Position numbers and translations under genes: made by a program
Notes under the pieces: generated by a model
The model's input: the letters and a program-made list of their open reading frames with translations, nothing else
Told to the model about the DNA's origin: nothing
Databases searched by the model: none
In this document: positions 1 through 58,452 of the stretch, one piece after another
Layout of the letters: each line of letters starts with the position of its first letter
How positions within the stretch are numbered: position 1 is the stretch's first letter
Virus record (IMG/VR): IMGVR_UViG_3300024430_000001
Coordinates: 1 to 58,452 of that record
From: a virus
Lineage: Duplodnaviria; Caudoviricetes
Reading direction: 5' to 3' (one strand)
DNA: 58,452 nt

Positions 1-105
1 GGGTGCTCCCTAGCGCGGAGGGTTCAGATCTTCCGATTGATCTTCCGGACGTCACGCGATGTGACGGCCTTCAAGCCCAACGCCGCGCGATGCGGCTGAG
101 GAGTG

Positions 106-678
106 ATGGACATGCCTCGTGGAGGTGCCCGCAACCGGTCCGGCCCGCGGCCCGACCCGGATTCCGGCCGCTCTGACCGGCGCAATTTCACGCTGACCGC
201 GCTGCCGAGCGAAGGCTACAAGCGCAACCCCCCCGGGTTCCCGCTGGAACCGATCGTGCTGTTCTCCGAGTACTGGGAAGGCTCCGGCCGGGAGCGCTTC
301 AAGGTCAAGGAGCAGGACAAGCAGTCCAGCGAGTCGTTTCGCGACCGTGAGTCCGAGGTGTGGGCGGAGGCGTGGAAGACGCCGCAGGCTTGCGCGTGGT
401 CAATGCAGTCGTGGCGGTGGCCGATCGTCGCCGAGTACTGCCGGCTGAAGACCGTCGTCGAGCTGGATCCGTCGGCATCAGCTGCCCTCGTGGCGCAGCT
501 GCACCGGTACCGGGACCAGCTGGGGCTGACGCCAGCTGGCTTGAAGGAAAACGGCTGGGCGATCGCCGTTGACGAGGTGGCACAGAAGCGCGGCACGGCG
601 AAGGAGCCGACCGAAGAAGAGTCGGGCGATGATGTGCGCCGACGCCTGATGGTCGTCCCCCATGCGGCTGGAGGCTAG
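106..678 (+). CDS. terS: Terminase small subunit
   Basis: N-terminal MPRGGARNRSGP motif and LGLTPAG C-terminal motif typical of actinophage small terminases; overlaps the large subunit start; exact start (103/106/112) uncertain. Confidence 0.8.
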   Translation: MDMPRGGARNRSGPRPDPDSGRSDRRNFTLTALPSEGYKRNPPGFPLEPIVLFSEYWEGSGRERFKVKEQDKQSSESFRDRESEVWAEAWKTPQACAWSMQSWRWPIVAEYCRLKTVVELDPSASAALVAQLHRYRDQLGLTPAGLKENGWAIAVDEVAQKRGTAKEPTEEESGDDVRRRLMVVPHAAGG

Positions 679-2353
679 ACAGTACGTCGTCGACTTCCCG
701 ACGCTCTGGGTCGTTCCCGCGTGGATCCAGCGGCACTGCATCATCGCCGACGGCTTCCGCAAGGGCCGTCCGTTCCGGATGTACGACTGGCAGCTGTGGG
801 GCACCGCCAACCACTACCGAATCAAGGTCGGCGCCCGGCAGGACCCGGCGTTTCTGGCGGGCGATCCGGATGCGATGCCGATCCGCTCGGCGGCGTTCCA
901 CAATCGACGGTCGCAGGTCATCGCTCCGCAGAAGACGGGCAAGGGCCCGTGGTCGGCTGCGATTGTGTGCGCCGAAGCCGTCGGCCCGGTGCTGTTCCTG
1001 GACTGGGCAAAAGAAGGCGACCAGTTCGCCTGCGCCGACTACGACTGTGGCTGCGGGTGGGTCTACGACTACCAGCCCGGCGAACCTATGGGTCATCCGT
1101 GGGCGACGCCGCTGATTCAGCTCCTGGCCACGTCCGAGGATCAGGTCGACAACGTCTACAGGCACCTGAAGGGCATGGCCCGCGGTCCACGGCTGAAAGA
1201 CCGGATGAAGGTCCGCGAGGGATTCATCCGGATCCTCAGCGAGGACGACGACCCCGACTCGAGCCGGATCGACGTCGTCACAGCGTCGGCGCAAAGCCGG
1301 CTGGGTCAGCCACTCACCTTCTGCTTGCAGGACGAAACCGGCCTGTACACGGCTACTAACAAGCTCATCAAGGTCGCCGAGACGATGCGCCGCGGTGCCG
1401 CTGCGATGGGCGGACGAAGCATCGAGACGACAAACTGCTACGACCCGTCGGAGCAGTCGGTGGCACAGCGGACCCACGAGTCGCGACGCCCGGACATTTT
1501 CAAGTTCTACGAGCCGCCTCCCGCGGGCTTGAAGTACACGGTGAAGGCCGAGCGGGCACGGATTCACGCCTACAACTACGTGGGCTCGCCGCACGCCGAC
1601 CGGCACGGCATCGAGGCCGAAGCCGCCGAGCTGATGGAGAAAGACCCCGGGCAGGCGGAGCGGTTCTACGGCAACCGGATCGTGGCCGGCTTGGGGACGT
1701 GGTGCTCACGGGAACAGTGGGACCTCCGTAGGAAGCCGACCCCGGTACCCGACCGTACGGCTGTCGTGCTGGGATTCGACGGCTCCGACGTGGACGACTG
1801 GACCGGGATCCGTGCGGAGACCCGCGACGGATACCAGTTCACGCCCACCTTCGCCGACGGCCGGCCGATGATCTGGGACCCGTCCGAGCACGGCGGGCAA
1901 GTGCCGCGGCTGGAAGTCAACGCTGCCGTCGACGATCTGTTCCGCCGCTTCATCGTCGTGCGCATGTACCCCGACACGCGCGAGTGGGCCACGGAGATCG
2001 ACGCCTGGGCCGAAAAGTACGGTGAGAAGCGGGTCATCCGCTGGGCGACACATCGGCTGGTGCAGATGCACGCCGCTTGCGAGCGGCAGCGCATCGACGT
2101 CACGAAATCGGACAGCAACTTCCACCACGACGGCTGCGAGATCACCACCCGGCACGTGTCGAGCGCGAAGAAGCAGAACCGGCCGAACAACCGGTACGTC
2201 CTGGTGAAACCAGGCGACGGCCGAAAGATCGACATGGCCGTGGTGTCCATCCTCTGCCACGAAGCCGCTGGCGACGTGACCGCGGCGAACGCCTGGCCAC
2301 CGCCCGAGGTCAGCTCGAAGATGGTCGTCTTCCGCAGCCGGAGCCGCCGTTAG
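662..2353 (+). CDS. terL: Terminase large subunit
   Basis: Walker A-like APQKTGKG, Walker B FCLQDETG, RuvC-like LGFDGS and KIDMAV nuclease motifs. Confidence 0.95.
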   Translation: MRLEARQYVVDFPTLWVVPAWIQRHCIIADGFRKGRPFRMYDWQLWGTANHYRIKVGARQDPAFLAGDPDAMPIRSAAFHNRRSQVIAPQKTGKGPWSAAIVCAEAVGPVLFLDWAKEGDQFACADYDCGCGWVYDYQPGEPMGHPWATPLIQLLATSEDQVDNVYRHLKGMARGPRLKDRMKVREGFIRILSEDDDPDSSRIDVVTASAQSRLGQPLTFCLQDETGLYTATNKLIKVAETMRRGAAAMGGRSIETTNCYDPSEQSVAQRTHESRRPDIFKFYEPPPAGLKYTVKAERARIHAYNYVGSPHADRHGIEAEAAELMEKDPGQAERFYGNRIVAGLGTWCSREQWDLRRKPTPVPDRTAVVLGFDGSDVDDWTGIRAETRDGYQFTPTFADGRPMIWDPSEHGGQVPRLEVNAAVDDLFRRFIVVRMYPDTREWATEIDAWAEKYGEKRVIRWATHRLVQMHAACERQRIDVTKSDSNFHHDGCEITTRHVSSAKKQNRPNNRYVLVKPGDGRKIDMAVVSILCHEAAGDVTAANAWPPPEVSSKMVVFRSRSRR

Positions 2354-2369
2354 GGGGTCGCACGTGGCG

Positions 2370-3797
2370 ATGTCCCCCGAAGACATGCTGGTCCACCTGG
2401 ACGGCAAGCTGCTGGCCAAACAGCGGCATCTGCGCCGTCTGGACGCCTACTACAAAGGCCAGCAGCCGCTTCGGTTCTTGGCGTTGGAGCTGAAGGAGGA
2501 GTTCGGGGACAGGTTGGCCGAGGTGGTCATCAACTGGCCGCAAATGGTCGCCGACGCCTACGAGGCCCGCCTCGATCTGACTGGCTTTCGGTTTCCCAAC
2601 TCTAAATCGGACGGTGTCACCGTCGACGAGTCCGACGAGGACCTGTGGGGCGTGTGGCAGGACAACGATCTAAGCCGCCAATCCCAGCAAGCGCACCTGG
2701 AATCGATCATCCTCGGTCGCGCCTACGTAATTGTGGGCGCCCGGGGCCAGCTTCGCGAAGATCCCGCCGATCTCGAAGACCTGCCGGACCCGCTCGACAC
2801 GGCCACCGACTCGCCGCTGATCACCGTGGAGCATCCCACCCAGTGCATCACCGAAGACGACCCGCGCACCCGGCGGCCCATGGCGGCTCTGAAACGGTGG
2901 AAAGACTCGCAGAAGGTCAACCGGGCGACACTCTACCTCCGCGGCTCGACCCGACATTACGTGTGGGCACGCAAGTGGATGCTCGTCGACGTCGATGAGC
3001 ACCGCCTGGGCGTGGTGCCCGTGGTGCCGCTGATCAACCGGGCGCGCATGCTCGAACTGGACGGCGAATCCGAGTTCGGTTCGGTCATCTCCATCGCCGA
3101 CGCCGCGAACAAGATGGCCACCGACATGATGGTCTCCGGCGAATTCCACGCCATGCCGCGCCGGTGGGCGCTGGGCATGACGAAGGACGACTTCGTCGAC
3201 AGCGAAGGCAACGACATCTCGCCATTCGAACAGATCGCGGGCCGGATCTGGGCACACGGCAAGAAGCCTGGCGAGGTTGAGGTCGGGCAGTTCGCAGAAT
3301 CGGACCTGGCGGTCTTTCACAACACGATCAAGCTTCTCGCGGAGGTCGCTGGCCAGCTCGCGGGGCTGCCGCCGCATTACGGCTTCTCCCACGACAACCC
3401 GGCCTCCGCTGACGCGATCCGCTCATCCGAAGCGCGGATGGTCAAGCGGGTGGAGCGCAAACACACCGGCTGGGGCTCGGATTGGCGCCGGGTCATGGCT
3501 TTGGCGCTGCTGATCCGCGACGGCGAGAAGTGGGACCGCCGGGTCCTGCGTGCGAAGACCATCTGGCGCGACGCCTCCACGCCCACTGTGGCGCAGGCCG
3601 CCGATGCGGTGGTCAAGAAGCGTCAGGCCGGCATCATCACCAACAAGCAGGCCCGAATCGACCTCGGCTATGCCCCGGAAGAGATCCGGCGCATGGAGGA
3701 AGAGGACGAGGCGGAGGCTGCCCGCGATCCGCTGGCCGCGCTCGCCCGCCGTGGCGAGTTGGTAACGGCGGGCGGCGGCGGTGGCGACGACACCTGA
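2370..3797 (+). CDS. Portal protein (SPP1 gp6-like)
   Basis: LDAYYKGQQPL, VVINWPQMV, GVVPVVPLIN, NPASADAIR motifs; follows terL. Confidence 0.93.
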   Translation: MSPEDMLVHLDGKLLAKQRHLRRLDAYYKGQQPLRFLALELKEEFGDRLAEVVINWPQMVADAYEARLDLTGFRFPNSKSDGVTVDESDEDLWGVWQDNDLSRQSQQAHLESIILGRAYVIVGARGQLREDPADLEDLPDPLDTATDSPLITVEHPTQCITEDDPRTRRPMAALKRWKDSQKVNRATLYLRGSTRHYVWARKWMLVDVDEHRLGVVPVVPLINRARMLELDGESEFGSVISIADAANKMATDMMVSGEFHAMPRRWALGMTKDDFVDSEGNDISPFEQIAGRIWAHGKKPGEVEVGQFAESDLAVFHNTIKLLAEVAGQLAGLPPHYGFSHDNPASADAIRSSEARMVKRVERKHTGWGSDWRRVMALALLIRDGEKWDRRVLRAKTIWRDASTPTVAQAADAVVKKRQAGIITNKQARIDLGYAPEEIRRMEEEDEAEAARDPLAALARRGELVTAGGGGGDDT

Positions 3798-4791
3798 GTT
3801 CGCCGTCGGCCACTACCAGTGGCGGGCCGAACTCGCGGAAGCAACGGCGCAGGTGGCCGCGCAGGCATGGAGCCAGGTCGAGACCGCGGCGATAGCCCAA
3901 TCCTGGGCGCTGCTGGTGCAGCCACTGAGTTTCGTAGTCGCGGGTGCACAGTACGCCGCAGCTCAGGCCGCCGATGCTTATGTGGACACCGCCGCGGCCT
4001 ACGGGGGCATGTCGGCGCTGGCCGAAGGGGCGGTGAGTGCCGCCGCGCTGGCGGGGATCGCCTCGGATGGCCGCGACTTGGTCAGCCTGTTGTTTCAGGC
4101 GGCCATTTCGGCACTCGGAGCCCTCCGGATCGGCGTGGATGAGCGGATGGCCATGGCGACCGGTCTGGCCACCCTGGAAATGATCACCCGCACGCAGGTG
4201 GCGGACGCCGGACGCGTCGCCGACCAGGTGGCGCTGACTGCCCGCCCGGGATTGGACGGCTACGTCCGCATGGTCGTCGGTAAAACCTGCTCGCGCTGCG
4301 TCGTCCTCGCCGGCCGCTGGTACCGCTGGAATGCAGGCTTCGACCGGCACCCGCGCTGCGACTGCATACATATTCCGGCCCAGGAGTCCGATTCGGACGA
4401 CCTGAGCGTAGACCCGATGGCCTTCTTTCGATCACTGTCCAAAAAGGAACAGGATCAGGTGTTCACGAAGGCTGGTGCCGAGGCGATCCGCGATGGTGCC
4501 GACATCTTCCGTGTCGTCAACGCGCGGCGCGGCGCGGTCGGGTTGACACCCGCCGGTGGTGGACGGCGAACCCTGGAAGAGCGGGCAGCGGCTCGCTTCG
4601 GCCGTGAACGTGGTCGCCTGACCCGCACGAATGTCTTCGGACGGCAGCACTTCACCACCTTCGAGGCCATCACCCTCCCCGGCATTCGCAAACGCCGCAT
4701 ACGCCTCATGCCCGAGTCGATCTACGAACTGGCCAACGGCAACCGCGGCGAAGCAATCCGGCTGCTCAAAGCCCACGGCTACATCCTCTGA
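3781..4791 (+). CDS. MuF-like minor head / head maturation protein
   Basis: CSRC...FDRHPRCDC motif and RLMPESIY C-terminus; lies between portal and scaffold. Confidence 0.75.
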   Translation: MATTPEFAVGHYQWRAELAEATAQVAAQAWSQVETAAIAQSWALLVQPLSFVVAGAQYAAAQAADAYVDTAAAYGGMSALAEGAVSAAALAGIASDGRDLVSLLFQAAISALGALRIGVDERMAMATGLATLEMITRTQVADAGRVADQVALTARPGLDGYVRMVVGKTCSRCVVLAGRWYRWNAGFDRHPRCDCIHIPAQESDSDDLSVDPMAFFRSLSKKEQDQVFTKAGAEAIRDGADIFRVVNARRGAVGLTPAGGGRRTLEERAAARFGRERGRLTRTNVFGRQHFTTFEAITLPGIRKRRIRLMPESIYELANGNRGEAIRLLKAHGYIL

Positions 4792-4857
4792 CTTCCCGGC
4801 GCGACGCCGGAAGGAACTCCCAGGCGCGACGCCTGGCCCAATCACGGAAGGGTCGCG

Positions 4858-5397
4858 ATGACCACGCCCGATGCACCGCCCGCCCCACCGGCACCCAACC
4901 CGGCACCCCCTGTCCCGCCGACCCCGGACGACGAGCCGCTTGGCCCCGCTGGGATCAAGGCGCTCAAGGAAGAGCGCGAAGCTCGCAAGGCGCTGGAGAA
5001 GGAGCTGGAGCCCGTTCGTCAGCTCGCCGCCGCACTGACTGGAGGCAAGACGCCGCCGGGCAAGACGGAGTTCGAGCTCATCAACGAGCGGCTGGCCGCG
5101 CAGGACAAGACCATCGCCGACCAGGCTGTGGCGCTGCTGCGTGCGGACATCGCGGGCGAGAAGAAGCTGACACCCGATCAGGCGGCAGAACTGCGTGGGA
5201 CGACCCGCGAAGAGCTTGCCGCGCATGCGGACCGGCTGCTCGCGCTGTTCGGCAAGGCGCCGGAAGCCGACCCGCCGCGGCGCGGTGTCCGCCCGGACCC
5301 GGCGCAGGGCGCCCGCCCCGGTGAGAAGACGTCGGCGGCAGACCTCGGCCGGGCCGAGGCGGCGAAGCGGTTCAAGAAGCCGGGCGGCGCCACCTGA
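4858..5397 (+). CDS. Capsid scaffolding protein
   Basis: Pro-rich N-terminus, LGPAGIKALKEERE coiled coil, LRGTTREELAAHAD and PDPAQG motifs. Confidence 0.8.
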   Translation: MTTPDAPPAPPAPNPAPPVPPTPDDEPLGPAGIKALKEEREARKALEKELEPVRQLAAALTGGKTPPGKTEFELINERLAAQDKTIADQAVALLRADIAGEKKLTPDQAAELRGTTREELAAHADRLLALFGKAPEADPPRRGVRPDPAQGARPGEKTSAADLGRAEAAKRFKKPGGAT

Positions 5398-5425
5398 TCA
5401 TGAACCTCTGGAAGAGAGATAAACA

Positions 5426-6136
5426 ATGACGTATATCGGTGTGACGAGCACCAGCTATCAGGTGGAAAACCGCCAATGGCTGCTCAGCTCCCACGGAACC
5501 GGGCCAGGCACCACGCCCAGCATTACCCTTGACGTGTCCGCGTTCACCGCGGCGATCCACTACCCCAACGGCTACATCCCGTCCGGCACCCCACTCGCGC
5601 AGATCACCGCCACGGAGCTGTACGGGCCGTATTCGGTGACCGACGAGGTGCAAACCCTCACCGAGGGCGGAAGCGGCCTGACATCGTTCACGATCACCTT
5701 CGACGGGCAGACCACCGCCTCGATCGACGATGACGCCACCGCCGCAGACGTGCAGGCGGCGCTGGAGGCACTGTCCAACATCGCGCCGGGCGACGTCACC
5801 GTCACCGGCGGCCCGCTCGCCAGCGGGCCCTTCACGGTGACGTTCGGCGGCAACTACGCCGACACCAACGTCCCGGCGATGACCACCACCCCGACCGGTG
5901 GCACCGGCACCGTTGTCGTGGCCACCACCACCGCAGGTGGCGCGGAGGGCGCGGGCGGACTCGAGGTTGCCCGTGGGCTGCTGTTCTCGGCGGTCAAGGT
6001 CCCGGACCTGGCCGACAACACCAAGGACGTCGGCGCCGCGATGCTCATCCACGGCATGGTCTCCCTGTCCAAGCTGCCGTTCACGCTGGACGCGAACGGG
6101 CAGGCCGACCTCAAGCACATCCACTTCGTGGCCTGA
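5426..6136 (+). CDS. Head decoration protein with an inserted beta-rich domain
   Basis: YPNGYIPSGTPL...YGPY and GLLF...GAAMLIHG halves interrupted by a DEVQTLT...ATAADVQAALEAL...FTVTF domain; immediately upstream of the capsid gene. Confidence 0.7.
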   Translation: MTYIGVTSTSYQVENRQWLLSSHGTGPGTTPSITLDVSAFTAAIHYPNGYIPSGTPLAQITATELYGPYSVTDEVQTLTEGGSGLTSFTITFDGQTTASIDDDATAADVQAALEALSNIAPGDVTVTGGPLASGPFTVTFGGNYADTNVPAMTTTPTGGTGTVVVATTTAGGAEGAGGLEVARGLLFSAVKVPDLADNTKDVGAAMLIHGMVSLSKLPFTLDANGQADLKHIHFVA

Positions 6137-6152
6137 CGGGAGCGACTGACTG

Positions 6153-7187
6153 ATGGCTATCTTTTTCGACGCCCCCGTCCCACCGGACGCCCTGACCGCC
6201 TTCGTGCGGGAAGTTCCCGTGCCGGCCGGCCTGGAATGGCTGAACTCCTTCCCCCGCAGGGATCACGACTCCAACACGGTCGACTTCGCCGAGATCGTGC
6301 GCACCAATCGCACTGCCCGGTACCGGTCGTGGGACGGGCGTATCCACGTCTCGGCCCGTGACACCGGCAGTGAGAAGCGTGTCCCGCTGATCCCCCTGTC
6401 CAGTTCGCTGAGCATGGGCGAATACGAGCGGCTTCAGCTGGAATTCGCCCGCACCGCGGGCACCAACCAGCAGGCGCTGGCGCGATCCATCTACAACGAC
6501 AGCACCAACCTGACCCGCGAGGTTCAGAACCGGCTGGAGCAGGCGTGGGGTGACACGCTCACTGACGGCAAACTCACCATCGACGAAGAGGGTTTCCGGG
6601 GTGAGGCCGACTTCGGCGTCCCCGCGACGCACCTCGTCACCGCTGGGACTGCATGGACGAACCCGGCCGCGCTGGCACTCACCGACATGATGGCCTGGCT
6701 GGACGCCTGGGTGGCCACCAACGGGACCGCACCCGGCCAGATGCGCACCTCCCAGCGCACCACACGGCTGTTGCAGACCAACACACAGATCATCGGTGCG
6801 GCAGTCGGCACCACGTCGGGCAAGACCCGCGTCAACCGCGAAGAACTCAACGACCTCTTCGCCTCCGAGGGCCTGCCGCCGCTCGGCCGGCCATACGACG
6901 CGGTGGTCGACGTTGACGGCACCACCACCCGCACCATGCCCGAAGATCGGCTGCTGTTCCTGCCCGCCAACCTCGACGACCTGGGCCACACCGCCTGGGG
7001 CGTGTCAGCCACCGCTCTCGAACTGGTCGACTCCGGCGACTCCGACATGTCGTTCGAAGAAGCGCCGGGCATCGTCGGCGTGGTGGAGAAGATCGGCCCA
7101 CCCTACCGCCAGTTCACGTACGTCGATGCTGTTGCAATGCCCATCTTGGACGACGCCCGCAAGCTGTTCATCGCGGAGGTGTTCTGA
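6153..7187 (+). CDS. Major capsid protein (phage capsid E family)
   Basis: 344 aa; ARYRSWDG, LSMGEYERL, DFGVPATH, DAVAMPIL motifs; position in head module. Confidence 0.9.
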   Translation: MAIFFDAPVPPDALTAFVREVPVPAGLEWLNSFPRRDHDSNTVDFAEIVRTNRTARYRSWDGRIHVSARDTGSEKRVPLIPLSSSLSMGEYERLQLEFARTAGTNQQALARSIYNDSTNLTREVQNRLEQAWGDTLTDGKLTIDEEGFRGEADFGVPATHLVTAGTAWTNPAALALTDMMAWLDAWVATNGTAPGQMRTSQRTTRLLQTNTQIIGAAVGTTSGKTRVNREELNDLFASEGLPPLGRPYDAVVDVDGTTTRTMPEDRLLFLPANLDDLGHTAWGVSATALELVDSGDSDMSFEEAPGIVGVVEKIGPPYRQFTYVDAVAMPILDDARKLFIAEVF

Positions 7188-7189
7188 CC

Positions 7190-7594
7190 ATGGCCAACAA
7201 GCCGAAACTGCGCACCTACGTCCACCTCGCCATACCAGACGCCGACGGCAAGCCGACCGGCATGACCGAGTCGTTCGGGCCGGGCGATACCGTCCCGGAC
7301 TGGGCTGTCCCGCTCATCACCAACCCGAAGGCATGGGAAGTCGCACCGACCGCAGCGACGGCTCCCGCGCGGCAGGTGCGGGCAGAATCCACTGCCACCC
7401 CCGGCCCGGCGCCGACGCCGCCCGACATCAGCCGCACGGACGGGCCGAAGGTGCCGCCCCGCGGCGGCGCCGGATCCGGACGCGACGCATGGGCCGCCTA
7501 CGCAGCAGCCCACGGCGCCGAAATCAACGACGCGGCCACCCGCGAGGACATCATCGCCGCCCTCGACGAGCAGGGCATCCCCACCGCCGAGTAA
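7190..7594 (+). CDS. Hypothetical virion-associated protein with C-terminal helix-extension-helix-like motif
   Basis: FGPGDTVPDWA...ITNPKAW and GSGRDAWAAYA...TREDIIAAL motifs, common after actinophage capsid genes. Confidence 0.6.
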   Translation: MANKPKLRTYVHLAIPDADGKPTGMTESFGPGDTVPDWAVPLITNPKAWEVAPTAATAPARQVRAESTATPGPAPTPPDISRTDGPKVPPRGGAGSGRDAWAAYAAAHGAEINDAATREDIIAALDEQGIPTAE

Positions 7595-7651
7595 ACCCCG
7601 GGGCGGCCAGCCTCCGGTGCCGCCCCGGACCCAACGCGAGGGGGGAAACGC

Positions 7652-8059
7652 ATGCCACCGGAGCTGTTCACCGCGGCGGAACTGCGGACGTTCATGAACA
7701 AGCCCGATCTGTCCGATGACGCGGCGGCACTGGCCCTGGCGCTGGCCACCGTCGAGATCCGCAACTTGGTCCGGCCCGCCGTGTACGACGCGCTCACCGA
7801 CGTGACTGCGTTCAAGGGCATCGCGCTGCGGCTGGGCAAGGCTTTCGCCTACAACCCCAACGGACACAAGTCCGAAAAAATCGACGACTACGAGTACGTC
7901 AACCATGCAGCCGACAGCGCCGGACCCCTCTACCTCACCGACGCCGAAATCGACCGCATCGGCAAACTCCTCGGCCGCGGCGGACCCCACTCCATCCGAC
8001 CCGGATACCCGTCACCCACCTACAGCGGCGTCACCTACAGCGGGGCAGGGCAGTACTGA
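7652..8059 (+). CDS. Head-to-tail adaptor
   Basis: NPNG..SE.IDDY and LYLTDAEI motifs; synteny. Confidence 0.75.
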   Translation: MPPELFTAAELRTFMNKPDLSDDAAALALALATVEIRNLVRPAVYDALTDVTAFKGIALRLGKAFAYNPNGHKSEKIDDYEYVNHAADSAGPLYLTDAEIDRIGKLLGRGGPHSIRPGYPSPTYSGVTYSGAGQY

Positions 8060-8454
8060 TGTCCGCCTCCACAGCTCTCACCCGAGGCAGAGCAGCCGCA
8101 GAAGCACTCATGGTAGACACCTGCACTATCCGGCGCCGGACCGGCGAGACGACCAACGCGAGCACCGGCGCAGTCACGCCGACCTACATGCAGCTGTACA
8201 GCGGCAAGTGCCGCGTGCAGCAGCGCGAGGCGCAGGGCCGCACCGAGGACGTCGGCGAGGACTACCTCATTATGCAGATGCGCCAGCTACAGCTGCCGGT
8301 CATCGGCACGGAAGGCTTGCGGCCAGACGACGAGGTGCTGATCACCGCGTCCACCAATGACCCGCATCTCCTGGACAGGGTGTACTACATCCGGGACGTG
8401 CCAGCAAAGACCCACGCGACATCGCGACGATTGTCCATTCAGGAGCGGACATGA
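8059..8454 (+). CDS. Head-to-tail stopper (DUF6093-like)
   Basis: GRAAAEALMVDTCTIRR, YSGKCRVQ and KTHATSRRL motifs. Confidence 0.75.
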   Translation: MSASTALTRGRAAAEALMVDTCTIRRRTGETTNASTGAVTPTYMQLYSGKCRVQQREAQGRTEDVGEDYLIMQMRQLQLPVIGTEGLRPDDEVLITASTNDPHLLDRVYYIRDVPAKTHATSRRLSIQERT

Positions 8455-8843
8455 TGCTTGTTGATGCCCGGGAGCTGACCGCGTACCGAATCGCGTTGGA
8501 TTTGGCGGCGGCGGATGTGCTTCCGGAGGCTTGCCGGGTGGTGCAGAAGGGGTCGGTCAATATCAAAACCCATGCGCGGCAACTAGCCCCACATGGCCCG
8601 CATACGCCGCGCTACGTCAATTCGATCACCTTTGACTCATGGGAGACCAAGACGGCGGCGGTCAGCGAGATCGGCCCGCGTAACGAGCCCGACTCCCTAC
8701 AGGGCGACCTGGGCAACATCTTTGAAGACGGGTCTCCGACCTCACCGCCGATTCCTCATATGCGTCCCGCGGGTGCGGCCGAGGAGCCCCGCTTCACCAA
8801 AGCCATGGAGGATCTGGCCGAGCGGCTGCTGGGGCGGGCATGA
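8451..8843 (+). CDS. Neck protein (HK97 gp10-like)
   Basis: AEIGP-like SEIGP, GNIFEDGS..SPP.PHM motifs; synteny. Confidence 0.65.
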   Translation: MMLVDARELTAYRIALDLAAADVLPEACRVVQKGSVNIKTHARQLAPHGPHTPRYVNSITFDSWETKTAAVSEIGPRNEPDSLQGDLGNIFEDGSPTSPPIPHMRPAGAAEEPRFTKAMEDLAERLLGRA

Positions 8844-9244
8844 GCGGCCGGGCGCATTCCGACGCCTTCATGGCGCTGCTGGGGGCGAACCCGAAGCTGA
8901 ACCCACTCAAGGGCAAGGTGCCGCAGGGAACCGAACCGCCGTACGTGACTGTGTACTTCTCGGACACGCATCCAGCCGACGAGCAGGCCAACAACCTTGA
9001 CGGGGGATCCCAGCGCTACACGCTGTGGGCGACCACCCACAGCGTGGGCGAGAACGAAGACGCAGCGCTCATCGTGTCCGATCAAGTCGGCGCCAGTGTG
9101 CTCGACGTAACCCCGACCGTGCCAGGGCGCACATGCTGGCCTATCCGCCGAGAACTCGGCCGCGACGTCCGGCGCGATGAGTCCACCGGCATCACCGTCC
9201 AGGACAAGGTCGACGTCTACCGGATCGAGTCCATGCCCGCCTAA
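8840..9244 (+). CDS. Tail terminator
   Basis: PPYVTVY, PTVPGR.C.PI, VRRDE motifs; synteny. Confidence 0.7.
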   Translation: MSGRAHSDAFMALLGANPKLNPLKGKVPQGTEPPYVTVYFSDTHPADEQANNLDGGSQRYTLWATTHSVGENEDAALIVSDQVGASVLDVTPTVPGRTCWPIRRELGRDVRRDESTGITVQDKVDVYRIESMPA

Positions 9245-9315
9245 CGGGCGATACCTTTCACCGCAACGTTTCTCCGCCGTGCGGCGGACATCCTCACCGA
9301 TAGGGGGTGTGCCGC

Positions 9316-9672
9316 ATGGCGGCACTCACTGTCCAAACCATCACAGCCGCCGGGATCGTGCCGGCCGCGCCGACACAGATATCGGCATGGGGCACGCCGG
9401 ACACCATCTCGTCCGGCGACATCGGCGACCGCGGCGTCATCGCTGAGATCATCAACGGCACGGCCGGATCGCTGGACTTCCGTGTCGAGGACCCGGGCAC
9501 CACTCCTGCGGGAAATGCTGCGGCGAACGGTTACACGACCCACACCGTCGCGGCCGGCGCTGCCCGCCGGGTGTTCATCGGCCGGCACAACGTCGACCTC
9601 GTCGCGGGCACCGTGAGCGTTGGCGCGTCTGCGAGCGACGCCGCGTTCACCATCCGCCTCTTCAGGTACTAG
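9316..9672 (+). CDS. Hypothetical structural protein
   Basis: Beta-rich ORF MAALTVQTIT... with RBS, inside tail operon. Confidence 0.6.
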   Translation: MAALTVQTITAAGIVPAAPTQISAWGTPDTISSGDIGDRGVIAEIINGTAGSLDFRVEDPGTTPAGNAAANGYTTHTVAAGAARRVFIGRHNVDLVAGTVSVGASASDAAFTIRLFRY

Positions 9673-9681
9673 GGGGCGACT

Positions 9682-9954
9682 GTGGACGAGTTCACCTGGC
9701 TGCACAACCCGACCACCGACGGCTACTGGCAGTGCCCGGCCGAGGCGGTCGACGCATGGCTGCGCCGCGGATGGGAGCAATCCGAACCGCCGCCCGATGA
9801 GAGCACCACCAAGGACCCCCGCCCGATGGCCACCCCCGTCACCGACGCACCGGTCCTTGACGTTGGCGCCGCCGCCGCTGCGGATGACACGCCACCCACC
9901 ACTGCGCGAGTTACGCGACGGACGACCGCCGCCGCGACCGAAGAGAAGGAGTAA
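9682..9954 (+). CDS. Hypothetical protein
   Basis: Short ORF with RBS, tightly packed in tail operon. Confidence 0.6.
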   Translation: MDEFTWLHNPTTDGYWQCPAEAVDAWLRRGWEQSEPPPDESTTKDPRPMATPVTDAPVLDVGAAAAADDTPPTTARVTRRTTAAATEEKE

Positions 9955-9957
9955 GAC

Positions 9958-10440
9958 GTGGCGGACATCCCCGTCGATGGAAAGACCCGCGTGGCCTACG
10001 TGCCAACGATCGCCAGCAAGAGCGCCCCGACGGTGGCGGAGCTGAACGCCGGCATCCTGCTGCAATCGACCATGACGGCTGACGGACTGGTGGGGTTCGA
10101 GGCGACCACGGCAGACGTAGACACGACCTCACTGGCCAGCGAGTTCGACACGGTCACCGTGGGTCGAGATTCGTTCTCGAACACCATGGTGCGGCTCAAA
10201 AAGCAGACCGGCACGGACACCATCTACGACACCCTGACCAAGGGTACGGCCGGCTACATCGTGGTCCGGCGCTATGTCGCCCAGGCGACCGCATGGGCCG
10301 CCGACCAGAAGGTCAACGTGTACCCGATCATCTGCGGGCGCGAGCGTGAGCTGCCGCCAGAGGCGAACACGGTCGCGCGGTACGAGGTGCCGACAAAGAT
10401 CAACGACGAGCCGGTGCTCCGCGCCACCGTCGCCGCCTGA
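9958..10440 (+). CDS. Major tail protein
   Basis: DGKTRVAYVPTIA..APTVAELNAG and GYIVVRR...VYPI.CG motifs. Confidence 0.88.
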   Translation: MADIPVDGKTRVAYVPTIASKSAPTVAELNAGILLQSTMTADGLVGFEATTADVDTTSLASEFDTVTVGRDSFSNTMVRLKKQTGTDTIYDTLTKGTAGYIVVRRYVAQATAWAADQKVNVYPIICGRERELPPEANTVARYEVPTKINDEPVLRATVAA

Positions 10441-10518
10441 TTCCTGAGCCGAGAGCACGGACCACCAGCCCGGTCCGTGCTCTCGCCCACTTCACGGGCT
10501 GGACTCGAAGGGCTGGAC

Positions 10519-11082
10519 ATGAGCACCAAAAACGGCAAAGGAAAGCCGGACATCAAGAAGATGCTCCGCCAGGCGAAGCTACCCGAGACAACCGTCCCCG
10601 TCTGTCTGCGAGGCGACTTGCAGGCAGAATTCGAACGGCTTGACCGGGCGCTGAGCTCAGACGAGCAGCAGCGTGACGACTCGCTTGCAGGTGACGGTGG
10701 CCGGGCGGTCGCCGAGCAGATCGAGGCGTTGCGTGCGGAGATGCGCGGCCACACCGTCGACTTCCGCCTGCGCGCGATGAAGCGCCCCGACTGGCGCGAG
10801 CTGATGAACGCCCACCCTCCGCGGCGCGCCGAAGACGGCAGCGTCGACGACCGCGACAAGTTCGTCGGCGTCAACGTGGAGACGTTCTTCGCCGCCATGG
10901 TCCGGGCCTGCGTAGTCGAGCCCGAACTTGATGAGGAGGATTGGACGCTTCTGCTTGACGAGGCGCTGACCGATAGGCAGTTCAACGAGCTGTCCGATGC
11001 CGCTTGGATGCTCAACCGCGGACAGGTAAAGATCCCTTTCTCGCCCGCCGCCTCGAAGATCCTGCGCTCCGACAGCGAGTAG
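10519..11082 (+). CDS. Tail assembly chaperone (short form)
   Basis: FRLRAM..W..L..AHPPR, GVNVETF, LN...IPF motifs; follows major tail gene. Confidence 0.85.
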   Translation: MSTKNGKGKPDIKKMLRQAKLPETTVPVCLRGDLQAEFERLDRALSSDEQQRDDSLAGDGGRAVAEQIEALRAEMRGHTVDFRLRAMKRPDWRELMNAHPPRRAEDGSVDDRDKFVGVNVETFFAAMVRACVVEPELDEEDWTLLLDEALTDRQFNELSDAAWMLNRGQVKIPFSPAASKILRSDSE

Positions 11083-11441
11083 AGGCGGCGGAGCGCTTGG
11101 GCATCTCGCTACGCCGCTTTGACGGCTGGGAGCCTGCGGAGGAGACGACGTACGAGTACGACGGCGACGGCCGGCTGGTCCGTTCGGTCACCACCCGCGA
11201 GACGGAGTGGACCGAGGAAGAACAGGACTGGATGCTCGCCCTGTCCGAATACCGGGCATCGCTGTGCCCCTGCGGGTGCGGGCATCCGCTGCGGGAGACG
11301 GCCGCACAAGAGGGCACCCACGAGTGGACTGTGCCGCCTCCGGTGCGGTGCTTGGCTCGGGATGCTCTGTCGATAGCCCAGAACACGGCTCAGCGGGACC
11401 GACCGGAGGCACTGCTCTGGCGGGTGGAGCGGCGACGCTAG
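11034..11441 (+). CDS. Tail assembly chaperone, -1 frameshift extension
   Basis: Slippery heptamer C-CCT-TTC at 11034-11040 in the correct phase; the -1 frame is open to 11441 and carries GWEP and CPCGCG motifs. Confidence 0.82.
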   Translation, partial: PFLARRLEDPALRQRVEAAERLGISLRRFDGWEPAEETTYEYDGDGRLVRSVTTRETEWTEEEQDWMLALSEYRASLCPCGCGHPLRETAAQEGTHEWTVPPPVRCLARDALSIAQNTAQRDRPEALLWRVERRR

Positions 11442-11761
11442 CGGGCCAGGAACCAGATCGTGACCAGCGCCACGGCTATGGCTCCGCCAGCGAGCCACGG
11501 CGCGAGTCGCGGCCACAGCGGCTTATCCAGGTATTCGTCGGGCATGAGCACTTGCGGGTGTCCCTGGTAGTACTCCACTCGGCCGCCCGGTGGCACTTCG
11601 ACCGCGATGGTTGGACGGGTCAGCACGGAAATAAGGGCGTGGAAGCCGTAGGCAATCAGCCACAGTCCGCCGGTCAGGATCGACAGCAAGATGTGGGCGG
11701 CATGCCACCAGCGACCCATGCTGCCCGATTTCAGCATCAACACCGTCGGCTCAGTCTGCAC
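11438..11761 (-). CDS. Membrane protein on the opposite strand (moron-like)
   Basis: HILLSILTGGLWLIAY hydrophobic segment plus C-terminal TM; minus-strand TACAGT -10 just upstream of a leaderless GTG. Confidence 0.7.
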   Translation of the reverse strand: MQTEPTVLMLKSGSMGRWWHAAHILLSILTGGLWLIAYGFHALISVLTRPTIAVEVPPGGRVEYYQGHPQVLMPDEYLDKPLWPRLAPWLAGGAIAVALVTIWFLAR

Positions 11762-11830
11762 TCCGGCACTGTATAGCTATCGGTCACTGCCCGGCGTCAT
11801 CCGATCATCCGACCGGGCCGGGGGTGAGCG

Positions 11831-14542
11831 GTGGCGCTACGGACCGTCGGCATCCGGCTTATGGCCGAAGTCTCCGCCTACACGGCAGGCTTGGGCAGAG
11901 CGTCTGCGGCGACCAGATCGTTCACGCAGGATCTGGACGCCGCAGCCCGCGCCGGACAGCTGGATGCGGTCGCCGACCAAGCGGGACGCATGGGATTGGC
12001 GCTGGCGGGCGGATTCCTGCTGGTGGAGCAGGCAGCAGCGCGATTCGAGCAGCAAATGTCCAGGGTGGATGCTGTCACCGATACGACAGCCCAGGGCATG
12101 CGGGACCTGGCGGACGCTGCGATCCAGGCGGGCAAGGACACCAGCTTTTCGGCGATCGAGGCGGCAAGGGCTGAGGAGGAGCTGGCGAAGGCCGGCATCG
12201 CGGTCTCCGACATTCTCGGCGGCGCCCTCAAGGGCTCCCTGGCTCTGGCCGCAGCCGGTTCGCTCGATCTCGCTGAGGCTGCGGATATCGCGGCCAAGAC
12301 CATGAATATCTTCAAGCTGCGCGGCAGCGACGTCGGCCACATCGCCGACGTCCTCGCGGCGGCGGCGAACAAGAGTGCCACCGACGTGCACGAGATGGGC
12401 GAAGCCCTGCGCATGGGCGGTCTCGCCGCCAACGCGGCTGGTATGAGCTTGGAGGAGACGGTCGGCACGCTGGCCGCGTTCGCCGACCGGGCGCTGATCG
12501 GCTCGGACGCCGGCACCTCGCTGAAGACCATGCTGCTGATGTTGCAAGCGCCGACCGACAAATCGGCAGCCCTCATGAAGCAGCTCGGTATCGACGTTTA
12601 TGACCTGCAAGGAAACTTCATCGGCACAACAAAGCTCGCGACCGAGCTGCGCGAAGCTTTGGGCCACATGACACAGGAGCAGCGCAACGCTGCCCTGGCG
12701 CAGATTTTCGGCGCCGACGCCGTGCGCGCGGCGAACGTGCTATACGAGATCGGCGAGCGCGGCGTCCGAGACTACACGGATGCGGTCAACGACCAGGGCG
12801 CAGCTGCCGACACCGCGCGCCAGAAGACCGACAACCTGATCGGCGATATCGAGCGGCTGACGGGCGAGCTGGAGGCGCTGGCAATCCAGTCGGGCTCTGG
12901 CGCAAATGAAGGGCTGCGGGTCCTGGTCCAGATGGCCGAAATGCTTGCGGCCGGATTCGGCGCGCTCCCCGCACCGCTGAGCGGGACAGCCGTCGTCCTG
13001 GCAGCCGTGGCGGGCGCCGGCCTGCTGGCGTTCTCCGCGTTCGTCAGGATGCGCTCCGGTGCAGCCAACGCGGTTTCCGAACTGCGGGCCATGGGGCCGG
13101 CTGGCGAACGCGCGGCGGCCGGATTGGACCGGGCCGGAAAGCACGCATCGAAGGCGGCGCTCGGCTTCGCCGCGCTCATGGTTGCCCAGGCCGCGCTGTC
13201 GTCGTTTGACGAACCGGCCGCAGAGGTGGACCGGCTCACCAAGTCGCTGGAGGAATTGGGCAAGACCGGTGCCCGCACGGGCGAACTCCGCAGGATCGCC
13301 GGTGGTGATCTGCATGCTTTCGCCCGCGACCTCGAGCGTGACGGCTATGCCGTGTCAAGCTTCGCCCGGTCGTTCGAGTCGACGATTCCGGTGTTTCGGC
13401 AGGTCGAAGAACTGCTCATCGGCGCGTCGTTCAGTCGCGCGTCCGAGAATATCCGCGCGATGGATCAGGCCATAGTCGGCTTGGTCCAGCAGGGCAAGCT
13501 GGATGAAGCCCGCATCGCGATGACGAGGTTGGCGCAGGAATCAGGACTATCCTGGGACGAATTTTCCAAGCGGCTACCCGCAGCGACGCAGGCGATTGCC
13601 GATGCCGAGAAGTCGGCATCGGGTATGGCACAAGCCGAGGCCCGCGCCGCAAAGAATGCCGAGCTGATGGCCGAAGGCATGCTCTCAGCCGAAGCGGCGG
13701 GCAAGAAGATTCTAGAGATCTTCGAGTCGCTCAATGGTGCGGCCCACGAGTGGGCCGAGGCGGAAATAAATGTCGAGGATGCTCTCGACAAGCTGACCGA
13801 CGGGTTCAGGGAAAACGGCCGGACGCTAGACGTCAATACGGATAAGGGCCGCGAGAACAAAGAGAACCTGCTGGCAATGGCCAAGGCCGCCGTTGAGGCA
13901 TATCAGGCGCGCTACAACGAAACCGGCTCCATCGCACAGGCATCGGCGGCATACGAGCAGTACATCGCTCGGCTCCGCGTAGCGCTGATTCAGCAGGGCC
14001 TCACTAAGCAGCAGGCTCAAGAGCTGATCGACACCTACGCGCGGATGCCGTCTCAGGTAGCAACGACGGTGCAAGCCAACGGCTTGGGGAACGTGATTGG
14101 CCAAATGCGCACCCTTCTCGGCCTGCTCGGCCGGCTGGTGCCCTTCGGCGGCGCGCTGTCCATCGCAGGCTGGGCACTGTCCCGCCGTTGGGGTGGCATC
14201 ACCGAGCATGCCGAAACCGGACTGCTCAGAGACGCTGCCGTCTACAGCCCGCAGGGCCCCGCACGGTATGCGTTCGCCGAGCCCGCGACGGGTGGTGAAG
14301 CGTTCATCCCCAAGCACGGCGACCCGTCTCGGTCGCTGGGGATCCTCAATCGTGCGGCTGGATGGTACGGCCACACGCTGATGCCAGCGGGCGGGATGGC
14401 TGGCGGAGGCGTCGGCGCGATCACGCTGACCGTGCGCGTGGACGGCCGGGTTCAAGTGCAGGGCACGGGGGTGCTGTCGGGGCTGCGGGACGAGATCGAA
14501 CTCCGCGGCGGCGACGTCCAGAAAGTCCTGGGGAGGCGATGA
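11831..14542 (+). CDS. Tape measure protein
   Basis: 903 aa Ala-rich; TP901-type core FSAIEAA...EELAKAG, GSDAGTSLKTML. Confidence 0.95.
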   Translation: MALRTVGIRLMAEVSAYTAGLGRASAATRSFTQDLDAAARAGQLDAVADQAGRMGLALAGGFLLVEQAAARFEQQMSRVDAVTDTTAQGMRDLADAAIQAGKDTSFSAIEAARAEEELAKAGIAVSDILGGALKGSLALAAAGSLDLAEAADIAAKTMNIFKLRGSDVGHIADVLAAAANKSATDVHEMGEALRMGGLAANAAGMSLEETVGTLAAFADRALIGSDAGTSLKTMLLMLQAPTDKSAALMKQLGIDVYDLQGNFIGTTKLATELREALGHMTQEQRNAALAQIFGADAVRAANVLYEIGERGVRDYTDAVNDQGAAADTARQKTDNLIGDIERLTGELEALAIQSGSGANEGLRVLVQMAEMLAAGFGALPAPLSGTAVVLAAVAGAGLLAFSAFVRMRSGAANAVSELRAMGPAGERAAAGLDRAGKHASKAALGFAALMVAQAALSSFDEPAAEVDRLTKSLEELGKTGARTGELRRIAGGDLHAFARDLERDGYAVSSFARSFESTIPVFRQVEELLIGASFSRASENIRAMDQAIVGLVQQGKLDEARIAMTRLAQESGLSWDEFSKRLPAATQAIADAEKSASGMAQAEARAAKNAELMAEGMLSAEAAGKKILEIFESLNGAAHEWAEAEINVEDALDKLTDGFRENGRTLDVNTDKGRENKENLLAMAKAAVEAYQARYNETGSIAQASAAYEQYIARLRVALIQQGLTKQQAQELIDTYARMPSQVATTVQANGLGNVIGQMRTLLGLLGRLVPFGGALSIAGWALSRRWGGITEHAETGLLRDAAVYSPQGPARYAFAEPATGGEAFIPKHGDPSRSLGILNRAAGWYGHTLMPAGGMAGGGVGAITLTVRVDGRVQVQGTGVLSGLRDEIELRGGDVQKVLGRR

Positions 14543-17370
14543 GGTGCTGGGCCTGCTTGGTCGTAATCCTGCTGTGGGGGTTGGTGGCAGTCGTGCCGTA
14601 TGACCCCGCTGAGCCTCTGGTGTTCCGGGTCGAGCTGGAAATCGACGGCGTGATGGTGGATGTCACCGCGCGGGCCCGCGCGGTGGACAAGGTGCGACTG
14701 TCGGTGGGGCGGTCGCCGGGGGCGATCCAGCCGGAGACCTCAACGCTTGACGTGACGTTAGGCAATGCGGACGGCTGGCTGACCGAGGGTAATCCTCTGT
14801 CGCCATGGTACTCGCACATCGGCCGCGGCGTCCGCCTGCGACTGTCGGTGTTGGACATTCTGCCGGACCCGGCAGTGCTGTTCGACGGCCGGATCGTTTC
14901 GCTGGTCGCCGACTATCCGCAGGGTAGCGACTCGCGGATGCGGTTGACCGCGATCGGACTGTGGGGGCAAATCGGCCTAGGTGACGATCCGCTGCGGTCT
15001 GCCCTGTACCGATCCATGTCCGGCATCGCGCCAGGCGATTACATCCCACTCGAGTACTGGCCGATGGAAGACGGATCGGATGCCTCACGGTTTTCCAGCG
15101 CTCTTCCCGACGGCATGAGCGTCTTCCCGACCGGGGTGACGTTCGCGGCAGACAGCACACTGATAAGTTCCAGCCCCCTGCCCACGTTCAGCGCCACAGG
15201 CTCGGCTGCCTTCCCGGTCCGGGCCTACACCTTCACGGGCAGCTGGTGGGTGCAGGTGGCGCTGAAAATCCCCACAGCTCCCACGTTCCCGGCTGTACCG
15301 GGCACCGACACTGAGCTGATCGACGTGTTCACCACCGGAGGCGCTGTCGCCCGATGGCGCGTTTTCCTCAACACGTTCGATACAAGCCTTGCGGCACTTA
15401 AGGTCTGGGGCTACAACAGCGCCGGGGTGCTAATTGAGACCATGCAAGGAAGCCTGGGATCTGGGGGAACGCTCCCCGCGCCGTCCGAACTGTGGGGACA
15501 GTGGGCGATGCTCTCCTTGGGGGAAAACGACTATGGGCCGGCGGTCGGGGAACACAGCGTGTACGTCGGCTTGGCTACTGAGGCAACCCACAACATCATC
15601 GGCGGCCCAGACTTCGTCGGCCGCGGCGGCTCGATTTCCTCGGTGCGGGTCAACGGCAATCCCCGACTGCCCAGCTATGGGCACCTGGGCATATGGGTCG
15701 ATCCGGCATTTACCGACGAAGAGGCAGTGCACAACATCCTGGCGCTGAAAGCCTGGGATGGAGAGCAGGCACACGAGCGGGCGGAGCGGCTGTGTCGCGA
15801 GCAGGGCCTGGCCATCAGTATTACTGGCTCGACATCGACCCTGATGGGGCCACAGCGGCCCGCCACGCTGCCTGTACTGCTCGCCGAGTGCGAACTTGCC
15901 GATCAGGGGCTGGCGGGCGATGGCGGCATCGATGGTGCGCTCACCTATGTCACCCGTACCGCGCTTTACCGGCTGGAGCCGGAAGCCACCATCGCGGCGG
16001 TGTCCGGGGATGATCTGCCCACGACGTGGGACTACCGTCATGTGCGAAATCTCGTCGTTTCATCACGCCCTGGCGGTGGGAGCGCTACCGCCCAGGATGA
16101 CGAGCATATTGCCCGCACTGGTGCGACGCTGCGCGACACACCCATAGTGAACGTTGCGACCGACGATCAGCTGCCAGGCGACGCACAGTGGCGGCTCCAC
16201 AAGGGACTCGCACCCGAGCCACGCTACCCCGCAGTGCCGATCAATATGCGCAACCGGGCAGCGGCGGCCCAGGCTGAGCAGGTGCTCACCATCCGGCCCG
16301 GCGCGCGGCTGATGATCCCCGAGTCGGCGCTGCCCGGCACCCACCCCCCGGGCGGCATCGACGGGCTAATCGTGGGCTGGACCGCATCCATGGACGCACG
16401 CGAGTGGCTATGGAGACCCCACGTCGTGCCCTATTCGACGTATCGCGATATCGGAGTGTATGGCGCGGCATCTGCGGTCTCCCGGTACGACTCCGCGCAC
16501 TCCACGCTTGTGTCCGGAGTGGACGCCGATGACACCACGTTGCTGGTTCACGCCGCATTGGATCACGCGCTGTGGGTTACCGGCTCCAGCGCGCCGACGT
16601 TTCCGCTCGACGCGAGTTGTTCCGGCATTCGCTTGCCCGTGTCCGCGATTGCTTCTGCCGCAACGGACACTTTCACCCGGTCGGTCACCAACGGTTGGGG
16701 CACATCGGATTCTGGCCACGCATACGCCTTCACTGGCGGTACGATCCCAGACGACTACGACGTCAATGGGTCGGCCGGCACGATGACGCTGACCACGGCC
16801 AACGTCTCACGCCGGGCGGTACTCGACACCGGCTCGGCCAATCACTATCTCAGGGCGCGGGTCACCGTGCCGGTCCTGCCCACCGGCGCGGGCATCAATG
16901 TGAGCTTGGTGCTGCGATTCGCCGATATGTCCAATCACTACGTTGCTGGGTTGCGCATCGAGACCACGGGCGCCGTGACGCTGCTCGTGGAGCGCGTCGT
17001 CAGCGGGGTGTTCACCACGCTCACGTCGGCCACCATCGCCGGCTGGACGCACGTCGCTGGCGCGAGCTACCACCTGGCCGCCGAGATCTCGGGCACGACG
17101 CTGCGCGCCACCGCATGGAGACCGACGGACGCCGAGCCCGGATGGCGGTACACGACCACGGACAGCTCACTGTCTGGTCACACCTCGGCCGGGGTGCGCG
17201 CGAGCCGGGTCACCGGCAACACCAACACCGACCCGGTGATCAGCTGGGATGACCTGTCTGTCCCCAATCCGCAGCGGTTCACGGTGACCCGGCTCGCGGA
17301 TGGCATCGACAAGCCTCTGCCTGCCGGGGGACAGGTGCGGCTGTGGCGTCCCGACCGATACGCGCTGTGA
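14539..17370 (+). CDS. Large minor tail / baseplate protein with lectin-like (LamG-like) domains
   Basis: YWPMEDG motif, RAERLCREQG, DTFTRSVTNGWG domain, LPAGGQVRLWRP end; start uncertain (14539 ATG or 14584 GTG). Confidence 0.8.
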   Translation: MRCWACLVVILLWGLVAVVPYDPAEPLVFRVELEIDGVMVDVTARARAVDKVRLSVGRSPGAIQPETSTLDVTLGNADGWLTEGNPLSPWYSHIGRGVRLRLSVLDILPDPAVLFDGRIVSLVADYPQGSDSRMRLTAIGLWGQIGLGDDPLRSALYRSMSGIAPGDYIPLEYWPMEDGSDASRFSSALPDGMSVFPTGVTFAADSTLISSSPLPTFSATGSAAFPVRAYTFTGSWWVQVALKIPTAPTFPAVPGTDTELIDVFTTGGAVARWRVFLNTFDTSLAALKVWGYNSAGVLIETMQGSLGSGGTLPAPSELWGQWAMLSLGENDYGPAVGEHSVYVGLATEATHNIIGGPDFVGRGGSISSVRVNGNPRLPSYGHLGIWVDPAFTDEEAVHNILALKAWDGEQAHERAERLCREQGLAISITGSTSTLMGPQRPATLPVLLAECELADQGLAGDGGIDGALTYVTRTALYRLEPEATIAAVSGDDLPTTWDYRHVRNLVVSSRPGGGSATAQDDEHIARTGATLRDTPIVNVATDDQLPGDAQWRLHKGLAPEPRYPAVPINMRNRAAAAQAEQVLTIRPGARLMIPESALPGTHPPGGIDGLIVGWTASMDAREWLWRPHVVPYSTYRDIGVYGAASAVSRYDSAHSTLVSGVDADDTTLLVHAALDHALWVTGSSAPTFPLDASCSGIRLPVSAIASAATDTFTRSVTNGWGTSDSGHAYAFTGGTIPDDYDVNGSAGTMTLTTANVSRRAVLDTGSANHYLRARVTVPVLPTGAGINVSLVLRFADMSNHYVAGLRIETTGAVTLLVERVVSGVFTTLTSATIAGWTHVAGASYHLAAEISGTTLRATAWRPTDAEPGWRYTTTDSSLSGHTSAGVRASRVTGNTNTDPVISWDDLSVPNPQRFTVTRLADGIDKPLPAGGQVRLWRPDRYAL

Positions 17371-17380
17371 AAGGAATGCG

Positions 17381-17839
17381 ATGAGCACGGTGCCGACGGT
17401 GGCCGCAGGTCAGATCATCTTGGCCGACGACCACAACTCTCACCTTCTGGCCTGGACGGCGTACACCCCCACGTGGGCTTCTTCGGCAGGCAGTGTGGCG
17501 ATAGGCAACGGCACATTGTCCGGCCGGTACCGCAAGGTCGGTAAGACGGTGGATTTCGTCGTGGCACTCACGGCGGGCTCCACTACGACCTATGGCACGG
17601 CGGGGGCGTTCTGGTCGTTCGGGCTTCCGCCGATCGGTGTCCCGACAATGCCTTTCGTGTTCCCGCTGCGCATGATTGACACCCTGACTCTGGAGTATGA
17701 GGGATTCGCTATAGCGGCAGCTGGCGGCAGCACTGTCGAGCTATTCAAGCCCGTGTCCGGCCGCATCCTCAACAACTCGCCGTTCGCCTTTGGCAACACG
17801 GACGCTCTGTCTTTCAACGGCACCTACGAGATCTCTTAG
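17381..17839 (+). CDS. Minor tail / tail fibre protein
   Basis: WTAYTPTW...IGNGTLSGRYRKVGKTV...GTYE fibre-tip motif. Confidence 0.75.
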   Translation: MSTVPTVAAGQIILADDHNSHLLAWTAYTPTWASSAGSVAIGNGTLSGRYRKVGKTVDFVVALTAGSTTTYGTAGAFWSFGLPPIGVPTMPFVFPLRMIDTLTLEYEGFAIAAAGGSTVELFKPVSGRILNNSPFAFGNTDALSFNGTYEIS

Positions 17840-17846
17840 GAGAAAA

Positions 17847-18110
17847 ATGCCTTACGGCACAATGGAATTGATGAACGGCGGCGGCGCCGCCTACATTTTC
17901 GAAGCCCAGCGGGTGGTGGGCTCCGGGACGGTGGCCTTCAACTTCCGGATCTCCACGACCTACGGCTACGCGTCCGAGGCCGACTGGGACGACGTCATGC
18001 AGGAGGTCATGGACTACTTCGCTGCCAACTTCATCAACGTGGTGGGTCGCAAACAGCATCCTGGCAGCGGCGATGCGGGCGCCCAGGCCACTATCACCCC
18101 GACACCGTAG
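17847..18110 (+). CDS. Hypothetical protein (possible fibre chaperone)
   Basis: AGGAG RBS and ATG right after the fibre gene. Confidence 0.6.
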   Translation: MPYGTMELMNGGGAAYIFEAQRVVGSGTVAFNFRISTTYGYASEADWDDVMQEVMDYFAANFINVVGRKQHPGSGDAGAQATITPTP

Positions 18111-18143
18111 GGGCTTCCCCAACCCGCCTACCCGAGAGGAGGC

Positions 18144-19118
18144 GTGATGCGTCTGCTCTGGCTCGCTGACGTGCTCCGCGCCGCGGGACTCACTGTGCAC
18201 GAGGTGTCCGGCTGGAAAACTCGAGGCTCGGATACCTATGGTCCTGTCCGTGGCATCACCTGCCACGAAACGCAGGGCAGCCTGCGGTCCACGGATGCCG
18301 GTGAAATCGGCGTCCTGCTGAACGGGTCGGCGACCGCGAATCCGCCGATCGCGCAGCTGTACCTGTCCAGGTCCGGTGCGTGGCATGTGGTGGCGTCGGG
18401 CACCTGCTACCACAACAAAACCGGCTGGGCCGGCCCGAACAAGGGCTACGGCAACGATGCGCTGCTCGGTATCGAAGCCCAGCATGCCAAAGGCGAGCCG
18501 TGGACTGCGCTTCAGTACGAGTCGTATGTGCGCGGCGTGGCCGCGCTGGTCGCCCACAAGGCGTCTGGCTACGACGTGGCGGTGTCACGTGTCGGTGGCC
18601 ATTTCGAGCATCAGCCGGGCGAGAAGTCCGATCCCGGCTTCGACATGAACGTGTTCCGTCGGCGAGTGGCGGATGTCCTAAGTGGAGACGACATGGCTGT
18701 CAATCAGCAAGATTTCGACGCACTGATCTGGCGCCTCGAAGCGCTGATCAACAATCGGCCTACCGTGATAGGTGGCCCCCTCAAGGGCGAGAGGAACGTG
18801 CTGGCGGCCACTTTGGGTGATGTGCAGGCCCGTATCGCCGCCGAGCAGGCCCGCGATGCCGCGCTGTCGGCCACCGTCGAAGCGCTGGCCGAGATGGTCC
18901 GCCAGGGCGGCGGAGACGTGGACGCTGCGGCGATCCTGTCCCGCATCGACGACCGGGTGACCGAGGTCAAAGCGCAAATCACCGAGGTGCACCAAGACGA
19001 GATGGCCCGGCTCGCGGAGGTTATGCAGCAGGCGCTGCGGGACAGGGACGCCCGGATCGCCTCGCTGGAGACCGAGCTGGACGGGCTGCGCGGCGGCGAC
19101 GCGGCGCCGCAGGGGTAG
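18144..19118 (+). CDS. Endolysin, N-acetylmuramoyl-L-alanine amidase (Amidase_2)
   Basis: WLADVLRAAGL, CHET, GIEA, GHFEH...KSDPG zinc-amidase motifs; coiled-coil C-terminus. Confidence 0.9.
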   Translation: MMRLLWLADVLRAAGLTVHEVSGWKTRGSDTYGPVRGITCHETQGSLRSTDAGEIGVLLNGSATANPPIAQLYLSRSGAWHVVASGTCYHNKTGWAGPNKGYGNDALLGIEAQHAKGEPWTALQYESYVRGVAALVAHKASGYDVAVSRVGGHFEHQPGEKSDPGFDMNVFRRRVADVLSGDDMAVNQQDFDALIWRLEALINNRPTVIGGPLKGERNVLAATLGDVQARIAAEQARDAALSATVEALAEMVRQGGGDVDAAAILSRIDDRVTEVKAQITEVHQDEMARLAEVMQQALRDRDARIASLETELDGLRGGDAAPQG

Positions 19119-19122
19119 TGAC

Positions 19123-19386
19123 GTGTGGCCGGAGTTGGAGCCGTTCGCTGGCCCGGTCGGGATTGGCACGGTGGTTCTCGCTGCGATCTGGATGGTGCTG
19201 ACCGGCCGGCTCATCCCCGCCCGGACCCACGAGCGGGAGATCGCCGCGAAGCAGGCAGAGATCGACCGCCTGTCGGCGGCGCTGGAGAAGGTCGAAGCGC
19301 AGCGCGACAAGCTCATGGGTCTCGCGGGCGAGGTGACAGTCGGCATCGTCCGGGCCATTCCGTCGGCACGGGACTCGGTGCCATGA
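19123..19386 (+). CDS. Lysis-cassette membrane protein
   Basis: TM segment followed by LTGRLIP and coiled coil; directly after the lysin. Confidence 0.7.
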   Translation: MWPELEPFAGPVGIGTVVLAAIWMVLTGRLIPARTHEREIAAKQAEIDRLSAALEKVEAQRDKLMGLAGEVTVGIVRAIPSARDSVP

Positions 19387-19571
19387 GGTGGCCGTGGTCG
19401 CGCCGACGTAAGGCGGAGGAAGCAGAGGCGCTTCGGGCGGCACAGGAACGCCTGGATGACGCGAAGCGCAAGGACGCCGAGGTGAACTCGCTGGCTGACC
19501 AACTGCGGCAGATCCGAGACGCGAACCATTTCGCCGAGATGCTGGCGGCGAGTTTCAGGGACCGGAGATGA
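19383..19571 (+). CDS. Small lysis-cassette protein
   Basis: MRWPW... coiled coil ending NHFAE; ATGA overlap on both sides. Confidence 0.65.
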   Translation: MRWPWSRRRKAEEAEALRAAQERLDDAKRKDAEVNSLADQLRQIRDANHFAEMLAASFRDRR

Positions 19572-19852
19572 GGATCTTCTCAACCATGCTGCTGGCTATG
19601 GCCTTTCTGGGCGGGCTGACGTTCGTCGTCTTCTATGCGACGACGGCACGCTGGTGGCGATCGGACGTAGGCCGTAACGCGATGATTTTCGCCGGCTGCG
19701 AGACGATCATCTTGGGGTTGTCGCTGACGGTGCGGATATTCGGCGACTTCCCTGGTCGGGAGCTGGTTGCCATGACCATGTTTGCGCTATTCACGGTGGC
19801 GATCTGGTGGCGGGTGGTGGCGTTGATCCGCGCCCAGCGCCGAAAGGACTAG
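19568..19852 (+). CDS. Putative holin (3 TM)
   Basis: Three hydrophobic segments with a WWRS..GR motif. Confidence 0.65.
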   Translation: MRIFSTMLLAMAFLGGLTFVVFYATTARWWRSDVGRNAMIFAGCETIILGLSLTVRIFGDFPGRELVAMTMFALFTVAIWWRVVALIRAQRRKD

Positions 19853-20090
19853 CTTTCGCCGCCGCCATGCCTGACCTGGGGAGATCAAGGGGCGGGGGGG
19901 TGCCGACCGTGGCTGTGCACTGGCGTGTGGGTGCTGGCTATGCCTGTGGTGTCGGCTGCCGCTGGGAGTCGCAGACGGTCACCTCCACCCGTAGCCGGGC
20001 TGGGGTGACCTGCCGAGGGTGCATGCGCACCCGCGTGTGGGCGCAGGCCCATGACTGATTCTTTCCTTCAATCCCTCGAGGAGGGCCATT

Positions 20091-20501
20091 ATGACCACAC
20101 CCACGAAGAACCGGCCGTGGTTCGGCCGCGACCCCGCGTTGTGGATCAACGCGATCAGCATTTTCCTCATGATCGGCGTCGGTTTCGGGCTGCCCATCAA
20201 CGATGGCCTGTCCGCAGGTATCGTCGCGCTCCTGACGGTAGGCGCGACGACGTGGACTGCCGTGCACACCCGGCCGTGGGCGCCCACCATCTTCACTGGT
20301 CTCATCGGCGCGGGCGCGGCGCTTCTGGCCGAGTTCGGGCTGGATGCGACGCAGGAACAGGTGTCGATGATCGCGGCTGGGGTGTCGGCGGTGCTGATGC
20401 TCATCGCCCGCAACCAGATCACCCCGTCCCATGACCCGCGACCGCTCACTGCGGCGGCAGCGGTAGTCCACGGACCGCCCGACTCGGAGCTTCGGCGGTA
20501 G
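20091..20501 (+). CDS. Holin-like 4-TM protein
   Basis: FGRDPALW N-terminus and RNQITP motif typical of actinophage holins. Confidence 0.72.
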   Translation: MTTPTKNRPWFGRDPALWINAISIFLMIGVGFGLPINDGLSAGIVALLTVGATTWTAVHTRPWAPTIFTGLIGAGAALLAEFGLDATQEQVSMIAAGVSAVLMLIARNQITPSHDPRPLTAAAAVVHGPPDSELRR

Positions 20502-20593
20502 ACTGGAGGCAGGTGCGGGGGTTCCGGTAGTTGCGTGCTGCGTGACATCCGTCCCAGCGGCGGCGAGATGCCGGCCCCGACCTGTCCAGCGTT

Positions 20594-20625
20594 GCGCCCG
20601 TCCTCTTCGGAGGGCGGGCGCTTCT
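20594..20625. terminator. Hairpin terminator
   Basis: GCGCCCGTCCTC-TTCG-GAGGGCGGGCGC-TTCT. Confidence 0.75.
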
Positions 20626-20810
20626 GCGCGTTCCGGTGTTGTCACCTTAGCGATGTCACCCGGAGGTGAGAGAATTTCTTGGGCATGAAAACGGCCCGGT
20701 CGGCTGCCTGCCTACCCAGCGGCGGCCGTCCCGGACCGATGCCTTGGCTGACGAGCAGATTTAGGTGGCCTCGCCAGCTTCACCCCTCTACCGAAGGGAA
20801 CCCCACAACT

Positions 20811-21611
20811 ATGCACCAACTGAACCTTGTGGCCAACACTCTCGATCAACTTCGTTGTGAAGATGAGACCGGAGAGTGGTGGCTAGCCCGCTCCCTGATG
20901 CCCGTCATGGGCTACGTCAAGTGGGAGAACTTCGAGGAAGTGATCACGCGCGCCCGTGCGGCGGCGCGTAACTCCGGCCTCGACCCTGATCAGCATGCTT
21001 CCCGGCTCCAGGAAGTTGGGACGAAGTGGACACCGGGCGCAGGTGGTCGGGTTGACTACCGGCTCACCCGCTACGGCGCCTATCTGCTGGCAATGAACGG
21101 CGACCCGCGTAAGCCGGAGATCGCTGGGGCGCAGACCTACTTCGCGGTCAAGACCCGCGAGGCGGAGGCCGCGGCCCTGATCCCGTCTCCACGGCGGCCC
21201 CTCACCAACCGCGAGCTGGCCCTGATGGTCATCGAGGAAGCTGACCGGGCCGACCGGGCGGAGGCCGCGCTGGGGATCACCCAGCCGAAGGCGGAGGCAT
21301 ACGACGTCTTCCTCGACGCGGACGGCACCTACTCCTTTGAGCAGGTCGCCAAGATGCTGCATGCCGAGACCGGGCTGGGGCGCAACAATTTGATGAAGCG
21401 GCTGCGGGAACTCGGCGTGCTCGAGAAGAACAACGTCCCCTATCAGCGTCACCTCGAGCACTTCCACGTCGTCGCCCAGCACTTCGAGGGCGCAGACGGG
21501 CGACGCCGCGTCACCCACACCACCCGGGTCTATCCGTCCGGAGTGGACTTCATTCGACGCAAGGTGCTCGCCGGGCGCGGCATGCTGACCCCGGCTCTTA
21601 TGTCCCCCTAG
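20811..21611 (+). CDS. Antirepressor (DinD/Bro-like N-terminus plus KilA-C domain)
   Basis: WWLARSLMPVMGYVKWENF, LTRYGAYLLAMNGDPRKPEIA.AQTYFA, PKAEAYDVF, GRNNL..LR, PYQRH motifs. Confidence 0.9.
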   Translation: MHQLNLVANTLDQLRCEDETGEWWLARSLMPVMGYVKWENFEEVITRARAAARNSGLDPDQHASRLQEVGTKWTPGAGGRVDYRLTRYGAYLLAMNGDPRKPEIAGAQTYFAVKTREAEAAALIPSPRRPLTNRELALMVIEEADRADRAEAALGITQPKAEAYDVFLDADGTYSFEQVAKMLHAETGLGRNNLMKRLRELGVLEKNNVPYQRHLEHFHVVAQHFEGADGRRRVTHTTRVYPSGVDFIRRKVLAGRGMLTPALMSP

Positions 21612-21625
21612 GGCTCGGTCACCCT

Positions 21626-21657
21626 GCGCCCGCCCTCCGAAGAGGGCGGGCGCTTCT
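21626..21657. terminator. Hairpin terminator
   Basis: GCGCCCGCCCTC-CGAA-GAGGGCGGGCGC-TTCT. Confidence 0.75.
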
Positions 21658-21668
21658 GCTATTGCCCC

Positions 21669-21697
21669 TTGCGCTAATAAACGGCGTCGTTTATTCT
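21669..21697 (+). promoter_or_regulatory. Promoter with overlapping palindromic operator
   Basis: TTGCGC-N17-TATTCT, with AATAAACG-gcgt-CGTTTATT (21676-21695) covering the spacer and -10. Confidence 0.75.
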
Positions 21698-21744
21698 GGG
21701 TGTACGGCCGCAGGGAGTGGCCCGGACCCGAAGGAGCAGCCGCA

Positions 21745-22047
21745 ATGCCGATCACGACCACCATCTTTGGCCAGGACACCCGCCACGCCGAGCCGAGGCC
21801 CGAGATGAGGCCCGAGATCTCAGCCGAGTTTTACGCCGCGCTCGCCGCTGCCGGAGTCACGGCGGACGCAGAGATTGAGCCCGACGGCCAAATCACCATC
21901 GAGACCAACTGCACCCAGATATGCGTAGGTGCAGAGGACGGCTGGATCACCGCCACCGCACGGTACGCCGACGACACTGAGGCGATGATCTACGAGGGTG
22001 AGTCGCTGACCGACCTGGCGGCGGCGATCGCCCGGACGCTGCGGTGA
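21745..22047 (+). CDS. Small acidic hypothetical protein (candidate anti-defence effector)
   Basis: AAGGAG RBS, 100 aa, Asp/Glu-rich; first gene after the operator-bearing promoter. Confidence 0.7.
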   Translation: MPITTTIFGQDTRHAEPRPEMRPEISAEFYAALAAAGVTADAEIEPDGQITIETNCTQICVGAEDGWITATARYADDTEAMIYEGESLTDLAAAIARTLR

Positions 22048-22277
22048 GCCAGGCCGCACGCCGACCCGGCCGTCCGGGCCTGGGCGACCGGGTCGCAGTC
22101 CGCCTGGACCCCGAAGTCCGCGCCGGTCTCGCCCGGTGGGCTGAGGGCCGGCCGGACGTCGACCGCAGGCGCGGGCGACCGGTCGAGGCTGACGCCGTCC
22201 GGGTAATCGTCGAGGAGCGGCTGGCGGCTGAGGGCATCCTCCGGCCGGGGGACGCTACGAGCGCGTCGGAGTGCTAA
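22044..22277 (+). CDS. Ribbon-helix-helix DNA-binding protein
   Basis: GRPGLGDRVAVRLDP beta-ribbon followed by two helices; GTGA overlap with the upstream gene. Confidence 0.7.
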   Translation: MSQAARRPGRPGLGDRVAVRLDPEVRAGLARWAEGRPDVDRRRGRPVEADAVRVIVEERLAAEGILRPGDATSASEC

Positions 22278-22294
22278 CCTGGGACAGTTCGTTG

Positions 22295-22443
22295 TTCATT
22301 GAGGTTTGGTTGCGGGTGGCGCCCAGCGTCCCGGTAATCCCGTCGCGGGACTAACTGTCCCGCCCTTCATTGAGGAGTGGTCGTCTTCGACGTGCCAGCC
22401 TGAGCACGATGCTGCGGGGCTCGCCCCCGCCCTTCGCTGATAG
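22295..22443 (+). CRISPR. CRISPR-like mini-array 1 (type I-G-like repeats, 2 spacers)
   Basis: Partial repeat TTCATTGAGG (22295-22304); 37-nt spacer; full repeat GTC-GCGGGAC-TAACT-GTCCCGC-CCTTCATTGAGG (22342-22375); 35-nt spacer; degenerate repeat GCT-GCGGGG-CTCGC-CCCCGC-CCTTCGCTGATAG (22411-22443). Confidence 0.72.
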
Positions 22444-22479
22444 AAGCGCCCGCTTTCCCGTAGGAGAGCGGGCGCTTCT
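22442..22479. terminator. Bidirectional terminator
   Basis: AGAAGCGCCCGCTTTCC-CGTA-GGAGAGCGGGCGCTTCT between convergent transcription units. Confidence 0.8.
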
Positions 22480-22505
22480 GCTCATTGCGAGATGGGGGTT
22501 GCGGT

Positions 22506-22811
22506 CTAGCCTCGCTGCCGGATGCCGCGCTCGGCCAGCAGGTGGCGGTTGCGGACGCCAGTCTTGGACATGCCGAGGCGGGCGGCGATCTGGCGGTAGG
22601 ACCAGCCGAGGCCGCGCAATCGCAGGATCTCCGTATCGGGGATGTCGACGCGTCCCCGTGGCCCGCGTCGACGGGTGGGCACTTTGCCGTGGATGGCTTT
22701 CCAGAGGGTCTTGCTGTGGCGGATGCCGAGTTCGTCGATGATCTCGCGCAGGGTGCGGCCCTTGCGGTAGAGCCGCACCGCTTGTGTGGTCTGTCGGGCT
22801 GTGAGCGGCAT
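22506..22811 (-). CDS. Double helix-turn-helix protein
   Basis: GRTLREIIDELGI and GWSYRQIAARLGMSKTGVRN HTH motifs. Confidence 0.75.
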   Translation of the reverse strand: MPLTARQTTQAVRLYRKGRTLREIIDELGIRHSKTLWKAIHGKVPTRRRGPRGRVDIPDTEILRLRGLGWSYRQIAARLGMSKTGVRNRHLLAERGIRQRG

Positions 22812-22837
22812 GCATCGATGCTATGCCGCAATGAGGA

Positions 22838-23149
22838 TCAGGCGCGGCAGGGCTCGCGGTATTTGTTGAGGTCGGACCCTTTGAGGACGACGATGGTGTC
22901 GATCTCGGTGCAGTCGTCGTCGCCCTCGGCGTAGTCCCGCGCGATAGCCTGCGCGGCCGCGCGCTCGTCGAGGTAGCCGCCTCCGGCGAAGTTGGCCGAC
23001 TGGTACTGGGTGCTGTCCCAGCGGTCCGGGTCGTAGCTGTCGTTGATCGACCAGTTGCACGACACGCCGACCTCGGGTCGGGTGGGGTCGAAGGCCATCA
23101 GGAATGCCTGGTCGTCGGTGAGGGTGACGCGGTAGATGTTGCGGCTCAT
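22838..23149 (-). CDS. Small acidic hypothetical protein
   Basis: AGGAG RBS, 103 aa, Asp-rich; divergent from the RHH gene at 23242. Confidence 0.72.
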   Translation of the reverse strand: MSRNIYRVTLTDDQAFLMAFDPTRPEVGVSCNWSINDSYDPDRWDSTQYQSANFAGGGYLDERAAAQAIARDYAEGDDDCTEIDTIVVLKGSDLNKYREPCRA

Positions 23150-23183
23150 GGCTTCTCCTGGGTGAGGGGTGGCGCTTCAACGG

Positions 23184-23239
23184 AATAAATGTACCACACT
23201 TAAAGACGACTTGGCAAGAATAGGTGTGGTACATTTATT
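23184..23239. promoter_or_regulatory. 16-bp perfect inverted-repeat operator in a divergent promoter region
   Basis: AATAAATGTACCACAC (23184-23199) N24 GTGTGGTACATTTATT (23224-23239). Confidence 0.8.
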
Positions 23240-23241
23240 GC

Positions 23242-23460
23242 GTGAGCGAGGAGAAGAAGCGCAGAGGAAGACCCGCCACCGGCGTGACCCCCAAGCGCAA
23301 CCTGCGAGTCGGCCCGGTCTGGGATGAGGCAGCCGCGATCGCCGAGGCGCGCGGCGAAACCATCACCGACGTGGCCCGGCCCATCCTGGAACGCGGCTTG
23401 CGCCGCTACATCCGGCAGCACGGGCAGGAGGGGGTTGGCGACCAATCGGCGACGGGGTAG
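23242..23460 (+). CDS. Ribbon-helix-helix DNA-binding protein
   Basis: RGRPATGVTPKRNLRV..VWDEA...GETITDV...L.RYI motif; probably leaderless GTG start. Confidence 0.8.
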   Translation: MSEEKKRRGRPATGVTPKRNLRVGPVWDEAAAIAEARGETITDVARPILERGLRRYIRQHGQEGVGDQSATG

Positions 23461-23461
23461 T

Positions 23462-23557
23462 GTGACGGCACTGGTTCGCCAGTCCTCATTGCGATCTGAT
23501 CGCACCGCACGTCCGTGAGACGGGTGGTTCCCGGCCGAGGCCGGGCCTCTTTGCGAT
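23462..23557 (+). CRISPR. CRISPR-like mini-array 2 (two divergent hairpin repeats, one short spacer)
   Basis: GTGACGGC-ACTGG-TTCG-CCAGT-CCTCATTGCGAT (23462-23495); 28-nt spacer; GTGGTT-CCCGGC-CGAG-GCCGGG-CCTCTTTGCGAT (23524-23557); both units 34 nt. Confidence 0.62.
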
Positions 23558-23559
23558 TT

Positions 23560-23598
23560 GCGCCCCACCCGGCACGTAGCCGGGTGGGGCGCTCTTTC
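23560..23598 (+). terminator. Hairpin terminator after mini-array 2
   Basis: GCGCCCCACCCGGC-ACGTA-GCCGGGTGGGGCGC-TCTTTC. Confidence 0.8.
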
Positions 23599-23835
23599 GT
23601 ATCCGGTCCTGGTCTGCCAGGCTCGCCGGTATGCCGTCTCCATCCGATCCGCGTCCCGCTGATCCTGTCGCACCTCCCGCCGAGGCGGTGTGCTGTGGCC
23701 GGGGGTCGTGGGCGCCGAAAGCCGGGGCTCCGCTGGTGGTGGGATGCCAGCTGTGCAAGCTCTCGCCGACGTACTGGCGCAAACAGTCCGCCCCCGCCGC
23801 CTCGGAGTGAGGCAGGCGGGGGCGGTTCTGTCGTG

Positions 23836-24120
23836 TCAGTCGGCGGCGGCGCGCTCGACCGTGGCGTACATACCGGTGTCGCCGAACTCCCAGTCTTCAG
23901 TGCGCGACCAGCCCTGCTCAGACAGGATTCGGTCTGCCGCTTCGCCAGCCGCTTCGGTGCCGTCCCGTCCAGGCACGCCGGTGTCGGCGTCGCCCATCGC
24001 CATCTCGCCCGTCATGTCCTGCCCTGTGCCGGACAGGTCGTCGGCCATCTCGTAGACGCCGACTTCGTAGGTCGCATCGGGGGCGATCTCGGTCAATATG
24101 GCTGCCTGGTGCATTTTCAT
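23836..24120 (-). CDS. Very acidic small hypothetical protein
   Basis: GAGGA RBS, 94 aa, Asp/Glu-rich; flanked by hairpins. Confidence 0.7.
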   Translation of the reverse strand: MKMHQAAILTEIAPDATYEVGVYEMADDLSGTGQDMTGEMAMGDADTGVPGRDGTEAAGEAADRILSEQGWSRTEDWEFGDTGMYATVERAAAD

Positions 24121-24191
24121 GGTCGGGTTCCTCTCGCGTTTGGGTGCGCCCCGTCCGGCTGTTGCGAGCCGGACGGGGCGATTTTGTCATG

Positions 24192-24695
24192 TCAGCCGAT
24201 CGGGTTCGGCATCCACTTCATGCCCCACCACTCGTGGTGGTCGTCGGGGATGACGGTGCTGATGCCGTGCTGGCCGGGCATGTCCTGCCAGCCGTCGGCG
24301 AGCATGAGCTTTCGAGGGTGCTCGTACACCCACGATTCCGCCATCACGCCGAGTCTGGTGATGAGGGGCTGTGTCGTGTCGTGGACCAGCTCGTAGACGT
24401 CGGTGCCGATGTCGTCAAGCCGGTAGCCGCGGCGGACGTAGGCGTTACGCACCAGGATCACCACGCGAAGGCCGCCGATCTCGCCGTCCCAGCGGAGGGT
24501 GGGGCGCAGGAGACGCCATGCAGCCGGTGTGCCGTCGACGGTCGCGATGACCATCCAGTCGCCGGGACGGTCGTCGAGCCGGCTTTCAGCGTCACGCAGC
24601 ATGTCGTAGGCGAGACCGATGTCATCGCGTAGGGGGTCGACGAGTGCCCGGTAGCGGGGGTCGCCGTACTCCAGCGTCAGGGCTTCGATCTTCAA
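24192..24695 (-). CDS. Hypothetical protein, possible GNAT-fold acetyltransferase
   Basis: GGGAG RBS plus TTG; NAYVRRGYR...IGT resembles acetyl-CoA motif A. Confidence 0.5.
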   Translation of the reverse strand: MKIEALTLEYGDPRYRALVDPLRDDIGLAYDMLRDAESRLDDRPGDWMVIATVDGTPAAWRLLRPTLRWDGEIGGLRVVILVRNAYVRRGYRLDDIGTDVYELVHDTTQPLITRLGVMAESWVYEHPRKLMLADGWQDMPGQHGISTVIPDDHHEWWGMKWMPNPIG

Positions 24696-24760
24696 TGTGG
24701 CTCCCTCTATGGTTGGGGAGCCACCCCGAGGTGATACCAGCATCTCGGGGTGGCGTCTTA

Positions 24761-24892
24761 TTACTGGCCGGTCAGTTTCTTGAGCGTGCCGTCCGGCTGT
24801 CGCTCCCAGATGCCCGCCTCGGCCCGCTTGCGCGGCTCCTGCTGGGAGCCCTGGTGGTTGTCGCCGCTGGGTTTCTCGTCCTTCTTGGCCAT
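24761..24892 (-). CDS. 43-aa charged peptide (below ORF-track cutoff)
   Basis: GGGAGG RBS, MAKKDEKPSGDNHQGSQQEPRKRAEAGIWERQPDGTLKKLTGQ, followed by a hairpin. Confidence 0.6.
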   Translation of the reverse strand: MAKKDEKPSGDNHQGSQQEPRKRAEAGIWERQPDGTLKKLTGQ

Positions 24893-24917
24893 GCCGGCCA
24901 CCCTCCCTGTGTCTTGG

Positions 24918-25235
24918 CTACTGCTGGTCGGGCTGCCGGATGGTCAGACCCCGCTGTACGAGCAGGTCGAGCACCTGCGCCGCGTGGGCTTCCGGGCTGA
25001 GGTCGCCTCGGTCGACGGCTTCGACCTCGGCGGCCATCTCGGGCGTGACCCCCGTGAGGATCAGCGGCCGGGCCTCGGCCGGGTAGTAGCCCAGGCTCGC
25101 CCACTGTGCGGCGACCTCCGGAGTGACCCGCGGGTCCATTCGGTACCAGTCCCCGCCGATGCGGGGCGTTGCGAGCTGTTCGGCCAGGCGGCAGTAGATC
25201 CGGACGTATGCCCAGGTCTCTTTGATGGCGTCCAT
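24918..25235 (-). CDS. Hypothetical protein
   Basis: GAGGGAG RBS; first gene downstream of repeat-promoter copy 1. Confidence 0.7.
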   Translation of the reverse strand: MDAIKETWAYVRIYCRLAEQLATPRIGGDWYRMDPRVTPEVAAQWASLGYYPAEARPLILTGVTPEMAAEVEAVDRGDLSPEAHAAQVLDLLVQRGLTIRQPDQQ

Positions 25236-25267
25236 TGGACTCCCTCTGTGTAGTTTTCAATCCCCCG

Positions 25268-25336
25268 TGCTTGTGCCTACAGCCTAACCCATCCTCCGTA
25301 ACATACGCAACATACATAAGTGTCAGCTAGGCGACA
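25268..25336 (-). repeat. 69-bp perfect direct repeat copy 1, containing a promoter
   Basis: Identical to 26371-26439; minus strand has TTGCGT-N18-TAGGCT and tandem TATGTTGCG/TATGTTACG. Confidence 0.9.
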
Positions 25337-25803
25337 GAACGTGCGGAGCGGTCGTGCTTCGCAGCGATCCCCCACAGGTCGATCTCGCCGATGGCCTGCC
25401 GAATCTCCGGTACGGCAGCGTGCCATGCCTCCGTCCCGTCATACGGGCCGTAGATCATCTCGCCGTGGAGGGTGACCCCATCCGGCAGCACCGAAGCCAC
25501 GGCCTGCCGAAACTCCTCGACAACCGCGGCGACCTCAAAGCCGTCGTCGGTGATGCCAGCCAGAGCGACGTAGTCCTCCAGGTTATCTGAGCTATCGCCC
25601 ATGAGCAGGTGCCAGTTGCCGAACTCTGTGGTCGCTCCGGCGTCCGGGTCGACTGAGGGCGTCTCCTCCGGCTCGTAGGGGCTAACCAGCGCCACGGGCC
25701 GGCCGTAGTGGGTGATGACCACCTCGTCGCCGCGGATGATCGCGTTAAGCATGTCGCGCCACCCCCGCTGGATATCGGTCGACTTCATATCGATGCGGGC
25801 CAT
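25327..25803 (-). CDS. Phd/YefM-like DNA-binding domain fused to an acidic domain
   Basis: STDIQRGWRDMLNAIIRGDEVVITHYGRPVALVSPY matches the prevent-host-death antitoxin pattern. Confidence 0.75.
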   Translation of the reverse strand: MARIDMKSTDIQRGWRDMLNAIIRGDEVVITHYGRPVALVSPYEPEETPSVDPDAGATTEFGNWHLLMGDSSDNLEDYVALAGITDDGFEVAAVVEEFRQAVASVLPDGVTLHGEMIYGPYDGTEAWHAAVPEIRQAIGEIDLWGIAAKHDRSARSVA

Positions 25804-25895
25804 GATGTCTTGTCCTGTCTGCGAAATGGCGGTTATGGATTCCCCACGCAGCCGCGTCGGGATCTCAGCTTCATCCCGACGCGGCTGCATTGTGA

Positions 25896-26354
25896 TCACA
25901 GCTGCTCGAATGCTTCCCCGAAGTACTCGCCGTCCGGCAGCAGCTCTTCGGAAGCACTAACCCGCACCCGGTCACCCACCTGCACGGGGCGCATCTCCGG
26001 TTTGTAAACCGCGCCGCCAAGATCCCCGATGACCGTGACCGTCTGGTCTCCGGCCTCGATTGTCAGCCGCGGCATGCTGCCGTACGGCCCCCGCTCCTGC
26101 GTGATGACCGCGACGGTGCCCTCGATCTGCCAGCGGATGTGGGTGGTCACGTGCTCGGTGCCGCGCCAATCTTTGCGGCGCGTCTTAATTTCCACCTGCT
26201 TGATCATTGCGTGCTCCTCGGCGGTGGGGAGGGAGGCGGGCTCGATGACCCATGCGCGACCGGCTTTAACGGCCTGGATGCGGCCGGTCCGACACCAGCG
26301 GCGAACGGTCGTGACGCTGACCTGGACTTTCTCGGCTGCCTGCGCGGTGTTCAT
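25896..26354 (-). CDS. Excisionase/MerR-like HTH fusion protein
   Basis: MNTAQAAEKVQVSVTTVRRWCRTGRIQAVKAGRAWVI; GGGAGG RBS. Confidence 0.8.
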   Translation of the reverse strand: MNTAQAAEKVQVSVTTVRRWCRTGRIQAVKAGRAWVIEPASLPTAEEHAMIKQVEIKTRRKDWRGTEHVTTHIRWQIEGTVAVITQERGPYGSMPRLTIEAGDQTVTVIGDLGGAVYKPEMRPVQVGDRVRVSASEELLPDGEYFGEAFEQL

Positions 26355-26370
26355 CTGGACCTCCCTCTCT

Positions 26371-26439
26371 TGCTTGTGCCTACAGCCTAACCCATCCTCC
26401 GTAACATACGCAACATACATAAGTGTCAGCTAGGCGACA
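26371..26439 (-). repeat. 69-bp perfect direct repeat copy 2, containing a promoter
   Basis: Identical to 25268-25336. Confidence 0.9.
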
Positions 26440-26540
26440 TGAGCCGGAGATGCATCGCCGTCCAGTGACGAGGTCGCCGCGCTGCTCCTGCGTCAGGGCA
26501 TGCACGGCGACCTCATCGACGCTGAGGACTAAGCGGCTGA

Positions 26541-26927
26541 CTAGTCGTTGAGCAGCGGCGCCCACGCCTGCCGCAACGCGCCAAGGATCCGCGGCCCGCG
26601 CAGCCACTCCAGCACCTCGCGTTCCTGCCGGTAGTCGATGGGGCACTGGTAGCAGATTCGGCGGCTGGACGTCAGGAGAAAGACGTTGAACACCTGCTCG
26701 TCCCGATCCTCCCCTGCCATAAAGAAGCCGTCGTGGAGCGGGTGGGTGGCGTCGTACCACTCCCAGGCGTATACCTGGTTGAGCGTTGGCGCAAGGGCGT
26801 CTATCCGTGACCTGAGATCGGCGAAGCTCGCGCAGCGGTTCAGATTTTCCGAGTCGTCAGCCACAATCGGCCGACTCACTTCCCACAGATGCACCGGCTC
26901 ATCCTCTCTCACGTCGCGTCTGACCAC
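26541..26927 (-). CDS. Hypothetical protein
   Basis: Last gene of leftward operon; start uncertain. Confidence 0.6.
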   Translation of the reverse strand: MVRRDVREDEPVHLWEVSRPIVADDSENLNRCASFADLRSRIDALAPTLNQVYAWEWYDATHPLHDGFFMAGEDRDEQVFNVFLLTSSRRICYQCPIDYRQEREVLEWLRGPRILGALRQAWAPLLND

Positions 26928-27448
26928 AGGTCGGTCAAGGCCGCGTCGATGTCCTCGTCGGGGTGACTGGCGGTCGGCTCCGCTGGGGCTTCCTCGACGG
27001 CGGGCCGGTCGCCGGTCGGCGGGGGTCCGACCGCCTGGCGGCGCCGGTGCGCCCGCTGCTGCTTGCCGATCGCGTCAGCAGTCACCCCGTAGCCCAGTAC
27101 CGACAGCCGGTCGGCGATCTCCTGCTGGGTCGCCTCCCCCCATGCCGGATGGCAGAGCAGCCGTCCGATGTAGTCGGTGGCCTGGCGGGCGTACTGCTCG
27201 GCGGCCGCCCTTCGGCGAGCAACCTCGGCGATCCGCTGGGGGATCGGCAGCAGCATCAGATCAAGGTCGTCGACCGAACCGGCAGGCAGGAGGCTGCCGA
27301 CCGGGGGCAGGAAGATGAGGAGGCGATCCGGCTCGTCGGTCGCCTCCGCGCCGCCGTCAGCCGACTGGAGGTCGCCCGCTGTCTCCGGGAGCACCGACTC
27401 GTGGTCGGCGTCCAGCTCGGCGAGGGTGCGGTCCGTGGTCGCGGTCAT
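26909..27448 (-). CDS. Hypothetical protein with possible HTH
   Basis: ATQQEIADRL...VTADAIGK; ATGA overlap with the kinase gene. Confidence 0.55.
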   Translation of the reverse strand: MTATTDRTLAELDADHESVLPETAGDLQSADGGAEATDEPDRLLIFLPPVGSLLPAGSVDDLDLMLLPIPQRIAEVARRRAAAEQYARQATDYIGRLLCHPAWGEATQQEIADRLSVLGYGVTADAIGKQQRAHRRRQAVGPPPTGDRPAVEEAPAEPTASHPDEDIDAALTDLWSDAT

Positions 27449-28095
27449 CGCGGGCTGGCTTCGGCTTGGTGTTCCGCCCACATCTGCCGGATGCGGTCGG
27501 CGCCGACCGGCTCGGGCCGGGCGTCGTCGGGTGCGGGCTGGGATCGGGCGAGGTCGCGGGCGATGCAGATCTCGATCGGCACGTCGAGCAAGCTGACGAT
27601 CTCCAGGCGAGCGCCGGCCGTGGCCGCTAGTGCGACCGCTTCCGCGACCCGCTCGGCGGTCAGATGAGTGTCGTCCATGATCACGTCGTAGCCGTGAGAC
27701 AGCAGCGCAGATACTGCCGCGTGCTGGATCACGCTCACCATCGCCTCAGCGTCGACATCGCCATGCGGCCACGGACCACGCCGCAGCATGGCCCGGATGT
27801 CATCCCTGTTGACGCGGGCACGCCGCGCCGGGTCGGTGGCCACCCAGGCTCGTGCCCAGGTGCTCTTGCCGGATCCAGGCAGACCGCGGGTGATGACGAG
27901 GGTGGGCGCGAACCGGTCGAGCAGTGCGCCGCGCTCCCGGTCGGACAGCTCGGCGCTGTAGGTCAGCATGCGCAGCGCGTCGCGGGCGTCGGCCAGGGTC
28001 ACCGCGCCCAGGGCACGCAGCGCAGCCTCAGCCTCGTCGATGAGCGGGTGGCCGGCCCACAGGCGCGGATCGTCGCGATAGGTGGGGTCGATCAT
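27445..28095 (-). CDS. P-loop kinase (AAA_33, polynucleotide kinase-like)
   Basis: LVITRGLPGSGKSTWA, RVNRDDIR, VIMDDTH, VPIEICIARD motifs of the T4 Pnk kinase domain. Confidence 0.85.
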   Translation of the reverse strand: MIDPTYRDDPRLWAGHPLIDEAEAALRALGAVTLADARDALRMLTYSAELSDRERGALLDRFAPTLVITRGLPGSGKSTWARAWVATDPARRARVNRDDIRAMLRRGPWPHGDVDAEAMVSVIQHAAVSALLSHGYDVIMDDTHLTAERVAEAVALAATAGARLEIVSLLDVPIEICIARDLARSQPAPDDARPEPVGADRIRQMWAEHQAEASPR

Positions 28096-28160
28096 GGCGG
28101 TCTCCTCTACGGTGTAGGGGAGACCGGGCTACTACGGGTGGCCCGGTCTCTCTATGTCGG

Positions 28161-28442
28161 TCAGGCGCACTCGGTGCGCAGCTCGGGCAGCCAGCCGATC
28201 ACGTGGTCGTTGGCCTCGACGATCAGGCTCAGGACCGCGTCGAGTGCGTCCGCCCGTGCCGGTCCGGTGAACGAGCCGTCGGCGTAGGCCCAGCCGGGTA
28301 ACCGCTGGGCGGTGTTGTTGACGAGCCAGGCGTACACGGCGTCGGCTGCGGCGCGGGCGACGGTCGGGGTCTCGTCATCGGCGAATCCGCGGGCGGTTTC
28401 CGTGAGGGTCCATTCCGGGTCGGTCAGGGTCATCTTCGTCAT
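28161..28442 (-). CDS. Small hypothetical protein
   Basis: 93 aa, divergent from the HTH gene at 28548. Confidence 0.65.
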   Translation of the reverse strand: MTKMTLTDPEWTLTETARGFADDETPTVARAAADAVYAWLVNNTAQRLPGWAYADGSFTGPARADALDAVLSLIVEANDHVIGWLPELRTECA

Positions 28443-28452
28443 GGTTTTAGTT

Positions 28453-28541
28453 TACGGCAGAAGTGCCGTATAAACCAAGAAGCTTACGGCGGAATCGCTG
28501 TAAACTTGCTGACACTTAATACGGCGGGAGTGCCGTATAGT
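28453..28541. promoter_or_regulatory. Three 18-bp palindromic operators in a divergent promoter
   Basis: TACGGCAgaagTGCCGTA (28453-28470), TACGGCGgaatCGCTGTA (28485-28502), TACGGCGggagTGCCGTA (28520-28537); TATAGT -10 at 28536-28541. Confidence 0.8.
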
Positions 28542-28547
28542 GGGGGT

Positions 28548-28790
28548 ATGGCAGAACGACTCGGCAACAACGCCGCAGCCGCCCACCTCGGCATACGGCC
28601 GTCCACGTGGCGCGACTACGTCGCAGACGGCCGCGCTCCTGCCCCTGACGGCATCGACGAAGGCTTCGGCAAGCCGTACTGGCTCAAGAGCAGCCTGGAC
28701 AAATGGCAGGCGTCGCGCCCCGGCCGCGGCCGCCGTCGAATAGGAGGCCACTTGGCGGATAGCGCCGAGGTACGGGCGGAGCTTCAGTAG
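28548..28790 (+). CDS. AlpA/MerR-like HTH regulator
   Basis: AAAHLGIRPSTWRDYVADGRAPAPDG...W....D.W...RPGRG; leaderless ATG. Confidence 0.8.
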   Translation: MAERLGNNAAAAHLGIRPSTWRDYVADGRAPAPDGIDEGFGKPYWLKSSLDKWQASRPGRGRRRIGGHLADSAEVRAELQ

Positions 28791-28956
28791 CATGGACTCG
28801 TGATCGAATGGGAACTGCCGCACCATCGTGACATTAATTGTCGTTGATCCGACAGTGGCATGTACCTGCTCGTGATGAGATGACTGCCTTATGTCACTAG
28901 CCGCAAACGAGGAACCCGTGCGACGGTAACCTCAGGAAAGAAAGGGCGTTTAGCCA

Positions 28957-29181
28957 TTGCCACGCCCGCGTCACAGATACGGCGAATACGAGCAGTTGCT
29001 CACAGCACTGGAGAGTAAGAGGTGGCTGGTAGACGGAGGTGGAGATAGGCACTTTCGACTGAGGTGCCCCTGCCCGCGGCGATGTATGTTGGTCGTTTCG
29101 ACGACACCAAGATCGCGATCCGGCACCTTTCAGATCGTGAAACGGCAACTCCGCAAGCAAACGTGTTGGAAGGAGGACTGA
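28957..29181 (+). CDS. HicA-like toxin (putative)
   Basis: Basic 74 aa; W.V..GG..HFRL.CPC....V..TP pattern; lower GC. Confidence 0.55.
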   Translation: MPRPRHRYGEYEQLLTALESKRWLVDGGGDRHFRLRCPCPRRCMLVVSTTPRSRSGTFQIVKRQLRKQTCWKED

Positions 29182-29495
29182 TGAACGACTATCTCATCTC
29201 TGTCGAGATGTGGTTTGTTGGCCCGGCCGAGAGCACGGAGGACGACTTCGAGGCGTTCCTGAACCAGGTGCTAGCGCAACTGGAGAACATCGAACGCGAG
29301 GTCACGCTCGCCGCCCGCCTACGCGAAAAGATGGCCGACTTCGGCACAGTTGCCGAAGGTGAGACCTTCGACGAGGCACTAGCCAGCTATCTGATCGACC
29401 TGAGAACCGCGCTTCACGCCGCCGGCGCTAACACGCAGGGGTGGCCGCAGTTCGTGGTCAAAGATCAGAAGGCTCACGAACTCCAATCGGCTTAG
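29181..29495 (+). CDS. HicB-like acidic antitoxin (putative)
   Basis: AGGAGG RBS, TGATG coupling to the toxin gene, AEGETFDEAL motif. Confidence 0.5.
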   Translation: MNDYLISVEMWFVGPAESTEDDFEAFLNQVLAQLENIEREVTLAARLREKMADFGTVAEGETFDEALASYLIDLRTALHAAGANTQGWPQFVVKDQKAHELQSA

Positions 29496-29510
29496 CCCCC
29501 CTCAATGACT

Positions 29511-29540
29511 AAAGCCCCCGCCGAGTGCGGGGGCTTTTTT
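29511..29540. terminator. Intrinsic terminator
   Basis: AAAGCCCCCGC-CGAGT-GCGGGGGC-TTTTTT. Confidence 0.88.
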
Positions 29541-30209
29541 CGCGTTCACCTCGCGCGGACGGGAGTCAGCCCCGCTGCCGCTTCGCCAGATACGCCGACC
29601 ACCGCTGTGTGCACACCTCACACCACACGGCTGGCCTGGTCCGCAGTGTCACATCCTGCGCATCGGCGGGGATCGGGATACCGCACTGGGTGTGGTCACC
29701 AGCGCCGGTCTCGTGGTCGGCGATATGCCGGACGTAGGGCTCGGTCACCGCTGCTCCTCCCGCAGCCAGGCCAGCAGCCGCTGGCACACCTCGTCGGAGT
29801 CATCCCACCTGCGACGCAAGGCCGAATCGCACAGCAGCCGCTCGGCCTCTGCCGCCCCAGGGTGGCGTGGGGTGAGGACCAGCTCGATGACGGTCACCAC
29901 TGCCTCCGCCTGATCGCCGCGGTCGCCTCGTCGATGCGCCGGCCCAGCGGCTCCCCGTCAGCACGCGGGCGTAGCCGCGGTCGGCGGCGGGTGGCCCGGT
30001 AGCGCGTGTGGCAGATGACCGTCAGCAGCGTCACCACAGCCAGAGCTAGCAGTCCTAGGGCTACATCCATGCCACACCTCGGTGGAGGGAGATGGTGCCG
30101 GGGATGCGGCGACTAGAGTGAGAGTGCGCGCGACCCGGCACGCGATGGGTTTCGAGCCAGGGGCCGAGTGGCCCGTCTCGATGTCTAACGCTCATTCAAG
30201 CCGATAGGT

Positions 30210-30271
30210 AGCGGAACACTCCACCACTGTTCCGCTGGAACACTTTGTGTACCGGACACTGCGGGTACCCT
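30210..30271. promoter_or_regulatory. GntR operator/promoter region
   Basis: AGCGGAACA...TGTTCCGCT inverted repeat plus a further GGAACA; TACCCT -10 before leaderless ATG 30278. Confidence 0.55.
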
Positions 30272-30277
30272 GGCGGT

Positions 30278-31024
30278 ATGGCCGAGCCTGCATTTCGCCT
30301 GATCGCGGACTCGATCCGCGCGGACATCACCGCCCGCCGCCTCGTCGAAGGCGACCGGCTGCCCACCGTCCGCGACCTGGCCGCCCGCTACGAGGTCCCG
30401 ATCGGGACAGTCACGCGCGCACTCGATCTGCTCCGCGCTGAAGGCGTGATCGTCTCCCATCACGGCCGCGGCCTCTACGTCCGCTCGTTCGCCCGGATCG
30501 TCCGCTCCTCACCAGGCCGGCTCGCCAAATCCCACTGGGGCGCAGGACATGCCATCCAGGACGCCGACACTGGCGACCGGGTCCGGGTCGTGCACGTCGA
30601 GGTCAGCGAGGTCCCCGCCCCGCCGTGGGCCGCCGAGGCGTTCGCACTGCCCGAGGGTGTGAGTGTGCTGGCCCGCGTCCGCAGGTTCGCCGTGGACGAC
30701 CGGATCGTGCAGCTGGCCACCTCCTACCTGCCACTGGCCGTCGTCCACACCGTGCCCTCCGTCGCCTACACCGGACCAGGACCAGGCGGGATTTACGCAC
30801 GCATGGCCGAGGCGGGACTGGAGCCGGTCAGGTTCCGGGAGCGCATCCGCAGCCGTACGCCCACTTCCGACGAGGCGACGATGCTGGCCCTGCCGACCGG
30901 GGTTGCCGTGCACGAGATCACCCGCTGGGCGTGGACACACGACGGGCAGTGTGTGGAGGTCAACCGCATGATTCTCGATGCGTCGGCCTACGACCTGGAG
31001 TATCTGTTCAGCTCGGAGGGCTGA
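30278..31024 (+). CDS. GntR-family regulator, HutC/UTRA type (KorSA-like)
   Basis: GDRLPTVRDLAARYEV..GTV.RAL..LRAEG...GRGLYV wHTH; VQLATSYLP, GPGGIYAR UTRA domain. Confidence 0.92.
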   Translation: MAEPAFRLIADSIRADITARRLVEGDRLPTVRDLAARYEVPIGTVTRALDLLRAEGVIVSHHGRGLYVRSFARIVRSSPGRLAKSHWGAGHAIQDADTGDRVRVVHVEVSEVPAPPWAAEAFALPEGVSVLARVRRFAVDDRIVQLATSYLPLAVVHTVPSVAYTGPGPGGIYARMAEAGLEPVRFRERIRSRTPTSDEATMLALPTGVAVHEITRWAWTHDGQCVEVNRMILDASAYDLEYLFSSEG

Positions 31025-31205
31025 TCGGTACCCGCCGCGCATCCTTCGTTAGAGCGCGGCGGGCCGGGCTGCCGGGTGTCTGTGCGGAGATCCCCTGATC
31101 GGCATGCCACCATCCACCATAAGCTGTCCAGTCCTGTCTAGTTGATGAACTGGTGTGAACAGAACTGGACATGTCTGATAACTGGCGCGGTGCCATCCTG
31201 GCACG

Positions 31206-31511
31206 GTGGATCGCTGGTCACGGACGACAGTGCGGGACCAGATAGCCGCCGACCTGCGCCGACGCATCGCCGACGGGGAGTGGCCCGAAGACCGGCGCAT
31301 GCCGGGTGAGGTGGCGTTATCCCAGGAGTACGAGGTGGCTCGGGGAACCATCCGGGAGGCGCTGGCCGTACTGCGCGAGGAAGGTCTCATTGAGACCGAC
31401 CGGGGCCGCGGATCATGGGTGGTACGACCGGTCAAGCGCCCAGCAGAACCGCCGCGGCGGGCCAGCCCGGACAGCTGGCGCACCTCGCCGTTCCAGCCGC
31501 CGCCCGGATGA
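31206..31511 (+). CDS. Small GntR-type winged-HTH protein
   Basis: QIAADLRRRI..GEW...MPGEVALSQEYEVARGTIREAL..LREEGLI...GRGSWV. Confidence 0.88.
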   Translation: MDRWSRTTVRDQIAADLRRRIADGEWPEDRRMPGEVALSQEYEVARGTIREALAVLREEGLIETDRGRGSWVVRPVKRPAEPPRRASPDSWRTSPFQPPPG

Positions 31512-31545
31512 ATGTGCCAACGTTCCGGGTGAATGTGCCAATGTT
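31504..31545. repeat. 21-bp tandem repeat (2 copies)
   Basis: CCGGATGAATGTGCCAACGTT / CCGGGTGAATGTGCCAATGTT. Confidence 0.8.
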
Positions 31546-32180
31546 GAGGAATCAACCGTACGGCCGATTCTCCCTAACTGTTAGCTACCCGTGCAATTTG
31601 CGGCGTGCTTTTGCATGACAGTTGCGGCCCGATTGACCGGATGGGCGCGCTCCCATGGGGGCGGAAATGCGGCCCGGCATCTTATGCCCGACCGGCCATG
31701 GTTAGTCAAGACCAAGAATGTTGACCAATATTCGCGGCCGTGAATAGACCATTCATGTTAGGTCTTGATGACCCCTTGTCAACAGGAGTACCTTCACATT
31801 CTCCCTGGTGAGGCTGGTGCGAGACCCACCGGGGAGACACACCCAGCGGACGGCATCCGCGACAGCCGCCCTCACCGCCCCATGCGCCCGAGGAGGCACC
31901 CATGACCCTGCCCGCCCATCTCCGAAGCCGCTGGCGCCGCATCGCCGCCCGCATCGACGCCTGGATGCTCGACGCAGCCGGAATCACCCTCAGCCGCCAC
32001 CCACGACACTAACCACGCTCGTGCGGCCCTCCCGCCGCACGCCCGCAACGCCGCGGGCAACACCCATCCCCGGCCCGGCGCCGCCTCCGCCACGGCGCCC
32101 GGCCCACCCCGCATCACACCGCCCGGACGCCGCCACGCCGGACGCCGCCCCCGGGCGGCAAGCACCACCCGGACGCAGCC

Positions 32181-32822
32181 ATGAGCCGACGCTGCGCCCG
32201 GCACATCGGGGGACAGCACAACCGAAAGGACACCCCAGTGACTGAGCAACGAGAACCCTCACCGTCACCTGCCAAACCGAAGCCTTACCGCGCCTGCGCC
32301 CGCACCGCCGCCGCCCTGGCCTCCATCGGCCTGGCCCTCGCCATCGCAGGTGCCCTCCTCGCGGCCCGCGCCGGTCAAGGCATCGGTGCCGGTGCCTCCC
32401 TGACGGCCTCCCGGATGGGCTTCGGCATGGCTGTCATCGGCAGCGTCTGGCTGGTGCTCGTCCACCTCCGACGCCAGTTCCGCGAGCAGGAGCAGCTGCG
32501 GGCCGAAGATCACAAGCTGCTGGTGAGGATGGCTGCGGATATCGCGGCCCTCAAAAGTCGCGTGGACTCGGCAGGATCTCATGCAACAGTGGCAGCCCCG
32601 GCCGGACAGTCTCAATCGCCGCAGACCGGCCGCGGGCGCCGGCGCAAAGGGAAGGCCAATCAGCAGACGGACGCGGCCCAGGTGACCACCCCTGCGGCGG
32701 TGAACGGCTTCCGTACCTTGCAGCACGGACGAGATGACGCCTGGCTTGACGACATGTCCGAAGCGTTCCGGCTCGGACGCGAGGCCGAGCGGCGGCGAGG
32801 GCAGCGTCCGGCTGGCGAATGA
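32181..32822 (+). CDS. Membrane protein (2 TM plus coiled coil)
   Basis: Two hydrophobic helices; convergent with the integrase; start uncertain. Confidence 0.6.
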   Translation: MSRRCARHIGGQHNRKDTPVTEQREPSPSPAKPKPYRACARTAAALASIGLALAIAGALLAARAGQGIGAGASLTASRMGFGMAVIGSVWLVLVHLRRQFREQEQLRAEDHKLLVRMAADIAALKSRVDSAGSHATVAAPAGQSQSPQTGRGRRRKGKANQQTDAAQVTTPAAVNGFRTLQHGRDDAWLDDMSEAFRLGREAERRRGQRPAGE

Positions 32823-32869
32823 AAGGCTGGCGGGTGCCCCTGGGGTCAGACAGGGGCACCCGTCTCGCG

Positions 32870-33883
32870 TTATATTCCGCCCATCACGTCGACGCGATCG
32901 TAAGCCCTTCGTGCCCGCGCAGACCGCGCCGATCGACCATAGCGGCGCAGCATTTGAGGCGAATCCCACCCATTCAGCTCCATAAGATCACCTTCCGCGC
33001 CGCCAGCATCCAGCCAGCGGTGCGTGAAGGTATGGCGAAATTGATGAGGGTAGATTTTTAAGCCGATGCGCTTGCCCCGGCTTTCGATGGCTTGATAGAC
33101 GCCGCTCGGTGTGAGGGGACCTTTGGTGCCGAGCCACAGCCGGGAGGTGAACCGACCCGCCCTGTGGGTCGCTCTGGAACGCAGGTATCGGTCAAGGGCC
33201 TGGGCGCATTTGGCATCGAATTTGATGATGCGCTGCTTGCCGGCTTTTCCGGTGACCAGGAGTTCGAAGTTCCTCAAGTTCAAGTCATCTACTTCCAGGA
33301 CGGCCACCTCGGCGAGACGAGCTCCGCTGCACGCGTAGAGCCGTATCAGCGCAGCGTCGCGGCGGGACGAGAAATCTCGTCCCTTCTCGCAATCCTGGAC
33401 GAGGCGGGCAAGATCTTCACTTGCGATGACCGGCACGACTTTGTCGTCAATCGAGGGCGGCGACATCGACGCCAACGGGCTGGTCGTTTCCTCCTCGGCC
33501 GCATACCATTTCCAAAACTGTTGCAAGGCCCGATATTGATTGTTGGCATAGCCTTTTTCGTACGGACGCCCCTTCGGGCAGGGGGTCCGGGGATGACTGC
33601 GCGGCTTGCCACATCCGCAGCGCGTGCCACCTTCTTGAAACCAGGCCATGTAGAGCTCAAGGTGGCGTTTGCTGACGCTCGCCCAGTCGGCCACGTCTTG
33701 ATCGATAAGCCACCATGCGAGCTTCGCTGCGGCATCGGTGTAGGTGCGGCGCGTCTTGGGACTACGTCCCTTGGCGCGGAGCGAAAGCTCGAAGGATTCG
33801 ATCCATACCTGAAAGCTGGGGGGAAGATCTTCGTCAGGTCTCATATCTAGGCGGATCCTCTCTGACCGGTGTGCGATGGACAT
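32870..33883 (-). CDS. int: Tyrosine integrase
   Basis: RDAALIRL...GARLAE, GKAGKQR, HQFRHT, GW..PQM..RY catalytic residues. Confidence 0.95.
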   Translation of the reverse strand: MSIAHRSERIRLDMRPDEDLPPSFQVWIESFELSLRAKGRSPKTRRTYTDAAAKLAWWLIDQDVADWASVSKRHLELYMAWFQEGGTRCGCGKPRSHPRTPCPKGRPYEKGYANNQYRALQQFWKWYAAEEETTSPLASMSPPSIDDKVVPVIASEDLARLVQDCEKGRDFSSRRDAALIRLYACSGARLAEVAVLEVDDLNLRNFELLVTGKAGKQRIIKFDAKCAQALDRYLRSRATHRAGRFTSRLWLGTKGPLTPSGVYQAIESRGKRIGLKIYPHQFRHTFTHRWLDAGGAEGDLMELNGWDSPQMLRRYGRSARSARARRAYDRVDVMGGI

Positions 33884-33926
33884 GCCGCATCGCTGCGGCG
33901 GTGTCGTTCCTGGTCAGAGGAACTTT

Positions 33927-33976
33927 GAGCCCAGTATCGGACTCGAACCGATAACCTTCCGCTTACAAGGCGGATG
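33927..33976 (-). other. attP core: 3' half of tRNA-Thr(UGU)
   Basis: Minus strand CATCCGC-CTTGTAA-GCGGA-AGGTT-ATCGG-TTCGAGT-CCGAT-ACTGGGCTC gives anticodon arm, T arm and acceptor 3' strand; no D arm or 5' half; adjacent to int. Confidence 0.88.
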
Positions 33977-34063
33977 GGGCTCAACGGTATGCGATTCCTG
34001 CATCTGACCGGGGGACAGTCGAACGCAAAGGCGATAGGCGGATGGTGTAAAAATTGTTAATAG

Positions 34064-34489
34064 TCAATCTTTACTTTCTGGCGCTCCCCCAACAATGTCG
34101 ATTTGCTCCTTAATGCCACGCACGCGCTCCTCACGGTGACGTGCCTCCCGCGCCAGCTCGAGCACGATCCATCGGCGCTTCGTCTCATCATCAAGCGCTG
34201 TCGAGTTCTGGATGGTCTCCACGATCCAGGCGTCCTCGGGCGGTACGACGGACACCGGCAACTGACCCCGCTCGTAGTAGCCGACGCGCATAAGTAAGTC
34301 CATTTGGTCACGGTCAGTACGGTCGGCGACCTGGCGCACACTGGACTCGGCAACGTCGACTTCCATTCGAAGCCATCTGTCGATAGTGCGCTCGCGAAAG
34401 TCGATCTTTCTTGCAAGCGCGGCCTTGTTGCGACGGGGTATCTCGTCAAGCAATTCGTTGATGATCGTCGCCCATACTTCCCGGTTCAC
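34064..34489 (-). CDS. Immunity repressor (XRE-like HTH)
   Basis: NKAALARKIDFRERTIDRWLR HTH; GGGAG RBS before GTG 34489; divergent from the cro-like gene. Confidence 0.75.
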   Translation of the reverse strand: MNREVWATIINELLDEIPRRNKAALARKIDFRERTIDRWLRMEVDVAESSVRQVADRTDRDQMDLLMRVGYYERGQLPVSVVPPEDAWIVETIQNSTALDDETKRRWIVLELAREARHREERVRGIKEQIDIVGGAPESKD

Positions 34490-34512
34490 TACTCCCGCCA
34501 CCAGCGCATCGT

Positions 34513-34722
34513 ACCGGACACCAGTGTCCGGTCGCGAGGGTTCCGCATGGCGCAGTACACGTGGAGTCAGTAAGTCGATACCCCTGCGGCGGATCGCTCG
34601 GTCACGTTGACGCAGATCCATACCTCGCTGGATAGCCATGACGCCACTCTATGCGGACATTCGTGTCCGGTCAAACCTCAAAAACCACACCCTTGCCAGA
34701 CACGCATGTCCAGACCTATAGT
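34513..34722. promoter_or_regulatory. Lysis/lysogeny switch with GGACA-N4-TGTCC operators
   Basis: ACCGGACACcaGTGTCCGGT (34513-34532), CGGACAttcgTGTCCG (34654-34669), CAGACAcgcaTGTCCA (34697-34712) inside TTGCCA-N18-TATAGT. Confidence 0.8.
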
Positions 34723-34729
34723 CGGACAC

Positions 34730-35059
34730 GTGAGTCGCAGAAACGCCAGAAAGTCTGGACATCCAAGTCGGTACGCGCCACGTATCCGCTTACGCGAGTA
34801 CAGATCCAATGGCAAGAAGGAAGCGCTTCTTGACGCCGCCACCTACGCCCTTGGAAAGACCACGGACCTCTCCCGAGCCGAACTGTTTGAGGTAAGCGAC
34901 CGCACCATCCGCCGCGCCCGGCTCGGCATTCTGGGCGAGGATTTCATGGCGAAGGTCGTATCCGCGCTGAAACCTCACGAGTCCGACCTTGTCAATCTCG
35001 ATCTGGCTATCACGACCGTCGGGCTCGATACCTTCTTCGAGGTGTCCGATGGCTGGTGA
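34730..35059 (+). CDS. Cro-like HTH protein
   Basis: SRAELFEVSDRTIRRARLG HTH; leaderless GTG 7 nt after TATAGT. Confidence 0.65.
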   Translation: MSRRNARKSGHPSRYAPRIRLREYRSNGKKEALLDAATYALGKTTDLSRAELFEVSDRTIRRARLGILGEDFMAKVVSALKPHESDLVNLDLAITTVGLDTFFEVSDGW

Positions 35060-35294
35060 CTCTGTGCGAAGCATCGCTGGCCGGATAGCGGCCCACGCTC
35101 GTTGGGCCAAGCAAGATCGGGTTGACGGCACCAAGCCGGCCCGAGCGGGCTTCATGAATCGGTTCATCCGAGAGGTTGATCCAGAGGGAGTCCTGCCGCC
35201 TGACGAGCGCGCCCGACGGGCGAACAGCGCGATGCGCGCTCACATGTCCCGCTTGGCGCTGCGTAGTGCCAAGCGGCGAGCCAAGGCCGCATGA
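35049..35294 (+). CDS. Conserved actinophage hypothetical protein
   Basis: GRIAAH.RWA..DR...T.PAR..F..RF.REVDP.G.L...ER.RRA motif, seen next to actinophage immunity cassettes. Confidence 0.7.
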   Translation: MAGDSVRSIAGRIAAHARWAKQDRVDGTKPARAGFMNRFIREVDPEGVLPPDERARRANSAMRAHMSRLALRSAKRRAKAA

Positions 35295-35792
35295 GGATGA
35301 GCAGGCCCACGCCTCCGCCCAAGCCAACGCCCCCTTCGCGGCCCACCCCGGCAAGCAAGCCGCCCTCTGGTCCGCCACCCACGGGCCGCCCTAGCGCGCC
35401 CCCGAGACTCCACCAACTGACCGCAGCGATCGTCGCCATCGCGATCTTTATCCCATTGATCACCTGAGTTTGCCGGGCGGGCGTGTGAGGTCTGCTCCGC
35501 GCCTGTCCGCTGCACGGCCTGTCGTCGTCCTCATCGATCCACGGCGGCAGGCGCAAGACCCCGGTCCCGTCCGGTGAGGGGGTGGCGGGCGGGACCGGCG
35601 AAAGGCTCCGGCATCAGCCGGGGGACGTCGTGACGCAGACACCTGCGAAGACGACGTGGCGCGTGGGGCGCCGAGGGCCAGCCGGCCAACTGGGGCGGCC
35701 GGCTGGCCATCCCAGACCTGAATAGCCGCAAAGAAAACGGCCCGGCTGCGATCCGGGCCGATTGGATCAACGGAAGGAACAAGGGACTCCCG

Positions 35793-37539
35793 ATGACCAC
35801 TGAACAGATCGTAACCCAGCCGCAGGAGCCGATCGACATTGACGTGGCTATGGCCCGGCTGATCCTGCTGCGCCGTGAGTGCGGGCTGCCTCGGCCGCTC
35901 GGCTACGACATCTCCTATGCGGAGACCGGCTATCAGGGCATCTCTCTCCGAGTCGCCAGCAGCGAGGCTGTGTTCGCGTGGGCGGACGCCCTCGGCGTCC
36001 TGAGCAGCGGCCACGTCCCCGGCGAGGCTTGGCTCTGGTCGTGGAACGGCTGGACTGTGCGGATCTACGCCATCGTCAAGCCGGAAGTCGCGCCATCCGA
36101 TCTGGACGACGAGACGGCGTCCGAGCTGGAGCAGATCGCGGGAGCGGCGCCGCTGGTGTCGGACGAGACGATCCGTGAGGCCGAGCGCATCGAAGATCTG
36201 TACCGCACCGGCGTGATTGGCTCGGACGGGGTGATGGCGTCATGAGCGCCCTGGAGCTGTCGTGGACCGGGTGCGGTGTCTCTGCGACGACCCGGATCGA
36301 GGCCCGCCCCGACGAGAACGGGGCGACCCTGGACGCCGTCCTTTACGCCTGCCGTGAGCACTCCGGTGTGGCTATCGATGCCGTGAGGGACTGGGGTCGG
36401 GCGGCGTGCCCGATGGCGGTCCAGGTTCCCGACTCGGCCTGCTGCGGTGAGACGGATGTGAGGTCGTGAGCACCGCGACCCTGCCCGCCCCCGCCGCGTA
36501 CGCCGCGGCGGTCTCGGCGACGGCCTGCGCGATGGGCTGGCCGCTGGACACGGCGGCGTGGGCGCTGGAGCCGCGAGGTGAGGGCGAATGCGGATGGCTG
36601 CTCGGCTGCCGTGAGGCGGCTGCGGATGGTGACTGGCTGTGTGCCGGTCACCATGCGGAGATCACCCGTAGGGCGGTGCGGCGATGATGGCCGACAGCAA
36701 GCCGCTGTGCACGTGCGGCAACCCGGCGAAGGGGCGCTGTGACTATCCGTGGCTGTGCTGGGGCTGCACACCCGAGAACCGTGACGCCTACCCAGTGCTG
36801 GTGACCTTCACTGAGCGGCATGTGGTGTGGGTGGCCGCCGAGGATCAGGAGGCCGCCGTCATGGCGGTGGAGTGTGAACCGTGGGAGTACATCGATCCCT
36901 CCGAGACGCAGATCAGCGCCGATTGTGCCGCTGACGGACCACGGGACGAGTTCGACTGGGAGGACGTGTACGAGGGCGGCCACCTGTCCTACGAGGGTCT
37001 GGCGTGTGACGCCCATGTGACGGCGTGGCGTCGGCACCTGCGGTCGGTGGAGGTTGAGGCGGCCGAACTGGTGCGCCGGGTGCTGTCTGCCGAGACCGTG
37101 ACGGTGGACGGGGCGGTGCTGTGATGGCCACCCCCGCTGCCACCCCGATCTACGTCACCCACATGCGCATGGACGAGGTCAAGCTCGGCGAGACCGTGCT
37201 TTACGACGGCGAGCTGTGGAAGGTCGAGGAGCGGACGCGGGTCCGGCGAACACGTGAGCCGGCGTTCATGGGCGTCAGCTTGGCCACCGGCGTCCGTGAG
37301 GTGCTGGCCTACGACAACCTGCACGCTGACGCCCAGGTCGTGACGTTATGAGCACCGTCCGCCCGTTCAAAGCGGCGACCGGCCGCTCCGCGAAGGCCAG
37401 GCAGCAGGCCGACCTGATCGGGACCTGCGCCGCCTGTAAGCGGGGGATCTTCACCGGCCAAGACCGTGTGCGGGTCACGACTCCGCACCTGATCGGCCTC
37501 GTCCACGACCCTGACTGTGTCCCGGATGGTGCGCGATGA
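35793..37539 (+). CDS. Run of six small coupled early genes (35793-36245, 36242-36469, 36466-36687, 36684-37124, 37121-37351, 37348-37539)
   Basis: Consecutive ORFs with 4-bp start/stop overlaps; several Cys-rich. Confidence 0.65.
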
Positions 37540-37805
37540 GGGACTGGCGAGACGACGCGGCATGCCTGGGCTACGACCCCGAGGGCTGGTGGCCGGTGGG
37601 TCAAAGCCACTCCCCGCCTAACGCCGGTCGGGTGGCGGCGGCGAAAGCCATCTGCCGCCGCTGCCCATCCCAAAACCCGTGCCTCACCTGGGCGCTGGAG
37701 AACGGCGAACACGGCATCTGGGGCGGCATGACCGAGGAGGAGCGGCTGATCCTCCTCGGCCGCGAGGACTGGCTGGCCCGCGCCGAGGTGGTGACCCATG
37801 GGTGA
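37536..37805 (+). CDS. whiB: WhiB-family transcriptional regulator
   Basis: WRDDAAC...AKAICRRCP...C...GIWGGMTEEER. Confidence 0.93.
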   Translation: MRDWRDDAACLGYDPEGWWPVGQSHSPPNAGRVAAAKAICRRCPSQNPCLTWALENGEHGIWGGMTEEERLILLGREDWLARAEVVTHG

Positions 37806-39858
37806 CGCCGTCCTGCTCTTGCTGTCCGCTGGCGGAAGCCTGGCCATGGGTGCCGGTATCACGTGGGCTGTCGTGGAGTGGCGGCTGGCTGTGGCTGAGG
37901 ACGCCGAGCGGCGGGCTGTGGCCATCCGCGACGAGGCGGCCCGCATCGAAGCCCACGCCGCCGCCCTTGAGGCAACCGCTCGGGCGTTGTACACCGACAC
38001 GTCAGAGCTGCCCGTGGTTGTGCCCGTGTCGGTGCGGGTGCGCGCCGGCCTGATGCTCACCGAGGTCCGAGAGTGGGCTGCCGGGCTGGGCCCGGACCGG
38101 TCCCCGGACTGGCAGCCTGGCGAGCTGGCCGCGTTGACCCGTCCGCCGCTGCGCACCAAATCCGGCACCCCGGCCCGTCAGCGCCGGTGGATTCTGCCCG
38201 GCCAACCCGAAACCCCTGCAACCCCTTCGCCCGTGCTGTTGGCGCGGCTGCCGTTCGATCCGACCCGGCGGTTCCGGGTGGAGGTGAGACACCCATGAGC
38301 CAGGCGCAAGAACAACTTCGTGTGGCCGCCGTCGTGCTGCCGTCCCTGCTTGTCCTGCTGGTTGCGGCCGGTCTGTGGGGTGCCCGCGTCGCCGACATAA
38401 CGCAGCGGGCAGCCGCCCGGATCGTCGGCCAGTGGCGTTCTCGTCGTGAGCGGATCTGGCGTGAGCGGGAGGGGCGGTCGGCATGAGCCTGTCCAAAGCG
38501 CTCGACCAGTTTGATCACATCGTCGCCGACAGCGACCTCAGCGGCTCCGTGATCAAGGCGCTCGACGACTTGGAGGACGACGCGTTCCTGAGCGTGATCC
38601 TGCGCCGTCTCGGCACCCTGCCGACCAACAGGGCGATCTGGAAGGGCCTGTGCGACCCGGTGCTCATCGACCGCACCATCGGATGCCTGGAGGAGCTGGC
38701 CGAGGAGATGGGTGAGGACGTGCGCCGCAGGGCACTGCCCGCAGCGCACGGCAAAGCCAAGCAGCTCAACGTCGTCGGGACCCGCTTGCAGATGGCCAGG
38801 GCGGCGGCGCTCCGGCGCGAGGACCGCGTGGCCCGTATTGAGACAGTCCGGGAGATGACACATCAGCTGCTGAGGCGGCTCACCCTCGCCGTCAACACGC
38901 ACCGCCTGGCCTGCATCGAACAGAACCTGTCACCGGAGCCGCACGACCTGGCGCTGTGGGAAACGCTTGACGAGCTGCGGCTCCCGGAGGCAGGTCAGGA
39001 AGGGGCCGGTCCCTCGCTGGCCGAGCAGATCGCCGACGGGCGCTGGTATCACGCGGACGCGTCCACATCGGACACCGCGACCTCCGAGGCGGTGACCCGA
39101 TGAGCCTCACCGACCAGCAGATCGCCCAGCTGAGCAGCCTCCTCGCCAGCCTGAAGCAGCGCGTCAGCGACCCGTTGTCCTGCTGTGATGAGGCCAAGAC
39201 CGGCGTTGCGGCTGCCGAAGACCTGCTGGACGAGGTCGAGCGGCTGCGTGCCGAGAATCAGCGCCTGGCGGAGCGGGTGGCCGAGGAGCACGACCGGGCG
39301 ACCGGTGCCCTGGCGGAGGCTGATGAAGTGGTCGCGGCCACGCGGCAGGCAGCCATCAACGGCTTCACGGCGGTGCGGCAAAAACTCCTGGCTGCCCTCG
39401 GCCGTAAGGACGACCGGCGTACCCAGCTGGTTGAGTACGTCGCCGACCTCGCCGCCGAGCGGGACCAAGTGTGCGCTGAGCTGGAGCGGGAGAGGCAGGC
39501 CACTCATCGGGTAGCCGATCAGCTTGGCGCGCTGACCATGTGCGGCATCGATGGCTGTGTGCTGTCCGATGCGATCGACCATTGCCACGGCGAGGATCAC
39601 GGCTACTGCTGCACCGAGGACTACGCCGAGCAGGACACCGGCGTGGCCGTGCATCGGGACCACCTGCCAGCCGCGCTGATGGCCAACCTGGCTGCTGTCC
39701 GCGCCGAGCTGGAGCGGGCCCGACCGGTGGTCGAGGCGGCGAAGGCGCTGCGCTCAACGTGGCGCGGCAGCTCGGTGCCCCGCATTCCGGAGGAGTCCGC
39801 AGTGGCTGCCGCTGCGGACGCCTGGACCGCCTCCGAGGAGGTGGGCGACCGTGGGTGA
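37798..39858 (+). CDS. Four coupled hypothetical genes (37798-38298, 38295-38486, 38483-39103, 39100-39858)
   Basis: Overlapping start/stop codons; first two have TM segments, last is coiled-coil. Confidence 0.6.
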
Positions 39859-40090
39859 CCAGATCGACCTCACCGACCAGCAGTCGCTCAAATCCGCGCG
39901 CCACTACCGTGCACGCAAAGCCAACGCCGCGCGGAACGGCAACCACGCCGCCGCCGCACAAGCCGGTCTTGCCCGCGAGGTGATGGGCATGCCGTGGGCG
40001 ACCCGTGACGAACTGCGGGAGGCGATCCCCCCGGCCTACACCGAGTTCATCGGCGTCCAGCTACTGGCGGCGATCGGGGTGATGTCGTGA
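39851..40090 (+). pseudogene. Remnant C-terminus of a phage DNA (cytosine)-methyltransferase-like gene
   Basis: AREVMGMPWATRDELREAIPPAYTEFIG.QL resembles the C-terminus of actinophage SAM-dependent MTases; no catalytic N-terminus. Confidence 0.55.
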
Positions 40091-40361
40091 TGACCCCGAA
40101 CTGGTTGCGCCGTCTGGGTTCTGCTGCTCTCTCGCGGGAGATCGCCCGGGTCCGGCTCGACCGTGAGTGCTGGAAGCGGCGGGCGCTGGGAGCGGAGACG
40201 CGCGAGCGGGCCGCCCGTGACCGGGCAGAGCAGCAGCGGCTGCTGATGGATCGCCAGGTGCAGCGAATCCAGCAATTGGAAGCTGAGCTGGCCGAGGCCC
40301 AGGCCACGGCCGAAGGGCTCGCCCAAACCAACACTGATCTTGAAAAGGAACTGGACAACCG

Positions 40362-41270
40362 ATGAGCGGGTTCGTGTTCACCAAAGCCACGAAGAAGGCG
40401 CTGAAGGCACGTGTGGCGATCGAGGGGCCGTCGGGTAGCGGCAAGACGTGGACGGCGCTGACGATCGCCCGGGCGCTGGGCAAACGGATCGCGCTGGCCG
40501 ACACCGAGCACCGGTCAGCGTCGAAGTACGCAGACGTGTTCGACTTCGACACCCTGGCGGTTGAGCGGTTCGCCCCTGAGGTGCTGATTGAGATCCTGGC
40601 TGCTGCCGCGAGTCATGACGTGGCGATCGTGGACAGCCTGTCGCACTGGTGGATGGGCACCGACGGCATGCTGGAGCAGGTCGACCGGGCCGCGAAACGC
40701 TCCGGTGGCGGGAACTCGTTCGCCGGGTGGAAGGAGATGCGCCCGCACGAACGCCGCATGATCGAGGCGATGCTGGCCTTCCCCGGTCACCTGATCGTGA
40801 CACTACGGTCGAAGACCGAGTGGGTGATCGAGGAAAACGACCGGGGACGGAAGGTGCCCCGCAAGATCGGCCTGAAGGCTGAGCAGCGCGAAGGGCTGGA
40901 GTACGAGTTCGACCTGGTCGGATCGATGGACCACGAGAACACCATGGTGGTCACCAAATCCCGATGCCCGGCCCTGGCCGGCGCGGTTGTGCAGCGGCCG
41001 GACGAGTCTTTCGGCCGGACACTGCTGGACTGGCTGGAGTCCGGCGAAGCCGAAGGCCCGTCCGCCATCGACATCCGCGACGAGGCACTAGATCCACTGT
41101 TGACGGTCGATGACCTGCGCAAGCTGTACGAGAAAGCCGAGCAATATCAGCGGCTCGGCGCCGCGGTGATGACCGACACCGGCGATGTGGCCGCCCTCGG
41201 TGACTTCATCCGCAACAAGGCCCGCGAGGCGCAGACGCGCGCCCGTGCTGCCGCGGAGGTGTCGGCATGA
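40362..41270 (+). CDS. AAA_24 / Sak4-like ATPase (single-strand annealing recombinase)
   Basis: F..ATKK..KARVAIEGPSGSGKT, IVDSLSHWW, EYEFD, VTKSRC motifs. Confidence 0.85.
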   Translation: MSGFVFTKATKKALKARVAIEGPSGSGKTWTALTIARALGKRIALADTEHRSASKYADVFDFDTLAVERFAPEVLIEILAAAASHDVAIVDSLSHWWMGTDGMLEQVDRAAKRSGGGNSFAGWKEMRPHERRMIEAMLAFPGHLIVTLRSKTEWVIEENDRGRKVPRKIGLKAEQREGLEYEFDLVGSMDHENTMVVTKSRCPALAGAVVQRPDESFGRTLLDWLESGEAEGPSAIDIRDEALDPLLTVDDLRKLYEKAEQYQRLGAAVMTDTGDVAALGDFIRNKAREAQTRARAAAEVSA

Positions 41271-41764
41271 ACCGTGCAGACATCCTCCACCAGGTCATCC
41301 GCCTGGAAGCCGCTGCGGCAGCGGCCCGATTCAAAGCGGACATACTGCGGGAACTGCTCAACCGGGACGCGATCGCCGAATTCGAGGAGCAGGGAACGGC
41401 ACCGACGTGGCGGACCCCGTCGGCCACCGTGTCCCTGCCCGTGTCGAAAACGCGGGCGGTCGTGTCCGATCCGGACGCGGTGCTGCGGTGGGTGCGCACA
41501 CGGCATCCGTCCGAAGTGGTCGAGCAGGTGCGCCCCGCTTTCGCGCGGGCCCTGCCCGGCCTGCTGAAGGTGTCCGGCGATGTGGTGATCGATCCGGAGA
41601 CCGGTGAGGTCGTGCCCGGCATGGCCGTGGCCGAAGGCGGGATACCCGGATCGCTGCGGATCGTCCCCACCGATGAAGCCAAGGCCCGCATCGCTTCCGA
41701 GGCGGCCGACATGCTGGCGGCAGTGGAGGCGGCGCTGGACGAGCCGTCGGGCGGTGAACGCTGA
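41267..41764 (+). CDS. Hypothetical recombination-linked protein (Gam-like?)
   Basis: VIDPETGEVVPG motif; coupled to the Sak4-like gene. Confidence 0.5.
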   Translation: MNRADILHQVIRLEAAAAAARFKADILRELLNRDAIAEFEEQGTAPTWRTPSATVSLPVSKTRAVVSDPDAVLRWVRTRHPSEVVEQVRPAFARALPGLLKVSGDVVIDPETGEVVPGMAVAEGGIPGSLRIVPTDEAKARIASEAADMLAAVEAALDEPSGGER

Positions 41765-42375
41765 TGCTGATCCTGGTCACCGGCTGGCGTAAGCACCCTT
41801 CCCGGGATGCCGTGTGGAAGGTACTCGACGACATCACCGCACCACTGTCGGATCTCCAACTTGTCACGGTGCTGCACGGCGCCGCGCCGGGCGCGGACGG
41901 ACACGCCGACGCGTGGTGTCGGATGCGCGGCGCGTCGGCCATTCCGTTCCCCGCCCGAGACTACGGCCAGTGGCCAGGGTGCGGACCGCGACGCAACAAG
42001 GTGATGGTGCGCACTTTCGCCGCCCATGCTGAGCCCACGAAACGGGCCGTCGCGTTCCCGCAACCGGGGTGGGAGACGGCCGAGCGCTGCGGTACACGGG
42101 GCTGTATCGCGCTGCTGCGTGAGGCGGGGTTCGAGGGCACCTACCTGTGGTGCACACCCGAGGAGGCGGTGGAACACGCACTCAGCGACGGCCACCTCAT
42201 GTACCGGGGCCAGCTCCTGTGCTCGGACTGCTGGCAGCCACTGAAGAACGTCGAGCACGACTACGTGACTCGTGAGGCGATCGCCCCGGAGTGCGCGATC
42301 TGCGGCGGTGTCCCTGACGCCAGCCACCCCAACGTGCCGATGCCCGGCCAGTCCGAGATCGGGGTGTCGTCGTGA
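41764..42375 (+). CDS. SLOG / DUF2493 (YspA-like) protein with C-terminal Zn ribbon
   Basis: ILVTGWR, VLHGAAPGAD, GPRRN..MV, AFP, GT..CI motifs. Confidence 0.8.
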   Translation: MLILVTGWRKHPSRDAVWKVLDDITAPLSDLQLVTVLHGAAPGADGHADAWCRMRGASAIPFPARDYGQWPGCGPRRNKVMVRTFAAHAEPTKRAVAFPQPGWETAERCGTRGCIALLREAGFEGTYLWCTPEEAVEHALSDGHLMYRGQLLCSDCWQPLKNVEHDYVTREAIAPECAICGGVPDASHPNVPMPGQSEIGVSS

Positions 42376-43461
42376 GCCTGTCTGATCTGTCCGGCGCGAC
42401 CACAGAGCCGACACCCGCCGAGGTCCGGGTCACATGCGGCTACTGCTCTAACCAGCCAGCGGCCTACGTCCTGGTCATGTGGTGGACCGCGATGAAGGAG
42501 CGCACGACCGAGGTGGTGTGCGAGGACTGCGGCGAATCCAGCATTCGAGACGGTGGCCGGCTCGGCATCGTGCACCTGTACCGCGTCGACTTCGCGACTC
42601 CAGCGCGGGAGGTGCACGATGTCGACGCTTGAGCCGACCGTCCAGGTCACCCAGTACGCGGTCAACGTGTACCCGGACCCAGACAGCATCAACGCCAGCC
42701 TGTACGAGATCACCGTCGAGTACCGGGGCAAGGGCCAGTGGGCGGTGTGCTGGAAAGGCGACTGCTTCGACGCCGACGGCCGACGCTCCTACGAGCCGAT
42801 CCCGTCGGAGCGAACCGGCGAGTGGCTGGCCCGCCATCGCTTCGACCACGACACCGCGATCGAGTTGGCGAAGCGGATCGCCCCGACGCTGATGGTCAAC
42901 GGCATGACGGCTGCGGGTTGCTGGGAGTGGGAGCAGAACCAGCGCGCGCGGTTGGGGGTGTCTGGTGTCTCCGTTTGAGACGACAGCCGCCGAGTGTGCG
43001 GCAGATGCTGCGGCCGATGAGCAGCAGCGGCGGGAGGACCGTCGCCTGCTCGCGCGCACGCTGAAGTGGGCGCGAGACAACGGTCGCGTTCGCGACCGGC
43101 GCTACGAGGGCGGCAGGTTCGCCGTCTACGTGTGGACCTGCCCTGATGGGCGGGTGTGGCTGGGCCCGTCTGGCGACGTCACGGTTTACGTCGGCTTCCA
43201 CAGCCTCCAGCCGGAGACCGTGCGGGAGGCGGTGGACCTGCTGGTGGCTCTCGGAGTGCTGCCGGTGGAGATGTCGTCGGCCTACGAGGCGGGCCGGGAG
43301 TCGGCCTACGTGCCCGATGTCGTCGAGTGGTCCACCCGGTGGCCGTATGGCGGAGTGGACCTGTGCTGGGACGAGTCGGAGGCCCGGGCCCGGCATGGCC
43401 GGTATCCGCGTGAGTCGGTGCTGGTGCAGCGCCGTGTTGGCCCCTGGACGGAGGTGGCCGG

Positions 43462-44283
43462 GTGAAGCCTCCATTCACCTACTACGGCGGCAAGCTTTCC
43501 ATCGCCCAAGACATCGTCGCCGCGCTGCCGGACCATCTGCACTACGTCGAGCCGTTCGCCGGCTCCCTGGCTGTGTTGCTGGCCAAGCCGCCGTCGCCGA
43601 TGGAGACGGTCAACGACCTCGACGAGCAGCTGATGACGTTCTGGCGGGTGCTGCGCGACCGGCCAGCGGATCTCGTTCGCGCCGCGGCGTTGACGCCGCA
43701 CTCCCGGGCGGAGCACCAGCTGGCCTACCAGCCGGCCGTCGACGAGCTGGAGACTGCCCGCCGGGTGTGGGTGCTGCTCACGCAAGCACGGTCCGGCACG
43801 CTGCGCCGCACCGGATGGCGCTACTACGTCAACCCCCGCGGGTCCAGCGCGTCCATGCCCGACTACCTCGAGGCCTACGTCGACCGCATCCTGCCCGCCG
43901 CTGAACGGCTGCGGGCCGTGTCGCTCGAGGCCCGCCCCGCGCTGGAGATCATCACCAAGTACGGGCAGCACCCGGAAGTCCTGTTGTACGTCGACCCGCC
44001 CTACCTCGCCGCCACCCGCGGCCACCTCAACTACCGCCACGAGATGAGCGGCGAGGCCGACCACCGCGAGCTTGCCGACGCGCTGCACGCCGCCGCGGCG
44101 GCGGTCGTGCTGTCCGGCTACGACTCGCCGCTGTACCAGGAGCTGTACGCGGGATGGCACCGGCACGAGATCGCCACCGGGACCGGACAAGGCGGCACCT
44201 GGCAGGACCGCACCGAAGTGTTGTGGTCCAACCGGACGCTTGGTGTCCAGCCGTCCCTGTTCGAACTGACGGAGGTGGCCTGA
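43462..44283 (+). CDS. dam: DNA adenine methyltransferase (D12/Dam class)
   Basis: YYGGK, YVEPFAGS, ETVNDLD, YVDPPY motifs. Confidence 0.93.
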   Translation: MKPPFTYYGGKLSIAQDIVAALPDHLHYVEPFAGSLAVLLAKPPSPMETVNDLDEQLMTFWRVLRDRPADLVRAAALTPHSRAEHQLAYQPAVDELETARRVWVLLTQARSGTLRRTGWRYYVNPRGSSASMPDYLEAYVDRILPAAERLRAVSLEARPALEIITKYGQHPEVLLYVDPPYLAATRGHLNYRHEMSGEADHRELADALHAAAAAVVLSGYDSPLYQELYAGWHRHEIATGTGQGGTWQDRTEVLWSNRTLGVQPSLFELTEVA

Positions 44284-44690
44284 GATGGCCCTGTACCTCG
44301 TGCGCGAACGCCGCCCCGCCGAGCTGCCGACCACCTGGGACGCCGCCGAAGGGCGGGCGGTGCGCTGGTCGGGCTGGTCACCGCCACACCGGATCTTCGT
44401 CTGCCCGCCGCCGCCTGAGCCGGACACCTGCTGCAACTGCGGCCAGGCCGCCGACGAGGAGACCGCCACCGGCTACATCCAGCCGCTACCGGCCGATGTG
44501 GTCGAGGAGGACCGGGTGGTCGCGTCGAAGCGCCGCCCGGGCAGCACCTGGGGCCGGACGGTCAAGAGGCTGGCACACGAGTACCTGCGGCTGCTCGCGT
44601 TCCGCTGTCCGGCCTGCGGACATGTGGACATCTACGACGAGCACACCAAAGAGCTGACCCACGACGAGCCGGAGGTGGCCTGAGATGGCC
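44270..44690. repeat. 21-bp direct repeats flanking ORF 44285-44683
   Basis: CGGAGGTGGCCTGAGATGGCC at 44270-44290 and 44670-44690. Confidence 0.85.
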
Positions 44691-45575
44691 GAATACAGCA
44701 GGATCGTTAGCGATCCTTACCGCGAGGACTTCGTTTGCTGGGCATCCAACCCGGGCGAGGACTACCCGTACGACCACGACCACGCGGGCGATTGCGACTG
44801 GGGATGGGCCTGCAACCAGGCCGGATGCAGGTGGCGTGCCGACCATGCTCCGTGTCCCGACCACGCGCCGACCGTTTTCCTGGGGCTGCGCCTGGTCGAG
44901 TGTCAGGCCGAACCGCGGCACTGGCTGTGGGTGCACGATCGGGAGGACTACGGCCACGGTTGCCCGTTGTGCTGGTACGAGCAGGCGGCGGCCGAGTTGG
45001 CGCCGCTCCAGATGACTGCGGGGCAGCGGGCGCATCGCTGGTGCTGGCTGGTTAACCCGCTCAAACGGGCGGCCGTTTGGGCGCATGTCGCCCGCATCCG
45101 CAGCTTTGGCGATCCGTGGTGTCGGCATGTCGATGTGCGCTGGCGGTGGTCGCGGTGATCACCGACCGGGAGTGGTTGCGTGCCATCGTCTTGCACCTGC
45201 TGGCCATCGAGCGTCCGTGGGCGCGTCGTCTGCGGCTGCGCCGAGAGCGGATGGGGCGCCGATGAGCCCGAGACCGCGCTTCCCTCGACGCAAGCCGCGC
45301 GGCCGATTCGACCGAGCGGTCCTTGCCCCGCTGATCCGCCCGTCCGCTCCCGTCGCATGGGTGTCGCTCGGGTTGACCGAGCGTCGCGCCACGCTACTGC
45401 GTGCCATCCAGGCCGGTGAGGTCAAGGCGGGTCGCGGCAGCTACGAACGGTGCTGGCGCTGGAAAGGCAGCACCGTTACCGCCGCAGTGGACGAACTCAT
45501 CGCCGCCGGCTGGGCACGGGGCAGCAAGACGGTGGAGCTGACCGAGGCGGGACAGTCCGTTTTGGACGGTGCGCC

Positions 45576-45935
45576 ATGAGCGGCTACACCTACGTGCACA
45601 TCTGGCCGATCACCGACCTGGACCGGCCTATCTCCGCCCTGCGCGCCGAGGCGTGCGCGGTACTGGATGCGATGGCCGCCCAAGCCGGGGCCCGGATCGT
45701 GGGTGATCCGGTGTGGACGGTGTCGGGTGAGCGGCTGATCTGCCGCGCCCCGGCCCGCCCGCTGCGCGATGACGAGCTGCCAGCGTTCGCGCCGGGGCAG
45801 CGGACCCCGGAGGCGGTGATCGCCGAGATCCGGCGCCTGTCCCGGCTCGATAAGGGCGTGAACGAGATCGCGTCGCGGCTGGGTGTGGCTCCGGCGACGG
45901 TGCGGCTGTACAAGCCCAGGGAGGTGGCGGCATGA
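45576..45935 (+). CDS. Hypothetical protein with C-terminal HTH
   Basis: KGVNEIASRLGVAPATVRLY. Confidence 0.65.
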   Translation: MSGYTYVHIWPITDLDRPISALRAEACAVLDAMAAQAGARIVGDPVWTVSGERLICRAPARPLRDDELPAFAPGQRTPEAVIAEIRRLSRLDKGVNEIASRLGVAPATVRLYKPREVAA

Positions 45936-46756
45936 CGTCGGTGTCTGTGCAGCTGGGCTATCAGGGCGATCCGCGGCACGGCTACACGCTGGCCGACATC
46001 GGCCGGCTTGCACAGAAGTCCGCACGAATCGCGGGATGGCAGTCGTCGGACTATGCGGCCCGCTGCGACGAGGCGTGGTCGGGCATCGTGGCCTACCTGT
46101 ACGCCGCCGACCTGCCGCCGCCCGAGCGGGATCTGGTCGACGCAGGCTGCCTGGCGGTCAGGCGGGAGCAGCAGGCAGTGCGGCATCTCCGTGGGGTCGT
46201 GGCGGCGGAGGGTGGCGGCTACCGCCGTATGGGCGGCTACGAGCGGTACTGGCGCTACCACGCCCGTGCGACACCGTCGCCGGAGCAGATCGTGGTGGAT
46301 CGCGCGGCGGTGTGGCAGATCCTGCCCCTGCTCAGCTACAAGCAGCGCGCCGCCCTGGACGCCTACATCGACCACGGGCTGTCGATCGCCGCGGCTGCCG
46401 ACGCGCTTGGGATCGGCTACCCGGCCATGGCCAGCCGTCTGGAGGCGGCCAGGCGACGGTTTCTGGCGGCGTGGCATGAGCACGAGACACCGTCGCGGAA
46501 GTGGCGCTACCGCTGGCCTCTGGACCGCATGACCCCATGCGGCACGGACACAGGCTATTTCCGTCACCTGCGGTGGGGGGAGCAGGCGTGTGGCGGCTGC
46601 CGGGAGGCGCATCGTCTAGTCGTCGCGAGGAGCAGGGCACGGCGTAAGGCCAGCGCTGGGTCTGAGGCTGTCGCGGACCCGGCACCGGTTGGCCGGTATC
46701 CGCGGACCCGGTCGGCGGCGAAGGCGGCAGACCGTCGTGCTCGGGAGGCGGCGTGA
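45932..46756 (+). CDS. Sigma-factor-like (region 4 HTH) regulator
   Basis: LSYKQRAAL...SIAAAADALGIGY...SRLEAARRRF; C-terminal CGT..GY..H...C..C. Confidence 0.7.
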   Translation: MTSVSVQLGYQGDPRHGYTLADIGRLAQKSARIAGWQSSDYAARCDEAWSGIVAYLYAADLPPPERDLVDAGCLAVRREQQAVRHLRGVVAAEGGGYRRMGGYERYWRYHARATPSPEQIVVDRAAVWQILPLLSYKQRAALDAYIDHGLSIAAAADALGIGYPAMASRLEAARRRFLAAWHEHETPSRKWRYRWPLDRMTPCGTDTGYFRHLRWGEQACGGCREAHRLVVARSRARRKASAGSEAVADPAPVGRYPRTRSAAKAADRRAREAA

Positions 46757-46761
46757 TCAGC

Positions 46762-47067
46762 TCACTGGTCTCCGCTGGATGCGGAACGACGGCGACGGGG
46801 CGGCTCGACGTCAACGCGCGGCGGGACGCCTTTAGCTCGGGCGATGCGGCGGACGTAGCCGACGGACCAGCCGAGGTGGTTCGCCACATCGGTGACGGTG
46901 GGCGCGCCGGTGACCTCTTCCGCGATGGCGGCATTGAGTTCGGCGGTGGCGTCGTCGATCAGTTTCTTCGCTGCGGCCTTGGCCTCCTCAACGGCCTTTT
47001 GCGCGGCGAGGAGCTTTTCGGACGGTTGGTAGGCCACGTCGGCAGTGTCGCATATGGGCGGGGTCAT
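46762..47067 (-). CDS. Small HTH protein divergent from the replication initiator
   Basis: TVTDVANHLGWSVGYVRRIAR; minus-strand TACAAT -10 before leaderless ATG. Confidence 0.7.
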   Translation of the reverse strand: MTPPICDTADVAYQPSEKLLAAQKAVEEAKAAAKKLIDDATAELNAAIAEEVTGAPTVTDVANHLGWSVGYVRRIARAKGVPPRVDVEPPRRRRSASSGDQ

Positions 47068-47167
47068 GGACAGCATTGTATTCGACACTAGCAAGTTCGG
47101 TACAGTCGGTGTCGACACTATGAGTTACCATTAGTACGAACGAACGAAGATCGGGAGCGAGGAAACC

Positions 47168-47920
47168 GTGGCGCGAAGCCGCACACTCAAGCCGGAGTTT
47201 TGGACCGACGAGGTGATCGTCGAGTTGTCCTTTCCGGCCCGGCTGTTCTATCAAGGCTGCTGGAACTTCGCCTTGTGCGATCACGGGCACCTCGACGATT
47301 CGCCGAAGAGCCTGAAGCTGAAGATCCTGCCCGCCGACGACGTGGACCCTGTCGCGCTCGTCGACGAACTCATCAAGCACGGCCGGCTGGTGCGCAAGGA
47401 AACCCCGGACGGGCGCACGTATCTGCACGTGAGCACGCTGGCCAAGCACACCAAGATGGACACTCGCTGGAACACGCGGTGCCAGTACTGCGCCCTCGAA
47501 GGACTCACCAAGCCCGCCAGTCCTCGCGCCGCCCCAGATGACCTCACCGAAACTCACGCGAGTTCGGATGAGCTCTCCGAAACTCCGCCCAGTAAGGGAA
47601 AGGAAAGTAAGGGAAAGGAAAGTAAAGAGAGTGGTGCGCGCAAGCGCGGCACCCGCATCCCCGATGACTTCACCGTGACGCCGGAGATGGTGGCGTGGGC
47701 TCGCGAGAAGTGCCCCAACGTCGACGGCAAGCGCGAGACCGAGAAGTTCATCCACCACTGGCGCGGCGAGACCGGCGTCAAAGCGACCAAGCTGGACTGG
47801 GACGCCACCTGGAAAAAGTGGATGCTCACCGCCGCCGACTACAGGTCGGCCAGAGCTTCACCGCAACCGGACTACGAACCGGCCTACCTGCAACCGCTCG
47901 CACGGTCGGGGGCTGTGTGA
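47168..47920 (+). CDS. Replication initiation protein
   Basis: MARSRTLKPEFWTDE N-terminus; GTRIPDDF...KF..HW...KLDWDATW C-terminus; upstream of the helicase. Confidence 0.82.
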   Translation: MARSRTLKPEFWTDEVIVELSFPARLFYQGCWNFALCDHGHLDDSPKSLKLKILPADDVDPVALVDELIKHGRLVRKETPDGRTYLHVSTLAKHTKMDTRWNTRCQYCALEGLTKPASPRAAPDDLTETHASSDELSETPPSKGKESKGKESKESGARKRGTRIPDDFTVTPEMVAWAREKCPNVDGKRETEKFIHHWRGETGVKATKLDWDATWKKWMLTAADYRSARASPQPDYEPAYLQPLARSGAV

Positions 47921-48101
47921 TGACGATCTGCGACCTCTGCCCCGGCTCGGCGATCTGGCTCCTGGAAGCGCAGACCCCGGACGGCTCCGGCATGACCGCC
48001 GTCGCCTGCCACCGCGACGTGGACATCGCCCGCGCGCTGCTGGCCCGGCTTGGGCCGCCCACTGTCACCCCACTCGACGAATCCATGATCCCGGAGGGAC
48101 G

Positions 48102-49415
48102 ATGACCACCCGCGTTCCACCCCATGACCTCGGCGCGGAGCAATGCGTCCTCGGCGCGATGATGCTCAGCCCTGTAGCTGCCACCCGCGCGGCCGAGCTG
48201 CTACGGCCGGAGGACTTCTACCGTCCGGCGCACAGCATCGTGTTCGCCGCGATCGCCGCCGCGTCGGAGGCCCGGGAGCCGATCGACGCTACCGCGGTCG
48301 CCTCGCGGCTGGACGCCTCCGGCGAGCTGGCCCGCGTCGGCGGCGCCCCGTACCTGCACGAGCTGATTGCCATGGTGCCCACTGCCGCATCGGTCGGCTG
48401 GTACGCCCAGATCGTCGCCGGCCGGTCCAGCCTGCGCCGCCTCATCGAAGCCGGCACCCAGATCGCCCACCTCGGCTATGAACTGGAACGCGACCCGGGA
48501 GACGCCGCGGTGATCGCCGGCAAGCTCCTGGCCGATGCCACCCAAACCCGCACCCGCGGCGACATGCTGACGCTGGCCGACATCATCCCGGGCGGCCTCG
48601 ACGCCATCGAGCGCGCTGGCAACGGCGCGAACACCCCGAGCATCCACACCGGCATCACCGACCTCGATGACACCACTGGCGGCCTGAGGGAAGGCCAGCT
48701 CGTTGTGATCGCCGGACGTCCGGGCATGGGCAAATCCATCCTCGGCGTCGAGCTCGCCCGCAGAACCGCCCTACTGAGCAACCGCCCGGCCGCGATCTTC
48801 TCGCTGGAGATGTCCCGCAACGAAGTCTTCAACCGGCTCATCTCCGCCCACGCCGGCATCCCCCTGGCCGCCATCACCATGGGCCAGCTGTCCCAGCGCG
48901 ACTGGGACACCGTCTCTGCGGTCAGCGGACGCATATCCCACGCCCCGCTCTACATCGACGACTCCGCCCCGCTGAGCCTGCCCGACATCGTGTCCCGCGC
49001 CCGCCGCGCACACGCCCGCACCCCGCTGGCGCTAGTCGTCGTCGACTACCTCCAGCTGATGACCATGGGCCGCAAGGTCGAGAACCGACAGCAGGAGGTG
49101 GCCGAGATCAGCCGCGGGCTCAAGTTGTTGGCCAAGGAGCTCGGCTGCCCCGTCGTCGCCGCCGCCCAACTGAACCGGCTCTCCGAGCAGCGCGCCGACA
49201 AGCGCCCACACCTGGCCGACCTGCGCGAATCCGGCGCGGTAGAGCAGGATGCCGACATCGTGATCCTGCTCTACCGGGAGCAGTACTACAACGCGAAGAC
49301 TCCGCGTGGCAACGAGATCGATCTGATCTTAGCCAAGCACCGCAATGGCCCCACCGGCGTCGTCGTCGCCCATGCCGACTTCGAGCACGCCCGGCTGAAG
49401 AACAAGACGCCGTGA
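48102..49415 (+). CDS. dnaB: Replicative DNA helicase
   Basis: AEQCVLG, AGRPGMGKS, FSLEMS, VVDYLQL, AQLNR, DLRESGAVEQDAD, KHRNGPTG. Confidence 0.97.
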   Translation: MTTRVPPHDLGAEQCVLGAMMLSPVAATRAAELLRPEDFYRPAHSIVFAAIAAASEAREPIDATAVASRLDASGELARVGGAPYLHELIAMVPTAASVGWYAQIVAGRSSLRRLIEAGTQIAHLGYELERDPGDAAVIAGKLLADATQTRTRGDMLTLADIIPGGLDAIERAGNGANTPSIHTGITDLDDTTGGLREGQLVVIAGRPGMGKSILGVELARRTALLSNRPAAIFSLEMSRNEVFNRLISAHAGIPLAAITMGQLSQRDWDTVSAVSGRISHAPLYIDDSAPLSLPDIVSRARRAHARTPLALVVVDYLQLMTMGRKVENRQQEVAEISRGLKLLAKELGCPVVAAAQLNRLSEQRADKRPHLADLRESGAVEQDADIVILLYREQYYNAKTPRGNEIDLILAKHRNGPTGVVVAHADFEHARLKNKTP

Positions 49416-51073
49416 TGAGCGCCCTCGGCGGGTTCATCTGGTCGGTCGGCGAGGTGCTGCGCGGCTTCTACCGGCCGAACCAGTACGGCAATGTGGTCCT
49501 GCCGTTCACGATCCTGCGCCGCCTCGACTGCACCCTCGGCCACAACGCGTTCGCCGAGCTGTTGGCTGGCGGCGACGGCCTGGCCGACAGGCTGACCGGC
49601 TACCTCGACCGGCTCCCGCCTGAGGTCGACGTGTTCCAGTATTTCGACTTCAACAAGGAGATCGCCGCGCTGGAGAAGGCGTGCCTGCTGCGCCAGGTCG
49701 TCACCGCCTTCAGCAGTGTCGACCTGCATCCGGACGTCGTGTCCAATGCCGACATGGGCGATGCGTTCGAGTACATCATCCGCAAGTTCAACGAGGCCGC
49801 GAACGAAACCTCCGGTGACCACTACACGCCGCGGGACGCGATCCGGCTGCTCGTCGACCTGCTGTTTGCCGGCGAGGATCTGGCCGAGCCAGGTACCCGC
49901 ACGGTCTACGACCCGACCGCAGGCACGGGCGGCATGCTGGCCCTGGCCGAGGAACATCTGCACGCACATAAGCCTGGCGTGAGGCTGAGCCTGTACGGGC
50001 AGGAGTTCAACCCCCAGTCCTATGCGATCTGCAAATCGGATCTGCTGGTCAAAGGCCACGACCCGTCCAACATCGCCTTCGGCAACACGCTGACCGACGA
50101 CGCGTTCAAGGGCCGCCGATTCGACTTCTGCATGTCCAATCCGCCGTACGGCGTCGACTGGAAGCAATACGCCAAGGCCATCACCGCCGAACGCGACTCC
50201 GCCGGTCCCTACGGACGGTTCGCCCCTGGCCTCCCGGCGACCTCCGACGGGCAGATGCTGTTCCTGCTCCACCTGGTCGCGAAGATGCGAGCACCGGAGG
50301 ACGGCGGCGGCCGTGCCGGGATCGTGATGAACGGCTCGCCGCTGTTCAACGGCGCCGCCGAGTCTGGGCCCTCCAACATCCGCAAGTGGCTCCTGGAGAA
50401 CGACCTGGTCGACGCGATAGTCGCGCTGCCGACCGGCATGTTCTTCAACACGGCCATTGCGACGTACCTCTGGGTCCTCGACAACGCCAAGCACCCTGAC
50501 CGCAGAGGCCTGGTCCAGCTCATCGATGGCACGTCGTTCTGGACCAAGATGCGCAAGAACCTCGGCTCCAAGGGTCGCGAGATCAGCGACACCGACCGCG
50601 CCAAGATCCTCCGGCTGTACGACGACTTCACCGACGCCGACCCGGACTGCTCCAAGATCCTGCGCACCGACGAGTTCGGCTACTGGACCATCACCGTTGA
50701 ACGCCCCCTCGTCGACGAGTCCGGCAACCCTGTCGTCGACCGCAACGGCAAGCCCAAGCCGGACCCGAAGGAGCGCGACACCGAGAACGTCCCGTTCACC
50801 TACGGCGGCTCGGCCGTCGGCGCAGCCGGCAAGGACGAGGTCATCCAGGCGTACTTCGACGCCGAGGTGAAGCCCCACGTCCCCGACGCCTGGATCGACT
50901 GGACCAAGACCAAGACCGGCTACGAGATCCCCTTCACTCGCCACTTCTACAAGTACATCCCACCCCGCCCTCTCGCCGAAATCGACGCCGACCTGGAGAA
51001 GCAGGTCACCGTCGTGCTTGACCTGCTGCGGGAGATGGCCCCTGACCGCCCTCCCGCCCTCCTCGAAGACTGA
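49412..51073 (+). CDS. hsdM: Type I restriction-modification methyltransferase subunit (orphan)
   Basis: LPFTILRRLDC, GDHYTPRD, VYDPTAGTGGML, YGQE, MSNPPYG, GYEIPFTRHFY; no hsdS or hsdR nearby. Confidence 0.93.
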   Translation: MMSALGGFIWSVGEVLRGFYRPNQYGNVVLPFTILRRLDCTLGHNAFAELLAGGDGLADRLTGYLDRLPPEVDVFQYFDFNKEIAALEKACLLRQVVTAFSSVDLHPDVVSNADMGDAFEYIIRKFNEAANETSGDHYTPRDAIRLLVDLLFAGEDLAEPGTRTVYDPTAGTGGMLALAEEHLHAHKPGVRLSLYGQEFNPQSYAICKSDLLVKGHDPSNIAFGNTLTDDAFKGRRFDFCMSNPPYGVDWKQYAKAITAERDSAGPYGRFAPGLPATSDGQMLFLLHLVAKMRAPEDGGGRAGIVMNGSPLFNGAAESGPSNIRKWLLENDLVDAIVALPTGMFFNTAIATYLWVLDNAKHPDRRGLVQLIDGTSFWTKMRKNLGSKGREISDTDRAKILRLYDDFTDADPDCSKILRTDEFGYWTITVERPLVDESGNPVVDRNGKPKPDPKERDTENVPFTYGGSAVGAAGKDEVIQAYFDAEVKPHVPDAWIDWTKTKTGYEIPFTRHFYKYIPPRPLAEIDADLEKQVTVVLDLLREMAPDRPPALLED

Positions 51074-51603
51074 ACGGAGACACCCCGCCATGACCGACTT
51101 GACAATCGAAACCACCGGCACCCCCACCCACGTCATCGACTGGTCCTGGTGGTGGGTGCTGTCGCCGCTGTGGATCAGCGCCGGGATCGTCGTGCTGATC
51201 CTCGCGATCGTGGCGGCCGTGGCCGTCGTCAAGACCCGCTGACCGTCTGCCCGCCAATCAAGGAGGCCCCAATGGCTATGAGCGACTACGAAGAAGTACC
51301 CGTGATCGACGCAGCGAGGCGCTGTGGCGTCCGGTGGGCACCATGGATGGGCGACTGGTTCGTGTCCTGGAGTCCCCGCAACGACAACAGCAACGCCGAG
51401 GGCAGATGGGACCACTGGGTGGAGCTGGCGGTGGCCATCCTCCAGGACCCCATGACTCAGATCGTGCGTCCGGAGGCGTTCGCCGCAGCGGCCGGGCTGG
51501 CGCGGTTCAACTTCGACAGCGAGTCGAACCGTGCCCTGACCGAGGCTGAGGTCGCTTCCCGCTTCGGGCCTGAGACGCCTTCGGACACCGCTGAGGCGGT
51601 GTC

Positions 51604-51827
51604 CCGGTGACCGAGACCCCCGACCGAGCCATCTCGATCAAGGAAAGTCCCATGGGGGCGCTGTTCTGGTTCCTCCGCAGCTCGTGGTCGTACCTCGGCT
51701 GCGATCGTGGCGCGGGCCGCTGGAGGGCCCGCCGCACCTATCTGGCTGGGCTTGTCCCGGCTGCGGTCAAGTTCATGCGCCTTACGCGCGCCGACGAACG
51801 GGCAAGCCGGTGACCGAGACCCCCGAC
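51604..51827. repeat. 21-bp direct repeats flanking ORF 51607-51813
   Basis: CCGGTGACCGAGACCCCCGAC at 51604-51624 and 51807-51827; both downstream ORFs start MTETPD. Confidence 0.85.
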
Positions 51828-52147
51828 ACCACCCCAGCCGCCGCGCTGAAGCCGACCCAGTACGAGATGTTCTGGCAGATCCCGGATGGCCACACCGCGA
51901 GCGTCGCTGTGGTCCGCGAGTACGAGGTGGAGCTGACCTATCCGAACGGCGGGCGTAGCTATCGGAGCGTCGGCCCGCAAGCCGAGCTGGCGACCGCACT
52001 GGCCGCCTCTCCTGCCAGGTGGGATCCGCCCGGCCCTCCGGGAGTGATCCGGTATCGGGATGTTGTGACGGTCACTGGCGCGTGGACCTTGCCGGAGGGG
52101 GCGGCTGAGGTGTCCCGCACCCTCACCTCAAGATCGGAGGCTGTGCG

Positions 52148-52522
52148 GTGAGCACCGGCATGCCCGCGGGGATCTGGCTGACCAAGTTCGGCGTGATCGT
52201 GGCCGACTACTTCGGCCACGTCCCGTACCACGTCGGCAGCTCCCTCGACCGCAAAGACTGGCGCGACGTGGACGTGCGCCTGATCCTGCCGGACGGCGAG
52301 TTCGAGCAGCAGTTCGGCACCCCGCAAAGCGCACAGGTCAACAAGCGGCTCGCCGCGGTCACCCTCGCCTTCTCCGCGCTCGGCCAGCAAATGACCGGGC
52401 TGCCGATCGACTTCCAAATCCAGCCGCAGTCGTGGGCCAACGAGCGGTACCCGACCGGTCGGTCGGCGTTGATCGAACTCGACCCGTTCCCGCCTACCGA
52501 AGGTCCGGAGGCAACTCGATGA
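52148..52522 (+). CDS. Minimal nucleotidyltransferase-like protein
   Basis: YHVGSS....WRDVDVRLIL plus distal PIDFQIQ, the hGS...DxD...D signature of the Pol-beta superfamily. Confidence 0.65.
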   Translation: MSTGMPAGIWLTKFGVIVADYFGHVPYHVGSSLDRKDWRDVDVRLILPDGEFEQQFGTPQSAQVNKRLAAVTLAFSALGQQMTGLPIDFQIQPQSWANERYPTGRSALIELDPFPPTEGPEATR

Positions 52523-52819
52523 CCTCCCAGAGCCCCGTACAGCCTTCACCGCGAGTCATCCCAGGCTCGGGTACCCGGGACGCCGGTTCGGGCTTCCACT
52601 GCCCAATGACGACACCGGACGGGGCATCACTGGCCGCCTTGGGCGAGGCGATGTTCGAGGTCTGGTTGCACGGCAACTGGCTGTTCCTGACCGAGAAGAT
52701 GGCTACCCCGGCCAAGGAAGCGGCGGCCGCTGCCGTCGAACGGCACTGGACGCGGATGTACGCCGACGACGGCGAGACCACCAGCGAGGAGACCCGCGCC
52801 GCGCTGAGGTGGTGGACCA

Positions 52820-53176
52820 ATGCCTGAGCGCATCCAACGCCGCCGCACCCGCGGCTGGCGCATGCCCGAGGGAGCCCGCTACATCGGTCGCCCCACCCGC
52901 TACGGCAACCCTTGGCGGATCACTCAGGCCGAGGACGGCTGGTTGATCGTCCACGCCACCCAGCCGCCCGTCGGCCCTATCCCATCACGAGACAGTGCTG
53001 ACCGGCTGCTGCTCACCCTCTATCGGGACCACCTCGACCACCATCCGGAACTGGTGGCGCAGGCCCGGCGTGAACTGGCTGGCAAAGACCTCGCCTGCTT
53101 CTGTGCCGTCAACGCCCCGTGCCATGGAGATCTGCTCCTGGCTGCCGCTAACACCCCCAGGGAGACCCAGCCGTGA
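52820..53176 (+). CDS. DUF4326-like protein
   Basis: PERIQRRRTRGWRMP...GRPT.YGNP...LAGKDLACFC...PCHGDLL. Confidence 0.85.
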   Translation: MPERIQRRRTRGWRMPEGARYIGRPTRYGNPWRITQAEDGWLIVHATQPPVGPIPSRDSADRLLLTLYRDHLDHHPELVAQARRELAGKDLACFCAVNAPCHGDLLLAAANTPRETQP

Positions 53177-55017
53177 CCCACCCCTCGATCACACCCACCT
53201 ACGACAGCCGCGAAACCGGCCCCGCCTACTGGGTCACCACCACCATCGACGGCCGCCCGGTCGGCTTCCAGCGCCCAGTCGACGACCCCTTCGGACGCAC
53301 CACCGTCCGGGTCGGATGGCGCGATCTGCTCCGCGGACTGATGCAACGCGGACTCACCGTCGAGGTGACTGTGGGCGGCGACCCGGAACGCGTCAACGAC
53401 GTCCTCGAGCTGGACTCCAACCAGCTCGTCCGCGGACGCACCCGTGCTGGCGAGTTCCGCCAGGAGCTTCACCGGGCCATGTCGCGGATGGTCACCGACG
53501 AGGCGTTCGAGGAGATCGTGGCCGCTGACGCCGCACAGCAGACGGAAGGGGAACGGCCGTGACCGACCAGATGGACGGATCGTCTGTCCACGACCCGCTC
53601 GGCCTCGTCGAGGCGTTCCTTCGCGACCCCGCTCCAGGCGAGCTGGTCGAGTGGGAGCAGGAACTCGTCTCCCGCCCGGTGCGGCCCGGCTACCGCCGCT
53701 CAACGTACGAGGAGCGGCTGGAGGATCTGTTGCGCGCAGCGCTCCCGGTCGTCTCCTACGTCTCCGCTGGACGGTCCTATGTGGACGTGGAGCCCTACCC
53801 GGATGCGACGGCACGCCGAGTCAACGCCCAAATCCGCGCCCTGCTCGGAGAGGAGCCCACATCGTGACCGACCTCGACCGCTACTCCACGGCCGAACTGG
53901 CTAACGCCTTAGCCCGTCGCGGTGCACTGCCCGAATGCCCCTGCGGCAAGTGGAAGACCTACCTCGGCACTTACGACGCCGACGGGTACACCATCCGCTG
54001 TCACGGCTGCTTGCGAGCCATAGGGAAGTGCATATGCCTGTGACCGCCTTGACCGCCGAAGCCAAACTCGAGCTGCTGTTGAAGCTGTGGGCCGAGCAGA
54101 CCATCACGGTCCGCCTGGAACCGGGCGGGGTGCTGCTGATTGGCGGCGTCACGCACTTCAGCGAATGCGACATGCACACCGCCGTCACGCAGCTGAAGGA
54201 GCTGACCGGCGCGGCTGGCGGGCACGTCCACGACATCAGATCTGGCTTGCTGTGCCTCACCGATGATGGGCGAATCATCGAGGTCACGCCATGACCGACA
54301 TTCTGAGCCTCATAGACGGCGCCCTGGGCGACTACCAGGTCAGCCGAGACGCGATGCGCTGGACACCAGACGACCCGCTGGCCGAGGAGCCTGCGCCCGT
54401 CGCCCCGGTTGCCACCCGTGTGGCGTGGGCACCGGCAGGGACCGACCCGCGTCACACCGAACGGTGGGCCGATCTCGCCCCCTATGTGGACGACGTGGCG
54501 ATCGAGCGACATTGGTCAATGCAGCGGCTTATCAATGAGGCCGTGATGCTGGCCGAGTTTGGGGTATACCAGCAACGCTGCGTTGTCGGCTTCGACGGAG
54601 CCGCTGACACATCGGCGGCATACATCGACGAGCGGGCGTGGACCGACGCTGTGGACTCGTTGGTGGAGGAGATCGCAGCACGGGCAGGCGTTCCTATGCA
54701 CGTGCTGGGCGGCACTGGCGACGAGACGCTGGAGCGGATCAGGCGGGCCTTCGCGGTCGACTGGCCCGAACCCTTAACGATCCGCCTGACCCTGCGGGCC
54801 GAGATCGCCGGCTACGTCGGGTCGGCCCGCCGTGCCCGCTGGGCTGTCATCCGGGCTCTACGGCGAGCGCTGCGGACATCTGACCACATGCGCCACGTCC
54901 GCCACCAGTACCGGGTCCGCCAGCAGGCCCGGCGCAGGAGGGCGAGGCGATGAGGCAATTACCGGTATTGACCTCGGAAAACTCCTCACCTGTACCCGCG
55001 AGTAACAAGGAAGTTTC

Positions 55018-55995
55018 ATGACCACCCGTCTCTGTGTGATCCCCGGCTGCCGGGACATCGGCCAGCACTCCGACGACTGCACCGGTGGCCGCTGCCGGGG
55101 CTGCCAACCCCGCCACACCGAACGGCCTATGGTGTGCACCTCCTGCCGGGTCCGGCTCGCAGCCGAACTCGCCGAGATCGGCACCCTCCACGCCGAGCTG
55201 TCCACTCACGACAGTCCGACGGTGGAGCGGGGTCCGTGGATGCCGAAGCGGCGCCGGCCCATCCCCACCACCGACCCCACCCGGTCGCCAGCATGGGCGT
55301 GGGTGGAGGAGGAAAGCACCGACCGAATCGCCTGCCTCCTGCCCGCAGGACCGGTGACGGTCAGCCGACAGGCCCGCATCTCCGGCAGCCGCGAACAAGC
55401 CGCACCGGTAAACCTGGACCAGCTCGACCTGTCCACCGCCACCCGCCCAGCCAGCCGGGCACTGCACGCTCGCGGTGTTCTCGGCCTCGATCCGGACCAG
55501 GTGGGCACGCTGTCCACCGCCACGATCCTGGACAGCCTCGTCCGCACCTGGCGGGACGCGCTCTGCCCCGACCAGCACCTGCCGCTCCCCACCGTGCCGA
55601 TCATGGTCGACTGGCTGGCCAAGCGCCTCGACGACGCCTGCGATCGGTTCCTGGCCATCGACGAGGCCGCCGACGAGATCCGGGAACTCCGCAACGCGAT
55701 GCGTGGTGTCCTCGGCCTCGTCGACGCCAAACGGGAGCTGTGTCACGGGGTGCCCTGCCGGTCCTGCGACCGGATGAGCCTCTACCGGGATGGACTGCTC
55801 GTCTCATGCGGATCCTGCGGCTTGAACTACAGCGAGCGGGACTATCGGGAGTGGGTTGGGCTGCTCGACGCCGACACACGGGAACGGCTCGAAGACGGCG
55901 AACTGGAGGTACCCGAGGCTGAGCGGCCGCTGCGGATACGGTCCGGGTCGGCCGGCAACGGCGGATGGCAAGCGAGCAGGAGGATGGCGGCATGA
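55018..55995 (+). CDS. Cys-rich hypothetical protein, possible late-gene regulator
   Basis: Multiple CxxC pairs at both ends; position near the right genome end. Confidence 0.55.
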   Translation: MTTRLCVIPGCRDIGQHSDDCTGGRCRGCQPRHTERPMVCTSCRVRLAAELAEIGTLHAELSTHDSPTVERGPWMPKRRRPIPTTDPTRSPAWAWVEEESTDRIACLLPAGPVTVSRQARISGSREQAAPVNLDQLDLSTATRPASRALHARGVLGLDPDQVGTLSTATILDSLVRTWRDALCPDQHLPLPTVPIMVDWLAKRLDDACDRFLAIDEAADEIRELRNAMRGVLGLVDAKRELCHGVPCRSCDRMSLYRDGLLVSCGSCGLNYSERDYREWVGLLDADTRERLEDGELEVPEAERPLRIRSGSAGNGGWQASRRMAA

Positions 55996-56221
55996 CCGAT
56001 GTCTACCGCTGGTGGTGCCACACGGGTGCCGAGATCACCCTGCCCACCGATGCCCCGCCGACCATGTACGACGGACTCAATCATGCGGTGGCCGTATGGG
56101 AGGGTGGCGCCATGGGGCAGATGCTCACCCGCTGCGGAGGGCGTGCCTGCCCGTATCCCGGACTTCGCGAGGTGCCCGGCCGTGGGCCTGTGGACTGTCC
56201 GGAGTGCCTGGAGCGTGAGGC

Positions 56222-56650
56222 ATGAGCGATCTGGTGGTGGCGATCCGCGCCGCGATAGACGAAGACGAGCGGATCGCTCGGGACGCGTTGCACGCCGACG
56301 CGGTCGACCCCGGAGTGTGGATGACCGAGCACCACAACTCCGAGACCCACAACGAACCGAACCGCTGCCACATCGCCGAGGACAGGGGTGGGCACTACTG
56401 GTCGGTGGCACACGAAGTGTTCATCCCGAACGCCGAGCACATGGCCCGCCATGATCCTGCCCGGGTGCTGCACCAGGTAGCCGCACACCGGGAGATCCTG
56501 GAACTACACGATAACGTCGTTAGGTCAACGCCGGCTGGCACTAAATTCATCTGGTGCCCGCAATGCGGCGGGGACGTCAACGATCCAGACCGCCCGTGCC
56601 CAACCCTGCGTGCCCTCGCCAAGGGCTATGGGATCGAGGCGGGGACGTGA
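56222..56650 (+). CDS. DUF6221-like protein
   Basis: IRAAIDEDE, HMARHDPARVL..VAA.R.I, PCPTLRALA..Y. Confidence 0.75.
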   Translation: MSDLVVAIRAAIDEDERIARDALHADAVDPGVWMTEHHNSETHNEPNRCHIAEDRGGHYWSVAHEVFIPNAEHMARHDPARVLHQVAAHREILELHDNVVRSTPAGTKFIWCPQCGGDVNDPDRPCPTLRALAKGYGIEAGT

Positions 56651-56922
56651 CGCAGCCCGCGATCGTCCGATTCCACGGCTCCTTGACGCTGATGGACCGG
56701 GACAGCCTGGCCCGCTACATCGGCACCACACCCGGCGAGATCCGTAAACGCTGCAAGCATGTGGCCGCAGACTGGGCGACCTGGCGAACCCTATGGAACG
56801 CCGAGCAGGTGGCCGAGGTCTTCGGCGCCACCCTGCCGTCGTGGGTGCCGCATTTCCGCGTCTATCCGATTGAGGTCTGCGACCTGGACGGCATCACCTC
56901 GGCGACACGCCGCGACCCCTGA
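56647..56922 (+). CDS. Small putative DNA-binding protein
   Basis: MDRDSLARYIGTTPGEIRKRC HTH-like segment. Confidence 0.5.
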   Translation: MTQPAIVRFHGSLTLMDRDSLARYIGTTPGEIRKRCKHVAADWATWRTLWNAEQVAEVFGATLPSWVPHFRVYPIEVCDLDGITSATRRDP

Positions 56923-56923
56923 T

Positions 56924-57009
56924 TTGCAGAAGATCCGTTCACCCTTTACGCTGGAGTCCAGCGAAGCTCTGCCCAAAAACGGAAGCCCGACCCCTGTGGC
57001 CGGGCTTTT
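56924..57009 (+). promoter_or_regulatory. Promoter immediately followed by a terminator
   Basis: TTGCAG-N17-TACGCT (56924-56952), then AAGCCCG...CGGGCTTTT (56983-57009). Confidence 0.65.
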
Positions 57010-57028
57010 CTGCTGTCCGGGGGTGAGC

Positions 57029-57256
57029 ATGTACGACCTGGACGCCCGAATCACCCCCGCCCAAGCCGCCCGCCTGCTCGACCTCTCCCGGCAGCTGATC
57101 AAAGACTGGTACGACCGTGGCCGCCTGAAGCGTGGCGAAGACGGCCTAGTCCGATTGGGCGACGTGCTTAAGATCGAAGCTGAGACCCGCAACAACCGCC
57201 GCCGCGGCACCTTCGGACGTGGCGGCACCAGAAACTTACAGCTCGTAGCGGTGTAG
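57029..57256 (+). CDS. HTH DNA-binding protein
   Basis: ITPAQAARLLDLSRQLIKDWYDRGRL. Confidence 0.75.
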   Translation: MYDLDARITPAQAARLLDLSRQLIKDWYDRGRLKRGEDGLVRLGDVLKIEAETRNNRRRGTFGRGGTRNLQLVAV

Positions 57257-57321
57257 AGGAGCGGGTCGTCCTCGCGGGCCTCATAAGTCCGAGATCGCCG
57301 GTTCGAATCCGGCCACCGCAA
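57247..57321 (+). tRNA. tRNA with CAT anticodon (Met/fMet-like)
   Basis: Cloverleaf AGCGGTG/CACCGCA, D stem GAGG/CCTC, anticodon arm CGGGC-CTCATAA-GTCCG, T arm GCCGG-TTCGAAT-CCGGC; no encoded CCA. Confidence 0.85.
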
Positions 57322-57452
57322 CTCAAAGCCGGAAGCCTCCAGCTGAAGGCCGTGAGGCTTCCGGGTCTTGTACTGCGGCAGCCCACACCGCAGGGGAGGT
57401 TCGCCGATCCCGGTCGGGCAATGACGCAAGCTTACCGTTGGCAGGAGCAGCC

Positions 57453-57830
57453 ATGCCTCGTGCCCAAAAGACCTGCTCGACTCCTAGCTGTCCTGAGATC
57501 GTCGCGAGTGGACGGTGCGAGGACTGCAAGCGTGACGCCGAACGCCAGCGCGGTACCGCATCACAGCGCGGCTACGGCCACAAGCACCGCACTGGCTTCC
57601 GTGCCGCCGTGCTCCGCCGGGATCCGATCTGCCGCTGCACCGACGACCACCGCGACCACTGCGGCGGGCTCGCTGCGTCCACCGTCGCCGACCACCACCC
57701 GCACAGCAGGCGGGACCTCGTCGCGCTCGGCCTCGACCCCAACAACCCCAACCACGGCCGTGGACTCTGCACCACATGCCACGGCTGGTGGACCTCGCAG
57801 GAACGGCCAGGAGGGTGGCACGCCCGATGA
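57453..57830 (+). CDS. HNH endonuclease (packaging-associated)
   Basis: QRGYG, VLRRDPIC, STVADH, GRGLC..CH motifs; at the genome end before terS. Confidence 0.9.
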   Translation: MPRAQKTCSTPSCPEIVASGRCEDCKRDAERQRGTASQRGYGHKHRTGFRAAVLRRDPICRCTDDHRDHCGGLAASTVADHHPHSRRDLVALGLDPNNPNHGRGLCTTCHGWWTSQERPGGWHAR

Positions 57831-58419
57831 TCGGATATCTCCGCTACCGCCGCGAGTGCATCGGCGCGCTTGAGAAGCCCAGACTCCGCGACTACCTGAT
57901 CTACGTGACCTACACGCTGAAGGCCCGCGCGCTTCACGCCCTCGGCCTTCACACGTGGAGGACGTCCTATCCCGACGGGCACCGCCACGAACGCTGCACC
58001 TGGTGCGGTGCGACACGATGAGCGACATCCACGTCATGCCGGCCGCCGACCTGGTCGAGCACACCGACACCCCCGACTGCGTCTGCGGACCACGCGTGGA
58101 ACCAGTGATGCGTGACGACGGCAGCAACGGCTGGGTGTACACGCACCCCAGCTTGGATGGGCGAGAGCTGAGCGAGGCGTGATGGGCCAACAGGACACCG
58201 CGGCACCGCTCACGGTGGACAGTGCTCTGGCCAACGCGGCGCGGCTGCTGCACAACGCAGAGCTGATCACTGATCTGGCGTTGATGGAGCGGCTGGAGAA
58301 GCTGGCCGATTCGTGGATCAACGTGGCGGGACTGCTGGTTAACCGCGAGCAGCACGGCTGACGGGCTCGGGCGCCGGTCACGGAGAGTCACGCCCACCCC
58401 TGGGGGAGGGACCCCAATG

Positions 58420-58452
58420 TCGACTAAGTAGAGGACCGCCGGGGAGGGTGCT
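58420..58452. other. Probable cos / genome-end region
   Basis: Non-coding gap between HNH-side genes and terS; G-rich GGACCGCCGGGGAGGG; last 7 nt (GGGTGCT) equal the first 7 nt of the window. Confidence 0.5.

What the first reader, a model, noticed from the sequence alone, without database searches (positions are those of the whole stretch)
21669..23598. Candidate new system: paired cassettes of acidic protein + RHH regulator + CRISPR-like mini-array + terminator, in a phage with no cas genes
Seen in sequence: the same layout occurs twice within 2 kb. Each copy has an AT-rich promoter with a palindromic operator (21676-21695; 23184-23239), a ~100-aa acidic protein (21745-22047 co-directional; 22838-23149 divergent) and a small RHH gene (22044-22277; 23242-23460). 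Within 1-17 nt of the RHH stop comes a hairpin-repeat/spacer unit, closed by a GCGCCC...GGGCGC terminator. Established: acr-aca operons pair small acidic inhibitors with autoregulatory DNA-binding proteins, and phages can carry crRNA mimics (Racr) or mini-arrays that use host Cas proteins. Inference: this is a combined RNA/protein module against, or hijacking, host type I-G CRISPR-Cas, carrying two different repeat families so it could engage two I-G variants. I know of no description of this RHH-linked layout, but I could not search the literature.
Basis: partly seen in the sequence, partly recalled or inferred. Interest (0 to 1): 0.92.

Follow-up and report, generated by a model that had tools for sequence, protein, structure and literature searches.

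The report
Phage-borne type I-G CRISPR mini-arrays
A soil phage that has no CRISPR genes of its own carries, right behind two small regulator genes, short imitations of the CRISPR arrays of actinomycete bacteria, most likely RNAs that hijack or blunt the host's CRISPR immunity, which is a known phage trick seen here for a CRISPR subtype with no described inhibitors.

Summary
The layout is real at the stated coordinates. Cassette 1 (21669-22479) is promoter and operator, acidic 100-aa protein, small basic DNA-binding protein, then a three-unit, two-spacer mini-array and a terminator.

The central unit (22342-22376) is a full-length type I-G CRISPR repeat. It scores 33.3 bits, E=2.6e-7, against a model of 45 host repeats. 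The best score in 711 kb of other phage DNA is 16.7 bits. Host arrays with this tail lie beside Cas3g, Cas4g/Cas1g and Csb2.

Cassette 2's two hairpin-plus-tail units (23462-23558) are a non-random pair. Their tail resembles a second natural I-G tail. Neither model scores them significantly.

The RHH link is not conserved: 0 of 11 loci with RHH2 homologues carry such a repeat. Two other phage contigs do carry the same partial-plus-full I-G repeat layout.

I found no targets, host or processed RNA. The best reading is an anti-I-G island of the known Racr / Cracr / acr-aca kind, so a new member, not a new system. This scan has noted RHH-linked CRISPR-derived RNAs in other phages before.

The parts
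21626..21653 (+). GC-rich hairpin that ends the upstream antirepressor (Ant) gene. It belongs to a 3-copy terminator-like family.
   Evidence: family D1, copies at 20594, 21626 and 22448; inverted repeat I1. The Ant gene is assigned by Pfam ANT and Bro-N.
21669..21697 (+). Cassette 1 promoter (-35 TTGCGC, 17-nt spacer, -10 TATTCT) with a perfect 8+4+8 palindromic operator at 21676-21695.
   Evidence: Read. The consensus scan did not list it as a promoter, so this is my own reading.
21745..22047 (+). Acidic 100-aa protein (pI 4.11) and candidate inhibitor. It belongs to a small family of proteins of about 100 aa.
   Evidence: (GC3 0.83). Relatives P0006-P0011, and P0012, which is a Phd/YefM fusion. 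No Pfam or PHROG family. Model pLDDT 80.5 with no significant PDB match.
22044..22277 (+). Basic 77-aa protein (pI 9.9), probably a ribbon-helix-helix autoregulator (RHH1). Its start overlaps the stop of the acidic gene.
   Evidence: (phrog_4738, E=0.024). The fold is not confirmed.
22291..22305 (+). Unit A1: a truncated I-G repeat, tail only. It supplies an 8-nt handle-like ATTGAGGT at 22298-22305. A possible TGC-TAACCT extended -10 lies at 22272-22280.
   Evidence: 13.5 bits, E=0.11, stem deleted. The -10 is my reading and is also in note e1-6341495.
22306..22341 (+). Spacer 1, 36 nt.
   Evidence: Its length equals the median of 1388 host spacers. No target found.
22342..22376 (+). Unit A2: a full-length (35 nt) type I-G CRISPR repeat with a GTCGC start, a 7-bp stem, a 5-nt loop and a CCTTCATTGAGG tail.
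   Evidence: 33.3 bits, E=2.6e-7, model positions 1-36. Control. Weak Rfam CRISPR-DR20 match (16.2 bits, E=7.6).
22377..22410 (+). Spacer 2, 34 nt.
   Evidence: No target found.
22411..22443 (+). Unit A3: a degenerate third repeat. It has a different perfect 6-bp stem and keeps CCTTC, but its handle has decayed to GCTGATAG.
   Evidence: (D19: a 15-nt match of 22359-22373 with 22426-22440). Model R1 did not list it at E<=10.
22442..22479 (.). A 17-bp hairpin, probably a two-way terminator between cassette 1 and the convergent HTH gene. It is followed by GCTC and then ATTGCGAG (22480-22491).
   Evidence: I10; fold.
22506..22811 (-). Basic 101-aa protein with two HTH motifs, downstream of the acidic gene in the same minus-strand operon (an Aca-like position).
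   Evidence: HTH_23 E=1.4e-7; Sigma70_r4_2 E=2.6e-6; pI 12.
22825..22836 (-). Orphan CCTCATTGCGGC between the acidic gene and the HTH gene. Its last 8 nt equal the handle of natural CATTGCGGC-type I-G repeats.
   Evidence: Natural repeats. R2 gives 8.2 bits, E=6.9, which is not significant.
22838..23149 (-). Acidic 103-aa protein (pI 4.22). It is an orphan and a candidate inhibitor.
   Evidence: GC3 0.94; no relatives, no lead.
23180..23243 (.). Divergent promoter region with 23-nt inverted arms that hold GTACCAC and GTGGTAC. Each arm holds a TACATT -10.
   Evidence: I4; minus-strand promoter TTGCCA-18-TACATT with TG. The operator words are kept upstream of 9 of 11 homologues.
23242..23460 (+). 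RHH2: a leaderless 72-aa Arc-like repressor.
   Evidence: phrog_6506, E=9.4e-7. 11 homologous viral loci.
23462..23496 (+). Unit B1: starts GTG, has a 5-bp stem and TTCG loop, then CCTC and then ATTGCGAT.
   Evidence: Neither repeat model listed it at E<=10.
23497..23523 (+). Short spacer-like stretch of 27-28 nt.
   Evidence: Only 0.9% of 1388 host spacers are 28 nt or shorter. No target found in the window or in held loci.
23524..23558 (+). Unit B2: starts GTG, has a 6-7-bp stem CCCGGCC/GGCCGGG, then CCTC and then TTTGCGAT.
   Evidence: It is 26/35 identical to the I-G repeat of locus L191, with the same stem (this equals the best score of 200 shuffles). R2 gives 8.8 bits, E=4.8.
23560..23592 (+). 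A 14-bp GC hairpin followed by TCTTTCG: the intrinsic terminator of cassette 2.
   Evidence: (I25).

Best explanation
This is an anti-defence island of a temperate soil actinomycete phage, aimed at the host's type I-G CRISPR-Cas system. It combines small proteins with CRISPR-repeat-derived RNAs.

Shown:
- Cassette 1 holds a genuine I-G repeat, flanked by a truncated repeat and a decayed repeat, with two spacers of natural length (36 and 34 nt).
- The phage record itself holds none of the three I-G cas families that I searched for (Cas4g/Cas1g, Cas3g, Csb2).

Inferred mechanism:
- The RNA is made either as the 3' part of the operator-controlled transcript of the acidic gene and RHH1, or from its own extended -10 at 22272-22280.
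- The host Csb2 (the Cas5-Cas6 fusion) binds the hairpins of A2 and A3. It cuts a few bases 3' of each stem. This leaves 8-nt handles (ATTGAGGN) and 67-71-nt crRNA-like RNAs.
- Host Cas7 and Cas8g assemble on these RNAs. That draws Cas proteins away from host crRNAs and puts the complex under phage-chosen guides.

My odds for what the guides then do:
- About 45%: suppress immunity in the manner of Racr decoys or Cracr regulators, for instance by silencing cas or a guard gene.
- About 25%: attack competing elements.

Cassette 2's two divergent pseudo-repeats around a 27-28-nt spacer fit the regulatory crRNA-like format. They may serve a second I-G tail variant (ATTGCGG-type). That step is the least secure.

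The two acidic proteins are candidate protein inhibitors. RHH1, RHH2 and the HTH protein are the Aca-like repressors that shut the cassettes off through the palindromes over their -10 boxes.
For: 1. A2 matches a covariance model of 45 distinct host repeats over its whole length (33.3 bits, E=2.6e-7).
   - The tail alone gives 13.5 bits (A1), so about 20 bits come from parts that I did not use to fetch the training set.
   - Genuine arrays score 29-35 bits.
   - 711 kb of other phage loci give at most 16.7 bits.
   - The model helix covaries: 7 of 8 pairs change on both sides, 89% of cells are paired, and 0 of 500 shuffles reach this.
2. Arrays with this tail are type I-G.
   - Cas3g is over its cut-off in L127, and Cas4g/Cas1g is over its cut-off in L191. 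Cas4g/Cas1g is the best hit in L176 (3 of 5 loci tested).
   - Csb2 is present in 5 of 5 genomes tested.
3. The spacers of 36 and 34 nt sit at the centre of 1388 host spacer lengths (median 36, 5th-95th percentile 34-40).
4. A2 and A3 have different stems, but both are perfect. That suggests selection on the RNA fold.
5. The format agrees with I-G biochemistry: a 36-nt repeat, a 7-bp stem, a cut 4 nt 3' of the stem, an 8-nt handle, a 72-nt crRNA, and tight binding of Csb2 to the hairpin (PMC9638904, passages).
6. The same layout of a partial plus a full I-G repeat occurs in two other high-GC viral contigs. L225 and L232 score 18.4 and 30.4 bits, with the units 68 nt apart.
7. The context is typical of anti-defence loci.
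   - There are two small acidic ORFan-like proteins.
   - Each is paired with small DNA-binding proteins and palindromes over the -10.
   - RHH2 homologues keep the operator but sit beside unrelated small divergent genes.
8. Known precedents:
   - acr and racr in one operon (PMC10651486).
   - Viral crRNA-like arrays with two or three spacers beside acr genes (10.1101/2024.10.29.618823).
   - The RHH-type Aca14 (10.64898/2026.07.27.740549).
9. Cassette 2:
   - The pair is non-random.
   - Natural I-G repeats ending in CATTGCGG(C/G) exist beside Cas4g/Cas1g and Csb2.
Against: - The host is unknown. None of the 45 sampled host repeats is more than 26/35 identical to A2, so recognition by any real Csb2 is an assumption.
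- No target was found for any spacer. Cultured phages, plasmids, and the window plus 2.4 Mb of held loci all gave nothing.
- None of 1388 host I-G spacers matches the phage better than 22 nt with 2 mismatches.
- A1 has no proper hairpin, so the 5' end of the first RNA is unexplained.
- B1 and B2 are not significant against either model. R1 lists nothing at E<=10. R2 gives 8.8 bits, E=4.8 for B2 and nothing for B1, but R2 scores even A2 at only E=1.4.
- The B tail pair was found in 0 of 401 Actinomycetota genomes.
- The B stems (5 and 6-7 bp) are shorter than natural stems.
- The acidic proteins have no similarity to any known inhibitor.
- Acidic1 relatives include a Phd/YefM fusion. That could point to a toxin-antitoxin-like role instead.
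- The RHH linkage is not conserved.
- The record is estimated 67% complete, so cas genes in a missing part cannot be excluded.
Confidence: 0.6

Rival explanations
1. The cassette-1 mini-array makes true guide RNAs. They arm the host's I-G system against competing phages or plasmids (superinfection exclusion or interviral conflict). They do not act against the immune system.
For: - Both spacers have the full natural length.
- The handle and hairpin of the unit that matters (A2) are intact.
- Viral mini-arrays whose spacers target other viruses are a described class. I know this only as described in 10.1101/2023.03.03.530964 (section 'Mini-arrays in viral genomes', passages) and in PMC10651486 (introduction).
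- The phage is temperate, with a tyrosine integrase at 32870-33883, so a lysogen would profit.
Against: - No protospacer was found in 50,697 phage records, in 72,556 plasmid records or in the held viral loci.
- The three repeats differ strongly from each other. The SRUFinder rule in PMC10651486 calls a unit a mini-array only at 90% or more identity between repeats.
- The array sits in an acr-aca-like context.
- L225 and L232 carry one identical spacer in two different prophage contexts. That fits a conserved host target better than fast-changing viral targets.
Confidence: 0.25
2. Only cassette 1 is CRISPR-derived. The cassette-2 units are 3'-UTR hairpins of the RHH2 mRNA, acting as stabilisers, attenuators or sites for an RNA- or DNA-binding protein. 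Their CCTC(A/T)TTGCGAT tail is a local motif of this phage and not a Cas handle.
For: - Neither model scores them significantly.
- No Rfam CRISPR-DR match falls on them at E<=10.
- The tail pair is in 0 of 401 Actinomycetota genomes.
- The metagenome scan found only unrelated GTCATTGCGAG repeat elements.
- The motif also follows the 22442-22479 terminator and lies on the minus strand at 22825-22836. It could therefore be a protein-binding word of this region.
- The stems and the spacer are shorter than natural.
Against: - The format is that of I-G repeats. Each unit is 35 nt, starts GTG, and has a stem, exactly 4 nt, and then an 8-nt ATTG-type word. This matches the repeats anchored by cas genes and the Csb2 cut site.
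- The 8-nt handle of natural CATTGCGGC repeats recurs exactly at 22825-22836.
- The B2 stem equals that of the I-G repeat of L191.
- Divergent pseudo-repeats around a short spacer are what regulatory crRNA-like RNAs look like (10.1101/2023.03.03.530964 and 10.1101/2024.10.29.618823, passages).
Confidence: 0.4
3. The repeat units are decaying remnants of a host array fragment that the phage once picked up. Today they have no CRISPR-related function. The hairpins merely terminate transcription, and the gene pairs are ordinary regulatory or toxin-antitoxin-like modules.
For: - A1 is truncated and A3 has a decayed handle.
- No targets were found.
- An acidic1 relative is fused to a Phd/YefM antitoxin domain.
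- The best structural neighbour of acidic1 is an immunity-factor fold, at a non-significant E of 0.27.
- Similar GC hairpins end neighbouring genes (family D1).
Against: - A fragment of a host array would start with identical repeats. Here A2 and A3 have different stems that are each perfectly paired. Random decay would not give that.
- A truncated first repeat plus an intact second repeat recurs independently in L225 and L232.
- The spacer lengths are preserved exactly.
Confidence: 0.12

Closest known systems
Racr RNA anti-CRISPRs / viral solitary repeat units (Camara-Wilpert et al. 2023, PMC10651486; I saw passages only)
   Same: - A repeat of the host's CRISPR type is carried by a phage that has no matching cas genes.
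- It lies in an intergenic region, directly behind a small gene of an acr-like operon. In that paper a I-C racr lies 11 nt after an acrIC5 homologue, on one transcript.
- racr candidates are enriched next to predicted acr genes.
   Different: - Here there is not a solitary repeat but three units with two full-length spacers, plus a second pair.
- The subtype is I-G. The main text of that paper does not mention I-G (0 occurrences).
- No inhibition has been tested here.
Cracr arrays: viral crRNA-like regulatory RNAs (Liu et al., bioRxiv 10.1101/2024.10.29.618823; I saw the abstract, outline and passages)
   Same: - Degenerate pseudo-repeats around spacer-like stretches.
- Two- and three-spacer arrays on phages and prophages.
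- Often found beside acr genes.
- Shorter spacers give smaller complexes, which fits cassette 2.
   Different: - Cracrs were defined by similarity to host CreA/CreR elements and by spacers that match cas or creT promoters.
- Here no host element and no target is known.
- The types listed there are V-A, I-F, I-E, I-C and I-B, with no I-G in the main text.
Virus-borne mini-CRISPR arrays for interviral conflict (known to me only as described in 10.1101/2023.03.03.530964 and PMC10651486, passages, and from the listing of PMC7099407)
   Same: - One or two spacers between host-type repeats.
- No cas genes on the virus.
   Different: - Those spacers match related viruses. Here none was found.
- Here the repeats differ strongly from one another.
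acr-aca operons, including the RHH-type Aca14 (bioRxiv 10.64898/2026.07.27.740549; I saw passages only)
   Same: - A small protein gene followed by, or divergent from, a small repressor gene.
- An inverted repeat lies over the -10.
- One regulator family sits next to changing cargo.
- An RHH regulator takes the place of the usual HTH.
   Different: - I could not test homology of RHH1 or RHH2 to Aca14, because no Aca14 sequence was at hand.
- No known acr gene is present.
- An RNA array in the 3' part of the regulator's transcript is not mentioned in the passages that I read.
Host type I-G CRISPR arrays of Actinomycetota
   Same: - A2 shares their length, GTCGC start, stem position, tail and period.
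   Different: - Only three units are present, each with its own stem.
- There are no adjacent cas genes and no leader.
- The units lie on a phage.

Membership tests
Type I-G CRISPR repeat (cassette 1, unit A2) | Sequence and structure fit to repeats of arrays that lie beside I-G cas genes: about 36 nt, a 7-8-bp stem, and an ATTG-type 8-nt handle. | tested here: met
   33.3 bits, E=2.6e-7 over model positions 1-36. The arrays are beside Cas3g, Cas4g/Cas1g and Csb2. Control DNA gives at most 16.7 bits. Caveat: the training repeats were fetched with the window's own 10-nt tail.
Type I-G CRISPR repeat (cassette 1, units A1 and A3) | The same fit as for A2. | tested here: inconclusive
   A1 matches in the tail only (13.5 bits, E=0.11). 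A3 is not listed at E<=10. Both stand at natural spacing from A2 (71 and 67 nt).
Type I-G CRISPR repeat (cassette 2, units B1 and B2) | The same fit, to either the TTCATTGAGG or the CATTGCGG tail variant. | tested here: inconclusive
   R1 lists nothing at E<=10. R2, built from 8 repeats of which 7 were anchored by cas genes, gives B2 8.8 bits, E=4.8 and lists no B1. R2 has no discriminating power, since it scores A2 at only E=1.4. The format (stem, 4 nt, 8-nt ATTG word) agrees by eye.
CRISPR-Cas locus | cas genes next to the array. | tested here: not met
   0 matches to Cas4g/Cas1g, Cas3g and Csb2 in the 58,452-nt record. The record is estimated 67% complete. Other cas families were not searched.
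Viral mini-CRISPR array (interference type) | The repeats are near-identical to each other (the SRUFinder rule in PMC10651486 asks for at least 90%). | tested here: not met
   A1, A2 and A3 share only the tail and a few stem bases.
Viral mini-CRISPR array (interference type) | The spacers match other viruses or plasmids. | tested here: not met
   No match covers 80% or more of either spacer in the phage or plasmid collections or in held loci. Large metagenomic virus sets were not searched with mismatches allowed.
Racr / solitary repeat unit | A single repeat that closely matches the repeat of the host's own array. | not testable with these tools
   The host is unknown. The best of the 45 sampled repeats is 26/35 identical. 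The unit is not solitary.
Cracr / regulatory crRNA-like RNA | Pseudo-repeats flank a spacer that is partly complementary to a promoter of cas genes or of a guard toxin in the host. | not testable with these tools
   The pseudo-repeat and short-spacer format is met for cassette 2. The target test needs the host's I-G locus. In held I-G loci I saw only 12-nt matches of chance level.
acr-aca operon | A small gene co-transcribed with a small DNA-binding regulator, with an inverted repeat in the promoter. | tested here: met
   Acidic1 with RHH1 and the palindrome at 21676-21695. Acidic2 with the HTH protein, behind the 23180-23243 operator. This is architecture only.
acr-aca operon | Homology to a known Acr or Aca family, or shown inhibition of a CRISPR-Cas system. 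| not tested
   No Acr or Aca library was at hand. Pfam and PHROGs (acidic proteins and regulators), the protein atlas (both acidic proteins) and Foldseek (acidic1 only) gave no link. Inhibition is an experiment.
Ribbon-helix-helix (Arc/MetJ/CopG) repressors | A profile match or a strand-helix-helix fold. | tested here: met
   This row is for RHH2: phrog_6506 Arc-like repressor, E=9.4e-7. The palindromic operator is conserved in 9 of 11 homologue loci.
Ribbon-helix-helix (Arc/MetJ/CopG) repressors | The same test, applied to RHH1. | tested here: inconclusive
   phrog_4738 at E=0.024 over 25 residues. No Pfam match and no PDB match. The model has two helices after an extended N-terminus at pLDDT 63.

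The most novel reading that the evidence does not exclude
The region is the first anti-CRISPR locus against type I-G systems, and it works at two levels.
- Two autoregulated cassettes each end in a crRNA-like array carried in the 3' part of the regulator's own transcript.
- One array is tuned to the ATTGAGG-handle variant of actinomycete I-G systems and the other to the ATTGCGG-handle variant. One phage could then disarm or reprogram hosts with either variant.
- The two unrelated acidic proteins would be the first protein inhibitors of I-G (Csb2, Cas7, Cas8g or Cas3g).
- The repressor and the RNA would be made from one message, so autoregulation would also dose the decoy.
Probability: 0.3. Interest if true: 0.7.

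Novelty: new member of a known kind. Interest (0 to 1): 0.5.

Why it matters
- Type I-G is the least studied type I system (PMC9638904, abstract). It is common in soil and host-associated actinomycetes: Cas4g/Cas1g was over its cut-off in 12 of 251 sampled Actinomycetota genomes.
- My searches found no named inhibitor of it. The 'AcrIG' hits were a company name. 'I-G' has 0 occurrences in the main texts of the four RNA-anti-CRISPR, mini-array and Aca papers that I opened.
- This locus gives a short, concrete list to test: two RNAs and two acidic proteins, each with its own switch.
- It also shows that I-G repeats come in at least two handle variants, and that a phage may carry imitations of both.
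- If the RNAs or proteins work, they would be off-switches or compact guide formats for the I-G genome-engineering tools now being built (PMC10482374, listing only).

Tried and rejected
Relatives of the phage
- Megablast of 1-20000 against cultured phages found nothing.
- Megablast of 20600-24200 found only 80-nt Ant matches to mycobacteriophages.
- 80 Ant-anchored viral loci share nothing downstream with the window.

Relatives of the proteins
- Acidic1 and acidic2 have none in viral contigs.
- The word-indexed search found only the proteins themselves.
- RHH1 has none in viral contigs.
I therefore could not see the contexts of P0002 or of P0006-P0012.

Rfam
- The only gathering-level hit in the window is the tRNA.
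- At E<=10 the region gives only noise. This includes CRISPR-DR20 on A2 (E=7.6) and CRISPR-DR9 on the 21626 hairpin.

The B tail as a host array
- It was found in 0 of 401 genomes.
- The one hit among five array genomes is a 77-nt tandem repeat, not a CRISPR array.
It was swamped by an unrelated, widespread GTCATTGCGAG repeat element, so it says nothing either way.

Models
- R2 proved too weak to judge anything.

Host
- None of 1388 I-G spacers from held arrays targets the window. The output was far too long, and I filtered it.
- The genome search gives no names for genomes reached this way, so I could not name a host.

Expression
- The runs that hold the stretch are soil metagenomes.
- One RNA library has identical contigs over 21881-22285, 22360-22803 and 23131-23430.
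- Contigs show no ends, strand or level, and DNA can be present in such a library. The uncovered parts prove nothing. I draw no conclusion on transcription.

Structure
- The acidic1 model (pLDDT 80.5) has no PDB match at E<=0.001. Its best TM neighbour is a mycobacterial immunity factor (TMq 0.50, E=0.27). I treat this as a lead only.
- The protein atlas gave no lead.

Ideas rejected
- The TTGCGA inside the tails as a -35 box: no usable -10 follows at 16-18 nt for B1 or B2 (read).
- An attP site in the region: the integrase lies 10 kb away.
- The 3007-aa hit P0005 as a relative of acidic1: it is a cadherin-like repeat protein.

Full report
**What the window is.** The window is one IMG/VR virus record of 58,452 nt. 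It is linear, and CheckV estimates it 67% complete. Its G+C content is 67%.
- Gene order is that of a temperate siphovirus-like actinophage. The large ORFs of 100-17800 I take, by position alone, for packaging and structural genes; they were not searched. They are followed by an amidase at 18144-19118.
- After the amidase comes a central block with an Ant/Bro antirepressor (20679-21611).
- The same block holds an HTH_17 protein, a GntR regulator and a tyrosine integrase (32870-33883).
- A tRNA-Met lies at 57247.
- It has no close relative among 50,697 cultured phage records.
- Near-identical pieces occur in several soil metagenome runs.

The genes are supported by GC3 values of 0.83-0.94. On the plus strand, in order:
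- the hairpin that ends ant (21626-21653);
- a promoter with a perfect palindrome at 21676-21695 between its -35 and across its -10;
- an acidic 100-aa protein (pI 4.11);
- an overlapping basic 77-aa protein (pI 9.9), here RHH1;
- an untranslated stretch, 22278-22505.

On the minus strand, a second acidic protein (22838-23149, pI 4.22) is followed by a double-HTH protein (22506-811).

These two genes diverge from a 64-bp region with 23-nt inverted arms (I4).
- Each arm carries a TACATT -10. One was found by the scan. The other lies 6 nt before the GTG of a leaderless 72-aa Arc-like repressor, RHH2 (phrog_6506, E=9.4e-7).
- RHH2 is followed at once by a second untranslated stretch and a strong terminator (23560-23592).

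RHH1's fold is only probable.

**Cassette 1 carries a real type I-G repeat.**
- The 10-nt word TTCATTGAGG occurs twice, 71 nt apart (D16).
Many of them are long arrays in Nocardia, Micromonospora, Actinoplanes, Salinispora, Rothia, Actinomyces, Bifidobacterium, Corynebacterium and others.
- The consensus of these arrays is a 36-nt repeat: three bases (often GTC), an 8-bp stem, a 4-nt loop, then C(C/T)TTCATTGAGG(C).
- From the 120 loci I took the 47 distinct repeats that had at least 3 identical copies. I dropped two that were not of this form by eye (L137, L162) and aligned the remaining 45.
- The helix covaries strongly. 7 of 8 pairs change on both sides, the covariation score is 0.80 against 0.19 in shuffles, and slid partners give at most 0.23.
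- Model R1 built from them, run without filters over the whole window, gives 22342-22376 a score of 33.3 bits, E=2.6e-7, over all 36 model positions.
- The next hit is the tail-only match at 22291-22305 (13.5 bits).
- The training set was fetched with the window's own tail, so the tail match is circular. The tail is worth about 13.5 bits, and the remaining 20 bits or so come from the start, the stem position and the loop.
- As controls, genuine arrays on held loci score 29-35 bits. 95 other viral loci (711 kb, both strands) give nothing above 16.7 bits.
- The arrays are type I-G.
  - Of ten ORFs from five array loci, L127 has Cas3g (426 bits, cut-off 400) and a Cas2 domain.
  - L191 has Cas4g/Cas1g (699.5 bits, cut-off 560).
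  - L176 has the same family as its best hit (477 bits).
  - The ORFs tested in L116 and L107 had no cas match.
  - Csb2 was found in 5 of 5 array genomes tested.

**Anatomy of array 1.**
- A1 keeps only the tail. Its 5' part overlaps the stop codon of RHH1.
- Spacer 1 is 36 nt and A2 is complete. Spacer 2 is 34 nt.
- A3 (22411-22443) has another perfect stem and the CCTTC that follows it, but a decayed handle.
- Its last 2 nt lie in a 17-bp hairpin (22442-22479) that also ends the convergent HTH gene.
- Among 1388 spacers in held arrays the median length is 36 and the 5th-95th percentile range is 34-40.
- Published I-G biochemistry fits this layout: a 36-nt repeat, a 7-bp stem, a Csb2 cut 4 nt 3' of the stem, an 8-nt handle, a 72-nt crRNA, a TTN PAM, and Csb2 staying on the hairpin (PMC9638904, passages).
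- Cuts after 22368 and after 22435 would release a 67-nt RNA with handle ATTGAGGA, spacer 2 and the A3 hairpin. With a 5' end at 22298 they would also release a 71-nt RNA with spacer 1.
- How that first 5' end would form is open, since A1 has no proper hairpin. A TGC-TAACCT extended -10 at 22272-22280 could start transcription a few bases upstream.

**Cassette 2.**
- B1 (23462-23496) and B2 (23524-23558) are both 35 nt and both start GTG.
- Each has a hairpin (5 bp with a TTCG loop; 6-7 bp), then CCTC, then ATTGCGAT or TTTGCGAT. They flank 27-28 nt.
- The 12-nt tails are the only two matches in the window with at most 1 mismatch.
- The pair passes a test against 40 shuffles that I defined after seeing it.
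- R1 does not list them, but R1 has an invariant tail by construction.
- I therefore collected I-G repeats without using any tail.
  - Cas4g/Cas1g is over its cut-off in 12 of 251 sampled Actinomycetota genomes.
  - 7 of those 12 loci gave a full 36-nt repeat next to the gene.
  - Their tails are CATTGAAGC (1 locus), AATTGAAGC (2), CGTTGAAGC (1) and CATTGCGG(C/G) (3).
  - All have exactly 4 nt between the stem and an 8-nt ATTG-type word.
- A pattern search found long arrays of the CATTGCGG kind in four published genomes of 401: G165, G351, G135 and G182. Three of them have Cas4g/Cas1g and Csb2 beside the array.
- So a second natural I-G handle, ATTGCGGC, exists.
  - B1's ATTGCGAT differs from it at positions 7 and 8 of the 8; position 8 varies among natural repeats.
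  - The same 8 nt occur exactly on the minus strand at 22825-22836.
  - A further ATTGCGAG stands 4 nt after the 22442-22479 hairpin.
- Model R2, built from these eight repeats, has no power, however. It gives A2 only 10.9 bits (E=1.4), B2 8.8 bits (E=4.8), the orphan 8.2 bits (E=6.9) and no B1. Its top hit is an unrelated site.
- The exact B tail pair was found in 0 of 401 genomes.
- The metagenome scan was swamped by another repeat element.
- Membership of B1 and B2 in the I-G family is therefore plausible by format but unproven.

**Is the RHH link a rule?** It is not.
- Eleven viral loci encode RHH2 homologues at 47-69% identity.
- 9 of the 11 keep GTACCAC and GTGGTAC upstream.
- Their divergent neighbours are small and mutually unrelated. 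None is related to acidic2.
- Their downstream DNA is unrelated to the window, and none has an R1 hit.
- RHH1 has a single relative (73% identity) on a 336-nt contig.
- By contrast, phage-borne I-G units recur without RHH.
  - Of 15 viral stretches with the tail pair, L225 and L232 carry a partial unit (18.4 bits) plus a full unit (30.4 bits) 68 nt apart.
  - The spacer is identical in the two, although one lies next to a tRNA and the other near lysis genes.
  - L224 has three identical repeats beside phage structural genes.
  - L231 looks like a fragment of a host array.
  - The other 11 are chance pairs or other repeats.

**Targets, host and expression.**
- No protospacer was found in cultured phages, in plasmids, or in the window and all held loci.
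- No held I-G spacer targets the phage.
- The host could not be named.
- I-G systems are reported in Mycobacteriaceae, Nocardia, Rhodococcus and Corynebacterium (PMC10333696, passages).
- The RNA-library contigs say nothing about RNA ends.

**Proteins.**
- Acidic2 is an orphan.
- Acidic1 has seven distant relatives in 1.8 billion representatives. Five are of about 100 aa at 37-46% identity. Two are longer (P0009, P0012) and match at 50% over their C-terminal parts; P0012 carries an N-terminal Phd/YefM domain.
- Its model is a confident alpha/beta fold without a significant PDB neighbour.
- Nothing links either protein to a known inhibitor, and nothing excludes such a link.

**Literature.**
- Known in print:
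  - Viral solitary repeats act as RNA anti-CRISPRs, cluster with acr genes, and can share a transcript with them (PMC10651486).
  - Host and prophage regulatory mini-arrays exist (10.1101/2023.03.03.530964).
  - Viral Cracr arrays have two or three spacers and work together with Acr proteins (10.1101/2024.10.29.618823).
  - An RHH-type Aca has an inverted repeat over the -10 and reaches into neighbouring operons (10.64898/2026.07.27.740549).
- 'I-G' occurs 0 times in each of these four main texts.
- My searches for an I-G anti-CRISPR found none. The 'AcrIG' word hits were a company name.
- Supplements were closed, so I-G units may be listed there.
- This scan's earlier notes describe RHH-linked solitary or dual CRISPR-derived RNAs after the lysis genes of other phages. 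I did not check those notes.

**Verdict.**
- What is there is best read as an anti-I-G island of a known kind: repeat-derived RNAs beside autoregulated small-protein cassettes.
- The claim of a new RHH-defined system is not supported.
- Cassette 1 is solid as a I-G mini-array (about 95%). That it acts on host I-G proteins I rate at about 70%.
- Whether it suppresses immunity or redirects it is open (about 45% against 25%).
- Cassette 2 as a I-G pseudo-repeat RNA I rate at about 50-60%.
- It is a good new member for an understudied subtype and gives testable candidates. It is not a new principle.

Noticed in passing
window 29499-29536 (-): After three small minus-strand genes (30070-29566) there is a classic terminator hairpin. 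It is followed by TTTAG and then TCATTGAGGGG. R1 aligns it over the full model length, but at only 9.7 bits, E=1.3. It is either a possible third, solitary I-G-like unit or chance.
   Followed up: partly
window 20594-20635, 21626-21667, 22448-22489: There are three copies of a GC hairpin plus a TTCTGC... tail (D1). The copy at 22448 is followed, 4 nt after its stem, by ATTGCGAG, which is the spacing and word type of I-G repeats. R1 touches the other two copies at E=0.73 and E=3.7. Whether these terminators descend from repeats is unexplained.
   Followed up: partly
L225:1040-1400 and L232 (minus strand, same module): The I-G partial-plus-full unit is enclosed by a 16-nt inverted repeat. It is followed by two palindromic units of about 29 nt, 61 nt apart, that remind me (from recall only) of type I-E repeats. 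Rfam gave no CRISPR hit at E<=1. The identical module sits in two different prophage contexts.
   Followed up: partly
L224:21-199: Three identical I-G repeats (34.8 bits each) with two spacers lie at the end of a 7.3-kb viral contig, directly before portal- or capsid-like genes. This is either a phage-borne array or an assembly join.
   Followed up: no
L004-L013, upstream of the RHH2 homologues: This is an Arc-like repressor family with a conserved GTACCAC / GTGGTAC operator (9 of 11 loci). Its members are mostly leaderless and are always next to a different small, often acidic, divergent gene. The pattern is that of an anchor regulator with changing cargo.
   Followed up: partly
P0012 (relative of window 21745-22047): The acidic1 domain occurs fused behind a Phd/YefM antitoxin domain. 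The best structural neighbour of acidic1 is a mycobacterial toxin-immunity factor, at a non-significant E. An inhibitor-like role is possible.
   Followed up: partly
metagenome loci L237-L315: A widespread short repeat element built on GTCATTGCGAG(G/C), often with its inverted copy nearby, occurs in contigs of 31-73% G+C. It is unrelated to the finding.
   Followed up: no
L219/L220 (G004:C49:394476-394639): There is a tandem repeat of 77 nt in the genome that holds locus L159 (titled Actinoplanes regularis). It contains CTCATTGCGA and is not a CRISPR array.
   Followed up: no
window 22281-22361: GGGACAGTT at 22281-22289 is complementary to AACTGTCCC inside the A2 hairpin (22353-22361). The minimum-free-energy fold of the whole stretch uses other pairings. 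This could be an alternative fold that masks the repeat in read-through transcripts, as in note e1-6341497.
   Followed up: no

What the first reader, a model, noticed from the sequence alone, without database searches (positions are those of the whole stretch)
22295..22443. Mini-array 1: type I-G-like repeat with two full-length spacers
Seen: TTCATTGAGG recurs at a 71-nt interval. The middle unit GTCGCGGGACTAACTGTCCCGCCCTTCATTGAGG has a perfect 7-bp stem. A third unit 35 nt later keeps the GCGGG...CCCGC stem and CCTTC with compensatory changes. Spacers are TTTGGTTGCGGGTGGCGCCCAGCGTCCCGGTAATCCC (37 nt) and AGTGGTCGTCTTCGACGTGCCAGCCTGAGCACGAT (35 nt). A TAACCT -10 at 22275-22280 could start a transcript just before the partial first repeat. 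Recalled knowledge: actinobacterial I-G (I-U) repeats are ~36 nt with a GC hairpin and a CTTCATTGAGG(C)-type end. Inference: host Csb2 could process the transcript into guides against competing phages or host promoters. I found no full protospacer in this genome by eye.
Basis: partly seen in the sequence, partly recalled or inferred. Interest (0 to 1): 0.88.

Follow-up and report, generated by a model that had tools for sequence, protein, structure and literature searches.

The report
Phage-borne type I-G CRISPR mini-array
A soil actinophage carries a tiny two-guide CRISPR-like array whose repeat and guides copy the self-regulating RNA of actinobacterial type I-G CRISPR systems, so it probably makes the host switch that immune system off.

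Summary
A covariance model built from 44 actinobacterial 36-nt repeats matches window 22342-22376 full length (33.3 bits, E 3.6e-7). Those arrays lie beside Cas4g/Cas1g, in genomes that encode Csb2 (5 of 5).

Only this middle unit is a complete repeat. The first unit keeps only the repeat's 3' tail. The third keeps a hairpin plus CCTTC and then diverges.

No protospacer was found in GenBank phages or in the phage itself.

The new result concerns the guides. Host I-G loci of Micromonosporaceae carry a degenerate antisense mini-array upstream of cas7g (csb1). Its guide partly matches a site 26-101 nt before csb1, with PAM TAC in 6 pairs and TAT in 1.

- Phage guide 1 is 21-24 of 36 identical, in register, to three such host guides. 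No control reaches this (0 of 859).
- Guide 1 also matches one host's csb1-promoter target at 11 of 12 seed positions.
- Guide 2 shares the seed more weakly (9 of 12).

Best reading: a phage "Cracr"-type crRNA-like array that redirects I-G Cascade to repress its own operon. This kind is described for I-B, I-C, I-E, I-F and V-A, but not for I-G in what I could read. Function, processing and the true host are inferred, not shown.

The parts
22275..22280 (+). It overlaps the TAA stop (22275-22277) of ORF 22044-22277. Status unknown.
   Evidence: Sequence; ORF. The promoter scan does not call it. No terminator lies between the ORF and the array, so read-through from the upstream + strand genes is an equally good source of the transcript (inference).
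22295..22305 (+). psiR1: repeat tail only (TTCATTGAGG+T). It holds the presumed 8-nt 5' handle ATTGAGGT (22298-22305). There is no canonical hairpin upstream.
   Evidence: exact 10-mer. (model hit 22291-22305, 13.5 bits, tail columns only). Host regulatory mini-arrays likewise keep only ...CCCTTCATTGAGGC without the hairpin.
22306..22341 (+). psiS1, guide 1 (36 nt).
   Evidence: In-register identity to host crl guides: G003 24/36, G203 21/36, G216 and G137 22/36. Over 33 nt: 23, 21 and 21 against a null mean of 9.4, sd 2.6, max 18; 0 of 859 controls reach it. It matches the G203 csb1-promoter target TAC|TTGGTTGCGTGT at 11 of 12, with the first 9 exact.
22342..22376 (+). Complete type I-G repeat (35 nt): GTC, then stem 22345-22351 / loop 22352-22356 / stem 22357-22363, then CC-TTCATTGAGG-A. 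It would serve as the 3' hairpin of guide 1 and the 5' handle (ATTGAGGA, 22369-22376) of guide 2.
   Evidence: 33.3 bits, E 3.6e-7, model positions 1-36 of 36. The stem differs from every host repeat seen but pairs perfectly. The host hairpin is kept by covariation.
22377..22410 (+). psiS2, guide 2 (34 nt).
   Evidence: Seed shared with host crl guides: 9/12 with G005 (2 of 859 controls reach it), 9/12 with G407, 12/17 with G003. No host target was found with a good seed and PAM.
22411..22443 (+). psiR3: degenerate terminal unit. Stem 22414-22419 / loop 22420-22424 / stem 22425-22430, then CC-TTC (22431-22435). After that it diverges (GCTGATAG instead of ATTGAGGN).
   Evidence: D13. Not found by the model at E <= 10. 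Conservation stops where Csb2 would cut to leave an 8-nt handle (inference from PMC9638904, passages).
22442..22479 (.). Long GC hairpin (17-18 bp), a likely bidirectional terminator that closes the array transcript and the convergent HTH gene.
   Evidence: I7: arms 22442-22458 and 22463-22479, 94%. (region folds with z -5.48 on + and -4.55 on -). A sister hairpin lies at 21626-21665 after the antirepressor gene.

Best explanation
This is a phage-encoded, two-guide crRNA-like array of type I-G, a 'Cracr array' in the terms of preprint 10.1101/2024.10.29.618823.

Proposed mechanism:
1. It is transcribed on the + strand at the end of the rightward gene block.
2. It is built as handle - guide 1 - full repeat - guide 2 - hairpin, followed by a strong terminator.
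3. Host Csb2 would bind the two hairpins and cut about 5 nt after each stem. This would give roughly 71-nt and 67-nt RNAs, each with an 8-nt ATTGAGGN handle.
4. Loaded into host I-G Cascade, the guides pair only partly (about 11-12 seed-proximal nt) with a TAC-flanked site just upstream of cas7g (csb1). Cascade then binds without cutting and represses its own effector operon. The RNAs also compete with defensive crRNAs for Cas proteins.
5. The two guides are variants of one seed family, which suggests they are tuned to different promoter variants among hosts.

Shown here:
- the I-G identity of the repeat;
- the array geometry;
- the homology of guide 1 to host regulatory guides and to one host target;
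- the host crl-target circuit with a TAC/TAT PAM.

Inferred, not shown: transcription, Csb2 processing, repression, and the identity of the host.
For: Repeat identity:
- The covariance model R1 was built from 44 distinct host repeats. It matches 22342-22376 over all 36 positions (33.3 bits, E 3.6e-7). The tail alone gives 13.5 bits, so about 20 bits come from GTCGC plus the hairpin.
- One array (L068) lies beside Cas4g/Cas1g (3.8e-113) and Cas2. Csb2 is over its cut-off in 5 of 5 array-bearing genomes.
- Host arrays have a period of 71-73 nt. The phage units are 71 and 67-69 nt apart.

Host circuit:
- I examined 32 csb1 upstream regions and saw 12 standalone antisense repeat-tail elements.
- 7 of these have a partial target 26-101 nt before csb1: G203, G216, G137, G306, G005 and G407 with PAM TAC, and G433 with TAT. 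Seed matches are 9-11 of 12, and the mismatches fall mostly at positions 6 or 12.
- TAC makes up 0.0064 of trinucleotides in the upstream regions pooled (computed).
- TAT and TAC are working PAMs of a Bifidobacterium I-G system (PMC9335239).

Phage guides:
- Guide 1 is 24/36, 21/36 and 22/36 identical in register to the G003, G203 and G216/G137 guides. None of 859 GC-rich array spacers reaches this. The two host guides G003 and G005 share only 20/36.
- Guide 1 matches the G203 target at 11/12, better than G203's own guide (10/12).
- Guide 2 shares 9/12 with the G005 and G407 guides.

Context:
- The window has no Csb2, so the array must use host proteins.
- The array lies after the last + strand ORF and before a strong hairpin.
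- Cracr arrays of two or three guides that target variants of one subtype are described, and one I-E array was tested (sections 7-8 of the preprint).
Against: - No host repeat among the 79 distinct ones seen has the phage's stem. The unit is absent from IMG/VR and from metagenome contigs. So the cognate host and Csb2 recognition are unknown.
- psiR1 has no hairpin, so how the 5' end of guide 1 forms is unclear.
- psiR3 is not recognised by the model at E <= 10.
- Guide 1's target match is in a stand-in host and covers only about 11-12 nt.
- Guide 2 has no target with a clean seed in any locus examined.
- 5 of the 12 host elements had no identifiable target.
- The model's tail columns were fixed by the very motif used to collect the training set, so its E-value is partly circular.
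- The site is a convergent intergenic gap, where GC hairpins are expected as terminators anyway. Other terminator-like hairpins of this phage also end in TCATTG(A/C)G.
- I have no evidence of expression.
Confidence: 0.62

Rival explanations
1. RNA anti-CRISPR decoy only (Racr-like). The full repeat and its neighbours soak up Csb2 and Cas7g and form dead complexes. The 'guides' carry no targeting information.
For: One complete I-G repeat in a phage that lacks Csb2 (not found). Racrs are repeat mimics in viral genomes (PMC10651486, abstract and passages). The Cracr preprint reports competition for Cas proteins as part of the effect.
Against: The flanking units sit at CRISPR period. Guide 1 is homologous over its whole length to host regulatory guides (0 of 859 controls) and matches a promoter target in register with a TAC PAM. 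A pure decoy does not need this. SRUFinder's own rule would class a full match with a partial match within 100 bp as a mini-array only if the two are >=90% identical; I did not compute this for the phage units.
Confidence: 0.12
2. A classical virus-borne mini-array for inter-virus conflict. The two spacers direct host I-G interference against competing phages or plasmids.
For: Spacer lengths (36 and 34 nt) are those of real I-G spacers. Such mini-arrays are known in viruses (PMC11656645, passages). Relatives of this phage are missing from every collection searched, so targets could simply be unsampled.
Against: Only chance-level matches in 50,697 GenBank phage records: best E 0.5 and 0.4, none covering 80%. 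No match to the whole array either. Both guides belong to the seed family of host cas-regulating guides. That would be an odd coincidence for spacers acquired from phages.
Confidence: 0.08
3. A decaying, functionless piece of host DNA: a captured fragment of a host I-G regulatory mini-array or array end.
For: Two of the three units are degenerate. Guide 1 clearly shares ancestry with host guides.
Against: There is no homology between window 20600-24000 and 75 host cas loci (381 kb) at E <= 0.01, so no host flanks came along. The degeneration is patterned: exactly the parts a two-guide RNA needs are kept (handle; full repeat; hairpin plus CCTTC). The middle repeat is a better repeat than the host psiR2 units.
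Confidence: 0.1
4. Only tandem transcription terminators at a convergent gene junction. The likeness to CRISPR repeats is chance.
For: The position lies between the last + gene (ends 22277) and the - strand HTH gene (ends 22506). The region is strongly structured. Other hairpins of this phage are followed by TCATTG(A/C)G. The 10-mer recurrence alone is not significant.
Against: The full-length model match at E 3.6e-7 includes the 5' GTCGC and correct hairpin placement. The period matches host arrays. Guide 1 is homologous to host guides. The hairpins may still terminate transcription as well; the two roles are not exclusive.
Confidence: 0.03

Closest known systems
Viral Cracr RNAs and 'Cracr arrays' (Liu et al., bioRxiv 10.1101/2024.10.29.618823; I read the outline and sections 7 and 8)
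   Same: Phage-borne degenerate mini-CRISPR outside any cas locus. The guides copy the PAM-proximal part of host CreR/CreA guides and point at a cas promoter. Two-guide arrays aim at variants of one subtype. The last repeat-like unit is imperfect.
   Different: The preprint lists V-A, I-F, I-E, I-C and I-B, not I-G; its Table S2 could not be seen. Here the guides are full length (36 and 34 nt), not shortened. The first unit lacks a hairpin altogether. Nothing has been tested experimentally.
Host CreR/CreA regulatory mini-arrays (bioRxiv 10.1101/2023.03.10.532045, passages; Shmakov et al. PMC10120712, passages and Table 1)
   Same: The Micromonosporaceae I-G elements found here sit in a cas intergenic gap, have degenerate repeats, and match a site next to the effector genes only partially and with a proper PAM. 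The phage guide is homologous to them.
   Different: The phage copy sits in a virus, carries two guides, and has one intact repeat. The CreR preprint mentions I-U elements only as seen by hand (its Fig. S7, not viewable). Shmakov's Table 1 gives 4% of 235 I-G loci with a mini-array.
Racr / solitary repeat units (Camara-Wilpert et al. 2023, PMC10651486; abstract and passages)
   Same: A viral mimic of a host CRISPR repeat without cas genes. It probably competes for Cas6-type and Cas7 proteins.
   Different: A Racr is a single repeat without a meaningful guide. Here guide-like segments at CRISPR period carry homology to host regulatory guides.
Virus-borne mini-CRISPR arrays in inter-virus conflict (as summarised in PMC11656645, passages; PMC7099407 seen in the search listing only)
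   Same: One or two spacers flanked by host-type repeats in a viral genome that uses host Cas proteins.
   Different: Those spacers match related viruses. These match none found and instead resemble host cas-promoter guides.
Canonical type I-G crRNA (Shangguan et al. 2022, PMC9638904; passages)
   Same: 36-nt repeat class with a 7-8 bp hairpin. Csb2 cuts a few nt 3' of the stem, leaving an 8-nt 5' handle, and stays on the 3' hairpin. The unit is about 72 nt.
   Different: The phage's middle unit is 35 nt with a 7-bp stem and a 5-nt loop. The presumed cut would fall 5 nt rather than 4 nt after the stem. The stem sequence is unlike any host repeat seen.

Membership tests
Type I-G CRISPR repeat (actinobacterial GTNGC-hairpin-CYTTCATTGAGGN class) | Full-length match in sequence and structure to the repeat family of arrays in genomes that encode Csb2, one of them next to Cas4g/Cas1g | tested here: met
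   Middle unit 22342-22376: 33.3 bits, E 3.6e-7, model positions 1-36. Family typing. Hairpin covariation in the family.
Type I-G CRISPR repeat (actinobacterial GTNGC-hairpin-CYTTCATTGAGGN class) | The same, for the first and third units | tested here: not met
   First unit: only the tail columns match (13.5 bits, E 0.12). Third unit: no hit at E <= 10. They are repeat remnants, not repeats.
Canonical CRISPR array / CRISPR-Cas locus | Several near-identical repeats and adjacent cas genes | tested here: not met
   There is one complete repeat. No Csb2 in the window. The neighbours are an antirepressor, small ORFs and an HTH gene. I do not file it as a CRISPR locus.
Viral Cracr array (crRNA-like anti-CRISPR RNA) | Repeat-like units flank spacer-like segments in a mobile element, outside a CRISPR-Cas locus | tested here: met
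   The window is a virus record with terminase, lysis and antirepressor genes.
Viral Cracr array (crRNA-like anti-CRISPR RNA) | The guide shares the PAM-proximal part (the preprint asks for at least 9 bp) with a host CreR/CreA guide | tested here: met
   Guide 1 against the G203 guide: 9 of the first 12 and 21 of 36. Against G003: 24 of 36. Note that position 6 differs, so the 9 are not contiguous. Guide 2: 9 of 12 against G005 and G407.
Viral Cracr array (crRNA-like anti-CRISPR RNA) | Partial complementarity to a cas promoter with a functional PAM | tested here: inconclusive
   Guide 1 matches TAC|TTGGTTGCGTGT 26 nt before csb1 of G203 at 11 of 12. G203 is a stand-in, though; the phage's own host is unknown. 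No target was found for guide 2.
Viral Cracr array (crRNA-like anti-CRISPR RNA) | Cas-dependent maturation and repression of cas transcription or loss of immunity | not testable with these tools
   This needs small-RNA sequencing, reporter assays and interference assays.
Racr / solitary repeat unit | A solitary repeat with no partial repeat within 100 bp | tested here: not met
   Partial units lie 37-40 nt on either side. Under SRUFinder's rule a partial match within 100 bp of a solitary full match makes a mini-array only if the two are >=90% identical; that identity was not computed for the phage units.

The most novel reading that the evidence does not exclude
This would be the first type I-G example of a phage crRNA-like anti-CRISPR array.
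- It is a minimal handle - guide - repeat - guide - hairpin RNA descended from the host's own cas7g-promoter regulator.
- Its two guides are tuned to different promoter variants, which would widen the range of I-G hosts it can disarm.
- Its first guide has a 5' handle with no hairpin before it. That implies I-G Cascade can load an RNA whose 5' end is made without Csb2.
Probability: 0.5. Interest if true: 0.7.

Novelty: new member of a known kind. Interest (0 to 1): 0.62.

Why it matters
Type I-G is the least studied type I system. I met no RNA-based inhibitor of it in the papers I could search.

If the reading holds, it would:
- extend the newly described viral crRNA-like anti-CRISPR strategy to I-G and to actinophages;
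- point to a conserved self-repression circuit of I-G effector genes in Micromonosporaceae, with a TAC/TAT PAM and mismatches mostly at positions 6 or 12, which can be tested directly with reporters;
- offer a natural compact two-guide design for I-G-based gene repression in actinomycetes.

It also shows that short guide homology to host regulatory mini-arrays can separate 'regulatory' from 'interference' mini-arrays in viral genomes.

Tried and rejected
Relatives of the phage
- GenBank phages, near and distant searches: none.
- IMG/VR searched with the two flanking proteins: only remote HTH hits.
- So conservation of the array across relatives could not be examined.

The exact middle unit
- IMG/VR and metagenome contigs with a free loop: none.

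Protospacers
- Both spacers against GenBank phages: 12 and 7 records, best E 0.5 and 0.4, none covering 80% of the query.
- Against the window itself: nothing beyond chance. One TAC-flanked 10/12 hit for guide 2 at 686 has only 14 of 34 matches overall.
- 1404 spacers from the host arrays against the phage: the best exact run is 17 nt and the best ungapped match 27/36, both at chance level. So no sampled I-G host is shown to have met this phage.

Array against whole host genomes
- BLAST against 5 host genomes. A 19-nt exact hit of guide 1 on the cas contig of G003 lies inside a coding frame about 7 kb from the operon. I rejected it as chance.
- BLAST against 401 genomes: 66 had E <= 0.01. The 5 I inspected were coding-region look-alikes, so I rejected them.

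Other searches that gave nothing
- The motif TTCATTGAGG-N-TTGGTYGCG in IMG/VR and metagenomes: 1 and 7 hits, all in unrelated DNA of lower G+C.
- TIGR02570 at E <= 1e-20 over 401 genomes: it missed G003's own csb1, so the threshold was too strict and the call was wasted. I replaced it with the protein query.
- Promoter scan before csb1 of G203 and around the array: nothing called. The scan is not suited to actinobacteria.
- Host crl element against GenBank phages: none. I therefore could not check the unresolved Micromonospora sagamiensis / Saccharomonospora phage PIS 136 case of PMC10120712.

Sequencing runs
- The stretch is held by soil-metagenome runs. One RNA-library run has identical contigs at 21881-22285 and 22360-22803.
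- Depth is low and all runs are contigs. DNA runs are equally fragmented, and the hole over psiR1 and guide 1 proves nothing. This is neither evidence for nor against transcription.

Not used: complex prediction, structure prediction, protein atlas.

They may already list I-G/I-U cases.
Full report
SETTING. The window is one whole IMG/VR virus record of 58,452 bases. It has actinophage genes:
- a terminase at most 55.4% identical to that of Streptomyces, Gordonia and Arthrobacter phages;
- an endolysin, a holin and an antirepressor.

A GC3 filter puts + strand genes up to 22277, - strand genes from 22506 to about 30070, and + strand genes again from 30245. The finding therefore lies in the convergent gap 22278-22505. 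This gap sits between a 77-aa ORF (22044-22277, +) and an HTH gene (22506-22811, -). Rfam finds only a tRNA elsewhere in the window.

THE OBSERVATION.
- The 10-mer recurrence alone is not beyond chance.
- The first 'unit' is only the 10-11 nt tail.
- The gap also ends in a 17-18 bp hairpin (22442-22479).
- The region is much more structured than shuffles (z -5.48 and -4.55).
- Hairpins followed by TCATTG(A/C)G occur at several other terminator-like sites of this phage. A plain terminator reading therefore had to be excluded.

IS IT A CRISPR REPEAT? I searched one genome per species for TTCATTGAGG twice, 50-75 nt apart.
Many were long arrays in Actinoplanes, Micromonospora, Nocardia, Rothia, Actinomyces, Bifidobacterium, Corynebacterium and others, with up to 46 matches per locus.
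- Their repeats are 36 nt with a period of 71-73 nt. The form is GT(C/T)GC, an 8-bp stem, a 4-nt loop, the stem again, then C(C/T)TTCATTGAGG(C).
- Of 48 distinct repeats I dropped 4. L046, L071 and L113 have non-CRISPR periods and L138 is a viral-collection contig. I aligned the other 44.
- The hairpin is kept by covariation. 7 of 8 pairs change on both sides, and 88.9% of cells pair against 55.8% in shuffles (0 of 500 shuffles reach it).
- One array lies beside Cas4g/Cas1g (NF049935, 3.8e-113, cut by the locus end) and Cas2. Csb2 (TIGR02165) is over its cut-off in 5 of 5 array-bearing genomes tested.

The covariance model of these repeats was run over the whole window with filters off.
- It matches 22342-22376 over all 36 positions (33.3 bits, E 3.6e-7).
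- The next hit is the bare tail at 22291-22305 (13.5 bits).
- The third unit is not found at E <= 10.
- The training set was collected with the phage's own 10-mer, so the tail score is circular. The other roughly 20 bits come from the 5' GTCGC and a correctly placed perfect hairpin, and these are independent.

ANATOMY. In the host frame the element reads as follows:
- tail with the presumed 8-nt handle (22295-22305);
- guide 1 (22306-22341, 36 nt);
- full repeat (22342-22376);
- guide 2 (22377-22410, 34 nt);
- a hairpin unit that keeps ...CCCGC-CC-TTC and then diverges (22411-22443);
- the big hairpin.

For a Thioalkalivibrio I-G system, Csb2 cuts a few nt after the stem, leaves an 8-nt 5' handle and stays on the 3' hairpin (PMC9638904, passages). 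Read that way, exactly the parts needed for two mature RNAs are conserved and nothing else. This step is inference.

WHAT DO THE GUIDES POINT AT? I found no protospacer:
- in GenBank phages;
- in the phage itself;
- and none of 1404 host-array spacers hits the phage.

The lead came from BLAST of the array against five I-G genomes. In G003 and G005 the repeat tail plus the first bases of a guide matched a single site inside the cas locus. There, a standalone ...GGGGTGCCC-TTCATTGAGG-C lies antisense in the gap upstream of csb1. It has no hairpin before it. A 36-nt guide-like segment and a degenerate unit follow it. The 411-aa gene is Cas7g (TIGR02570, 49.3 bits against a cut-off of 38).

I then collected csb1 upstream regions:
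- 18 of 401 genomes of that family;
- 9 of 10 further array-bearing genomes reached by handle;
- 7 of 275 genomes of the genus of G005.

This gave 32 csb1 upstream regions in all. In them I saw 12 such elements. Seven have a partial match to their own guide 26-101 nt before the csb1 start:

| Genome | Seed match (of 12) | PAM |
|---|---|---|
| G203 | 10 | TAC |
| G216 | 9 | TAC |
| G137 | 11 | TAC |
| G306 | 11 | TAC |
| G005 | 11 | TAC |
| G407 | 10 | TAC |
| G433 | 9 | TAT |

- The mismatches sit mostly at positions 6 or 12.
- TAC makes up only 0.0064 of trinucleotides in the upstream regions pooled (computed).
- TAT and TAC are PAMs that work in vivo for a Bifidobacterium I-G system (PMC9335239, passages).
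- Five elements (G003, G167, G566, G556, G406) had no target I could identify.

This is the pattern of CreR-type self-repression. 'creA-like elements' were noted by hand for I-U among other subtypes in 10.1101/2023.03.10.532045 (passage). Shmakov et al. list mini-arrays in 4% of 235 I-G loci (PMC10120712, Table 1).

THE PHAGE GUIDES BELONG TO THIS FAMILY.

Guide 1, in register and ungapped:
- It shares 24/36 with the G003 guide, 21/36 with G203 and 22/36 with G216 and G137.
- Over 33 nt these are 23, 21 and 21. The null from 859 GC-rich array spacers has mean 9.4, sd 2.6 and max 18, and none reaches the observed values.
- The two host guides G003 and G005 share only 20/36. The phage's two guides share 10/34, which is background.
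- Its first nine bases equal the G203 promoter target. It matches that target at 11 of 12, better than G203's own guide at 10 of 12.

Guide 2 is weaker:
- 9/12 with the G005 guide (2 of 859 controls reach it);
- 9/12 with G407;
- 12/17 with G003;
- no clean target in any locus.

No flanking homology to 75 host cas loci exists at E <= 0.01. So this is not a freshly captured stretch of host DNA.

MECHANISM AND RIVALS. The best fit is the 'Cracr array' of preprint 10.1101/2024.10.29.618823.
- Phage crRNA-like RNAs copy host CreR/CreA seeds, load into host Cas effectors, tighten repression of the cas promoter and compete with crRNAs.
- 30 arrays of two or three guides target variants of one subtype. 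One I-E array was shown to restore T7 infectivity (sections 7 and 8).
- The subtypes listed there are V-A, I-F, I-E, I-C and I-B. 'I-G' and 'I-U' do not occur in its main text. They do not occur in the Racr paper either.

How the rivals fare:
- A pure decoy (Racr) reading does not explain the guide homology.
- The inter-virus reading has no target and would make the seed family a coincidence.
- A dead remnant does not explain the patterned conservation.
- Plain terminators do not explain the model match.
- The hairpins may still help termination.

LIMITS.
- The host is unknown. The unit's stem is unlike all 79 distinct repeats seen, and the unit is absent from the collections scanned.
- The window has no Csb2.
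- Transcription, processing and repression are untested.

SUPPORT FROM ELSEWHERE. Two other IMG/VR contigs (L132 and L139) carry the same layout. A partial tail (18.2 bits) is followed, about 34 nt later, by a full I-G-type repeat (30.1 bits) and then a degenerate unit. So I-G repeat mimics recur in independent actinobacterial viruses.

VERDICT. The most likely function is anti-CRISPR through hijacked cas self-repression. It is a new member (subtype I-G, actinophage) of a kind described only recently. Interest 0.62.

Noticed in passing
L132:1072-1380 and L139:6220-6535 (IMG/VR contigs): The layout matches the finding: partial I-G tail, about 34 nt, full I-G-type repeat (30.1 bits), then a degenerate unit. 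Immediately downstream lie two near-identical hairpin units of about 29 nt (...CCCCGCAnnTGCGGGG...) about 61 nt apart. These look like type I-E repeats, but that is my recollection and was not tested. It may be a multi-type viral mini-array cluster.
   Followed up: partly
Host loci L190/L210 (G003), L188/L211 (G203), L217 (G216), L220 (G137), L224 (G306), L229 (G407), L241 (G433), L242 (G005): A conserved antisense degenerate mini-array lies upstream of cas7g in Micromonosporaceae I-G loci. It has partial targets 26-101 nt before csb1, a TAC or TAT PAM, and mismatches mostly at positions 6 or 12. This is a likely CreR-type self-repression circuit of type I-G.
   Followed up: yes
window 23462-23557: The scan's 'mini-array 2': two hairpins followed by CCTCATTGCGAT or CCTCTTTGCGAT after a small + strand ORF. 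The I-G model does not hit them at E <= 10. They may be terminators or mimics of another repeat class.
   Followed up: partly
window 29499-29536 (-) and about 35700-35740 (-): Strong GC hairpins followed by UUUAGUCAUUGAGGG or GUUUUCUUUGCG. The first scores only 9.8 bits (E 1.3) with the I-G model. They look like ordinary intrinsic terminators whose tails resemble the repeat tail.
   Followed up: partly
window 22506-22811 (-): The HTH protein next to the array has a weak, far sub-threshold match to the HTH of Cbp1, a CRISPR repeat-binding protein (26.7 bits against a cut-off of 140). It also matches sigma-70 region 4 and HTH_23. It could be an Aca-like regulator, but there is no real evidence.
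   Followed up: no
window 21700-22047 and 22044-22277 (+): Two small ORFs of no known family lie directly upstream of the array on the same strand. Cracr elements often sit beside anti-CRISPR genes according to the preprint's abstract, so these are candidates worth testing.
   Followed up: no
window 21626-21665: A hairpin after the antirepressor gene shares GCGGGCGCTTCTGCT with the big hairpin at 22442-22482. These are repeated terminator modules.
   Followed up: no
L227 (G194): This genome has a full I-G array directly upstream of csb1 in antisense orientation. Its repeat starts GTCGCGG like the phage unit and ends TTCATCGAGGC.
   Followed up: no
window 57247-57322: tRNA-Met gene near the right end of the record.
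   Followed up: no
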